Assembly: GCA_037447605.1 (NCBI GenBank)
Contig: CM074819.1
Location: 620,001 to 684,000, forward strand
DNA length: 64,000 bases
Direction of reading: 5' to 3'
Origin: Zygnema circumcarinatum SAG 698-1b
Taxonomy: Eukaryota > Plantae > Zygnematophyceae
The translations under genes were made by a program, and so were the position numbers. Of this stretch, positions 1 through 64,000 are shown one piece after another (positions within the stretch are counted from its first letter, which is position 1; each line of letters opens with the position of its first letter). The notes beneath the pieces were generated by a model. That model did no database searches and had not been told where the DNA came from. It saw only the letters and a list, made by a program, of their open reading frames with translations.

Positions 1-1406
1 TCAGACAAAAACCTACGATTAGGTCTTTACAGGTGTCTATGTAAGTGCAAAGGACACTCCTTTATGTACACCATCAAAACAGGTATTTTCCGTCAAAAGG
101 GCAACATCTTTTGCTCATGTAAAGCAGTAATTTTCACCTCTTTGGCTCCGTATTTAGCGTGATACTGCGCCTGCACGACGGGACTGAAGAACAGGGAAGC
201 GTTGAAAATAAGATATGACGTATGCTTTGTCAAATTAAAAACCAAAAAGTCAAAATTTAATCCAACCACACTGCACCCACCACCCCCCCCACCCCCCCCT
301 TCTGAAAAATAATCAGCAAAGCACCTTTTGTTTAAAGTTACGAGTTTTTGACAAAATGAAAAAAAGAAAAATTGGACTATCGCTAATTTTCAGGGACTAT
401 TTTAAAAACCCAACTCAGCGTTACACCTAAATTATTACGACGCATTAATTCTGACAATAAGATCTACAAATTAACAACTTAGAGGGGGCAGAACCTCTGT
501 TCTCAACCTCCCTTCAAGCCCTCATTCCCAAAATTCTATCCAGTTCAAAACATTCAGAATAAAAAACAAAAAAAGGGGAGAGGGAGGGGGGGGGAGGGGA
601 AAGAAAGAAGTGAATGTGTTTTACCTTTTCCTTTGAAAATTGAGTATTGCTTGTGGGTAGAAGCTGGATGACCAGGCAATGAAGGCGATCCAGCCGAGCG
701 ATTCATAGAGGAAGTGAAGAAATCCGGAATGCCAAAAAGCTTCGCCATCGTCCAATGCCATCTCTGAAAAAAGCATAGCACTTCAATTTTAGTACTCAGA
801 TAGCAAAAATACTCCTCACCTCTCTCTCGCTCTCTCTCCATCTCTCTCGTTCCGACTCTCTTCTCCTATTCCCCTCCAGCTACTCTCCTCCCCTTCTCTC
901 CCCTTCTCTCCTCTTCTCCGATCTCCCCTCCTCGCCTCTCCTCTCGTCCCTCCTCCCCTCTCTCTCCGCTCCTCTCATCCTTTGCCGTTTTCCCCCTTCT
1001 GTACAAACTCTCCTCTCTTCGCCCCTTCTTTCCTCACTCCCCTCCCTCCCTCCCTTCCACTCTCCCCTTTCTCTCTCCCCTCCTCTCTCCCTTTTTCTCC
1101 CCTGTCCTGCCCCCTCCCCCCCCATAAACCTCGCTCTCCTCCTTTACCACTCTCTTTCTCCTCTCTCTCTCTCCCTCTCTCGCTCTCTCTTGCTCCCCAT
1201 ATCCCACAGCATTCCTTCCTACGGCCTTACCTGCCATCGCACCTCTTTCTCCCAATTCGAGAAGATGAGCAGGCTGTGCAGCGGTAAGCGACGGAATATT
1301 CAAAAGCCAATCTATCTGTTAGATAATAAGAATTCGTGCAGGATCAAAAAAATGTACTTTCTGCACTGTACGAAATGTACGACATGTGTACCTTCTCCGT
1401 CATTTG

Positions 1407-1866
1407 GGTCATACGACCAGGCCTCTTCAAATAGGGGAGATCCCCTAAATATCGTAAATAGCTTATTTATGTAAGATTTTGAGATTAGTTTACGTGATTT
1501 CAACTTAAATACCACACAAGCCCCAAAAAAGCATTTTTTTGGTTAAAAACAAAAAGGAAATGAATTGCATTTGCAACCACGATAGCAATGATGTATATGA
1601 ACTTTACTTGTTGGTATAACAACACGGCTTTAGAAACTGGTGCAACCTNNNNNNNNNNGTCTTTCTCCCATCCAATTACTGAAAAATCAGACTCGACGGT
1701 AGCAGTGTTGGGAAATGATGAAGCAAGGTCTCCACAAAATTCTCGTCCGTACGTGCACGGTTTCGTCCGTACAATCCATATTTACGTGTTTTTACAAAAC
1801 CAAGTTAGGGGACAGTCCCCTATCTTAAGCCGATTTCCCCTATTTGAAGAGGCCTGGTCATACGAC
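1407..1866. mobile_element. Possible MITE / non-autonomous element
   Basis: A perfect 24-bp inverted repeat: GACCAGGCCTCTTCAAATAGGGGA (1415-1438) against its reverse complement (1836-1859). Both ends are embedded in the quasi-palindrome GGTCATACGAC. The interior is non-coding and contains a 10-N gap. Confidence 0.4.
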
Positions 1867-2173
1867 TCATACCTCTGTACAGTAGCCTGTTAGTTGATGT
1901 CGATTTGTTGTAAAGTTGCGAGTACGGAGGAGAGGGAGGGAGAGGGAGCGAGAGAGCAGAGGGAGAGGGAGAGGGAGAGGGAGAGGGAGAAGGAGAGGGA
2001 GAGGGAGAGGGAGGGTGTGAGTGAGACGGAGAGATAGAGGCGCAGACAAGGAGTTCGGGAGGGATACAGGAAAAGAGAGATAGGGACATAGAAGACAGCT
2101 GGGTATAGCGATAGAGCGAGAGAGCGCGAGAGAGAGAGCGAGAGAGAGAGAGAGAGGGGGAGAGAGAGCAGCC

Positions 2174-3961
2174 ATGAACGTTACAAATGTATCCTCTAAG
2201 GAGGAATTTGACAGCTATGTTAAGAAAGCTCCTGCAGTCGCCGTTCATTTTTGGGCTTCTTGGTGCGAGCCCTGCTCTCACATGGACGCTGTATTTAAGG
2301 AATTAGCGGCAGAGAATCCTCCCGCCGTTTTTCTAAGAGTGAGATTCAAAGCATAATAAAAACAATATTAGGGCTAGGTTTGGGTTTTCTACGGATTAGT
2401 TGGTGGGCCCTCTGTACTTTGTTGTTGGAGCAGGTACTGTTCACTTCAAAAGGAGTTAAGAAATTGGAGTTTGAAGAAGTTGGGGTTGGATGTTGTAGGG
2501 TTTACTCAATTGGGTATGTTTTTTTTTTTGTGGGTCTTTAGTTGTTTCTTTTATTATGCGGAAACCCTAAAATCATGTCAACACCTTGAACTTAGTCATC
2601 CCTCTAACCCTAAAACTCAGGATGCCTGAATGTCAAGTAAACAATATGATAAATTGAATCCTTAAAACCTTAAATATTCGGAAAACCTAAATTGTTGTAA
2701 TCACTGTAAACCCTGAAATTCCTAAAGTTCCAAATGTTAATGAAGCATGGCATGTTGTTGCTGATGATGGTGAATGCATGCTTGACACGTGGCAGGTTGA
2801 GGCGGAGGAGCTTCCGGAAGTTTCCGAAAAGTATGAAGTGTCTGCAGTGCCGTTCTTCCTCTTCTTCAAGGTACCTTTCCTCCTCTCTCCCCATCCCGCC
2901 CTCCTTCCCCTCCCTCCCTCCCTCCCTCCTTCCCTTCCCTCCCTCCCTCCCCTCCCTCCCGCCTTCTCTTCTCTACCCGCCCTCCACCTCCCTCTCCCCC
3001 TCCCTCCCTCCTCCCTCCTCCCCCTCCGCCGTCCCCCTCCCTCCCTCCCACCGTCCCTCCCTCCTCCCGCACTTCCACCCACTCCCTTCCTCCCTCCCCC
3101 TCCCTCCCTCCCTCCCTCCCCCTCCCTCCCACTTTCTCCCGCCCTCTTTCCTTCCCTCCTTCCCTCCACGTATGCTCCAAGTCCAAGTCCACTGCCAAAC
3201 TTTCAAAGAAATTCTAAATGCAGAACATAAAGACCGGACCTAAATCATAGCTTGTTGTATCTTTCATACAAGTCCTTCCCTTATTAATTTTTATTTGCAT
3301 TCGATTTTTCTCTTCCGTACAGGGGGGCTCTCTGGTCGACAGGTTGGAAGGTGCGAACGCACCGGAACTTGCAAACAAGGTGATGCGCCACGTGGCAGCT
3401 GCCACGTCAGTAGATGCCACGTCAGCAGGACCCCAACCAGGACCTTCCACAACTGGCTCTGCGGCGGCTCTCACTGTAATTGAAGAAGTTTTAAAATCGA
3501 CCCAAAAAAAAGCAAATCATGGAGGACCCGCCCTCACCCCGGGATTAAAATCGCGAATTGAAACCCTTTTAGGGTCCCATGAAGTAATTCTTTTCATGAA
3601 GGGGAATCCGGAGGCTCCGCGATGTGGGTTCAGCTCAAAAGTGGTGAATGTGTTGAAGGAATTAGGGTTAGATTTTGAGAGTTTTGACATTTTCAGCGAT
3701 GAAGAGGTGAGGCAGGGCTTGAAGGAGTATTCCCAGTGGCCCACTTTTCCGCAGTTGTATTGCAAGGGTGAGCTTGTGGGGGGGTGCGATATAGTTCTGG
3801 AAATGCACAAATCTGGAGAGCTGAAGAAGTTTTTTGAGGAGGAGGAGGTGCTGCCTGGAAAGAAGAAGGCTCTGGAGAAGCGACTGAAGGGGTTGCTGAG
3901 TTCGTCAAAGACTATGCTCTTCATGAAGGTGAGCTGAATCGGAAGAGGGAGAAGACATCTC

Positions 3962-4043
<82 letters not shown>

Positions 4044-4607
4044 CTCTCTCTCTCTCTCTCTCTCGCTCTCTCGCTCTCTCCCCTATCTTTCCTCCCCACT
4101 GTCTCCCCTCCCCTCCCCTCCCTCTCTCCCTCTCCCCTCTTCTCCCATCTCTCCCCCCACTCTCCACTCTCCCCATTCTCTCCCTCTCTCCCTCCCCCTA
4201 ACCTTTGAACGCCCTCCTCCTTTACATGGAGCACTCTGCATCCCAAGATCGATGATGACAGATGCTGTTTTGCATGCGAAACCAGTCGAACCATAACCAA
4301 AAATAAACATTAAAAGGTATATGTATATATATTTCAACCCCCAACTCCCTTTCTTACCCTGCAGGGGACCCCGGATGCGCCCCGATGCGGCTTCAGCCGA
4401 AAGGTGGTCGAGGCTCTGAGGGAGAGCGAAGTGCAGTTTGGGAGTTTTGACATTCTTTCAGATGAGGAAGTGAGGCAGGGCTTGAAGGAGCTCTCTGATT
4501 GGCCCACGTTCCCCCAACTCTACCACGAGGGGGAGCTTGTGGGGGGGTGCGACATTGTGTTGGAAATGCATGCGAAGGGGGAGCTCAAGGAGGCGTTGGC
4601 GGCATGA
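2174..4607 (+). CDS. GRXS17: Multidomain monothiol glutaredoxin (Trx-like domain + 2 CGFS Grx domains), about 362 aa, 4 exons
   Basis: Exons 2174-2338, 2796-2870, 3323-3928 and 4365-4607 join in phase 0 with GT-AG borders. Trx fold FWASWCEPC; two MKG-x-P-x-x-PRCGFS Grx domains, each followed by WPTFPQLY and GGCDI. Confidence 0.95.
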
Positions 4608-5399
4608 TGCATGCATGCATGCATGGGTGCATGGATGGATGCATGGATGGGTGCATGGATCGGTGCATGGATGGGTGGATGGGTGCCATGGTCTATGTAT
4701 GTAAGATGGCCAACATGGCTTGACATAGGGATGGGACATTTGTTGTGGGGAGTGGGAGGAAGCTCATGGGTTTTGTTGTGAGACCCAAAGTACTTAAGGG
4801 ATTTCACTGTCCACAGTGTCCAATGTTCAATGTTCAATGTTCAATGTTCAATGTTCAATGTTCATCATCCTTTGTCCATGGTCAATGTTTCATGTAACAA
4901 TGTCAGATCAAGTCCATCCATACACACAAAGGCACGTTGTCGAACTATATTGTGTGAGCCCATGCATGGTTTCGTGGCTGTCAACCTAGAAGAGGTAAGC
5001 TATTGATGTCTATGTCCATAGATAGCGTTGTATTCCACTTCCAGTTACAGTTACTGTGGTGCAACACAGCTGCGGAATTGCCTTGGGAGACCGTACATTT
5101 TTCGTACAGTTTTAGCGGCGGACGCGGTGAGCCGTCAGATGTTGGTCCGCCGAACAGTGACCGTTAAATGCCATTTTTTATGAAGTGCGTATCGTATCGT
5201 TTCTCACGTATTTCAATATTGAAATCGTTATGAAATTGTATCGTATCGGGATGCCTCGTCAATGTTGACTTACTCTAACTGTTACCCACGCCGTCAACCG
5301 AACCGTTACCCCTTCGTTGTAACCGAAGCCCACTCCCGCTCTCCCCCTCTCCCTCTCTCCCTCTCCCTCTCCCTCTCCCTCTCTCTCCCTCTCTCTCAC

Positions 5400-7958
5400 A
5401 TGTATCTCCCCTCTCTCTGCGTCCTCGGCCTCCGCCTTTACTGGACTCTCTGTGCCGGCGCTGTGGCCGGAGCTCTGCTGCCATGGCGACACGTGGCGCC
5501 CTTTAGGCGGATAGTATGCCACATGGCGGGGAGGGGGAAGCTGTGGAACGTGGAACAGCTCACGCAGAAAAACTCCTCTTCGCTCCTTCATCGCTTATGG
5601 GTAAAATTAAATAAATATAAAATACGAAAAACATGGAACGAACCTGTGGAACGGCCTAATGTTAAGCACAACGACATAGAACTGCTGAGCTCCGTTGACA
5701 TATTCACTTATTCATTTTTACAATTTTGGATTTTTATTCTTTTGGGGTCTGCTTGAAAAAATTAGAAGCATTGGGCGGTGTGGGGCGCGGGGCAGATTTG
5801 GAATATTTCTCAAGAGAAATTTTGGCATTTTTATGCTGTTGGGGCAACGTGGAACTTGGTTCTGCTTTTAGTTTCTGTGCGGAAGTCATCCTTTATTCAA
5901 GTTTCGACCATATTGTTAGCCATGATGCAGCTTCAAGTCACGCGGAGGTTATATGAGTGCTTTCACATCATGAATTTTTCAAGTGCTGCCCGGATGCATG
6001 TTTTGGGCTATGCTTTTGGACTAAGGTAGCTTCCATTCTTTGAGCATTTGAATCTCTCTCTCTCCCTCTCTCTCTCTCTCTCTCGTCTTCTGTCCCACTC
6101 TCCTCTCCACTCTCTCATTCCCCTCTCCTTCCCCCTCCCCTTGCCCCCCCCCCCCTCCCCTTGCCCCCCCCCCCCTCCCCCTTCGCTCCCATCCTATCTC
6201 TTTCTCCCCCTCCACCTGAACCTCCCCCTCCTCCTTCCTACCTCTCTCTCCTCCTCCCCCTCCCACTCGGCCTCCCCATCTCTTACTTGAATTCTCTTTT
6301 TCTTGAATTCTCTCTTTCAGAACTGTCTTGTGAGTGTTTGAATTAAAGAGTCAAAAGGAGAAAACTGAGGCTGGGGGTGGTTAAAAGAGCATCAACGCGA
6401 GGCTTACTGTGAGAGGTTTTTTGGAAGTGAAACTTTAAATAGTTACTATTATTGGCTTCCTCCTTTCCTCCCTTCTTTTTTTCGAGGGGAAGTGGACATG
6501 ATGTTTTATGAATGTTTTATGTTTTTCCAGTTATTATGTTGCTGCCCCAGCATCTATATTTTTGTACGAATGGAGTAGAAGTAAGGAGCTTTTCGGCTAT
6601 GAGTATTGCCTTACAGCAGGAGCAATGATTTTTCTATGGGGGAGTTGGCACCAATGGAGATGTCACTCCATTTTGGTGAGAGAGTCATACATGGAACTTC
6701 AGAACTTCAACATAGGACTAGAGCGGGAGCGGGAGAGAGAGCTACGGATTGGGGGGAAGCGAAGAAAGAGGAGGGAGAGGATAGAGAAAGGTAGGTAATG
6801 GGAGAGAAAGGTGGGGGGGGGGGGGGGGGGGNNNNNNNNNNAAGGAAAGGGGTCGGAGAGGTGAGAGAATAGGGAGATTAAGGGAGAAAGGGGAGGGAGA
6901 GGGACTCGGAGAGGAGTGGGGGGGAGAGGGGGAGAGAACGAAAGACCGGCGAGAGGGAGAGAGTGAGAGAGTATGAGATGGAGAGAAAGGGGAGAATGGA
7001 GAGAGACAGAGGTGGAGTTCCTCTCAAATAAGATCCTTTTGTGGAACTTGGCAGGGCAGTCTTCGGAAAGGACAAAGGAGTGATGGAGCTAAGGAGTACT
7101 TCATTCCTCGGGGAGACTGGTTTGAGTACACATCTTGTGCGCACTATTCCGCTGAGATTGTAAGGTCCCCTCTCTAACTCGATAGTGGGGTTTCTCCAAC
7201 GGGTTGAGTCTTTTGGGCTGGCAGAACTTCATCGTTAACGTTTTGTGTTTAGTGGTTTATAGGGCTTGAGGGGGAAAGAAGTGATTTTTTTCAATATTCA
7301 GTTAGTCAATTGGAAATTTAACTAACGAACTTTCCGTCGCCTCTATGGTGCAAATGTTGTCAAAGAAAGATAAATCGAAACAAGCTAAGAAGATTTTTGT
7401 TGCGGATTTTACTTTTCAGGTGATCTATGGAGGGATTCTGATCGCAAGCGGAGGATATGATGTAACCTTATGGCTTATGTTCGCATGGGTTGTATGTCCT
7501 CCCTCCCTCTCGCTCTTGCTATTGTTCTCATTCTCTCACCCGCTCTCACCCGCAATCTCACTCTCTCACACTCTTCATTCTCCCTGCCTTTCTCCCTCTC
7601 TCTGTCCCTCTCCTCGCCCTGTCCTTCTGCCTTCCCTCCCTCTACCTCCCTTTCTTCCTCTTAGATTCATTCTATAACTCTCTTTCGTTTCTTTTTAATT
7701 TTCTCTCACTCTCACTCTTACAGGCAGTTAATCCTTCAGTTTAGTTTCCATTCCACATTCTGTCTTACCCCCCCCTTTAAAATGTTAAAGCCAATTGATA
7801 CCCGTTTCTAAAGCATAGCATCTGATTTGAACAAACTCGATACATTGCTGCAGGTCTTGAACCTGTCTTTATCCGCTAAGGACACGCACAAATGGTACAA
7901 AAAAAGATTTCAAAACTATCCGCAAAATAGATGGGCCATAATCCCTCTCGTCTTATAG
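5400..7958 (+). CDS. PPRD: Polyprenol reductase (SRD5A3/DFG10 family steroid 5-alpha-reductase-like), about 6 exons
   Basis: Exonic motifs include GRGK, FWHFY, LQVTRRLYEC, MHVLGY, WGSWHQWRCHSIL, YFIPRGDWFEYTSCAHYSAEI, VLNLSLSAKDTHKWY and YPQNRWAIIP. ATG at 5400, TAG at 7956-7958. Internal exon borders were not all fixed to the base. Confidence 0.9.
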
Positions 7959-8244
7959 TGCAAGTTCTGTACATCCAAGATTGATCTGAGACAGAGAAAA
8001 ACGACCTTCTAAAGGTAGCTTTTAACTAGAATCGGTACTCAGAGTGCTTCCATCAATAATTTTCCATTTTTTTACAACATTCACCGAAAATGGGTTTTTG
8101 GTCACTACAACCAATCGTTCAAAAGGGTTTGTAAAAAAAAATTACAAGAATGTGTGAATCTTAAATTTATTCATAAATAAATGTATTTTCTTATAATGAG
8201 CAGAAGCTACATGTGGCCGTTGAACTGTCAGTTGAACGGTTAGC

Positions 8245-13151
<4,907 letters not shown>

Positions 13152-13389
13152 GGCTGCCGTGAAGGCCTTCCTCCTGCAGAGAGAGAGAGAGAGGGAGAGT
13201 GAGCGAGAGAGACAGAGAGGGAGAGAGAGAGAGAGCGAGGGAGACGTGGCAGCGTCTGGGGAGGCCATGTGGCACGCGCAGACGCAGAAGTTGGAGGACA
13301 GGTGGCGGACGGCGATTGGGTGTTTGCAGAACGGCGCAAGTACACATAGAACACCCAGACACTCCCATACCTCTCCCCTACCACTCTGT

Positions 13390-13745
13390 GCCCCAGGCCA
13401 CACTGTATTGAAGGCCTCTGTATCTATACGGCTCCTCTCTCCTTCTGATACTCTCGAGCACGGCCATGGCTCCCTCCACCCAACTCACAGACCTTCCAAG
13501 GCAGATATGACCATATTGTACATCACCAAATCAGGTCTACTTCCATAGTCATAGAGGCCCTCCCAGTTCCCCCCTAACGCAGGGGTGGGGGGGCGTAAAC
13601 TTTGATGGTCAGCACCAAATGCAGGAAAGGTGAAGGAGGCCACGGTGGAGTTTGAGAGTCGTCTTGCAGAGGGACTGGAGGGGAACCATTTGACATGCAC
13701 CATAATGATTGATGCCCTTCGGGAAGGCGGGCAAGGTGAGCGAGG
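13390..13745. pseudogene. Decayed pentatricopeptide-repeat (PPR) fragments on both strands
   Basis: Plus strand about 13618-13745 reads AGKVKEATVEFESRLAEGLEGNHLTCTIMIDALREGGQGE. Minus strand about 13390-13560 reads GSRPDLVMYNMVISAL, then in shifted frames WVEGAMAVLESIRRRGA and DTEAFNTV. Stops and frameshifts interrupt them. Confidence 0.55.
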
Positions 13746-14389
13746 CTCTGGCCTTAAGGGCATAATCGAACGCGGAGGCAATCCTGGGGTGCCTTGTTTG
13801 TTTATCGTGTATGCCTTGTAAGGCGGTGGGGTGGGGGGGGGGGGGAAGGGGGGGAGGGTAGAGGAGGCTGAGGCCCTTCACGAGAGGAAGCAGAAGACGG
13901 ACAGGATGAAATCATACACTCAGCGGAAACGTTCATCTGAATTGAATACGTAAAGTGTGTGATGAATGTGTATGTGCGAGTGTGTTTGTTATGACATGTG
14001 TATGTGTCCATACATATAAGTATGTGTAAGCGTGCGTGACAGTATATGTGATGATACGTGCATGTGCATGAATGCGAGTCATAAAGGGGTGATAGAGACA
14101 TGAGCACCGCAGGGAAAGAGAAAGTGGAAGCTGGCCACGCCAACGTGCCAATGGATCATCCATCAGGATGCTTTAGCTGATTTCAGCTTAACTGCACATC
14201 TCACTATCATGGGGATTAATGTCTTACAAGGCCTCCTTCAGTGGAGCATCATCCACAAAGCCATGCACAGCTGCTTTGCTGCAGGGAATCCCTCCTATCT
14301 CAGGTCTCATCTATCTTGTCATTCCAAAGCATGGCGTTCTATCTGACTGCCATCCACCATAAAGCGTCCATGTTGACCTTTCGAGAACC

Positions 14390-15078
14390 TTACTGAATCT
14401 TTCCAACTCCAAAGGACATATTCCACAATCCGCGAACCTGCATCCAACATGAGCCAAATCATCGGCAGACAAATCTTTGGACAACAAAACTGAAAAACTT
14501 AACCTATCGCGATGATTAAAGCGCACTGCAGATCAACTGAATAGAATCAACTAATGTTAGCAACCATTGACGGTTTGACGCAGCAAACGATTGATCGAGA
14601 ACTATAATCTGGAGTGAATGTGGTCTAACAAAGGGAATCTTCAAATGAAACAAAATACACTTTTGAAGATGAACCTCTGACAAAAGATCATATCGCAAGT
14701 CCTGCAGAAAAAAGCTTTGGAATCGTCGTATATCTGCAGTATTTAAGAAGGCTTTAAGCGAGCAAAATATACACCAGCGCGTTTTCGAACAGACAGGCAC
14801 TCATGCAAACAATGAAGAGAGGGAGACGACCGGGGGAGTGAGGGAGAGAGAGAGAGAGAGCGAGCGAGAGAGATAGAGAGAGAGAGAGCGTGTGTGTGAG
14901 AGAGAAAGAGAGAGAGAAAAGCAATGCCCAGTACCATGAGTACACCCGCCACGCCGACCAGAGTCGCAGGCACAATGACCGAAGTAAGCCGGTCGCCTGG
15001 CGCCTTCATATGCGTCAACTTCTTGATGGACTGGAAGTACTTCTGCTTCTCAAGCACAGACTTCGTTGCTTCATCCAT
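14390..15078 (-). CDS. COX7a: Plant-type cytochrome c oxidase subunit VIIa-like, 63 aa, 2 exons
   Basis: Exon 14935-15078 MDEATKSVLEKQKYFQSIKKLTHMKAPGDRLTSVIVPATLVGVAGVLM joins in phase 0 to exon 14390-14437 VRGLWNMSFGVGKIQ*. This matches the plant EKQKYFQ...T.LK...D...GRG..NMS.G.GK pattern. Confidence 0.88.
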
Positions 15079-15279
15079 GGCGCTCCTCCTCCTCCCCTCC
15101 TCCTCCCAAATTTGCAGGCGAGATTATGCGAAATGCCGCTCCCTGCTCGCTGCTCCCTGCTCCTTGCTCCCTGCTCCTTGCTCCCTGCAGTCAGTCAGAG
15201 TGCTGTTTTTAGGGTTTGGTTGGTTTTAAGCGACCTTCTCCTCCCTCACCTCATCAGACATCTGCCCTGCAGGAAAAAA

Positions 15280-15836
15280 GTACAACCATGTACGGAAGGA
15301 CACCCGTACGGCCGCACCAATTGTACGGTATACAGGACCCCCCCCCCCCAATATTTTCGCCATGGTTGTATTGGGCGGAAATCTTGGAATTTGCAAATAT
15401 AAGGAAGTCCGTGTTAACAATAGGCGGGCGGTATTATGTTAGAGTCCGGCATGCGGCCGTACTGTTTCTCTCTGTACGGAGGCACATGGCCGCCCGGCGG
15501 TCCCTGTTGCGAGCTCCTATTGGTCCGTACATTTAAAAACACGAGCTCGATTGGAGCCGTACATATACCGTACGATTACGAGCTTTTATCCGTACTTACC
15601 GTACATGGGAATAGCGTGACCCATGTTTGAAAGCCGTTTCTGTTAACAGATTTTGTATTGGAAAATAGGTCAGGTAAGGTTAACACCCCTAATACATTAA
15701 CACAGACTTACCGTACAAAAAAGTGGTTTCGGCAAAATCAGGGCGAATTTCCTGGGGAACGCAAGTAAGAGGGTGGAAAATATTCGGGGCGGCTACTGTA
15801 ATACGGTTTCGTACGGAGAATAAGTTAGTTTCGTAC
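15280..15836. promoter_or_regulatory. Dense GTAC/CCGTAC cluster in the COX7a-COG5 divergent promoter (SBP/SPL-box-like)
   Basis: I count 14 GTAC tetramers in about 560 bp, against roughly 2 expected at uniform base composition. Most occur as CGTAC or GTACG. Confidence 0.5.
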
Positions 15837-16405
15837 ATCAAAGTTGACCAAGTGACTGATGGACTTTTGATTGACCGACTAATCAGCTAGCTGACTAGTC
15901 AACTGACCCTTTGGGCTCGTAAACGAGAGAGTGCGCATAGAACGAGCGGCCCTTAGCCCTAATTGTTTTTTATTACCGGGGGACCAACATTGGTGGCTTT
16001 TTTCGCTCTCAGCTGCCATCCATGGCGGGCGGCATGGGGATGGGGATGGGGATGGGGTAGAAGTGGGGGAGGGAGAAAGGCGGGGCCGAGGTCATGCATG
16101 ATGCCATGCATCTGCATTTGTAGTGTATCTGAGCTTGCGTGAGACAGAACCTGGAAGCAAGCAAGCAAACATACATACAAACATATCTTTGCGGCATTCG
16201 AACAATTGCAGAGGAGTTCACAGCGCAGCATTTGCCCTAAATGTGTCAAAAGACTCTGCATCTCCTGTCCCTCCCCTGATCGCATCTGATCCAGCATAAA
16301 GTCCCTCCCTCCCTTCCTCCCTCCCTCCCTCCCTCCCTCCCTCCCTCCCTCCCTCCCTCCCTCCCTGTTCATGCTGCCCTCCATCCCATCCCATCCGTAA
16401 AGTAA

Positions 16406-18625
16406 ATGGCGAATTTAGGGTCTCCCCGGACACCTCTCACCCCTCGCAGAGTGAGCTTCTCAGGGCGAGCAGACGAGCTTCCGCGCTCGACAAGTGTGGG
16501 ATCTGCAGGCCGGAGCTCGAGTCTCCGCCAGGTCTCATATTCTGATGGCTCTCTCTCTGCGGTTAGCGAGGCAGCAGCGGCGGAGGCGGCCGAATTGGCA
16601 TCAAAAGCAGCGCTAGAAGAGATAGAAAAAGATGAAATTTTTTCCAAGTTTTTGGCGGAGGATTTCAATGCGACAGAGTTTGCAAGTCAGGTGAGTTGAT
16701 GGGAGGTAATGGCAGGGATAGAGGGAACATAAAGAGAGGCAGAAAAGAGAGGAAGAGAGATATTGGGGGAGTGAGCGATTGGCGTAGGAATCGTGGGAGA
16801 AAGGGAGTGAAAGAGAGGAGCAGTTGAAGAGAGAGGGAGGGAGGGAGGGGGCGACGGAAGGCCTAGGAGGCAGTGGGTGATGACTAGGAACATCAAGAGG
16901 AAGCGGGTCAGAGGGAAGAGCGATGGGGGAGATGGCTACAGAAAGAGGAGCAGCGGACGAGAGAGAGCGAGAGGGAGGAGCAGTGGGAGCGGTAGGGTGA
17001 GAGATGGAAGGCGAGGAGCTACAATGCCGTCACCATATTGCAAGTTTAGAAAATCAGCTTTTTGAGTATCCTGCTATGATGACAGCGACTGTGTTTCATG
17101 GTCGCAAGCTCAGCCTATACATGGCCCTCGTCCTATACATTGGGTAGATGCTCAACTTTGCATGCTTATTTCCTAGATTTTGAATAATATCTTTTTGTGT
17201 CTCATGATTTTGCATGATTTTTGAAGGCTTCATGTTTTTGGAGCAATGCAGGCACTTAGTAGTGGCTCTGCGGTAGCGTCTGCTAAAAAACTAAGTGAAG
17301 GAATCGCTCTTTTGGAGCGGCAACTTCGGTCAGAAGTAGTTCTACGGCACGATGAACTTCTTCAGCAGTTGAGCAGTTTACGAGATACAGAAGCTGTCCT
17401 TGCGGTTGTGAGAGCAGGAGTCGACTCTCTACAGGCTTCCGTGCAGGTGGGAAGGATTCACCTAAATAGTAAATATATAGAAGTTGAATGGCTCATGGAT
17501 TGATGTCGTTAGCATAGTGGTAAACTGGTATGTCTAGGAGCAGCATTCATGCTTCACTAATTCTATTCTATAGCGGTTGCATTTACTTACACTTGCACCT
17601 TTAATTTTTCACAGTCATCAATGCTGATAACCACAATGCGCAAATCACTATATTACATGCTCTGTACGTTAGGTAGCTATATCTGTTTTGACACTTTTTT
17701 TTGTCTCCATGGATGGGGCATGTGATGCAGAGAGTGCGTTCAGAGATAGCTGAACCGTACAAACAGATAAAGTCAAAGACACGTCAGCTTGCAGGTCTAC
17801 ATGACACCATGGAGCTTCTCCGTTCCGTTGCCAAAGTCTTGAAACAGGTGATATTATGTCTCCCATATTATCTCGATCCTTACACTTGTACTTCATTCCC
17901 CTCCCACTCTCTCACCCTCACCCCCCATCCCTCTCCCTCCCCCTCCCCCTTACTCTCCTCTCGTCTCATAGAAAAAGTGGTCAATGGGTAAATGGTTCAA
18001 TGGATGCCTTGCAGATTAAGCGATTAAAGGACCACATGGCTGTTGGATCTCAAAAAGTGGAACTTGCAAAAGCAGCCCAACTGTATAGTGAGATTGAAAC
18101 TCTCCGAAAAGAGGCAGATTTGGAGGGAGTGGAAGTTGTGGAGGCGGAGATTGCATGGCTTGCAGAAGTGGGACAGCAAATCAGAACAGAAGCTATGAAG
18201 AGTTTGGAACAGGGAATGGAAGCTTTGAATCAAGCTGAAGTGGGAAGTGTGCTTCAGGTATGTTGTATACCAGTAAATTGACCTATAATATGGGCTTCTG
18301 AAGGGAGGGAGCTGCCTGTTCTATGACAGCAATCTGTTTCTTGTAAATGAAGTTCTGTATGGGAAATTTGCTTATCTCTGCCTCCTTGCATGTGTAGGTC
18401 TATTATAATATGGGAGAACTCCGTAGTACAGTGGACATTCTCCTCAACCGATACAAAGTCCAAGTCACAAAAACAGTGGGAGCAGCTCTCGACATGAAGG
18501 TATCCCCAATCCTTCCTTTTATAACTGTTCCATGCGAATACTCTCCAGACTCTTACGGCAAAAACAAAACCCAAACAACAACTGAAACCACAACTGAAAC
18601 TGAAAACTGAAACTGAAACTGAAAC

Positions 18626-18664
<39 letters not shown>

Positions 18665-21600
18665 AACTGAACTGGAACTGAAACTGAAACTGAAACTGGC
18701 GAAATGCTGCGTTCCATGCAGGCCATTTCAGCCTCTGTTGGTCCTGGAGGTATGGGGGGAGGTCCGGGAGGAATTTCAAGGAGTGGAACTCCTGCTCTTG
18801 GAGGAGCTCATAGAGCTCGAGATGCTCTATGGCAGAGATTGCATACATGTATGGATTCTTTGTATGGAATTCTGCTCGCTACATGGCATCTTCAGCGCGT
18901 TCTAGCAAAGAAAAGGGACCCCATCTCGCATGTGGTTTTTCTCGACGAAGTTGTGCAGGTAAGTAAGTTAGGGAAGAGATTAAGGAGGCTAAGAGTAAAG
19001 ATAGTTTCAAGAGAATGAGGAATTTGAAGATTCGGTAGTGGAGGAGGGAGGGGGTGGGAGAGAGAGAAAGAGGGTTCGAGGAGGAGAAGGGAGAGACGGT
19101 TAGGAGGTTAACCTGCCTTTCCTTTCTGATATTTAAACTTTTAGCATGCAGCTTTCATGCAGTTTCTAGGTCTTCTTATTTTACACTCGATGGGCTATGT
19201 TCTCTCTCTCTCTCTCTCGCTCTCTCTCCCTTTTTTCGTTTTGATCATGCAGGCTGGAGAGCAGATGCCCTGTGAAAAAGTATGGGAAACCTTGGTTCGA
19301 GTTTTTACAAGCCAACTCAAAGCAGCATTCACTGCCAGCAGTTTTGTGAAGGAGACTTTTGTGGGAGGATATCCAAAGCTTTTAGGAGAGGTAGAGGGCC
19401 TGTTAGAGAGGCTGGCGAGAGATACAGAGGTGAAGGGAGTTCAACCAGCAGCTAAACCTGAGGAGAGGGTTCAGCTCATTAAAACACTTGAACCATTTCA
19501 GGTGAGTTTGTGGGCCGTAAATTCTACTAATCAACTTCCTTAAAGAATTCACGAAATTGAACAAAGAATCCTCGAAGGCTTGAAAAGGAAAGTAAAAGTA
19601 GACTCAGCAGTTAATGTGATTAAGTAATGGTAGAAGCACACATTACATTGTGTAGGATAGGTTGCTAGGTTTTTGCCGTGTGGATGAGATATAGAGAGAG
19701 CTGAAGGGAGGAAGGCGGAGGGACGAGTGGGAGGGACAGGGAGAGGGAGGGTGGAGGGAGAGGGAGAAGGTGGAGCGAGGGGAAGAGGGGAACACGAGGG
19801 GAGGAGGGGTCGAGTGACGGAGAGGGAGGGGGAGGGGAACAGGGAGGGGAAGTGGAAGGGGAGAGAGAGGGGAGGGAGGGTGAGTCAGTATGAGACTCCC
19901 TTTAGTCTGCCAAAGCAGAAAACTCCTTGCCTCCTTCCTTCTCCGTCAACTAATTCTCACACTCAAACATTCCATGCGGAAATCTGAACTGACCTTCCAT
20001 AACATACCCCACCCTTACCCAGATTTCTGTTCAACAGTCCCTCAGTTTGGCGGGTTGGGGCGTTCCATGTGGTCCTGCAGTCGGCGTATCTCGGCCAATC
20101 ACTGACGCGCATGACGGATCTGGTCAATGGGCTGCTGCCACCTGGCAGCCGCGGAGCCATCCCTCCTGTAGAAACGGTTGGGAGAGTCGCCGCCCGCCTT
20201 CAGGATGAAGTGGAAGCTGTGAAGGGAGGGGCACAGCTCACATTGCTCGTGTTGAAGGGAGTGGGGAAAGCTTTGCAGCTGTTGGCAGAGAGAGCAGAGT
20301 ATCAGGTATCTTCACAAAGCATCTCTCTTATCTCTTACCTCTCTTATCTCTTATTATCTCTCATCTCTCACTTCACATCTCTCTCTTGCTTGCTCGCTTA
20401 CTCGACCTGCACCTTGCCCCTCCTTCCCTCCTTCCCTCCTCTCCTCTCTCTCCCTCTCTGTTGCGTGCTCGCTTCCTTTCCCGACCTGCACCTCGCCTCT
20501 CCTTCCCTCTCTCCCTGCCCCACCCCAGCCCACCCCGCCCTCCCCCCCCCCCCNNNNNNNNNNCCCCCCCCCCCCTCCTCCCTCGTTTGTTCTCTCCTTT
20601 CACCTGCCTCTCCCACTTCTTACCCTTCAAATCTAACTTCTAGCTTCTCCATTGAAGTGGCTGGTTGCCCTGACATACATGAGGTCTGCTGGAATAAAAA
20701 TATAGAGCCAAGGAAATTGATCAAATAGGAGTAAGAGAATGTGACGAAACTTGAGAAGAAGGTCGATCAAGAGTTCAAACGCTAAGAAAATGTGAAACGA
20801 TCTCTCTCTCTCTCTCTCTCTCCCTCTCTCTCCCTCTCTCTCCCCCTCTCTCTCTCTCACTCTCTCTCTCTCTCTCTCTCTGCCCTCTCTCTCAGGTGAA
20901 TATGAGCCCGGATGCGAGGCAAGTGGCAGGGCCCGCCACAGCAGCCCAACAGCGGAACAGCGCTCTCTGTGTGTTCCTGCAAGAGCTGCATGTTCGTATG
21001 CTCGCTATGCTGCTCTCTCGCCCACCAGAGGGAGAGGAGGCTCTCGCAAGTGGGCTCAAAGCCATTCATGGAGTTGCAGTAAATGCAATCACACCCCTTT
21101 TTACGGTATGTCATATGCTTAACCATTTCTGTTTCTTTTGTAGTTTCATGAGACAGTTTGGAAGAGGAGATTGGAAGAAGAAGCAGTGTGAAGGAGTGAA
21201 AGTGGGAGAGGAGGAGGTGGGAAGAGGCCGGTTGGAGTGAATGATCGGAATTGCCACAGTTCACTTCCCTTTGGGCTCTGCTCCGTACCCCTAGTATGAA
21301 GCAATATCACAGGGCAAGCAGTGAGAGAGAAAGTAGATCGTCTCTCTCTGCTCTCACCGTCTCTCTCCCCCCCTCTGTCTCTCTCCCTCTCCCCCCCCCC
21401 CCCCCNNNNNNNNNNCCCCCCCCCCCCTCCTCCCTCGTTTGTTCTCTCCTTTCACCTGCCTCTCCCACTTCTTACCCTTCAAATCTAACTTCTAGCTTCT
21501 CCATTGAAGTGGCTGGTTGCCCTGACATACATGAGGTCTGCTGGAATAAAAATATAGAGCCAAGGAAATTGATCAAATAGGAGTAAGAGAATGTGACGAA

Positions 21601-23907
21601 ACTTGAGAAGAAGGTCGATCAAGAGTTCAAACGCTAAGAAAATGTGAAACGATCTCTCTCTCTCTCTCTCTCTCCCTCTCTCTCCCTCTCTCTCCCCCTC
21701 TCTCTCTCTCACTCTCTCTCTCTCTCTGCCCTCTCTCTCAGGTGAATATGAGCCCGGATGCGAGGCAAGTGGCAGGGCCCGCCACAGCAGCCCAACAGCG
21801 GAACAGCGCTCTCTGTGTGTTCCTGCAAGAGCTGCATGTTCGTATGCTCGCTATGCTGCTCTCTCGCCCACCAGAGGGAGAGGAGGCTCTCGCAAGTGGG
21901 CTCAAAGCCATTCATGGAGTTGCAGTAAATGCAATCACACCCCTTTTTACGGTATGTCATATGCTTAACCATTTCTGTTTCTTTTGTAGTTTCATGAGAC
22001 AGTTTGGAAGAGGAGATTGGAAGAAGAAGCAGTGTGAAGGAGTGAAAGTGGGAGAGGAGGAGGTGGGAAGAGGCCGGTTGGAGTGAATGATCGGAATTGC
22101 CACAGTTCACTTCCCTTTGGGCTCTGCTCCGTACCCCTAGTATGAAGCAATATCACAGGGCAAGCAGTGAGAGAGAAAGTAGATCGTCTCTCTCTGCTCT
22201 CACCGTCTCTCTCCCCCCCTCTGTCTCTCTCCCTCTCCCCCCCCCCCCCCCTTCTTCATTTGGATTTCCTTGTTTGACAGGCCATGGTAGAACGAATAGA
22301 GTCGTGTCTCCTCCTAATGCATGACGAAAACTTTGGAAGTGAGGAGGCCGGTGAGATTGGAGGAACTTCTTCAAAATATTTGGAGGAGAGCATCCGTTCT
22401 ATGGCCCATTTCCGGGCAGAATTTATTTCAAAACTTTTGCCAACCAACCCCCAAACCGCACCTTCCGCAGCAGCAGCCATGGCTGCTGCGGGAGAGGAAC
22501 CCATTTCCACAGGCCTTACAAGAAGGTATTAAACTTAAGAACACCCTAAAAATTCAAACTTCTTCACCTTCCTGTGTATCTCGAAACCTCACGTCTCTAC
22601 ATTACATCTACCGCTCCCTCACTACATTGAATCGCTGAAATCGATGTCTCCCCATCCTTTGCCTTCACTCTCTTTCTCCCTTCACATGCCTCGATTCCCA
22701 TACGAGTTAATGCTAAATTGCTGTTATTCTACTTTCTCTCTCTTTCTCTCCTCTCCTGCATCTCCCTATTCTCTCCCAAAGGATGGCATCGAGAGTGCTC
22801 CTTTTCTTCGTACGACATGCGGCTCTTGTAAGGCCTCTCTCAGAGGCTGGAAAACTCCAAATGGCGAGAGATATGGGAGAACTTGAATTTGCAGTTGGTC
22901 AAAATTTGTTCCCTGTTGAGCAGCTTGGAGCTCCCTATAGAGCACTCAGAGCATTCCGGCCCCTTCTGTTTCTTGAAACGACCCAAATACCAAGCAGCTC
23001 TCTTTTGCAGGTGAGTTTGACGTTGCCTCATAATGTTGCTACGGAGGGAGAGGGGTCCTTGGCCTTGCAAGTGGAGTCGTGGGAGGGTGGGAGGGTGGGA
23101 GTGGAAGGAAGGAGAATGTTGGAGGGGGGAAGTAGAGACGTCAAGGGATGGAGAGTGGGAGAGGATGGTGGGTTTGCTGGTGTTTTTCTCTTCGAGAGGA
23201 GGGAGTGGAGAAGAGATGAAGGAGGAGAAAAATTAAGAGAGGAGAGAACTCGATAGATTTCCCTCTATTTTGAATGGATGAAAGATGCCAGGCAGGCTAA
23301 ACTTACTCTTTCCCCCCCACCCCCCTCTTTCTCGTTCCTCCCATTCTCTCCCTTCAATCCCCCTCCCTCTCTTCCCCTCGCTCGCCCCTCTTCCTTGCTC
23401 TCCTTCCCCTCACCCTCCTTTCTCTCCCTGTCTCTGCCCTTTCTCTACCCATCTCTGCCCCCGCCTCCCTCACCCTCCCTCTCTCGCCCCCCTCTCTTTC
23501 TCCTTCCTCTCTCTCTCTCTCCCGTCTCCCTTTTTCTCTCTCGTCCCCCCTATCTGTCCCACCCTCTCCCCCCTCTCCCTCTCCCCCCCCTCCCATTCTC
23601 CCCCTCCTTTCTGCTCTTCCAGGATATCCCTCCCAGTGCCGTCATCCACCACCTCTTCTCCCGTGCCCCTCCGGACTTAGAATCTCCTATGCAGCGCAAT
23701 CAGCTCACTCCCGCACGCTTCTCCCTTTGGCTTGACCGCCACTCGGAGGAGGACGCGTGGAAGGAGGTCAAGGGCAGTCTTGAGGCCTATGTGCAGAAAG
23801 TCAGGTCCCGAGGAGATAAGGAATTTTCGCCCATTTATCCGCTCATGCTGAAGTTAGGGCAGACACTATTGGAGAGTGCGTCGGGGAATGATCGAAAAGG
23901 GGGGTGA
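16406..23907 (+). CDS. COG5: Conserved oligomeric Golgi complex subunit 5
   Basis: Exons encode FLAEDFNATEFASQ, ALSSGSAVASAKKLSEGIALLERQLRSEV, DALWQRLHTCMD...WHLQRVLAKKRDP, FVGGYPKLL, YLGQSLTRMTDLVN, LQMARDMGELEFAVGQNLFPVEQLGAPYRALRAFRP and VRSRGDKEFSPIYPLML. One exon appears twice (20896-21105 and 21742-21951), probably by assembly duplication. Confidence 0.93.
18582..18698. repeat. Hexamer tandem repeat (GAAACT/GAAAGT)n in a COG5 intron
   Basis: Directly visible run of actgaa and agtgaa units ending just before the acceptor near 18722. Confidence 0.9.
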
Positions 23908-24287
23908 TGGGGTTAATGGGATTTTTGATGAATGAGGTTTAGGGGAGGCAACGAGGGATTTGAAAGGGGTGCGGAAATTGGGGAAGGGGACAAGTTAGGG
24001 TTGTGGCTCATTAGGAGAAAAGGTTCAGAGGGTTCAGGGGAGGGATTAGAGGATGGTTCAGTAGGGAGGTTCTTAGGATTAGAGGGGGTTCCGACGTGGC
24101 TTTGAAGGTCGGCGCTGCTTCCGCCAGTGACTGAGAGCTTCGCAATTTTGAGTTCATTTTTCTCCTTTGTCTTTGCTTGAGGCAGGTTTGAAGAAGGAGA
24201 AGGGGGGGTGGGGGTAGTTGCACACCTAAAAAACCCTAAACCTCTAAAGCCCTAAAGCCTTAAAGCCCTAAGACCGTATACCCTAAA

Positions 24288-24399
24288 ACCGTTCACCGTT
24301 CACCGTTCACCGTTCAACGTTCACTGTTCAACGTTCACCGTTCAACGTTCACTGTTCAACGTTCACCGTTCAACGTTCACTGTTCAACGTTCTCCGTTC
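24288..24399. repeat. Heptamer tandem repeat A(C/A)(C/T)GTTC x16 with a 28-bp higher-order period
   Basis: Units accgttc, aacgttc and actgttc; preceded by telomere-like ccctaaa variants at 24232-24287. Confidence 0.9.
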
Positions 24400-25145
24400 A
24401 TCGTATCTAGCGTGGATCACACTAAACACGCACCCACACTACTTGATGTATGGCATTGGCATAAATAGTATGGGCTGCAGGATTTATGCCATTCTTAAGT
24501 AATGCGCGTCTTTAGGGTTACGTCATCTGCATTTCAATATGCAGTTATTCCCACAAAAAGCGGGCAAATTATGCAGAACCATGCGTCCATACCATACCAT
24601 CCATGTATGATTCTGTTTTGGAAAGAATTGTAGCAAGCTTATGTGAATGGTTTGTTAGCATCTGTATCACGGAAATGAGATCGGAAGGGGTACTAAAAAG
24701 ATGAGAAATGTGCAGATTTGGTGTACACTAACAGAACGAACTCGGTTTAAAGCGCCAAACTTGCTCCGGGGCTCGAAACTTGGTTTCATGCTCTTGACTT
24801 CCTATTCGCCACTTGTAACTTGTCACCAACTTATACTATCGATAACCAACCCACCCAGAAAACTATTTTAAAAAGAAAACGACATCAGAAGACTTGCCCT
24901 TTGCTTTATTCTCTGTACCAAATCAAACAGGTGATACAGATCTTCACGCCTTAGTAACTCGAGATCTCTGACATTCATAGAAGCCGGCAGGTCCATCAGG
25001 AGGGCAACCAATCTCGCCCTCTCTCATAATGTCCTCCCAACCCCCTCCAAATCTCTTCACCCTTTCTTCCCTCTCTCGTGTCTTGCAGATAAGTATTTTC
25101 TGCCTCTACGGATCAAAAGTTTAATGCCAGTCCCGACCCTTCCCT

Positions 25146-28100
25146 TCATCCAAAGGTAGCCCGAGCTGCCCTCCTTCCGTGCTTATCATATGCGACATTG
25201 AATTTATCGACGAGTTCATTAATCGCACTGCACCCGGGAAACAAGAGAAAGATTCATTAAGATTTTCTTCCCTCCCCCCCCTGACTCTCCTCCTCTACGT
25301 TTCTCTCGCTCTCAGTGACTGTACAATCCACTATTTTGGGTAGGGCTTGTTATGGAAGACCTGATGAGACTATGCAATACAGGCCTTTCAAAGGGTGCCA
25401 GCTTCACGCACACTCTCTTCCCTCTTTCACAATTCCTCTGTCCTTTAAACATTCCCTGTCCTCTGTCCGTCCTTTCTGTTGCTCTCCTTTTCTCTCTTTC
25501 CTACAGTAACATGTTCCACACCTCCATTTGTCCCTTTCTCTCTCTAACTCTCTCTCTCTCAGTGTTCCTCCCTCCGCTTCTCCTTCTCTTGCCTCATTTC
25601 CCTCCCTCAGTTTTCTTTGTTCCTCTCGTCCTTCCTTCTCCTTCGTGACAGGAAAGGAGGGGGAGGGAGGGACGGAGGGAGGGAGGGAGTGGGGGAAAGG
25701 TGGGGGGGAGAGAGGGGGAGAGAGAGTAGGAGGGGACGAGATGGCAAAGTACCTGGTGCCCTTCATGACGCTTGCCATGTAAGTCATGAGCAAAGTATCG
25801 TTGTACTCCTGAACCAAAAACAATAACAAAGCCATTTTCAACAGACCCCTCTCACTCCTGCAGGAATTCTTCTGCAACAGACCTCCCCTGACCGAAGAAA
25901 CTTAAACCAAAAGGAGATGCTCTACAGCCTCCTTCAAAGCTCAACTTGAGCAAATTAGTAGAGAGGTCCAGCACATCAATGATCGAAAATATTGCTAACA
26001 TGCAAGAAAGTCTTTCTGTTCAGATAAGGAAAATTGCAGTCAGGAACTGTAACTCACCATCAAAAACTCCTCTTGGAATTTTGGGGAATCGATTGCAGGA
26101 AGTCGTCGTACAAGACTTGAAACCTGCCGGAGAAGCGAATGTTCATATGGAAGCTCACCTGCAAGCAGAGTTGAGAAACATAAAGTGTACAGTGATGAAA
26201 ACATTAGGAAAAAACCATAAATAATTAGGGCGAGTGCAAACGGGCAACAAATACCAAGCAGGAACAGATCCGATTTTACAGTGTGTTGGTTTTGGTATAC
26301 GAAATCATGTACTACATGAAAAATTACAGAGCATGCAACAAAGCGCTTTACTGCTTTGCCTCCCATATTCAAAAAAGCGACTGAAAATGTAGATCAAGGT
26401 GGTAAGTCATCAAATCAGAATAAACCTTTTTGCATGTTGACGAGAAGGTTTCGTAGAACTTTAATTCTGCCACTGAGCATCTTAATGGCGTTGTGCATTC
26501 CCGTCAAGTGCGCAGCCACTGCACAAAACCGCTGACAATTTGTTAAGGGAAAGCAGAACAAGAAAAGCTGAGTAACAAAGTAAGAGAAACGAGAAATGTA
26601 GGTAAGAATTTCATTGTGTAAGAAGGCTCCAGAAAGTAATCTTTTCAAGGAATGGGAAAATTTTGAAGGCTATGTGCACATTGCCCGAAATCAATAAAAT
26701 GAATGTACGATAAAGTTCACATGACTCCTCGCATACAAATGCATCCAAACGCTTCACATATAGGAATGGTTTTCTTATCATGATGATGATGCATCTCGTC
26801 AATCGAACACAGCAAAAAAACAATTCTAGAAAGAGATGACAACAATAGAGAAGACATCGATTCTTATAACAAGAAAACTTCAACAAAGAAACGGCACCTA
26901 CGTTGAGTAGCTGCAGAACTCCCATCCGATGGCTTGATGTGCGCAACATGGTCTACTGATATGCGTTCAGCTTCCACGGTCTGGGCAGGCCCATTCAAAC
27001 ATAAAGTTCAGAAAGCCAAGAACAAATAATTTCTCACAGTCAAACAGCCAAAGTCGAAAACAAAAGGGGAGCCATACAGTCGTAAAAGATACTGAGCAGC
27101 GATCCGCTTAGAATTACTTTTTAAGTTCTCATCAGAAAAAACAAAAAAGAATCAGAATCGCTTGCCTGATCTCATTTCCGCACATCGTCAATATTTTGTT
27201 GTTTTCAATCGTTTCAAGCAAACCTGATGCTAGGTATCATTTCAGCAAAAGCAAGTACGTCTCACCTCAATAGTGTAACTGGAGCTCACAAAAATAAGGG
27301 AAGGGACTCCATCGATGACATGCAGTTCTGCGAAAAAGTTAACCACATTCACCGACAGCCCCTTCAAGAAGAGGACGAGCCAATAGTCAGCAAGGTCGAA
27401 GCCAACAGCAAGAAATACTAGTTGTGCCTCCTACACATGAACATTTGATCACATTTGCCAAGTTCGGAAAACGCCGAACAGGAGCAAAGCTACAAAACAG
27501 CACACAAGCTTTGCAGCTTCAGCAGTGACTTGCAAAATCGCCAATTCCTATCCAAATGTGCAGAGCTAGAAATGTAAGAACTAACTTTACGGATGTTGGG
27601 TCATATCTCTTGCAGAGGTTCCATTCCTTGACAGGATACAAAGCTGCCCGCGACAAGAATGTTCATGTTTCCCCAAAAAAATGTTGCAGATAATGCAATA
27701 AAGCTGCAGTCTGCGCTGGGAAGGGGATACTAGATAGTGCACAACTTGCAAACCCTAATTCCAAGCTATGTTGCAGAAAAAGCAAACACATAGAGGGAGG
27801 TTGTGTTTCAGCACTGTTTGGGACTGTTGGCATCTGCTTGCAGTATGGACGTAAGCTGGAAGAAATATTTGTATGGTTACAAGGGCTGAAAAAAGTGATT
27901 ACCGCTTTCATAAATCGTTATTGGGAGGTCCTTGCCGGCAGGATTAATGGCTGGATTGAGAAGGACATAGATAGGGCTTTCATTTATTTCCATCAGCTGC
28001 ACCCGTCAACATACATGATTTCACCATAAGAAATGGAAATGCTTACAAACCAGAAACTAAATAACAAGAAATTGTGTCATTTATCCACATTCAGCAAATA

Positions 28101-29006
28101 GGTGAGGTGAAATCATATGAGAATAAGCGGAATTCAACAGCAAGACTGAAGGAAAAGAAAAAAGTGGATAGATTGCGAGTTCAGAAACGAATTGAAACTG
28201 AACATGCGCTAAACATTTGACTTCATAGCAATCAGAAAGAGGGTCACTCACAGCCTTATGAATATGCATATCCGAGTCCTGTACATCGTTTCCAGTGGAA
28301 TACCAGCCGAGAATGTCGTATTTCGGAAAAACCTTCTTATCTGCAAACAGCAGAAAACCAAAAAAATCCGTTAGCCCCGACCTAGTGCGACGGCATCTGG
28401 CAGACAGTCGCCAACTGGCAAGAACAAAGCGCGAGAGCGAGAGATAGAGAGGGAGAGAGCAAAAGAGAAACAGATACAGAAAGAGAGAGAAAGTGAGCGA
28501 GAAACAGATAACAGGGAGAGAGGGAGAGCGAAAGAAACTGTATGCCTAATTTTTCCTTTCAGATTGCAACATCCGCAGAACAATCCGCCTTTTGGGATTA
28601 AGATGCATAAGCAGGAGACGGAAGAAATCAAGGAAGCAGAACACAGAATCAAAGAAGCAATACCTTGATCAACAATGCAAACAAGTAAGGAGGCATAAAT
28701 CTCACATTGTTCGATTTTGGTATCAAGAAATACTCTGTCGATGATAATTTCTCCTGCAGCATATGGCGCTGCAGATGTGCTTGCCTCCAGTTCCCCCCCC
28801 TCTGTACTCATAGCGTCCTTGAATCCATACTTCAGCTCAAAAGAATTGAAAACTTCCACCGTTCGCCCTGACTGAATGCCCAGCACGCATCCTAAAACGC
28901 GCTGCGCGGCGCCATTTCTCTGCGCTTTGATGCGAGTGTGGTGATCAGATATGTTCAAAATCACCAAGGGATGCAGCTTGAATGTCAGGCCGCTGGCTGA
29001 AGACAT
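25146..29006 (-). CDS. CSN6: COP9 signalosome subunit 6 (MPN- domain)
   Basis: Exons encode TFKLHPLVILNISDHHTR...VLGCVLGIQSGRTVEVFNSFEL, YKKVFPKYDILGWYSTG, LMEINESPIYVLLNP, ELHVIDGVPSLIFVSSSYTIE|TVEAERISVDHVA, HLTGMHNAIKML, EYNDTLLMTYMA and AINELVDKFNVAYDK. Stop at 25146. Confidence 0.95.
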
Positions 29007-30400
29007 GTGGAACGTGTTTCTTGCAAACAATGCAAAATATTAACACTAAAAATGATGTTTAAGACAAGGCCTGTGACAGAATTGTCAGAAAAGTCGATGC
29101 TGGATGATCTCCAAGAAGAGCTGCAAAAAAAATTTGTAGGTCTCAATTGCAGAAGGTAGCGGTACCTGTAACACAGAACAGGTTGAGAAAAAAAACGTCC
29201 ACCAACATCGCAATATTCAATAGGGGGAGGTATTTGCGACATTGCAATGTATCTCGATACCAGTTTATTCGTTGCGATACAGTATTGGGCCTGCAGTATC
29301 ACAGTATTGCGATACACATATCGGTAACACGATATATCGCCATACCGGTTTTTGTTCCATTATTGGGGTCGATACTGTTGGAAGGAGCCCTCACAGGTCA
29401 GACCATTGCAGGTCTAAAAGGAGAAAATGAAGTCATGTGCGAAATCCATGGCTGCCAAATGTATGATTCGTGACTGTGAAGTTGATGTCTTTGACAGCAG
29501 AACTCTGTGAAGATAACATATCTGAAAAAGAAATACTTTTTTTGTATAAATTTACTAAATGCTTGCATTTTCGAAAGCAGCTGCTTGCAAAGCCGAGAGT
29601 GGTTTTTTCGTGACGAGAGATGCTCAAAATAGCAGGCTCCCAAGATACTTTCAGAAAAAGACCACCTTTTCTTGATGTTTTCTCCTTCAAGCGCAGGGAA
29701 GACGACTGGAAGGATGTAGGACTTCGAGATGAGATATAACACAACACTGTGAATTAACGAGGATTGAAAATTAGAGATATGTGTTGCAGAGCCCTCGAGC
29801 ACAAACACTTGAAACTGCAATTCTGCCACCGCTGTCATAACCTGTAAAATGCCTTGAACAAAAGGGAGATGTGGCATTGAACAATGTTTTTGATTGTTGC
29901 TAGGAATAGCAACAATCAAAAAGATAAAACGCATAGCCCTTTGGACTATGGTAATTTCCAGAAATCCAAATGCACAGATATAGAGTCCGCTTTTCAGGTA
30001 TTAGTTAACATTCACCCAAAAGATCTTTTTCCATGAAAGCATGCGCGGCCTACCTGCAATTTTTTTTCATTCTTTACAGCAGAATCAGCGGCCTGCACAT
30101 CTCAAAGAACGGGCAGAGAAGAAGGGCCACCTCGCTGCTGCGGGCAGAGAAGGCAGCCGAAAAAATGAAAGCGTGAAACAAGTGCAGAATGAAGCTCTAA
30201 AGAATGAATGGACATGTGCTTAGGCTTGCATGCACTCCTGCATTCAAGAAAACGAAAGTTACGGAAGATTCACGCCAAAGCGGAGTGTAGCTAGTATTGG
30301 ACTTTCCGTGCTCGTCCTGACTACTGCAGCATGACTATCGCCATATATTCTTCGCTTGCTGCCGAGAGACTCATCGAACTATGATGCACCTCTCTGCGAC

Positions 30401-33400
30401 ATGTTCTCTTTCTTTGCAAAAGTCATCACGTCCAGCCGCAATACGGCTTCTCGCAGCGCCATCATAGCAAGTAGCAGATCTAGGGCAGCTTATGTGTGTA
30501 TTTTGCCCCTCCCTGCCTATCACCTTTGCATCTTGAATGCACAGCACTTATTTTCCACGGACGAGCCAAAACAGGCACATCAAAATTTGTCAGTAACTTC
30601 AGAAAAACCTATGTCATCTCAGCGTCCAGACAGCAGTTATCCCTGTACACATCAACGGCTGCATGGATACTGCAAATTTGGTCCTCGTTGTGCGTTCGTT
30701 TCAAGCCAAAGAGAGCAGCAACATCGAGTTTTAGAGACAGGGAGAATAAGAACAGACCAGAGATTCTATCAAGAAGATGCTCCTTCCTCATCTGTTTCAT
30801 ACAATCAGTCTCCTGCAAACGGAAGGCGTGGAGGATGGGGAAGGAGAGATCATCCGTGGAGAGGAAGAGCAGATACTGAAAGGCAGTGGCTGCGATGTGG
30901 CCATGGCTCAATTGATAGTAAGTGGCTGCTGGAAATGTTCAGATGTCTGAAGTTATGAGGTATTTTTAGAACGAGAGCACATGATTTTGAGAAAGATCTT
31001 TTATATTCACGAGATTAGATTAGAAGGTTTCTGAAAGTGATTGGAAGACTGATGCAGTGATTGCTCAACGAGCATTATCCACTCATAGAATGACTGGTCA
31101 GATGTTCATTGAATTTCTGGAACTCAGTTAGATTTATGAACTTCTCGATCTTGAATCAATGCAAAGAATGCACATGGTTTTATTTTGGTCAATTATTTGC
31201 ACTCAAATACCATTTCGTCATTTGTTTATATACATCTGCTTGTTGAAAAGAGTTAATTCCCAGATAACCGCCTTCAATTAGAAGCGCATAGCCTCCACGC
31301 TTTTGGAACTAATGGAAATTTTGTCGCTGGTGACTTATGTTGCTCAAAACTGAGAATATCTGCCCACTTTCTCTCGTATCTGATTCTGAGTTTATTTTCT
31401 AATTTCCTGCTTTCTGTTCAACAGGCGATACTGCAGAGTTCCGAGTGGTATCGTGGAACATACTCGCAGATACAGCAGTGGAGTTGCATTGGCGGGAGCT
31501 TTATCGCCACGTGCCTTTTGCAATTCTGAATTGGAATGCAAGAAAAGTGAAGATCTTGCAGCAGATCAGAAACCTCTGCCCCCATATCCTTTGCCTTCAG
31601 GTGAGAGGCTTACAGAAAAGGAAAGTTATCTATGGCAAAAGGTTTTTCCTTTTTCATAGCATTACCTGCACTATCTGACTTCTAGATGGCCATGTTAGAC
31701 AAGAAACGGCTTTCATTTACAGCCACTCAGCCTGAAATTTTAGCTTGAGCTTTGATCATGGGACAGGAAGTAGACAGATTTTCTGAACTTCGTGAAGACC
31801 TACGTCGAATGGGCTTCCACGGCACCTTCCAGGTCTCTCTCTCTCTCGCCGTCCCCCTCCGCCTCGCCTCTTCTCCCCTCTTTTACCTCCTCCCTCTCCC
31901 TCTCTTTTACCTCCTCCCTCTCCCTCTCTTTTACCTCCTCCCTCTCCCTCTCTTTTACCTCCTCCCTCTCCCTCTCTTTTACCTCCTCTCTCTCCCTCTC
32001 TTTTACCTCCTCCCTCTCCCTCTCTTTTACCTCCTCCCTCTCCCTCTCTTTTACCTCCTCTCTCTCCCTCTCTTTTACCTCCTCCCTCTCCCTCTCTCGC
32101 TCTCTCACTCAGTTCTCAGACCTTCTGCAGGCACGCACAGGAAATTCTCCAGATGGTTGCGCTACCTTTTGGAAGGCCGATCAGTATGTTTCAACCCCTC
32201 TCCCTCCCCCTCCCCCCTACTCCCTCCCTTTATTCTCACTCTCTCCCTTTACCCACCCGCTCTCACACACTTCTATCTCCTGCTATCTCTGCTTTCCCAC
32301 CTTCTTCTCTTTATTTCTCTAACACAAGCATGCGGTCTTCTGCTGCTTGCTTGCTTTTTCTCGCTTTTTCCAGCGGAGATTGTTTAACTTAGCTTCTGCA
32401 ACTATGTGTTAGTTGAAAGTGCAATCATATGCAGAGCTTGTTTCTTTATTTCCATGCTAAAAAAACAGTTTTTATTGTTGTTTCTACTGAATCCGATCAT
32501 CTCATGCTATATTGGCAGATTTGAGCTGCTGGAAGATGAAAAAATACAATTTCGGCAACACAACTTGAACCACAACGCAGCCCTAGTCACAGTATTGCAG
32601 GTAATCTATTTTCCTCTTTTTTTTCACTGAACTATGGTTTGCGGAATATGATACATGTTGTTTGAATCATGCATTGGTTTTTCTCAGACCATTCAACTTT
32701 GATGCTTATTTTGAAGGTTTGGGAGGAATATGAAAGGGCTGAAGAATGGTGTAATCTGATATTTTTGTTTATAAACTCCATAGAATGGCTTATGGAATGT
32801 ATGACCGATCTGGCAGAGCAGAAAAGGGCGAATTCCAAAACGGAAACGGAAGCGAAAATTTCAGAACAGGGAAGGTATGGCTCGAAAGGTGAAACGAAGG
32901 AATGAACTTTTTTTCTGTTTGTTTAGTACACAGTTAGTGGGTCTCATCAACTATCATTTCTGATTGTTTGTAAGTTGATTCTAATCCACTATCACTCAAA
33001 AGGGGACTCGGAAACTGAAACAAGTCGGAAAAGAAAAGGACAAACTAGCTGTTCAGTTTTCCAAAATAGGGAGACCGTTTTTTTCTTTTTTCTGGCAGAG
33101 CAGAGGGAGAGGAAAACGGAGATATTCCCGTGACAGATATCACAAAACGGGTAGTTGTGGCTAATATTCACGTGCTTTTCAATCCAAAACGCGGAGATGT
33201 GAAGCTTGGGCAGGTAAGGAAACTGGAAGTAATCAAAGGAACAGCTGAAACCTCCTTTCTGAATCTCTTGAAGAATGGTTGTCAAGTCGGCTCAATACCT
33301 ATCGAGAAAGAGAGAGGAGAGAGAGAGAGAGTGAGAGAGAGAGGGGGAGGGTGAGAGAGGCACCTTGCTCTTGAAGTATAATCTCTATTGAGGGTTATGT

Positions 33401-34890
33401 GAAATGCTTCCTGCTTCTGAAACGTTCTGATCTTGGTATAAATCATTCATTTACCTTTCTTCCTGAGAGTACAAAATGGTAGTATGTGAGAGGAGAATCC
33501 TCTCCTTCCGTGAGATGATGTGAATTAAGATATGGGAAGGGATTCAGATCCGTGTGCTTCTAGAGAGAGCGGAAGGAGCTGCTACCAAATATGGCTGTGC
33601 GCCTATCATCATAACAGGAGATTTCAATGCTACCCCTTCAGTAGGGCCACATTTCTTTCCTAATCTTTTGCTCATTTGTGAAGGGCGATTGGGACCGGAT
33701 GAACTATTGAAACAAAGTAACCAGATATTTTTTGGCAAGTTTCTATTGTATGAAGGAATCCAATAACTCCAATTTCTATAAATATGCGAGGGAAAAAGTT
33801 TTTTAAGAAGGCTTGCTGGATAATGGAAAGTTAGAGCTCTTCCCTTTTGGGTTAATAGAGAAGTTGGGGGGGTGGATTCTTTGTGACAGAGTGGAGTATA
33901 TAATTTTATTGCAAAGGGTGAGGTGAGTTGATCATGTCAAAACACCACCGAGTAAGAGGAGAATGACTGGAAAAAGTTGGTGGGAGGAAAAAAAAACAAA
34001 GCGAAGCATTATTAATTAAAGCTCATCGTCTAAGCTGTCAGGATAGGAACAAAAGCTCCTTATGCAGATATATCCTTTCATGTTTCTCCTGCCAAAACTT
34101 CCCTCTCACTTCGACTTCTGTATCCCAAAAATGCCAAAACATATTTCCTTACAAGATGGAGAATGTGAATGCAGCTTGACTTGGCAGTATGTGACAGACG
34201 GACCCTTGGAGGGATACTGATTCCGGATGAGCAGCTCCGCCCTCCGTTCATCCGTCCCCTCCAATCCAATGGAATGTATCAGAGGTAGAAAGCACAACAA
34301 TGTCATGTATTAGTTGATAAAAGATCGGTGATAACCCTGAAACTGCTGTGTAAAAACTCGCAGTCGATCCGCTTCTTTTGCTCTAAAGAAAAAATGTGTT
34401 CTTTCTCACCTTTCCTAAATACCCCCATTACCAACTCCTTTCTTTCCCTCCTTCCTTCCGTTCTATCGATCCTGCTATTGTCACTGATGATTCAATATCT
34501 ATGCAAGGGGTTGCAGGATGCAAGCTACAAATATGCCTTGGAATGTGGAGGCAAGAAGCTCCCTCAATCAGTCTCAAGTAATTGTTACCTCGAACGTAAT
34601 GGAAGCAAGATTTTCAGCAGAAGAGAGTATCCAAAGGAGTGCCGAAAATCTTTCAGGAGTCACAGAAGTAGGTTTTGCAGCTTCCGGAAGTTCAACTTCA
34701 GTGGAATTGATCAGACTACCAGCAAGCGAGCAATCATTTGTTGATGATTGGCTTCCGGAGGAGTTGCACGCTGCTACAGGAGAGGCCAAACCGGACAGTT
34801 TTTGTCTAAGTCATAAATTGCAGCTGAAGAGCGCTTATTGGCAGGCAGAGGTATAATCCTTTGCGTTAAACGTATGGCTTGGAGAGGTAA

Positions 34891-34928
<38 letters not shown>

Positions 34929-35514
34929 CTTCATGTAAGGAGCAGCTAGGATGCAGTCATCCTTCATCTTCATCCATGAGTCCATGCATGCCATTTGAGT
35001 CCATGCATGCCATTTGAGTCCATGTTTGGCATCCCCATGAGTACCCATGCTCCATGCTAGTCTATGTATGGCATATGAAGCTAAGGGGTTTGAACGGAGA
35101 GAATTTGGATGCAGCGTCCAAGAGGTGTGGAGCCTTGCGAGCCTGCTGTCACGTCATGTCACAACAAATTCTGTGGTACAGTTGACTACATTTGGTGAGT
35201 CTCAACAGTCAAAATTCCTGCACTTGTATAGTTTGCAGCCGCATGTTCTCATGGGGGTGAAACCAGTGAAGGACAAATATTACACCTGTGGTTTAGATGA
35301 TGAATTGTAGACTGTAAAGAGGAGAGTTCAACATGTAAACTTATTAATTGTTCCTTCTTTTGCCTATTTTTGCAGGCATACGAAGGAGCTGCGTCCCTTG
35401 CAGGTGCTGAACACTCTGCCCGCCCATGTGTTGCAGCGCCATGGGGGACTGCCTCACCCGGACTTCCCCAGCGACCATCTGCCTCTCGCATGCGACTTTG
35501 TATTCGCCGACTAA
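30401..35514 (+). CDS. CCR4-like / ANGEL-type EEP-superfamily hydrolase, with an N-terminal targeting-like peptide and a degenerate CCCH-like finger
   Basis: Motifs include FRVVSWNILAD, ILCLQ|EVDRF, DGCATFWK, VVVANIHVLFNPKRGDVKLGQ, PIIITGDFNATP, LKSAY, FCGTVDYIW and GGLPHPDFPSDHLPL. TAA at 35512-35514. The start at 30401 (MFSFFAKVITSSRNTASRS) is inferred. Confidence 0.88.
31879..32092. repeat. 24-bp pyrimidine minisatellite (CTCTTTTACCTCCTCCCTCTCCCT), about 9 copies, in a CCR4-like intron
   Basis: Directly visible; it produces the spurious LPLPLFYL and EREREEVK ORFs in the track. Confidence 0.9.
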
Positions 35515-36706
35515 ACTACAAGTTCTTGGAGTATATAGTTCTCTAAGGCCCGCTTGCAAGTGGGTTGTAGGTTGTGTCTCTCATCGGAATGTGGAGAACG
35601 AGTGTTCTCTCTCTCCCCCTCTCCCCCTCTCCCCCTCTCCCTCTCCCTCTCCCTCTCCCTCTCCCTCTCTCCTCCCTCTCTCCTCCCTCTCTCCTCCCTC
35701 TCTCCTCCCTCTCTCCTCCCTCTCTCCTCCCTCGCTCCTCTCTCCTCTCTCCTCTCTCCTCTCTCCTCTCTCCTCTCCTCTCTCCTCTCGCCTCTCGCCT
35801 CTCGCCTCTCCTCTCCTCTCTCCTCTCTCCTCTCTCCTCTCTCCTCTCCTCTCTCCTCTCTCCTCTCTCCTCTCTCCCTCTCTCCTCTGCTCTCTCTCCT
35901 CTGCCTACTCCTCTCTCCTCTCACCATACTCTGCTCTCCCTCCTCTCCTCTCTCCTCTCTCCTTCCCTCCCCCTCTCCTCCCCCTCCCTCCCTCCCTCCC
36001 CCCCCTCCCCCTCTCTCTTTTCGGCCCCGTTTCGTTTTTTATTTCCGTACGATATGGAAAACGCGATCCGTGCAATTGTACGATCCGTGCAATTTTTACG
36101 ATCCGTATAATCGTAAGAAAGTCATTGCTCGCGGTAAAGTCATCATAATGCATTTCTATGGTCAGTTCAATCCACAGTTTACTGTCTTTATCAAGGGACA
36201 TACTGAAAATTTCATTCCTCTCCAAGGCACTATTTCAGTAAAAGCGAGATAAGGTTTAAGCAAAAAATAAATAAATAAGTAAATAAAAAAAGCTGCTGCT
36301 TTAAAAAATTGGAAAAAGAAGTCATAAAGATTTCCCATGGGGAGAGAAAAAAAAAGCAACTTTAAATCGCCATCTAATTTCTTTTGAGTTTGACGTAAAA
36401 ACCCGACGGTTTTCAATGCATCCACATCATCTTTTTCCCCTTTTTTTTTTACATTGAGGGCCCTTAGAACCCTCAAAAGACAAGGCGAAGTCCTTCCAAA
36501 AAAACAAAAAAAACTAAGAAACCTAAAACATGCCTAGCACCTTTATTTGTTGTACATTTCCATTCTATGGACCTCACAAGCTGTAGCGATCTGAGAACAT
36601 TTTCACGTTGCTCTGTACTTACATTTCAAAGGAAATTTGACATTGACTTCAAAAGAAGTAAAAAAATAAAAAGTGACCTAACTCCTGGTAATAAAAAAGG
36701 AGCGGC

Positions 36707-38750
36707 TTAAACCATTTCCAAGGAATTCGTGTCTTTCTCATGTGCTTGGAACTCGTCGTTATATTCACCTCCTGCATTATCACAAAATTAAGTGTTTAGA
36801 AAGGGAGAGGGAGAGGGCGAGGGGGAGGGAGAGGGAGAGGAAGAGAGAGACGGGAAGGGCAAGCGAGAGAGAGAGGAGAGGGAGAGGGCGAGGGAGAGGG
36901 CGAGGTAGAGGCGGATGAAGAGGGCGAGGGAGAGGAAGAGGGAAGGGGAGTGGGGGGGAGGGCGAGGGAGAGGGAGAGAGCTGTGCAACATATTTTGCAC
37001 CTTTTCGAATATCACTGGTGTTTGACGGTGCATCCATGTCCTTATCAACCCTCGCCAATTCGTCCGAATTTAGGAGACCTTCTTTCAACGAGGGATCGAC
37101 ACCTGACCAATTCAAATGACAAAAAAAAGGGTGAGATAACAGCTTAGTTATCCCTCCCAATTCTCCACTTTTCTCCCGCTCCCTTGCCCTCTCCCTCTCG
37201 TTTCCTTTCTGCATCCCTCCGCACGGTCCCATCCCGTTTCCCTCTCCCCATCCACCCGTCCCATTCTCACCACCCTTTTCACATTTCCATAATGCTGCTG
37301 CCCAAGTCCCTCCCCCATCCTCTTCTTCCCGCTGCTTTCCCCCCCCCCTGCCCCTCTCCCCCTCCCCTCTCCTCACTCTCCCTCCTCCTCCCTCTCTCGT
37401 CCTCCCCGCCCCTCTTCCCTCCCTCCTTCCTCTCCCTCCCTCCCTCCCTCCCCCCCCGGCCCTCCCCCTCCATTTTCTCCCCTCTCCCGTCCCTCTACCA
37501 TCCTCTCCCTTCCCCCCCGGCCCTTCCTTCTCCTCCCCTCCCCTCCCCTCTCCCCCCCCCCCCACATGACCACCCTCCATACCTATCAGCGTTAACCGCG
37601 CAGCAACCTCCCTCCAAATGGCCGTCCCTATGAGCCCAATAAATGTGACTGCCATGACCCCTCCCTCAACAGCTCGGAGGGGCGAGTTCCATCGGTGATG
37701 GCTCAAAAGGACGAGGACGAGGCAAGAGGCGAGGACCAGCAGGTCGTTCTGCCTCTTTGGGGGGCCCTTTGGGAGGGGTTCTATGGGGGACTGTTCAGTT
37801 TCGGTTGAGGGAGAAGACGTAAAGACAGGGGGGACGGGGGGGTCTGGGGAAGAGGAAGGGTTCATGGTTGGGGGAAGGGTCCGCGGATGATGCGTGGAAG
37901 GAGGGTGGGAGGGAGAGGGGGAGGAGGAAGAGAGAGAGGGAGGCGGAGAGGAGGGAGACGGAGAGGAGGGAGAGGAGGGGAGGAGGAAGAGGGAGAGGAA
38001 GTGCAAGATGANNNNNNNNNNNNNNNNNNNNNNNNNNNNNNNNNNNNNNNNNNNNNNNNNNNNNNNNNNNNNNNNNNNNNNNNNNNNNNNNNNNNNNNNN
38101 NNNNNNNNNNNAGGTACATTACCGTTGTTGTCTCGTCCTCCCCACATCCCGGTCGATCTCCTTCTAGAAGAACGAACTGACTGAAGAGAGTTCGGTGGTG
38201 GTCGTACCTCCCCCTCATCGCCAGTCGGATGCCAAAAGTCAAAAAGAGTCGCCACTGCGCTGCTTGAGCGGTGTCCTCAAACAGCACTCCCGACTCTATG
38301 ATCCGTTCCAACGCAGTCTCCGTTCCGTCGCTGGTAACGGAAACCTCCTGCATGCGAATCTGCAGGACTCGGCGTGCTCCCCGGAATTCGGGATCGTGTA
38401 AAAAACTCGTCATACGGGGAAGGCGGCGTTCCATGCGTGCGTTCTGCTGTTCTTGAGTCTGGGGGGATTTACAGCAAACCGTTGTACAGAGAAAGGGGGA
38501 GTGAAAGGAGAGGAAAGGAGAGCTAGTGAGAGTGGGATTGCAGAGTAAGGGGGGGTACGGAAAACAGGGTTACAGGGAGTAGGTAGGACTGCGGAGAAAG
38601 GGAGTATGGGAGAGGAATATGATAGAGGAAGGGATTACAGAGAATGGGATCACAGGGAGGGGAACGGATTGGGAGTGAGGAGGGGTTGGACATTCAACAA
38701 ATTGATTGCAAAGCGCGAGAGATGGGGAGATGAGAGAGGGAGTGTGAAAG

Positions 38751-38799
<49 letters not shown>

Positions 38800-41700
38800 A
38801 GGGCTTACGGCATACACACGACTTAGAGAAACGAACCCGCCATAGAGAGTCCGTCCCATGTACTCTTTTCCGTTAAGTTTTCGCGTTCCCAGCAGCCACA
38901 ACTCCAGTAGCTTATTCACTTTCTGCAAGTTTTCCACCTCCTCAAGATGCTTTCCGTAGTACGGACTGTCTTTCGGTAAACATTCCATTGCCCATCTGCA
39001 TGGAAACAGCAGAAAACAACATCAGAAAACGTCACAAATGAGACACAGTGTTCAATATAAAGCAACAACAGGAGAGATAACATGATTCAAAATGCTCTTA
39101 TAGAGACTTTGAATGGAGCTCACTCAAAATAGTTTTTTCTTGCGACCCTGTTGCACTTTTCAGTGTTCGCATTGACCACAGTTTCGGATAATTCATCATC
39201 GGTTTCTGGAATATTCGCAAAACGTGAAGATTTTTTCGGCACCGAAAAAATACTTTCTTTTGCAGGAGCTGCCCGAGGAGCCGCAGAGTCATCGACAGCT
39301 GGAGATGAAGGAGGGGCAGTAGTAGAAATATTTTGGATGCTGCCCGAGGAGGGCAATGTCAAGACTTTTGTTGAATAGGTATTCAGCTTCGAAACTTTAC
39401 TGGGCAGTGAGTTAAAAATGCTAAAAAATGCATCAATGACTACATTGGCAAATTTCAAATCATTGATGTGGTAGGGACTCCGGATAACCTGTACAGGAAA
39501 AATAAAACGAAGGAAAAAGGAGGGAGAAGAACTTACAAACCTGTCCCTAAAATCCCATAATCACTTATCTAACATTCTTACAACTGTGAGTTCAATCTGG
39601 ACGAATTGGATTAGCTTAATCTGCTACTTCCATTCTCACTAATTCTAAAAAATACATACATGTATACCTACCTACACATTAACCTATACTCCCCATTTTT
39701 CCTTTTTGAAAAACTTTCAAATAACTGTTCTTTGAAGTTTTCAAACACCTGAGTAGTACACATGCATTGCGGCGGGAAGAGATTCAAGACTGCCACCTGT
39801 CGCTCTGCGGTTGGTTGAATTCGAATCTCCAATTCATCAAGGAGAGCTCCCGTTGCTTCTGGGTCATAAAATGGCATTCCTGGAGAATCCATGGCTGAGA
39901 TTCCGCCACGTGGCAGCACCACACGCACCGGAACTTTTGAAGCATTCACATGCTCTGCTATAAACTCCGCAAATTTTACGTTTTCTTCCTTTGATGTTCG
40001 CATTAGCGTCACCTGTTGTGCAAAGTCCGAGTTTTTCCTGTCAGTTCAAAGTTTGGAGGGGGGGGGGGGGGGGGGGGGGGGGGGAAAGGGGGAGNNNNNN
40101 NNNNGGGGAGTGGGAGAGGGAGAGGGAGGGGAGGGAGAGGAGGGGAAGGGGAAGGAGGTGGAGAGGGGAAGTGAGGTTGTAGGGAGGGGTAGCGGGAGAG
40201 AGTGAGAGAGGGAGGGAGAGGGAGTGGCATAAGGGACTAAAGAAGCGGGAGGTGCAGCAGGGGGGGCAGCACATGCTTATTTCGAAAATGGAACTTCCGT
40301 TTGGAATATTCCGTTGGAATGGTTTCACTTCCACCAAATTGGATCGTATCCAGCATGCCGACAGATAAAACATGCGGAATGTTATGAATCATAGAAGTCA
40401 TTGCTAGAGAGTTTCTTCCGCCCTCCCCTCCAAAAATAGTTGCATCTGCAATTGCCGTAATATCAATAAGCACCTGCAAAGCCCAGCACATACATTCAGG
40501 TGCATGACGTGACTATACATACGAATGTTTTTTTGTCAAGTTTCTCCTTCATGAACTGAATCAACGTAATTCCTCGTAACTTGTGAACAAAGTCCCCTAC
40601 CTGAACTTTATCTGGTGTGCAATTCTCCTCCAAGTGCCTCTCTCTGCTTCCATCCACATGGAACACAACGGTCTGCAGTCCTGTTGCCTCTAACTGCTGC
40701 TTAACTGTTTCTACACATGTCATTGTCGCAGCAGATGCTGTAATTCCAACAATGAACGGCTCAGGTTCAGTTTCTTCTCCACAGAGATCTGAAGCTGCGA
40801 TAGAAGACGAACCCATGGATGCCAAAGAGGCGGTGACCATGCCAGCCATGGCTGCTGCAGCATTTGCAATGACCCTTTGGATGGTGCTGTTGCAGTCATT
40901 CCTGTCCAGCGCTCTTGATGTGAAGATGATGTCGGATGCGCCGACATACCGTGCAGTGTTCATGCTGTTGAATTCAGGGAGGAGGCAGGCAGGAGGGAGG
41001 AAGGGGGAGAGAGAGGGAAGGGAAAGGGGGGGAGAAGGGGGAAGAACAAACAGCAACATCATCAGTGGGAAGCATGCAAACTGAAGGCATGACAAGAAAC
41101 CAAAAAGAGTCCAAAAAATCAAGTTCTCTGCAACATCTTAAGTAGTATTTAAACGTCCAAACTCACCTCGTTGAATCTGACAAGAGAAGCTTCGGAATTC
41201 CAATGGAAAGAACTCGAAATGCTGTAGAAATTAGACCAGTTCCTGCGCCTTCCCCAACTCCTAACACTCCCAAAACGCCTCCCTTCGCCTCTCTCGCCTT
41301 CAAAAAACCAACCAATGCCACACTTACAGCAGACACTGCTGGACCCTTTTCCTGCGGTATTTGCCCGTCTGCGTCGCGCAGAGCATCGTAGTTCGGATGA
41401 TATTTCAGAACCTCTTTTATAGAGATAACAGAAATTGTAGCTTCGCTCTCCTCTCCCTCCTTCCCCAGCCTCCCTCTGCATCCCTCCTCTCCCTCCCACC
41501 CTCCTGCATCCCTCCCTTCGCCTTCCAGTTCCATCCTCGCCTCCCCCTCTCTCCCATCCCCCTCCCTCTCCTCTCCCTCTCCCTCCCTCACCTCTCCCTC
41601 TCGCTCCGGCTTGTCAGTTGCATGACCTGCCAGCTGGCACGCCGCAGGTGACACGTCGACAATGGAGACTCGAACTTTAGGGCTTGAAGAGGAGGCAGAG

Positions 41701-41804
41701 GGAGAGAAGGCGACGAGGAAGGAGCGGAGATGAGTGGCGAGGAGATGGAGCTCTGCCGCTTTTGAGTGCAGAGGGCCCACAACGAGGACATGCTTTGCAC
41801 CCAT
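36707..41804 (-). CDS. Divergent Tm-1-like (UPF0261 domain) protein with an unrecognised C-terminal domain and 2 predicted TM helices, about 880 aa, 10 exons
   Basis: Exons 41167-41804, 40601-40964, 40273-40473, 39797-40012, 39124-39488, 38818-38995, 38123-38458, about 37583-37790, 37001-37102 and 36707-36771. Intron phases can all be made compatible. UPF0261-like segments include LSIGIPKLLLS, YVGASD, ANAAAAMAGMV, LSVGMLDTIQFG, VTLMRTSKEENVKFAEFIA, LPRGGISAMDSPGMPFYDPEA and PYHINDLKFA. Confidence is high for the UPF0261 half and lower for the linkage to the 3' exons, where a 100-N gap intervenes. Confidence 0.75.
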
Positions 41805-42683
41805 TGCTCATTCATACCTCTCTCAAGCGACCTTCATTGCACCCTCAAATGAATGCGGAACTTTAACCCTAAAAACTTTCCAACCTAACCCTAACCCTAA
41901 AGTAGTATCCTAACCCTAAAATGTTTTATCCCTTCCTCCCTCAGAGACAGGCGCCAGCCATGGCTGCCGCTTCAAAATATTTTGCACTCCTGCCTGGAAT
42001 ATCAGATCTCAAGCACGCCTGCATCGACCTATATTTCCGCAGAGCGTGCAAATATCTTTGTAGAAAAGGCATGTTTTGTACTACGTGGCTTGACGTGATT
42101 GGCTGATGAGAAGTGACGTGTCATATGACGTGTGGACGATTCCGTACCTTCCTTGATCCATTCACAAATCACAATGGTCCACGAGAACATTGGGATCAAC
42201 TGTGGTAGAACTGGATCTACACTCACTTTGTTCACTGTGACCCAGTACGAAAATTTCGGTTGATTCTGGGTTCAACTTTAACCCTGTGTATTCGTTGATC
42301 CACGTGGATCTGAGAACCTGTGGTGCTTAAGGCTTAAGGGGTTGAGGGTTTAGGGTTTTGGGGAGGGGGCCGCCATAGAGGGAGGCAGAGAAGTAAAAAT
42401 TACCTTAAATTTAGAAGGGATTTTTTGTGTAGGGCAGTGGGCAGGAGAGAGAGGAAGAGAGGGAGAGAGAGGGAGGGAGAGGGCGAGAGGGAGAGGAGTG
42501 GGAGTGGGAGTGGGAGAGGGAGAGGGAGGGAGGGAGGGAGGGAGGGAGGGAGAGTGGGGGGAGAGGGAGAGGGAGGGAGGGAGAGGGGGAGAGGGAGAGA
42601 GGGAGAGAGGGTGAGGAGTGGGAGTGGGAGAGGGAGAGTGGGGGGACAAGGAGAGGGAGAGGGAGAGGGAGAGGGAGGAGAGA

Positions 42684-45600
42684 TGGGAGAGGCCAGGGAA
42701 GGGGGAGATAGAGTTAAGAAGAAAGCAGGGAGAGTAGGAGTGGGAGAGGGAGTAAAAGGGGAGAGAGGGGGAGAGAGGGGAGAGAAGATGGGAAAGAGGA
42801 AGAAGGGGGAGGCGGAGGCGGGGGAGAGAGAGAGAGGGGCAGAGGGAGAGGGAGTGGAGGGGCCCACATTGAAAGCCGTGAAGAAGATGAAATTAGAGGG
42901 GGAAAGTGTGGTGGTCAAAAAGGTAAAAGTAAAGAATTCTGTTGGGGGCAGGTTTGAAAAGTTGCTGAAGGTGAAGAAGGTGAAGGAGAGTGTGAAGAAG
43001 GGAAGCGAGGGGGAGGAGAGGGAGGGAGAGGGAGCGGTTGTGGAGAAGAAGAAGAAGAAAAATAAGAAGACAGCTGGAGGAGTAGGAGAGGAGAAGGCAG
43101 AACGCGAGGAGGAAGAAGGATTCATGGTGAGAGGCTCCCTCTCTCTCGCGCTTTCTCTCTCCCCCACTCTCTCTTCCTCTCTCTCCCTTTCACTCTCACT
43201 CTCTCCCCCTCTCCCGCTCTCTTCCTCTCTCTCTATCTCTCCCTCTCTCTATTTATTTCTCTCTCGCTGTGCCTCGCTTTCCCTCTCTACGCCACCATCT
43301 CCGTCCCTCTCTTTGTCTCTCCTCCCCTCCTTATTGTTCTCTCTCCCCTCTACCTCTCTCCCTCCCCCTCTCCCCTCCCTCCACTGTCCCTCTTTCCTTT
43401 CCTCTCTCCTCTCTTCTCCTCTCTCTCTCTCTTACCTTCCCTTTCCCCTGTCATTTTAAAATCACCCTGCGTATTTCTCTCTCTCCCGCTGATGGTCGAG
43501 CACTTGGCCACAAAATGACTATATGGCTTAGGGTTTGGAGTGAAGCCTCTCATGATGGGTTTTTGAAATTGAGTGTTTTGGGCGGAGCTTTAATTTGATT
43601 AAGTTCTTGAGATTTTTAGGTTTTGTGAATTGTCGGCCTCCCTGGTTTTTCGAGATTTGTAGCTTTTAGGGGTTCAGGGCCATTGTTGGGTTGTAGAGTT
43701 TTTGGGTTTGTAGGCGCAATTGAGTCAGGGAGAGAAATTAATTGTGTTTGCGTTTGCTGGAATCAATTGAGTGGGGGGAAGCGGGAGAGTGAGAGAGAGA
43801 GGGGGGGAGAGAGAGAGAGAGAGGAGGGGGAAGAAACGGGGGAGAGGGAAGGGTGGAAAGGGAGGGAGGGCAGAGGGGACTGAAACTCAGACTCTGACTA
43901 AAGCTGATTAATTCTCTCCCGAAACCCTGTAGTGGTTACTGCCTAACTGTTTATTCTAGGCTTTCCATTGAGTTGAATTTAAGTTTATCATTTGATCAAA
44001 GTCTGTCCTATGTTCGATTTTCTTGCAGCCGTTGGATGCGGATCCACATAGCACTGATTTATCGAATGGAGGGGCTCTCGTTAAAGATGGAAAAAGAAAG
44101 GTGAAAAAGTTATCTATGACAGTAGCCAGCGAGAGCGGATCAGTTCTTCAGAAGAAGCCTAATGTGCTTTATGTAGGGCACATACCTCACGGGTTCTATG
44201 AGGATCAGATGGCAGGTGGGTCTCCCAGCACAGTTCGTTTTACTCAGTTTGGTTCAGTTCAATTCAGTTTACTTTGAATATTTGGTGTTCAGTGGGTTCG
44301 TGCTTAACGAGATTTAAGTGCATGTATTCCTTAGGCTTCAAGGTGTGTGTGTGTGAGTACGAGAGTGAGAGAAGGGGAGATAGAGGGGTAGAGGGAGGAT
44401 GAAGGAGAGCCATGAGAGTGAGAGGAATAGGGAGGGAAAGTGGGGAAGGAGGGGGAGAGGAGAGGGGAGATGGAGTTGGGAGAGAGAGGGAGCGGGAGGA
44501 GAGAGTTCTCACTCTCTGCCATTGTTGGCCTGTCTGCTGGGTTGTCGTTCTGACAGGTTTCTTTGGACAGTTTGGAACAATTACAAGACTGCGCCTTTCT
44601 CGCAACAAAAAGGTGAAGGTCCTTAATCTCAATGATGATGTTGGTGATGTCGGTAATGGTAATTGGTGATGTCAGAAATGACAATGATGTTGCGACAGAA
44701 TCCTGATTTTTTTGCATATCAAATCTCCTCCTCAGACCGGAGCATCGAAGAATTTCGCTTTTTTGGAATTCGAATCTCCCGAGGTGAGCGCTCTTCTTCG
44801 GAACTCAAAACAAAGGGCTTTTGGGATTACGGGAGGCTGATTTCAGAAATTTTAGGGTTACAAAAATCCTTCTATTCCTGCAAGTAATGAGTTTGAGCAG
44901 GCAGATGGCGTCTTCTCTTACAATTGATTCTTGGGATCGGATGAGAAATCTTTTCTTTTCATTGTAGGTGATGACTAGGTTTATCCCCTTTTATTCACCT
45001 CTGATTTTCTGCCTTAACGATTCCTCCTCCAATCACGTGCTGCCAGGTGGCGGCTATTGTTGCTGAATGCATGCACAACTATCTCATCTTTGGGAGACTC
45101 TTGCAATGCAAACTTGTCCCGCCTGAGAAAATTCACCCTTTAACGTAAGTTCTTGACTACATCTCCATCCCTCCCTCCCTCTCTCCCTTCCACCCCCCAG
45201 TCTCTCTCCCTCTCTCTCTCTCTCTCTTTCTTTCGCTCTCTCCTCTCTCTCCCCCTCTCTCTCGCTCCCTCTCTTTCACTCTCCCCCCTCCCCCCTTCTC
45301 TCTCGCTCGCCCTCACTCTCGCTCGCCCTCACTCTCGCTCCCCCTCTCTCTCTTTCGCTCTCTCCTTCTCTTTCGCTCTCCCTCCTCGCTCTCTCCCTTT
45401 CACCCTCCCTGCGCTTCACCCTTCCCATTTCTCCTCTCCCCCCCCCCCCTCTCCTTCCCCCCTCCTACTCTTCCCCCCTAAAGCATCAATATCTGTGTGT
45501 GTGTGTGTGCCATTTTCTTGTTTTTTTTTCCTATTTTTTTTCTCTTGGCAATTTTTGGGGGATACAGTTGGGTTGGAGCCAATCGGCGATTCCGAAAACT

Positions 45601-46448
45601 TCCGTGGAAAAGTTTTGCGAAGGAGAAGCAAAATCGGGTATTCCCCCCCTCTAAAAACCCCTCTAGAAATTCACAATCTTCTTCTTATATGGCTAACCCT
45701 AACAGTCCATCCGGACAAGTACCTATTTCGCCAGCCTGAAAATCCCATTCTTCTCTAAACTTTAGAATACGGTAAATGTCCTTAAACGTGTGTTAAAGCC
45801 AAGTTGAGATCAAGATGCTCGAGTTCAACTAAATTCTCTCGCCACTTACCCATTCTCTTTTTTGTTATTTATTTAGTGTATTTGTTTATTTTCTTAATGC
45901 AGGAGAGGAACCCCGAGGAGCAGAGGAAGCAGCTTAAACGTTTGCTGAAAAGAGACGAAAAGCGGAGACTTAAACTTTCAAAAGCCGGCATTGAATACGA
46001 GTTCGAGGGTTTGGTCAGTTTTCTTCATCCCCTATCCTATAACTTGGTACTATGAATTAAGCAATTTCGGAATGTTTTGGGTTTGCAGTTGAAATCTGAT
46101 GTTGTTGTTTGAAGTGATTCACGGAGTTGGCTGAACAGAATCCGTTCATCCCTTGACAGTTCTGTGTTGGTTTGAACAGAATCCGTTAATTCCTTGACAG
46201 TTGTGTTGGTTTGAACATAATCCGTTAATTCCTTGACAGTTCTGTGTTGGTTTGAACAGAATCCGTTAATCCGTTGACAGTTTTGTGTGGGTTTGTGACT
46301 GCAGAAAGAGTTGATACCTACTCAATCGAAACATGTCAAGTTCAAAGACTCGGAAGACTTGAACGATTTGGGAGACTTGACAAAGAAGAACGATTTGGGA
46401 GAGTTGACAAAGAAGCCCAAAAAGAAGAAGGTCGCGACTAAGGACTAG
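42684..46448 (+). CDS. NIFK: NIFK/Nop15-like nucleolar RRM protein (MKI67 FHA-interacting protein homologue) with Lys/Glu-rich N-terminus
   Basis: Spliced RRM reads [17 protein letters not shown]|[19 protein letters not shown]|[16 protein letters not shown]|[31 protein letters not shown], followed by [22 protein letters not shown] and SKHVKF. TAG at 46446-46448. The start is either 42684 or 42788. Confidence 0.88.
46127..46290. repeat. 41-bp tandem repeat x4 in the last NIFK intron
   Basis: Unit about TTGGTTTGAACAGAATCCGTTAATTCCTTGACAGTTCTGTG, ending at the acceptor of the last exon. Confidence 0.88.
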
Positions 46449-47549
46449 GACACTACGTCGGGATTCACAATAGAGAAAAGTGGAGTTGTGATGCATTTGG
46501 AGAGTAGGGTTCGAGAAGAGAAAAGTTTGTTTCTGTCACTGAAGCAATTCTTAAGAAGGCGATGGCTGGCAACTTCTTTTTCTGCTTGGGTTGTTTGAGC
46601 ATGGAAATGGATATTTTCCAGTTTGAAAACTCTCCGACAAAGTTTCATTCAAAAAATATTTGATCATTTGAAGTCCATAAGATCACAGGATGTTATCGAC
46701 CTTCCAAAATGTACACATATACGTACAGATGCATACATACATGGCCAATGCATACCTTCACACATGCGCCCTCCCCCCCACATATGTTTCCGCACATTCA
46801 ACAATTAGTTCGCGAAGTAAATATTGAGCCAAATGCGACCCCTTCAGAAATAAAGGAATGATGCAAACCAACAATTTCCCTCATACTACCGAGGCAGCAA
46901 TTTACCTGCCCAAGGAATTAGGGCCAAGCGAGCATGCTTAACCCTAATTCTTACAGCTACCCCTGCAAATATTCCTCCCCTCGCATCTACACTATACACG
47001 GTATCAAAATTAGTAAAAAGACAATACTTAATCCGTACATCCTAAACTAAAAAATATACCCTAAATTTCACCCACCCGCTACAACATTGCTGCCGCCCCC
47101 TTATTCGCTGTAGAGGACCCCCGCTAGGAAATCCTAAAAATAAAGAATAATAAAATAAGGGTAAACCTGCAAAGCCTCTTCTCTCCCCTTTCCCCCCTCG
47201 AAAAAAACCTCCCTCAAAAAAAACTCCCAAGTTGAACTCCAAATCTGCCCCCTTCAACAAATCTTCGGTTTTAGAACACTACTCGCTGGCATAGGGCCAC
47301 ATTTGCCAGATTGGACCTTACAATGAAAGAATTCTCGCTCCTCTCTCCCTCCCTCTCTCTCTCCTTCCCTCCCACTCCCTCCTCTCCCCCTCTATCCCTC
47401 TCCCTCTCCCTCTCCCTTCCATCTCTCCTCTTTATCTCTTCTTTCTTAATTGCCACTCTCTCTCTCCCTCTCCCTTCCCCTCTCTCACTCTCCCTCTCCC
47501 TCTCCCTCTCTCTCTCTCTCCCTCTCCCTCTCCCCCCCACCTCTCTCCC

Positions 47550-48301
47550 TCAGAGAGAGGAATCCAGGCTCCTCGGTTTCCCGGTCTGCCTCTGGTTCAG
47601 TACTCCATGAAGACGGTGAATGAGTTTATCTCTCGTAAGGGGTTTGCTCACAAATTCATCAAATCCGCTTTGAGCACATTTTACCATATCGCCATCTGAA
47701 CAAAGAATAAAGGGGAAAAGGTTTAAGGGAGAAGAAAAAGATAACCAAGAAAATTGAAAAACTTCACACCAATACGAGACGATTTCTCAAAAATTTCAAT
47801 TCCTCAAATTGACGGGATTGGATAGGGCAAGCTTTCACAGTTTTTTCAGATTTACCATTTAGGGGAATTTTCGCGCCGCTACATGCAGAAACTGGACAGC
47901 CAAACGCTGAAATTTGGCATAACGGAACTGAACGGACTGAACGGATTTTGACATGGAACCCACCTGTCACATTTGAGGTGACCGCAAAAATAAGCATTCT
48001 CCTCCTTGTTGGAGTTTGGCAGGCCTCCCAATCACGGAACTGCTCCACCTGCTCAAACAGAACGGAGAAACTGAGACTGTCAGTTTAACAGGGAACCGCA
48101 AAAGTACTCTCCACTTCAAATTTACACAAACCTTCGATCCCTCTCCCTTTTGCTCACTCTCACGCCTCTCTCTCTCTCTCGTTCCTTCCACTCTCCTCCC
48201 TCTCCCTCTCCCTCTCCTCCCTCTCCCTCTCCCNNNNNNNNNNTCTCCTCCCTCCCTCTCTCTCTCCCCCTTCCCCCCTCCCTCTCCCCACTATCTCTCC
48301 C

Positions 48302-48332
<31 letters not shown>

Positions 48333-51300
48333 GTGTCGGCTCCCTTACCGCATTGAGCCCATCCAACACAGGCATAAGGAGGTCCATTAGCACCAAGTCG
48401 AACTGCGGAGGCAACTCCTCTCCCTCCAACATGCTCTCCCTCTGGTAGGGAGAGAGTTCCTCTCCCACGTTTCCTTGCATTACTTCCAGTGCCTCCTTTC
48501 CGTTACAGGTAACGGTCACTTGGCAGCCGAGACTCTCCAAAAGTCTCTGACCCATTGTACGGTTCACCACATCGTCCTCCACCAGAAGGACCTGCAAAGG
48601 AAAAGGACAAGAACAAAGGTACACAGCTCATAAAGGAAAGGACAAAGATGTTTTCAACTTGAAAGAAAACATTTTGATTTTGATTTTGATTTTGATTTTG
48701 GGGATCACCATAATTGAAATGGGCGATAAATTGTGGTTTCTAGAGGGACAGATAGAGAAAAGAGCTCGTGTAGGCTTCGTGAACACACGCGTGAAAGTAG
48801 AAAGAGAGAGAAAGAGAGGAAGAGAGGAAGAGAGAGCGAATGGGAAGTGGGAGAGGAAAGGGGAGAGAGAGAAGGGAGAGAGAGGGGGAAGGAGAGAGAG
48901 AGAGAATGAGAGAGAGAGGAGAGAGAGAGAGAAGGGGGGAGAGCGAGAGAGGGAAGGAGGGCAAGAGAGAGAATGAGAGAGAGAGAGAGGGAAGGAGAGA
49001 GAGAGAGAAGGGGGGAGTGCGAGAGAGGGAAGGAGAGGGATAGGTTCTAGGCTCCCTCCCTACCTTTTGGCCTCGAATTAGGTTTAAATCCTCCTGTGGC
49101 AGTCCGCCACCTGTCGATCCGGGATTGGCCCGCGGCTTGCCCACTCCTCCGGCCAATGGCGTGCTGCCAGCTGGCGGTCCTGGGCGCCGTCTGGAACCAC
49201 TAGGAGCGGGAGCAACAGGAATATTGTGAGCCACGTTCAGACTGTTTGAACTAATGTCCGTACTACCGCGAGGGGCTTTTCTCCATATAGTTTCAACCTC
49301 CTCACTGGAATCGAGACTGCTGAAATGAATGGCAGAAAAAAGAAAATATGGTCAGCAAAAGGTTAAAAAAAAAAAAAAAAAAAGGGAAAAAAATCAAAAA
49401 TAAGTGTGTTTGAAGGGTGGGTGCTTAGGAAATATGAAGGAAACTTCAGAAAGGAGTAAAATTTGAGTTTAGAGAGTATGTATAGGGGCTATGTATGTGA
49501 AGACTTACCTTTCCAGACTTGATTTTTCGGACTTGTTACCCTGCATTGCATGGAAAGGGGAGCACCGTTAAAGAAACGTTAGGGATGTAACTGGATACAT
49601 AGATCCCCCATAGAAATACCCTTCACATCAACAACCCACTTCCCCTGAATTCTTCCCTTTACAGCTTTCCTTTGAAGACATACCAAGGAAAACAAATAAA
49701 GGAAAGAAACTTACCCCTGCGATGGGTAGAATTGATCTCGACTCGTCTCTCTCTCCACTCCCTCTCCCTTCCTTAGCGTGGAATGAGGCAACACTCGTGT
49801 CCGATTCCTCTCCCTCTTCCGCTCCTCCTCTCCCTCCCCCCCTACTCTCTCTCCCCTTATTTACCTCAAAAGTGGGAGGGGAACCCTTAGACAACTTGCT
49901 CCCCATAGCCGCAGAATTTGTCCTCCCTTTATCAACTTGAAGCTTCAATTCCGAGTCGTATGAGAGAGAGAAGGAATTCACTCCTTGAGTAGTCCTCCTT
50001 AAGGGACTTTTTACTTCCTCATGATTCTCCCTTGGGAGAGAGTAAGTTCCCCTATGGAGAGAGTTTGACTGAGTGAGACTGGNNNNNNNNNNNNNNNNNN
50101 NNNNNNNNNNNNNNNNNNNNNNNNNNNNNNNNNNNNNNNNNNNNNNNNNNNNNNNNNNNNNNNNNNNNNNNNNNNNNNNNNNAGCTTAGAGAGTGTTATA
50201 GGGAAATCAATAAGACCAGAATCTCAATAGGAATTAGTACATTCCGGAATAGAAGTGAACGTAGAACCTCCATCTCACCCGCTGAACATCGGCAACATCA
50301 TCGGGATGGCAGCCCTCCCATGCAATAGAAGTAACCAAATCTGTTGGCTTCCATCCCAGAATCCGTTTGCTGCTCGGGGAAATGTAGCACAATGTCCACT
50401 GCAAAAACCCCACACCTGATTTCCAATGAATCTCTCCCCCTCTTATCTCTCTGTGTCTGTTCTCTCCCCCTCTCTCCTTCTTCCTCTCTCCCACCCAGTT
50501 CCTTCCCTCCCTCCCTCCCAAAAGGCCAACGTTCACTTTAAGCTATCCACATGATCAAAAGCTTCTGTATTAGAGAGTGATGTATACCTGCGCTCTCTCT
50601 GCGACATACACTATCCAAGGTGATGTAGCACTCAACATCAACATATCCGTGATGAGAGACAAATCGAGTCCTTCCACGGGAGGTAGTGTGGAATCTGTCG
50701 GCCACGTCTCTCCCCCCCCCGGAGTTCTGCAAACCCTTCCAATACCCAACAAGGCATCAGCTCATATAATTCCAACGATCTGAATAGAGTTGAACAAAAG
50801 CTCTTTTGCAAGGAATACGTAACGGCTTACATCGTTGATAAAAATTCTTCTAAATTGGTTCAGATGTTTCCTTACGTGTTGTTTTTTCCGAGGGCTGAAG
50901 TTGGTTGATGTGGTACAATTCTCCCATGGTTAGGAGCAAAGGGCCGAGGATACATGTTGCCTAGTTCCGTACTGAGAATGATAAGCTCCTCCAGACATCT
51001 GATCTCTCCATCAAGCAGTCTGCAAAAACCGTCCAACGGATTTCTGTCAGTGATCTTCAAGGGAACGCTATAGAACGGGACGGGCCGGAAAAAGAACAGG
51101 GACACAAGACCAAAGCATGCAGACAGGATCGCAAACAAGGAAAAAGAAGGAATTGGTTTCCAAGGTTGCCACTGCAGAGATAGGAGTAGAGAGAAGTTCA
51201 GATCGTAAAAGTAAAGGCGAAAGATTGTGCATAGGCCAAACAAGAATTCTGACTCTCTCTCTCTCTCCCTCCCATCTCTGCATTCTTCCTTCATCCCACT

Positions 51301-53707
51301 TCTGCCGACCCTTTGCAGCTCTCGTTAACCGCCACCCTCTCTTCCATTCCCAGACAATCCTTCCTGATAGGTCCGTCTTTTGTTGTTAGTTCCTTCGCTT
51401 CCTTCCTCCTCCCTCCACCCCTCAAGGTGCCTTTCCTTCAGCGCTCCCTTTCCTNNNNNNNNNNGGGAGGGGAGAGCGAGACAAAATGATAGAGGACAAC
51501 CGGACAACAGACAAGAGCGGAGGCAAAAATCGGCAGAATGGGAAACAAAAAGGAAGAAGGGGGAGGAGATAGAGATGAGGAGAAGCTAGGAGAGTGTTAT
51601 AGGGAAATCAATAAGACCAGAATCTCAATAGGAATTAGTACATTCCGGAATAGAAGTGAACGTAGAACCTCCATCTCACCCGCTGAACATCGGCAACATC
51701 ATCGGGATGGCAGCCCTCCCATGCAATAGAAGTAACCAAATCTGTTGGCTTCCATCCCAGAATCCGTTTGCTGCTCGGGGAAATGTAGCACAATGTCCAC
51801 TGCAAAAACCCCACACCTGATTTCCAATGAATCTCTCCCCCTCTTATCTCTCTGTGTCTGTTCTCTCCCCCTCTCTCCTTCTTCCTCTCTCCCACCCAGT
51901 TCCTTCCCTCCCTCCCTCCCAAAAGGCCAACGTTCACTTTAAGCTATCCACATGATCAAAAGCTTCTGTATTAGAGAGTGATGTATACCTGCGCTCTCTC
52001 TGCGACATACACTATCCAAGGTGATGTAGCACTCAACATCAACATATCCGTGATGAGAGACAAATCGAGTCCTTCCACGGGAGGTAGTGTGGAATCTGTC
52101 GGCCACGTCTCTCCCCCCCCCGGAGTTCTGCAAACCCTTCCAATACCCAACAAGGCATCAGCTCATATAATTCCAACGATCTGAATAGAGTTGAACAAAA
52201 GCTCTTTTGCAAGGAATACGTAACGGCTTACATCGTTGATAAAAATTCTTCTAAATTGGTTCAGATGTTTCCTTACGTGTTGTTTTTTCCGAGGGCTGAA
52301 GTTGGTTGATGTGGTACAATTCTCCCATGGTTAGGAGCAAAGGGCCGAGGATACATGTTGCCTAGTTCCGTACTGAGAATGATAAGCTCCTCCAGACATC
52401 TGATCTCTCCATCAAGCAGTCTGCAAAAACCGTCCAACGGATTTCTGTCAGTGATCTTCAAGGGAACGCTATAGAACGGGACGGGCCGGAAAAAGAACAG
52501 GGACACAAGACCAAAGCATGCAGACAGGATCGCAAACAAGGAAAAAGAAGGAATTGGTTTCCAAGGTTGCCACTGCAGAGATAGGAGTAGAGAGAAGTTC
52601 AGATCGTAAAAGTAAAGGCGAAAGATTGTGCATAGGCCAAACAAGAATTCTGACTCTCTCTCTCTCTCCCTCCCATCTCTGCATTCTTCCTTCATCCCAC
52701 TTCTGCCGACCCTTTGCAGCTCTCGTTAACCGCCACCCTCTCTTCCATTCCCAGACAATCCTTCCTGATAGGTCCGTCTTTTGTTGTTAGTTCCTTCGCT
52801 TCCTTCCTCCTCCCTCCACCCCTCAAGGTGCCTTTCCTTCAGCGCTCCCTTTCCTCTTCCCTCCTCTCTCCTCGCATTCCCCCCCTGCACCGTTTAGTCC
52901 TCTCATTCCAGCTCCCCCCATCTCTTCTCTCCTTCCCTCCCATCCTTTGCCCTTCAACCTTGTTCCTTTTCTCTCTTCTGCTCAAGCCGTAACCACCACA
53001 GTACTATTCCAGTTCCATCCGTCCCACTCCCTCCTCTGCGTTCTACCTCCGTCACCTTTCCTCCACCACTCCAAATTGTTTCGACATCTTCCCTACTTCC
53101 TCCCCCCCACCCCCCTGCCTGCTCCCCGCTCCCTCCTCCTCGACCTCCCCCTCCCCCTGCCTCCTCTCCCCTCCCCCTACCCCTCCCCCTCCCCCTGCCT
53201 CCTCCCCCCTCCTCCCTTCCCCCTCCCCCCTCCCTCTCCTCCTGCCTCCTCCCCCCTCCCTCCCTCTTCCACCCCCCCCCTGCCTCCTCCCCGCTCCCTC
53301 CTCCCTCCCTCCTCNNNNNNNNNNCCCCCCCCCTGCCTCCTCCCCGCTCCCTCCTCCCTCCCTCCTCCCTCCCCCTGCCTCCCTCTTCACCCTCCCCCTC
53401 CCACTTCCTCCCTTCCGCTCCCTCGTCTGCCCTCCCCCTCTCACCCGGCCGTGCGCGCGTCCTCCTCCGTCTCCACGGTGAGCTCCATCCGCCGGCTGTC
53501 GAGCTCGTGGTACCACTTGCGGTACATGCGCAGCCGTTCCGTTTCCGGCGACGGAGGCGAGCCCAGGCCCCCCGCCACGGCGAGCAGCTGCTTCCCGCCG
53601 CCTCCTGAACCCTGCTGCTGCGCCTTCCCCGGCGCCCCTGAACCCTGCGCGGCGGGCAACATGTCCTCCGGCGATGGCGCGTAATGCACAATGCCGGGAG
53701 CGCGCAT
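47550..53707 (-). CDS. Two-component signalling gene: N-terminal PAS domain and C-terminal receiver (REC) domain; a kinase core is not visible and may lie in the 100-N gap
   Basis: REC reads VLLVEDDVVNR...FDLVLMDLLMPVLDG...IFAVTSNVT|DGDMVKCAQSGFDEFVSKPLT, with stop at 47550. The PAS exon WTLCYISPSSKRILGWKPTDLVTSIAWEGCHPDD is at 50279-50398 and duplicated at 51680-51799. The first exon near 53446-53707 splices in phase 2 to LLDGEIRCLEEL. Ser/Gly-rich linker exons lie at 49050-50082. Confidence 0.75.
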
Positions 53708-53737
53708 ATCACCGCAGAGGGAGACCGCGTCTCCCTC

Positions 53738-53778
<41 letters not shown>

Positions 53779-54925
53779 AACCCTGCCTTTCGCTCTCTCT
53801 TTCTCGCTCCGTCTGTTTCTGCGTCACAGACACTCCTTATCCCTCTCCCTCGCCCTCTACCTCTCTCTCCCTCCCTCTCCCCCTCTCCCTTTCCTTCTCT
53901 ACCTCAATCCGACCGAGGCCCTTAGCCCTAAAACTGGACTTGAGGCCCGCTCACGACGACAAGAGGAATGGGCTGGTCATTGTTCTGCCCGCGGGCAGAT
54001 CGAAAACTACTGAAGGAAGCCAATCACAATTCGGGAATTCAAGAAACATTTTCTCAATTCGCAACGGCCTTGCTGCATGGAGCAAGGACCAGGACGATGA
54101 CAAATATTGAGTGTACAACCCGTATGAACAGAGCTCGATTTGATCCAGATCAGAGTGAATGACGAAGAGGGTGAGAGTACGGAAAAAGTACAGAAACGTA
54201 CGAAGCGGAAACGTGTTGGAGTTCGGATTTTGGCGGGACCCGGTACGGATGAGGACAGTAAACGTACGAAAAATCAAGAACACGGGCGAAAACAAATCGA
54301 ATCCGGGCAGGCCCACAGGCGAACGGCACTGGTCGGTGGACGGACCGGGAATCCCGGGACGGGAAAATTTGATGGGGTCCCCCAAGGACGGGCAGGTACA
54401 AACGTTTTTCAGATACTTCCGACATTTTTTCACACGTGTCATTAAAACCCGGGATGCCCTTCGATTTCACATCGAGCAATTTATAGTATGCCACGTGGAG
54501 CTTATGTCCGTACATTGCACAAATGGTGATAACTTGTTTGATTATGAAAATTTTGTACGATTTGGAGATTCGAGATTGGCCAATCAGCGTTCGAGATTTT
54601 TGTCGGTGGTGTCGGTCGTGTCGGTGATAAATGTCGGCGGAAAGACCCACTCTGTCCAAATTGTACGAACAGAGACTTACCAATTTGCAAGCGACCACGC
54701 GAACCCAAATTTGTCGTTTGTCTGACTTTAAATCGGAGACTCTTGTCGTTTTCGTGGTAGATTCGAGAATCGCCACGTCAGCGGGCCTGGAAGTGTGCTG
54801 ATCGGACGGCTGCGAATGAGTAAAATGCATCGCACGGTCGTGCGCGTTTCCATGGCGGATCCCCGATCTGACGGTCAAGATCGTCGGTCAAGATCGAATG
54901 GCTGTCAGGGGCTTCCAAAGGGTCT

Positions 54926-55205
54926 CGACCGTCGGATCAAATTTTGAGGAGCCTCGACCGCCGGATCAAATTTTGAGGAGCCTAGACCGTCGGATCAACT
55001 TTTGAGGAGCCTTGACCGTCGGATCAACTTTTGAGGCGCTTCGACAGTTGGATCAACTTCTGAGGCGCCTCGACCGTCGGATCAACTTTTGAGGAGAATC
55101 GACAGTCGGATCAACTTTTGAGGATCCTCAACTTCCGGATCAACTTTTGAAGCGCCTCGACAGTCGGATCAACTTTTGAGGAGCCTCAACCGTCGGATCA
55201 ATTTT
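54926..55205. repeat. 29-bp minisatellite (CGACCGTCGGATCAACTTTTGAGGAGCCT), about 9.5 diverged copies
   Basis: Directly visible tandem units with an invariant GGATCAA core. Confidence 0.92.
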
Positions 55206-55578
55206 TTTAATTTTTCTTTTGCGATTGCGATTGGCAGCATCTGAAACCAGAAAATGAAATTCCCCTTTCGGCTGATTATTTCAGCCAATAGCATTACGCC
55301 AAGTGAGCACGTATTTCTGGCCTCAAGTGCGTCATTACGCTTTTCTTTTTCTTTTGGAACCGTTGCGTCCGCGGAATTTTCGCTTCTGTGCCCATCCACC
55401 CACCCATCCATCCATCCATCCATGCATGCATACCCCATCCCATCCATCCATCCATGCATGCATGCATACCCCATCCCATCCATCCATCCAGCCATCCAGC
55501 CATCCATGCCCCATCAATCCATCCATCCATCCATCTTTCTTCCTTTCTTTGATTCCTTCCATTCTTTCACCCCTCTTT

Positions 55579-56125
55579 CTAAGCATCGCCCTTCTGCTGC
55601 TTCATATTTTTGCTCCCCGGCCGCCCCGACTGCAGGGTCCTCGAAAGCTTCACCAGCGACATGGCCTGCTCCTCCATGATCTGCTGCAGCTGACCGATCC
55701 GCTCCCCTCTGCACTCCTCCTGCTCCTTCTCTATGTCGTCAATGATCACCTTCAAGTCGTAATACTTCTTCCTCCTCCACTCCTCCACGCCTTATACCGC
55801 CTTACTCCGAATTCGGCTGCTCCATCACATGGATCGGCGGGAACACCCCCGTGAACCCTACTACCCACGCCTCCCATACATGCTCCGGAGTCTTAAGCAA
55901 TGGATAAAGCTTATCAAATATAGCTTCTGGAAGCCCCTTAATGCTTTCTATCACGAGAGGAGTGAGGAGGGAGGTGGCCTGGGAGGAGCACTCTCCCACG
56001 ACTGGCGGCCCTACCGCCATTGGCTCTGCCCCCCCTAGGGCTCGGCTACCCTCTCTCTCTATCACTCTCTGAGGGGAGGTCCTTAAAGGGCCAGTGCCGG
56101 CGAGGACTGTCTGAGTGAGGGTTTT
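55579..56125 (-). pseudogene. Frame-disrupted GCR1_C-like DNA-binding domain (C-terminus of a CryptonF-type protein)
   Basis: Reads LKTPEHVWEAWVVGFTGVFPPIHVMEQ, then a stop at about 55802, then in another frame WRRKKYYDLKVIIDDIE...SLVKLSRTL. This matches the recalled GCR1_C pattern W.EW..G....PP...LE...WR....Y..RK.II..I. It is out of frame with the upstream exon at the A6 run (56122-56127). Confidence 0.7.
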
Positions 56126-59100
56126 TTAGACATTGCCTCATGAGAGCATTGTCGGCAGTCAGGCGTCGCACGTCCTCCCGCAGAGATCGGAGCTCCTCCA
56201 GCACCTGTGGGAGGGGGGGTTTAGGGTTTAGGGTTGGGGTGGAGGTAGGGTTGGGGTGGAGGTAGGGTTGGGGTGGAGGTAGGGTTGGGGTGGAGGTAGG
56301 GTTGGGGTGGAGTTAGGGTTGGGGTGGAGTTAGGGTTCAGGTGGAGTTAGGGTTCAGGTGGAGGTAGGATTGGGGTGGAGTTAGGGTTGGGGTGGAGTTA
56401 GGGGAGTTAGGGTTCAGGTGGAGTTTCAGGTGGAGTTAGGGTTCAGGTGGAGTTAGGGTTCAGGTGGAGTTAGGGTTCAGGTGGAGGTAGGGTTCAGGTG
56501 GAGTTAGGGTTCAGGTGGAGTTAGGGTTCAGGTGGAGTTAGGGTTCAGGTGGAGTTAGGGTTCAGGTGGAGTTAGGGTTCAGGTGGAGGTAGGATTGGGG
56601 TGGAGTTAGGGTTGGGGTGGAAGTAGGGTTCAGGTGGAGTTAGGGTTCAGGTGGAGTTAGGGTTCAGGTGGAGTTAGGGTTCAGGTGGAGTTAGGGTTCA
56701 GGTGGAGTTAGGGTTCAGGTGGAGTTAGGGTTCAGGTGGAGTTAGGGTTCAGGTGGAGTTAGGGTTCGGGTGGAAGTAGGGTTTAGGTGGAATAAGAGTT
56801 CAGGTTTAAGGGTTGTCGGGGGTTCGGATGTTATTAGGGTTCCGGTTTCTGGAATCGACCAAGTCCAGTTGACATTTTAAAACGAAGCTGAAGATCAGAT
56901 CAAACCGACAAAAAAGCTCAAGACCACTCCCAACATCAATCGCAAAACGACGATCAACTTCAACATAACATCAAAACAAACCCCCCTCCCCCTCCCCTCC
57001 CTCCTCCCTCCCTCCCTCCTCCCTCCCTCTCCCTCTCCCATTCTCTCCCTCTCCCTCCCTCCCCTCCCCCTCCCCTCCCCTCCCCTCCCTCCCCCTCCCT
57101 CCCCCTCCCTCCCCCTCCCCCCCCTCCCTCCCCCTCCCCTCCCTCCCCTCCCTCCCCTGTCGTGCGCCTCCCTGACCCCTGCCGCGAATCCCTCCCACGC
57201 GGGCGCCCTGAAGAGCGTGTGCGCGAAGAGCGGCAGCGCGGGCGCGTCCCTCTGCAGGAGCGCGGCGTCCTGGAGGAGAACCACGCGGAGCCACCGCAGG
57301 GCGAGGAGGAACCCCTCCGCGGCGACGTCCCGCCACGCGGCGGGGCAGCTAAGGTTGCGCTGGGGGAGGGGAGAGGGGGGAGGGAGAGGGGGAGGGAGAG
57401 GGGGAGGGAGGGGGGGAGAGGGGGAGGGAGAGGGAGGGAGAGGAGGGAGGGAGAGAGGGAGGGAGAGGGGAGGGAGAGGGGGAGGGAGAGGGGGGAGGGA
57501 AGAAGGAGAGGGAGAGGGAGAGAGGGAGGGAGGAGGGAGGAGGGAGGGAGAGAGGAGGGAGGGAGAAGGAGAGGGAGAGGGAGAGGGAGAGGGAGAGAGG
57601 GAGGGAGAGAGGGGGAGAGAGGGAGGGAGAGAGGGAGGGAGGGAGAAGGAGAGGGAGAGGGAGAGAGGGAGGGAGAGGAGGGAGAGGAGGGAGAGAGGAG
57701 GGGAGAGAGAGATGCGGGGGAGAGAGGGAGAGGTAGAGGGAGGGAGCGAGGGAGAAAGTGGGAGGAGAGAAAGGGGGAGAAATAGAAGGGGAGGGAGGGC
57801 GGCGGAGAGAGAGGGAAAAAAAAAAGACGCCTTGGGCGTTTCGTAGGAATTTATTTCTGCATCTTCCTCTCTCTCTCTCTGTCTAGCCCCCATCTGTCTC
57901 GCTCTCTTAATTTTCTCCCAGACTCCTTCTCTCCTTCCCCTCCCTCTCTCCCTCTTCCCTCTCCCCCCCACTCTCCCCCCTTACCTCTCTGCGTCCCTCC
58001 CCCCCCCCCTCCCCCTCCCTCCCTCTCCCTCTCCATCCCCCTCCCCGTCCCTCCCCCTCCCCCTTCCCCTCTCCCTCTCCCATTCTCTCCCTCTCCCTCT
58101 CTCTCCCTCTCCCTCTCCCTCCCCCTCCCCCTCCCCCTCCCCCTCCCCCTCTCCCTCTCCCTCTCCCATTCTCTCCCTCTCTCTCTCTCTCTCTCTCCCT
58201 CTCTGTGTGCGAAAGCGTCACTCACCCTGCACACCCCCTCGTACGCCTCCTCCAGCCATGGCCACACCATCTTTTGAAGAGCCGGCGGAGGAATTGCGCG
58301 GGTTCGCGGCACCACGTAGGTGCTCCCATTGCCTTCAGACCCCGCTGACGTCAGCAGGTGCTCCATGGGAACCGGGTCGAACCGAGACAACAGAAAGTGC
58401 TCATACGTCCAACGGTCTCCGCTTTGCATATTCGCGCTCACCATCCTGATAATTTCGGGAAAAAGGAGAGAAAATAAGTAGTATTAAAGTAAGTATAGGT
58501 AAAGTGAGGGGTGACTATGAATATGCATACTCTCCCTCGCTCTCTCTCTCTCGCTCACTCTCTCTCTTTCCCTCCCGGCTCCTCCCCCCCGCCCTCTCTC
58601 TCATTTCCTTCCCTCTTCGATTTCGGAGTGCCTGAGAAGAGAGGGGACCAGAATAGAATGTCTCTCCCACTCTCTCTCCCTCTCCCTCTCCCTCAGCAAA
58701 CCCAAAACCTAACTTACCCTCGAGTTTGCGTACTTTGGTTAGTCGCTGTATTGTCTGCTTGCCGGCCTTTGAAGGTCTTTTTCTTATAGAAAAGTCCCAA
58801 ATGCCGGTAAGCAGCTCGGAGATAGTTGTACTGAGTTGCATAGACCATGTTCGCATTTTCTCGCCTCCCTTCTACTAAGGGATCTCCGTACCAATTTTCT
58901 CGAAAGGAGAAGTCTGGAAGTCTCTTTTTCCACCATTCCCACCTTCCAAACAACATCAAAGCAATGGCCCCCACCGGACATTCCAAATACTCTCTTGATC
59001 GCATCACTCCCACATATTCCGCTCTCCCGTTCTGTTGTGGACCCACCCAAACAGAATAACCTTGAAAGTGTTAAAAAGGGACTGTTGAATAGTATGGGAT

Positions 59101-60216
59101 GGGAGGTGGAGCTGGGAGGAGAGGGGTGGGAGGGGGAAGGAGGGGGCCGGGATGGGGGGGAGAGAGGGAGGGAGGGAGGGAGGGAGGGAGGGAGGGAGGG
59201 AGGGAGGGAGGGAGAGGAAGGTGGGGAGGGAGGGGTGGGGAGGGCGAGCAGCAAAGAGGGAAGTAGGGGAGGGAGAGAGGGAGAGAGTGGGAAAGCGGGG
59301 GGGATGGGAGAGAGTGGGGAGAAAGAGCAGCAAAGAGGGATAAAGGAGAACGGGAGAGAGAGACGAAAGGGAGAAGAGGAAGCGAAGAAAGGACAGAAAA
59401 TGAAGCCAAGCGATGTTCAAAAGAGAGAGTGATGCATTTTCAATTTCTTCATGGAATGAGGCAGAAAAGATTTTACCTTTTTAGGCCTCCCATTTCGCAA
59501 TATTAGCCCTAATACCTTCCCTTTGTCGGGTCCCACGTGATGAAGATCGTATTCAAAAATGTCGGCAAGGTGAGCATGTCGAGCATCTTCCGCCCTCCCT
59601 CTCGCCTTTCGCTCAAACAAAAAAGTCGCACTTTTGTAACAAAAAACATGCAGCAAGTAAAGGAGACAGATTACAATATCAGGACATAGAACCATCACAC
59701 TTTTCTCGGGCTACTTTTGCAACACGAATATGAATTCAAAAACTTAAATTTAAGGTTTTTTCGATTCGCATGATCAACTGGCATCACGTTTGGATCAAAC
59801 TTTTTGTATGAGGAATATGTGGGAGAGGAGATAGTACCGGACTTGAAGGCCAACATAAGGAGTGAAACCCATAAGAGAAGAAATTTCTTTTGCAGCCCCT
59901 TGCAACAGATATTTTGAAAGGTCGATAACTTGAGCGGGAGTGATCTCACTTGTCGCTTTTGCCTCCCCTTCCGAAAGCATTCTGTAGCCAAGAAAATACA
60001 AAACCACCACGGAAAGTAGCAGTTGGGAAGTCGTCATTCAACTTGAATATGATTAAATCTGACCTCCAGTTATGTTTAAAATTAACTTTATCGATTTGTT
60101 TTGCGCGAAGAATGGAGCTGGAGGGAGATGGAAGGGACGGAGGAGAGTAGGAGGGAGGGATATAAGGAGGGGAAGTGGGAGGTGGGAGGAATGGGAGAAG
60201 GGGAGAAGAGAGAACG

Positions 60217-60248
<32 letters not shown>

Positions 60249-61256
60249 AGAGAGAGAGAAATGTAGTGGTTCACTCACTCGTATTTCCGTTTAGAAATTA
60301 CTTTCTTGCTGGCCACAAGTATTTTGCCGATTAGAGGGTCGTTCCGTAAACTGTTGTACGGAACTTGCTTCTCATAGCACTGCTGCTTGTGGAAGTCCAC
60401 CAAACCTTTCAAGTATTGGTTCAATGTGGCGAATCCTAAGGGCAAAGCCCCTCCCAAAAAAAGGGCCACGCCTTCGGGGGTCACTTCTGCGTTGGAAATA
60501 CCTCTCTGAATCCAAAATTCCTGCAGGTTTCATGTTGCAATTAACTTTAAATGTTAGGAAAATTGGTACTCATTAGGTTAAAGGGTTTCTAATAGCCACC
60601 TGGAGAAGGTAAGTGTCAAAATTCAAGTTGAGATAGTGAAAGAGTGTGGGTGAGAGAGGGGGGAGAGAGAGTGTGGGGACGAGTGTGAAATCGAGTGAGA
60701 GGAGAAAAGGGGAGAATGTGAGAGGTGGAAAGGGAGGGTGAGAGAAAACGAGAGGAGAGAGAGAGAGAGGGGGGGTGGGAGAGGGAGAGTGCGAGAGAGA
60801 GCGGGAGAGAGAGCGTGAGAGAGAGCTGACCAAGTAGAGGCGAACGGAGCGATTGTACGACTTCCGAGTGGTTTCCTGCTGGTGGTTTGTGCAGAAGGCG
60901 TGGATTCTCTCCACAGTATCAGCCTCAAGCGGGGGCGGAACATGGTCTGAAAGTCGCCTCAAAAGCTCTGCGATATCCGCCTCCTCCGTATACTCGCTCT
61001 GCCCCACATCCTCCATAGGGGGGTCAAGGCCCCCTCCCCCGCCCTCTCCCACTCCTACCTCTACTCCCCCGACTCCTACTCCTTCCACTTCCACTCCTAC
61101 TCCTATTCCTACTTCTCCGACTTCGCCTCCAGCTCCGACACTGACTACTCCAAACGCTCCCACTCCCACTCCCACACTTTCGTGTGGGACAACTGGAAGG
61201 GAGTGAAGGAGGGAGGTTCCGGCGACTCCAAGGAGCCTCTCCACTATGGCTGCCAT
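56046..61256 (-). CDS. Intron-containing CryptonF-derived tyrosine-recombinase-fold (Ndc10 domain II-like) protein, about 613 aa, 8 exons
   Basis: Exons 60831-61256, 60279-60520, 59838-59981, 59477-59630, 58718-59031, 58226-58445, 57177-57359 and 56046-56204. All 7 GT-AG introns are phase-compatible; the last donor is the least certain. Motifs include ETTRKSYN, RAEDAR..HLADIF, NGRAEYVGVMRSREYLECPVGAIAL, PDFSFRENWY, YATQY, PPPALQKMVWPW and DVAAEGFLLALRWLRVVLLQDAA. Confidence 0.85.
56220..56790. repeat. Telomere-motif-containing 17-bp minisatellite (GGTGGAGTTAGGGTTCA / GGTGGAGGTAGGGTTGG), about 33 copies
   Basis: Begins with TTTAGGG TTTAGGG at about 56220. The units carry TTAGGG or GTAGGG and lie within the last intron of the Crypton-derived gene. 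Confidence 0.93.
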
Positions 61257-63239
61257 GGCACCCATGGGATGAGCGGAGGAGCGAAGACGGTAACGGCCGG
61301 ATGTCATGCTTTGGAGACCAGAAAAAAACAAAAAGAAAAGAAGAGAAGAACAGATAAGTCAAATGAGAAGAAGGAAAGGGAGGGAGAGGAATGGGGTGAG
61401 GTTGGATGCCTCCAATTGATAATTGAGTATCAACGAGGACTGGAGGGGAGGAAAGGGCGACGATGAAGGCAAGAGCGAGGAGGAAATGGAGAGGGAGTGG
61501 AAGGGGAAGGGGGGGAAGGGGCNNNNNNNNNNGGGAAAGGGGGGCAAGGGGGGCAAGGGGGGCAAGGGGGGAAAGGGGGGAAAGGGGGGAAAGGGGGGAA
61601 AAGGGGGAAAAGGGGGAAAGGGGGAAGTGGGGGAAGGGGGGAAAACAGAATTGGGAGAGAGAGGGAGAGATGAAACCTAAAACCAAGTGGAAAAAAGAAA
61701 TTCAAGAAATTCCCTGCAGTTTTTAATGATTCAATGCGAGACAACACACGTGCATCACTTGTCACTCTGCATATGCAAACCCTAGATTTTCAGAAACAAC
61801 AAGTGACTTCTAAAAGAGAGGGAGAGAGAGAGAGCGAGAGAGAGAGAGAGAGAACCGTGAAAAGGAAGGGAAAAAAAATTGGGACATTACTTGAGATTCT
61901 CAGACTTTTCAATTTCAAAAAATATTTCTCTAGAGAACGGAGTGGGAAGCCCTCCTTTTTTTGCAAAGCCCCTCCGTTCGCTGCTTCCATGGCTGCCGAT
62001 CCATGGCTGCCCCCCTCCCCATCTGGACGGACGCTGGCGGACGCGGTACGGACGCTTTGGGGGACGCACGTATCCTTCGAGAAGGGGCGGACGCGCCGAC
62101 GGACGGACGGAAGAACGGATGGTATGGTAACCGCTGGCGGACGTTTGGGGATGTGGCCCATGCGGGTACTCGGTGCCGACGGACATTCCACACGTGTGAC
62201 CACCCAGCAAGAACCGTCACCCATCATTTGTATATTTGGATGTACTGTACACAGAGAGTCGTGAAATGTCATGTGTCTCACGATGGCATTTGGGGGGCAT
62301 GAAGGAGGCGTGCACAACAACAAAAACATCAACAACATTGGGAAAAAAACCACGAGGACCCAACGGCTCACAAAGGACCTAAAAAACATGAGGAAAGAGC
62401 TTTTCAGGTTGCAGTATATTCGTGGATTTAGTAGACATGATGCATTTTGTGATTTGACGTGAGACTAGATTGTGGCGCACAGCACATGGAACACCGTTAC
62501 ACATCGTAACCTTATCTCTATCTCTCCTTCTCTCTCGTAGCTTCTCTCTCCCTCCCCTCCTCTCCCTTCCTCGCCCCCTCCCCCCTCCCCCGTCCCCCTC
62601 CCCATCTCCCTCCCCATCTCCCTCCCCTTCCCTCCCTCCCTCCTCTCTCTCGCTCTCTCTGTCATACTTACAGAATTCGTAAAGACTAGCTCTCTCTATC
62701 GAGCACAAGCCCAAAAATACTTGGAACTATCTCTCTCCAAAAAAAAAGGGCTTCAAAAAGAACAAAAAGAACCCAAAAAAAATACAAAATTGCGGATTTT
62801 TGATAGATCAAGCAAAATTCAAAATATCCAAATGGGGCGCCGCAAAAAGCTCGGGTTAATCGAGTTTCGTCGATTTATTTCGAAGCACTGAGGAGCCTTT
62901 TTCTCCAATTTCACGTAACTCGCTTTTTCTTTTCCTTAGAAATTCCGTAGCCCCGCGATCACGTGTACTGAATTCGCCTCCGTTTGACGGGTTTCCGTTG
63001 TACTGACAACCGGCCCGCCTGCATAGAAAATGGACATGCAAAAAGAAACCCAAATAACTCAAAAATCTCGGGAAAATCCCAAAAAAAGAGCATTCCAGAA
63101 AAGATGGATCTGGAAAAACTGAAAATCCCCCAAAAGTTTAAAGCCTACAGAGGGCCATTCGAACCCTAGCAACCCTGAACCCCATAAATCATGGAATAAA
63201 ACCCTGAGCTGCAACACCCTGGTTTAGAGGAAAAAGCGC

Positions 63240-63850
63240 AGAGAGTCCGTGGGAAAGAGAGAAAACGGACCTTCTAAGCAGAGCGCTGCCGTGAATCTGC
63301 CCATCCCATACATGCACACACGTGTAGCCACTTGAGGTAGAGAGGGGAGGGAGGACGGAGAGGGGAGCGGGGGAGGGGCGAGAGTGGAGAGGGGAGGGGG
63401 GAGGGGGGAGAGGGGAGACGGGAGAGGGGAAGGGGGAGGGGGGAAGGGGGGAGAGCGGAGGNNNNNNNNNNGGGAGAGGGAGAGGGAGAGGGAGAGAGAG
63501 AGGGGGACCCAGACCAACATTGGACGACCCGAAGGGCCCCACAGACTAGTAAAAATATGCAGGACAGCGTAGGAAAAGGCAAGCCTAAAACTTAAACAAA
63601 CTCTAACAAGCTTGGAAAGCAAGTAGACCTCTCGGAAGCACGGAAACCTTAAAATCCCGAAGGGGACGCAATGAGTGTGCACGCAGCGCAAAATGCACAC
63701 CTGAAAGTCTCGCAAGTTGTCTCCCGCCACAACGCATTTGGTAGAGCCACATCGCATCGAATTGACCGCAGTCGGCGGCGGAAGAATGGCGGTCAGTACT
63801 TGGGACCGCAAGTACGCCCATTGGCCGGCTGCGTAGTGGTATATGCTGAG
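63240..63850 (-). CDS. Possible internal exons of an unidentified gene entering from the right edge
   Basis: Exon-like complex sequence flanked by CT-tract AG acceptors and GT donors at about 63706-63848 and 63272-63330. No recognisable family. Confidence 0.25.
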
Positions 63851-64000
63851 AGAGGGAGAGAGAGAGAGAGAGTGAGAAAGTGAGAGAGAGAGGAAAAGCA
63901 AGAGGGAAGGGAGGGGGGGAGGGAGAGCAGAGGGAGGGAGGAGAGAGGGAGGGTGGTAGCATAACCAAGGTTTCAAAATTCCCGTGACGCCGGTTGAAGA

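What the first reader, a model, noticed from the sequence alone, without database searches (positions are those of the whole stretch)
56046..61256. Spliced Crypton-derived tyrosine-recombinase-fold gene that appears catalytically dead: candidate domesticated Ndc10-like protein in a plant-lineage genome
Seen in sequence: eight exons joined by seven phase-compatible GT-AG introns give an uninterrupted ORF of about 613 aa resembling CryptonF/Ndc10 domain II. The first catalytic Arg is kept (RAEDAR, exon 4). The H-x-x-R motif reads F-K-G-R (58762-58773). After G-x-R-W (58409-58414), the position 9 residues on, where the nucleophile Tyr sits in the recalled consensus (RW-x8-YL-x-x-LP), reads R-F-D-P-V-P (Arg at 58382-58384). 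Established: CryptonF elements encode YR plus GCR1_C and were described from fungi and oomycetes, and yeast Ndc10, Gcr1, Msn1 and Hot1 are domesticated derivatives. Inference: intact splicing together with loss of both catalytic residues fits a domesticated non-catalytic DNA-binding protein better than a random fossil. I know of no characterised example in streptophytes.
Basis: partly seen in the sequence, partly recalled or inferred. Interest (0 to 1): 0.85.

Follow-up and report, generated by a model that had tools for sequence, protein, structure and literature searches.

The report
Dead Crypton-derived recombinase-fold gene, tail broken
This is a spliced gene descended from a Crypton "jumping gene" whose DNA-cutting residues were lost long ago yet whose protein has been kept by selection, so it looks like a transposon gene taken over by an algal host; in this assembly its DNA-binding tail is broken by three small insertions or deletions.

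Summary
Eight minus-strand exons joined by seven GT-AG introns give a 613-aa ORF. It matches Pfam NDC10_II collinearly, and the motif coordinates given are exact.

Against 56 relatives, the conserved His is Phe and the nucleophile Tyr is missing.

New evidence: spliced transcripts from four public RNA runs (SRR8128902, SRR8128906-08) encode a 749-aa homologue, P0151.
- It is 70% identical overall and 74% over the core.
- It is collinear across six of the seven junctions.
- It lacks the same His and Tyr.
- Fourfold sites are near saturation (33% identical, 25% expected) while dN is 0.17, so omega is about 0.1.

This favours an old, selected, non-catalytic Crypton derivative.

The ORF is not the whole gene. 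The homologue continues into a GCR1_C-like tail. The exon 7/8 junction is not supported.

No expression, copy-number or synteny data exist for this organism. The scan had already noted Crypton-type copies elsewhere in this genome.

The parts
60831..61256 (-). Exon 1. N-terminal region with an in-frame Gly/Val-rich low-complexity insert. The conserved part is SEY...RKSYNRSVRLYL. The start may be upstream, at ATG 61307 or 61264.
   Evidence: model; tblastn of P0151 residues 3-103 aligns to 61271-60831 with a 46-residue insert in the window.
60279..60520 (-). Exon 2, the N-terminal SAM-like / core-binding region.
   Evidence: 73% aa identity to P0151 104-184. The blastn match stops at the splice sites; weak Phage_int_SAM_1 hit in P0151 90-148.
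59838..59981 (-). Exon 3.
59477..59630 (-). Exon 4. It holds catalytic Arg I (R283, codon 59596-59594), which is kept. It also holds the beta-hairpin Lys position (residue 319, codon 59488-59486), which is Arg here and Lys in P0151.
58718..59031 (-). Exon 5, the best-conserved block. The family's T-H-x-x-R motif reads T-F-K-G-R (58773-58762): His lost, Arg II kept.
   Evidence: NDC10_II 2.6e-12.; 83% identity to P0151.
58226..58445 (-). Exon 6. R-W lies at 58414-58409 (Trp kept). The nucleophile position W+9 is Arg (58384-58382), followed by Phe. A Tyr at W+2 is conserved in both homologues.
57153..57359 (-). Exon 7, the C-terminal helices of the recombinase fold.
   Evidence: NDC10_II 1.5e-6. 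P0151 458-527 aligns to 57362-57153.
56121..56210 (-). First part of the last exon, a coiled-coil-like linker (VLEELRSLREDVRRL...), in the frame of the upstream exons.
   Evidence: 80% identity to P0151 542-571, frame -3.
56122..56127 (-). Indel 1: one extra base relative to the homologous transcript, in or next to an A6 run.
55808..56119 (-). Tail segment 2, including the first half of the GCR1_C-like domain (..VWEAWVVGF..PPIHVMEQP). It is out of frame with the upstream exons.
   Evidence: 62% identity to P0151 572-675, frame -1; codon-position identities 0.71/0.83/0.42.
55777..55807 (-). Indels 2 and 3, in the middle of the GCR1_C-like domain. One is an 8-nt insertion (about 55807-55800) that carries a TAA and looks like a local duplication. 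The other is a 1-nt deletion (about 55781-55777).
55579..55791 (-). Tail segment 3, the second half of the GCR1_C-like domain (RRKKYYDLKVIIDDIEKE...[10 protein letters not shown]), with the natural stop TAG at 55581-55579. It lies in a third frame.
   Evidence: 70% identity to P0151 676-745, frame -2; the X-joined window tail scores 24.4 bits against a family-tail HMM.
56228..56805 (.). A 17-nt satellite (34 copies, telomere-like TTAGGG core) plus flanking GGR/CCCT low complexity. It occupies the interval between exon 7 and the last exon.

Best explanation
The locus belongs to an old gene lineage derived from a CryptonF-type transposon gene, with a tyrosine-recombinase fold plus a GCR1_C-like tail. 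This lineage lost the catalytic His and the Tyr nucleophile before the window copy and its only known homologue diverged. Since then it has been kept by purifying selection, so it is an exapted, non-catalytic protein.

Inferred mechanism. The recombinase fold still clamps DNA. Arg I, Arg II and Trp, which hold the scissile phosphate in active enzymes, are kept, but the protein cannot cut. In the full-length form the GCR1_C-like tail would add a second DNA-binding module. The protein would then act as a DNA- or chromatin-binding factor. One attractive role is a non-cutting competitor or repressor at sites of the Crypton elements resident in this genome.

In this assembly the tail is out of frame. 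This copy therefore either makes a tail-less protein of about 600 aa or has recently begun to decay.

Shown: fold, motif losses, shared derived changes, selection pattern, indels. Inferred: DNA binding, host function, time of loss.
For: Fold and family:
- NDC10_II hits on exons 5-7, and 2.1e-33 on P0151.
- The family profile hits yeast Ndc10 structures at 5.3e-21, over both the recombinase-like part and the C-terminal part.
- The AlphaFold model of P0151:60-545 has mean pLDDT 80.7. Its best PDB matches are Ndc10 (1e-9), then Cre, Flp and XerH.

Dead centre:
- In 56 relatives, His is 49/55 and Tyr 53/54.
- The window has F, and R (or F in the gapped alignment). P0151 has L, and K (or F).
- Arg I, Arg II and Trp are kept in both.

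Shared ancestry of the loss:
- 56 of 67 family-conserved columns have the same state in both proteins.
- The shared departures include G284A, GKTN to G(R/K)PK, G437D and R458L.

Selection:
- aa identity is 74% over 464 core codons.
- Codon positions 1/2/3 are about 0.8/0.87/0.45 identical.
- Fourfold sites are 0.33 identical against 0.25 expected at random (dS about 1.7). dN is 0.17.

Real spliced gene in the other organism:
- The same transcript appears in four RNA runs. Three of them retain 88 nt exactly at the exon 6/7 junction.

Not a typical multi-copy family:
- There is one copy in the window and no flanking terminal repeats.
- Close relatives form one cluster of two sequences in the protein collections.

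Tail:
- It is homologous to GCR1_C-type tails.
- It shows the same codon-position pattern as the core.
Against: - The window copy is not intact. Three frame-breaking indels lie in 620 nt of tail, one of them an 8-nt insertion carrying a stop. The exon 7/8 junction is unsupported and the interval is filled by a satellite.
- There is no transcript, read or orthologue evidence for this organism. Searches of 60-192 aa and 412-1310 aa proteins found nothing from it.
- Only two sequences define the lineage. Whether they are orthologues or old paralogues is unknown, and synteny is untestable here.
- Transposon genes also evolve under purifying selection, so omega below 1 alone does not prove host function.
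- Earlier scan notes (unchecked here) report several Crypton-type copies elsewhere in this genome.
Confidence: 0.55

Rival explanations
1. An ordinary dead copy of a Crypton transposon. The similarity to P0151 reflects a transposon family that was under selection for transposition until recently. Both copies then lost catalytic residues independently while decaying.
For: - The architecture is that of CryptonF elements, a recombinase plus a GCR1_C-like tail.
- The tail carries three frame-breaking indels, and a satellite sits between exon 7 and the last exon.
- Earlier scan notes list several broken Crypton copies in this genome.
Against: - The same two catalytic positions are replaced in both, by similar residues (F/L and R/K), along with many other shared departures in the catalytic motifs.
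- Exons 1-7 have no stop or frameshift over about 1.7 kb despite dS of about 1.7.
- P0151 is an unbroken 749-aa ORF expressed and spliced in four samples.
- There is no second copy in the window and no family of variants in the protein collections.
Confidence: 0.2
2. The indels are assembly errors, so the locus is in fact intact and encodes the full protein of about 750 aa with its GCR1_C-like tail.
For: - All three indels lie in simple sequence: an A6 run and a GGAGG/AAGGCG repeat context.
- The tail keeps the codon-position pattern of a selected coding sequence in the homologue's frame.
- Earlier follow-up notes on other Crypton copies of this genome report breaks in the assembly that RNA data did not show (not checked here).
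Against: - An 8-nt insertion carrying a stop is not a typical homopolymer error.
- The CSN6 gene in the same window shows no frame break within any matched exon.
- Three indels cluster in 350 nt, while 1.7 kb upstream has none.
Confidence: 0.2
3. The protein is still an active recombinase that uses other residues, for example the Tyr at W+2 (R-W-T-Y), which is conserved in both homologues.
For: The W+2 Tyr is conserved in both proteins. Arg I, Arg II and Trp are kept.
Against: - The nucleophile sits at W+9 in 53 of 54 relatives, and the same spacing holds in Cre (W315/Y324, from established knowledge).
- The His is also lost, and the surrounding motifs G-R-W-N and G-K-T-N are altered.
- The model is disordered in exactly this region.
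Confidence: 0.05

Closest known systems
CryptonF elements (Crypton DNA transposons of fungi and oomycetes; Kojima and Jurka 2011, PMC3212892)
   Same: - One protein with an N-terminal SAM-like region, a tyrosine-recombinase domain matching Pfam NDC10_II, and a GCR1_C-type tail.
- The nearest named relatives are fungal, from Tilletia and Thermomyces.
   Different: - His and Tyr of the catalytic set are missing.
- The gene has seven introns.
- There are no terminal direct repeats and no second copy in the window.
- The host is a plant-lineage alga, which is not among the hosts listed in that paper.
Ndc10/Cbf2 and Gcr1 of budding yeasts (CryptonF-derived host genes; structures 4ACO, 3SQI, 6GYP)
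   Same: - Recombinase fold kept, catalytic site not preserved, and a GCR1_C-like C-terminal region.
- Best structural match of the model and best PDB sequence match of the family profile.
   Different: - Only 13-15% identity in the structural alignments.
- This would be an independent loss in a different kingdom.
- There is no evidence of a kinetochore role or of CBF3 partners.
- Arg I, Arg II and Trp are still present here.
DUF3504 genes of animals (KCTD1, ZMYM2-4, QRICH1, WOC; CryptonA-derived, PMC3212892)
   Same: Domesticated Crypton recombinase domains that lost the catalytic Tyr and mostly the His, and are conserved under selection.
   Different: They derive from a different Crypton group, have no GCR1_C tail and have different fusion partners.

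Membership tests
CryptonF-type active tyrosine recombinase | Recombinase fold matching NDC10_II / phage-integrase-like catalytic domain | tested here: met
CryptonF-type active tyrosine recombinase | Complete catalytic set: Arg I, Lys, His-x-x-Arg II, Trp/His, Tyr | tested here: not met
   His is replaced by Phe. Tyr is replaced by Arg in the ungapped alignment or Phe in the gapped one. Lys is replaced by Arg. Arg I, Arg II and Trp are kept.
CryptonF-type active tyrosine recombinase | C-terminal GCR1_C DNA-binding domain in frame | tested here: not met
   A homologous tail is present (24.4 bits with X at the breaks). It lies in two other frames because of three indels. In P0151 the tail is in frame, but it scores only 17 bits against a Pfam cut-off of 23.
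CryptonF-type active tyrosine recombinase | Multiple copies with short terminal direct repeats | tested here: inconclusive
   There is one copy in the 64-kb window, and only low-complexity repeats flank it. The whole genome could not be searched.
Ndc10/Cbf2 (CBF3 kinetochore subunit) | Orthology with Saccharomycetaceae Ndc10, CBF3 partners and point centromeres | not testable with these tools
   Only fold-level and profile-level similarity was found.
Domesticated transposon-derived host gene | Purifying selection after loss of the transposition function | tested here: met
   dN is 0.17. Fourfold sites are 0.33 identical against 0.25 expected at random. The loss of His and Tyr is shared.
Domesticated transposon-derived host gene | Orthologues at syntenic positions in several species; single copy | not testable with these tools
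   The only homologue is a transcript of unknown organism. Two metagenome scans found nothing.
Domesticated transposon-derived host gene | Expressed, correctly spliced, unbroken ORF | tested here: inconclusive
   Met for the homologue P0151. For the window locus there are no transcripts on record, and the tail is out of frame.

The most novel reading that the evidence does not exclude
An ancient exaptation of a CryptonF recombinase in the plant lineage, independent of yeast Ndc10/Gcr1 and of the animal DUF3504 genes. It would be a conserved, non-cutting recombinase-fold DNA-binding protein of streptophyte-type algae. It might act on chromatin or centromeric DNA, or as a repressor of the resident Crypton elements.
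Probability: 0.45. Interest if true: 0.65.

Novelty: new member of a known kind. Interest (0 to 1): 0.5.

Why it matters
Crypton recombinases have been turned into host DNA-binding proteins at least twice: in yeasts (Ndc10, Gcr1 and relatives) and in animals (the DUF3504 genes). A third, independent case in a plant-lineage alga would show that this fold is repeatedly reused once its cutting residues are lost. It would also provide a testable candidate for a chromatin factor or a transposon repressor in a group where Cryptons themselves are barely described. The limit is that only two sequences define the lineage, and the copy in this window has a damaged tail.

Tried and rejected
- Word-indexed protein search with the exon 5 ORF (candidates of 60-192 aa) gave no hit.
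- The same search with P0151 (candidates of 412-1310 aa) found only its own cluster and one 27%-identical relative. Nothing from the window's organism is therefore on record.
- Two metagenome scans, with P0151 and with a window/P0151 alignment, found no relative.
- A single-sequence search of P0151 against PDB found nothing significant. A family profile was needed.
- YN00 and NG86 dS estimates failed or gave -1 because synonymous sites are saturated. I used fourfold-site identity instead.
- I tried to learn which organism SRR81289xx is. No paper cites these runs.
- As a same-species test I searched the window's CSN6 first exon. The best hit was only 62% identical and came from other runs. The RNA runs are therefore probably from another organism, but this is not proven.
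- The scan-notes look-up by sequence gave nothing.
- I searched for terminal repeats around the gene and found only low-complexity families.
- I rejected the idea that small introns could rescue the tail, because the shifts are 1-8 nt.
- I rejected filing the gene as Ndc10, because there is no orthology evidence.
Full report
**Observation**

On the minus strand, eight exons join through seven GT...AG introns into a 1842-nt ORF of 613 codons. The exons are:

| Exon | Coordinates |
|---|---|
| 1 | 61256-60831 |
| 2 | 60520-60279 |
| 3 | 59981-59838 |
| 4 | 59630-59477 |
| 5 | 59031-58718 |
| 6 | 58445-58226 |
| 7 | 57359-57177 |
| 8 | 56204-56046 |

Scanned exon by exon, Pfam NDC10_II is hit collinearly:
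- Exon 5: E 2.6e-12, profile positions 84-186.
- Exon 6: E 0.022, positions 227-262.
- Exon 7: E 1.5e-6, positions 273-314.

F-K-G-R is at 58773-58762, R-W at 58414-58409, and the Arg nine residues after the Trp at 58384-58382. Only one copy lies in the window.

**A close homologue**

An exhaustive HMMER search with exon 5 found one close relative (E 3.5e-52, 85% identity) and about 180 distant ones at 25-45% identity. The close one, P0001, shares a cluster with P0151, a 749-aa protein.

Both are encoded on 2.7-3.1 kb contigs assembled from four public RNA runs: SRR8128902, SRR8128906, SRR8128907 and SRR8128908. The four contigs are identical over 2816 nt. The exception is that three of them retain an extra 88 nt exactly at the codon boundary matching the window's exon 6/7 junction. 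As assembled, that segment does not have canonical GT-AG ends.

P0151 is collinear with the joined window exons:
- It runs without a break across junctions 1/2, 2/3, 3/4, 4/5 and 6/7.
- It is compatible with junction 5/6, which lies in a variable stretch.
- The nucleotide matches stop within 1-3 nt of the proposed splice sites.

**Catalytic residues**

I aligned the window protein, P0151 and 56 longer relatives.

| Position | Family | Window | P0151 |
|---|---|---|---|
| Arg I | R in 47/48 | R | R |
| Hairpin Lys | K in 52/54 | R | K |
| His of T-H-x-x-R | H in 49/55 | F | L |
| Arg II | R in 56/56 | R | R |
| Trp | W in 52/54 | W | W |
| Tyr nucleophile | Y in 53/54 | R at W+9, F at W+10 | K at W+9, F at W+10 |

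The ungapped alignment keeps the W-to-P spacing of 14 and places the Tyr position at W+9. MAFFT's gapped version places the following Phe there. Neither gives a Tyr. A Tyr at W+2 (R-W-T-Y) is conserved in both proteins, but it lies seven residues from the family's nucleophile position.

Of 67 columns conserved in at least 70% of the family, the two proteins share the same state in 56. Their common departures cluster in the catalytic motifs: G-K-T-N, G-R-W-N, and the Gly after Arg I. Core residues of the fold are kept. The remodelling of the active site is therefore most simply a single event before the two diverged.

**Fold**

- P0151 hits NDC10_II at 2.1e-33.
- A profile of the family hits yeast Ndc10 structures (4ACO, 6GYP and others) at 5.3e-21, over both the recombinase-like part and the C-terminal part.
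- An AlphaFold model of P0151:60-545 has mean pLDDT 80.7. Confidence falls below 50 exactly between the H-x-x-R position and the Tyr position.
- Foldseek ranks Ndc10 first (1e-9), followed by Cre, Flp and XerH.

**Selection**

Over 464 aligned core codons, aa identity is 74% and nucleotide identity 70%. Third positions are only 45% identical, and dN is 0.17. At 189 fourfold-degenerate sites identity is 0.33, against 0.25 expected from composition. That corresponds to a Jukes-Cantor distance of about 1.7. Omega is thus about 0.1 over a very long divergence.

Transposon genes can also show this pattern. Here, however, the selection has acted on a protein that lacks its nucleophile, which favours a host-level or at least non-catalytic function.

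P0151 continues for 180 residues beyond the point where the window ORF stops. It runs into a tail that matches Pfam GCR1_C weakly (E 0.0076, 17 bits against a cut-off of 23). The tail matches a profile built from the tails of 37 family members clearly, at 28.6 bits.

The window contains the whole tail, but in three frames:
- P0151 542-571 aligns to 56210-56121 (frame -3).
- P0151 572-675 aligns to 56119-55808 (frame -1).
- P0151 676-745 aligns to 55791-55591 (frame -2).

Nucleotide alignment places three indels:
- One extra base at the A6 run 56127-56122.
- An 8-nt insertion at about 55807-55800. It carries a TAA and looks like a local duplication.
- A 1-nt deletion at about 55781-55777.

In each shifted frame the codon-position identities are 0.70-0.81, 0.81-0.97 and 0.37-0.42, the same as in the core exons. 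The tail was therefore under the same selection for nearly all of the divergence time. The breaks are either recent or assembly errors.

By contrast, exons 1-7 (about 1.7 kb) have no frame break. At the tail's indel density about eight would be expected. This is a rough inference, because the indels sit in simple sequence. It hints that the upstream part may still be constrained.

The exon 7/8 junction is also uncertain. Then 16 residues of P0151 have no counterpart. The interval holds (GGR)n low complexity and a 578-bp 17-mer satellite.

**Context**

The window also carries an ordinary intron-rich CSN6 gene. Its best named relatives are streptophytes (Mesotaenium, Riccia, Sphagnum), but its best hit overall is only 62% identical over the first exon and comes from other runs. 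Two things follow. The window's organism is not represented in the protein collections. The SRR81289xx runs are probably from a different, distant organism, since a same-species CSN6 would have appeared. That last point is an inference.

The named distant relatives of the recombinase are fungal, as expected for the CryptonF group. In Kojima and Jurka 2011 (PMC3212892):
- CryptonF elements carry YR plus GCR1_C domains and occur in fungi and oomycetes.
- The yeast genes Cbf2/Ndc10, Gcr1, Msn1 and Hot1 are derivatives that lack the catalytic site.
- The animal DUF3504 genes are domesticated Cryptons.

My literature searches found no paper describing Cryptons in streptophyte algae.

Earlier notes of this scan report several Crypton-type gene copies elsewhere in this genome, mostly broken, and one other 'catalytically dead' candidate. 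I could not examine those sequences.

**Verdict**

The gene lineage is best read as a domesticated, catalytically dead CryptonF derivative, parallel to Ndc10/Gcr1 but independent of them. This particular copy has its GCR1_C-like tail out of frame and an unverified last junction.

Whether it makes a tail-less protein, is a young pseudogene, or is mis-assembled cannot be decided without reads from this organism. The proposed function, DNA binding without cutting and possibly repression of resident Cryptons, is inferred from the retained phosphate-binding residues and from the precedent of Ndc10. It has not been shown.

Noticed in passing
window 56228-56805: A 17-nt satellite (TTAGGGTTCAGGTGGAG, about 34 copies, 90% matches) with a telomere-like TTAGGG core. 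It ends in CCCTAAA repeats next to the last exon's acceptor site and lies inside the presumed last intron.
   Followed up: partly
L002:1688-1775 (also in L003 and L004): Three of the four homologous transcripts retain an 88-nt segment exactly at the exon 6/7 codon boundary, which truncates the product to 494 aa. As assembled its ends are TC..AG or GT..CA, not GT..AG. This may be an allele with a damaged donor site, or a non-canonical intron.
   Followed up: partly
window 25155-29006 (minus strand): An intron-rich COP9 signalosome subunit 6 gene, matched in nine pieces. It is only about 50-65% identical to any protein on record, so the organism has no close relative in the protein collections.
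   Followed up: partly
window 3344-3937 (+): A 197-aa ORF with a monothiol glutaredoxin motif (CGFS), probably one large exon of a PICOT/GRXS17-like gene.
   Followed up: no
window 50872-51294 and 52273-52695; also 20857-21264 and 21709-22110: Two pairs of identical or nearly identical 133-140-aa ORFs, about 1.4 kb and 0.85 kb apart. They are local tandem duplications, or duplicated assembly.
   Followed up: no
window 9763-11422: A GA/CT dinucleotide-type microsatellite of about 1.6 kb, open in several frames (poly-RE, poly-SL). CT/GA-rich low complexity also fills most introns of the gene studied.
   Followed up: no
window 48160-48624 (minus strand): An ORF with a response-regulator receiver-like sequence (VLLVEDD...DLVLMDLLMPVLDG). 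It is possibly an exon of a hybrid histidine kinase or a response regulator.
   Followed up: no
window 57177-57359 and 58226-58445: Exons 6 and 7 have GC3 of 0.73 and 0.93, against 0.36-0.56 in exons 2-5 and 0.51-0.56 in the homologue. This is a strong local GC shift next to G-rich low complexity.
   Followed up: partly
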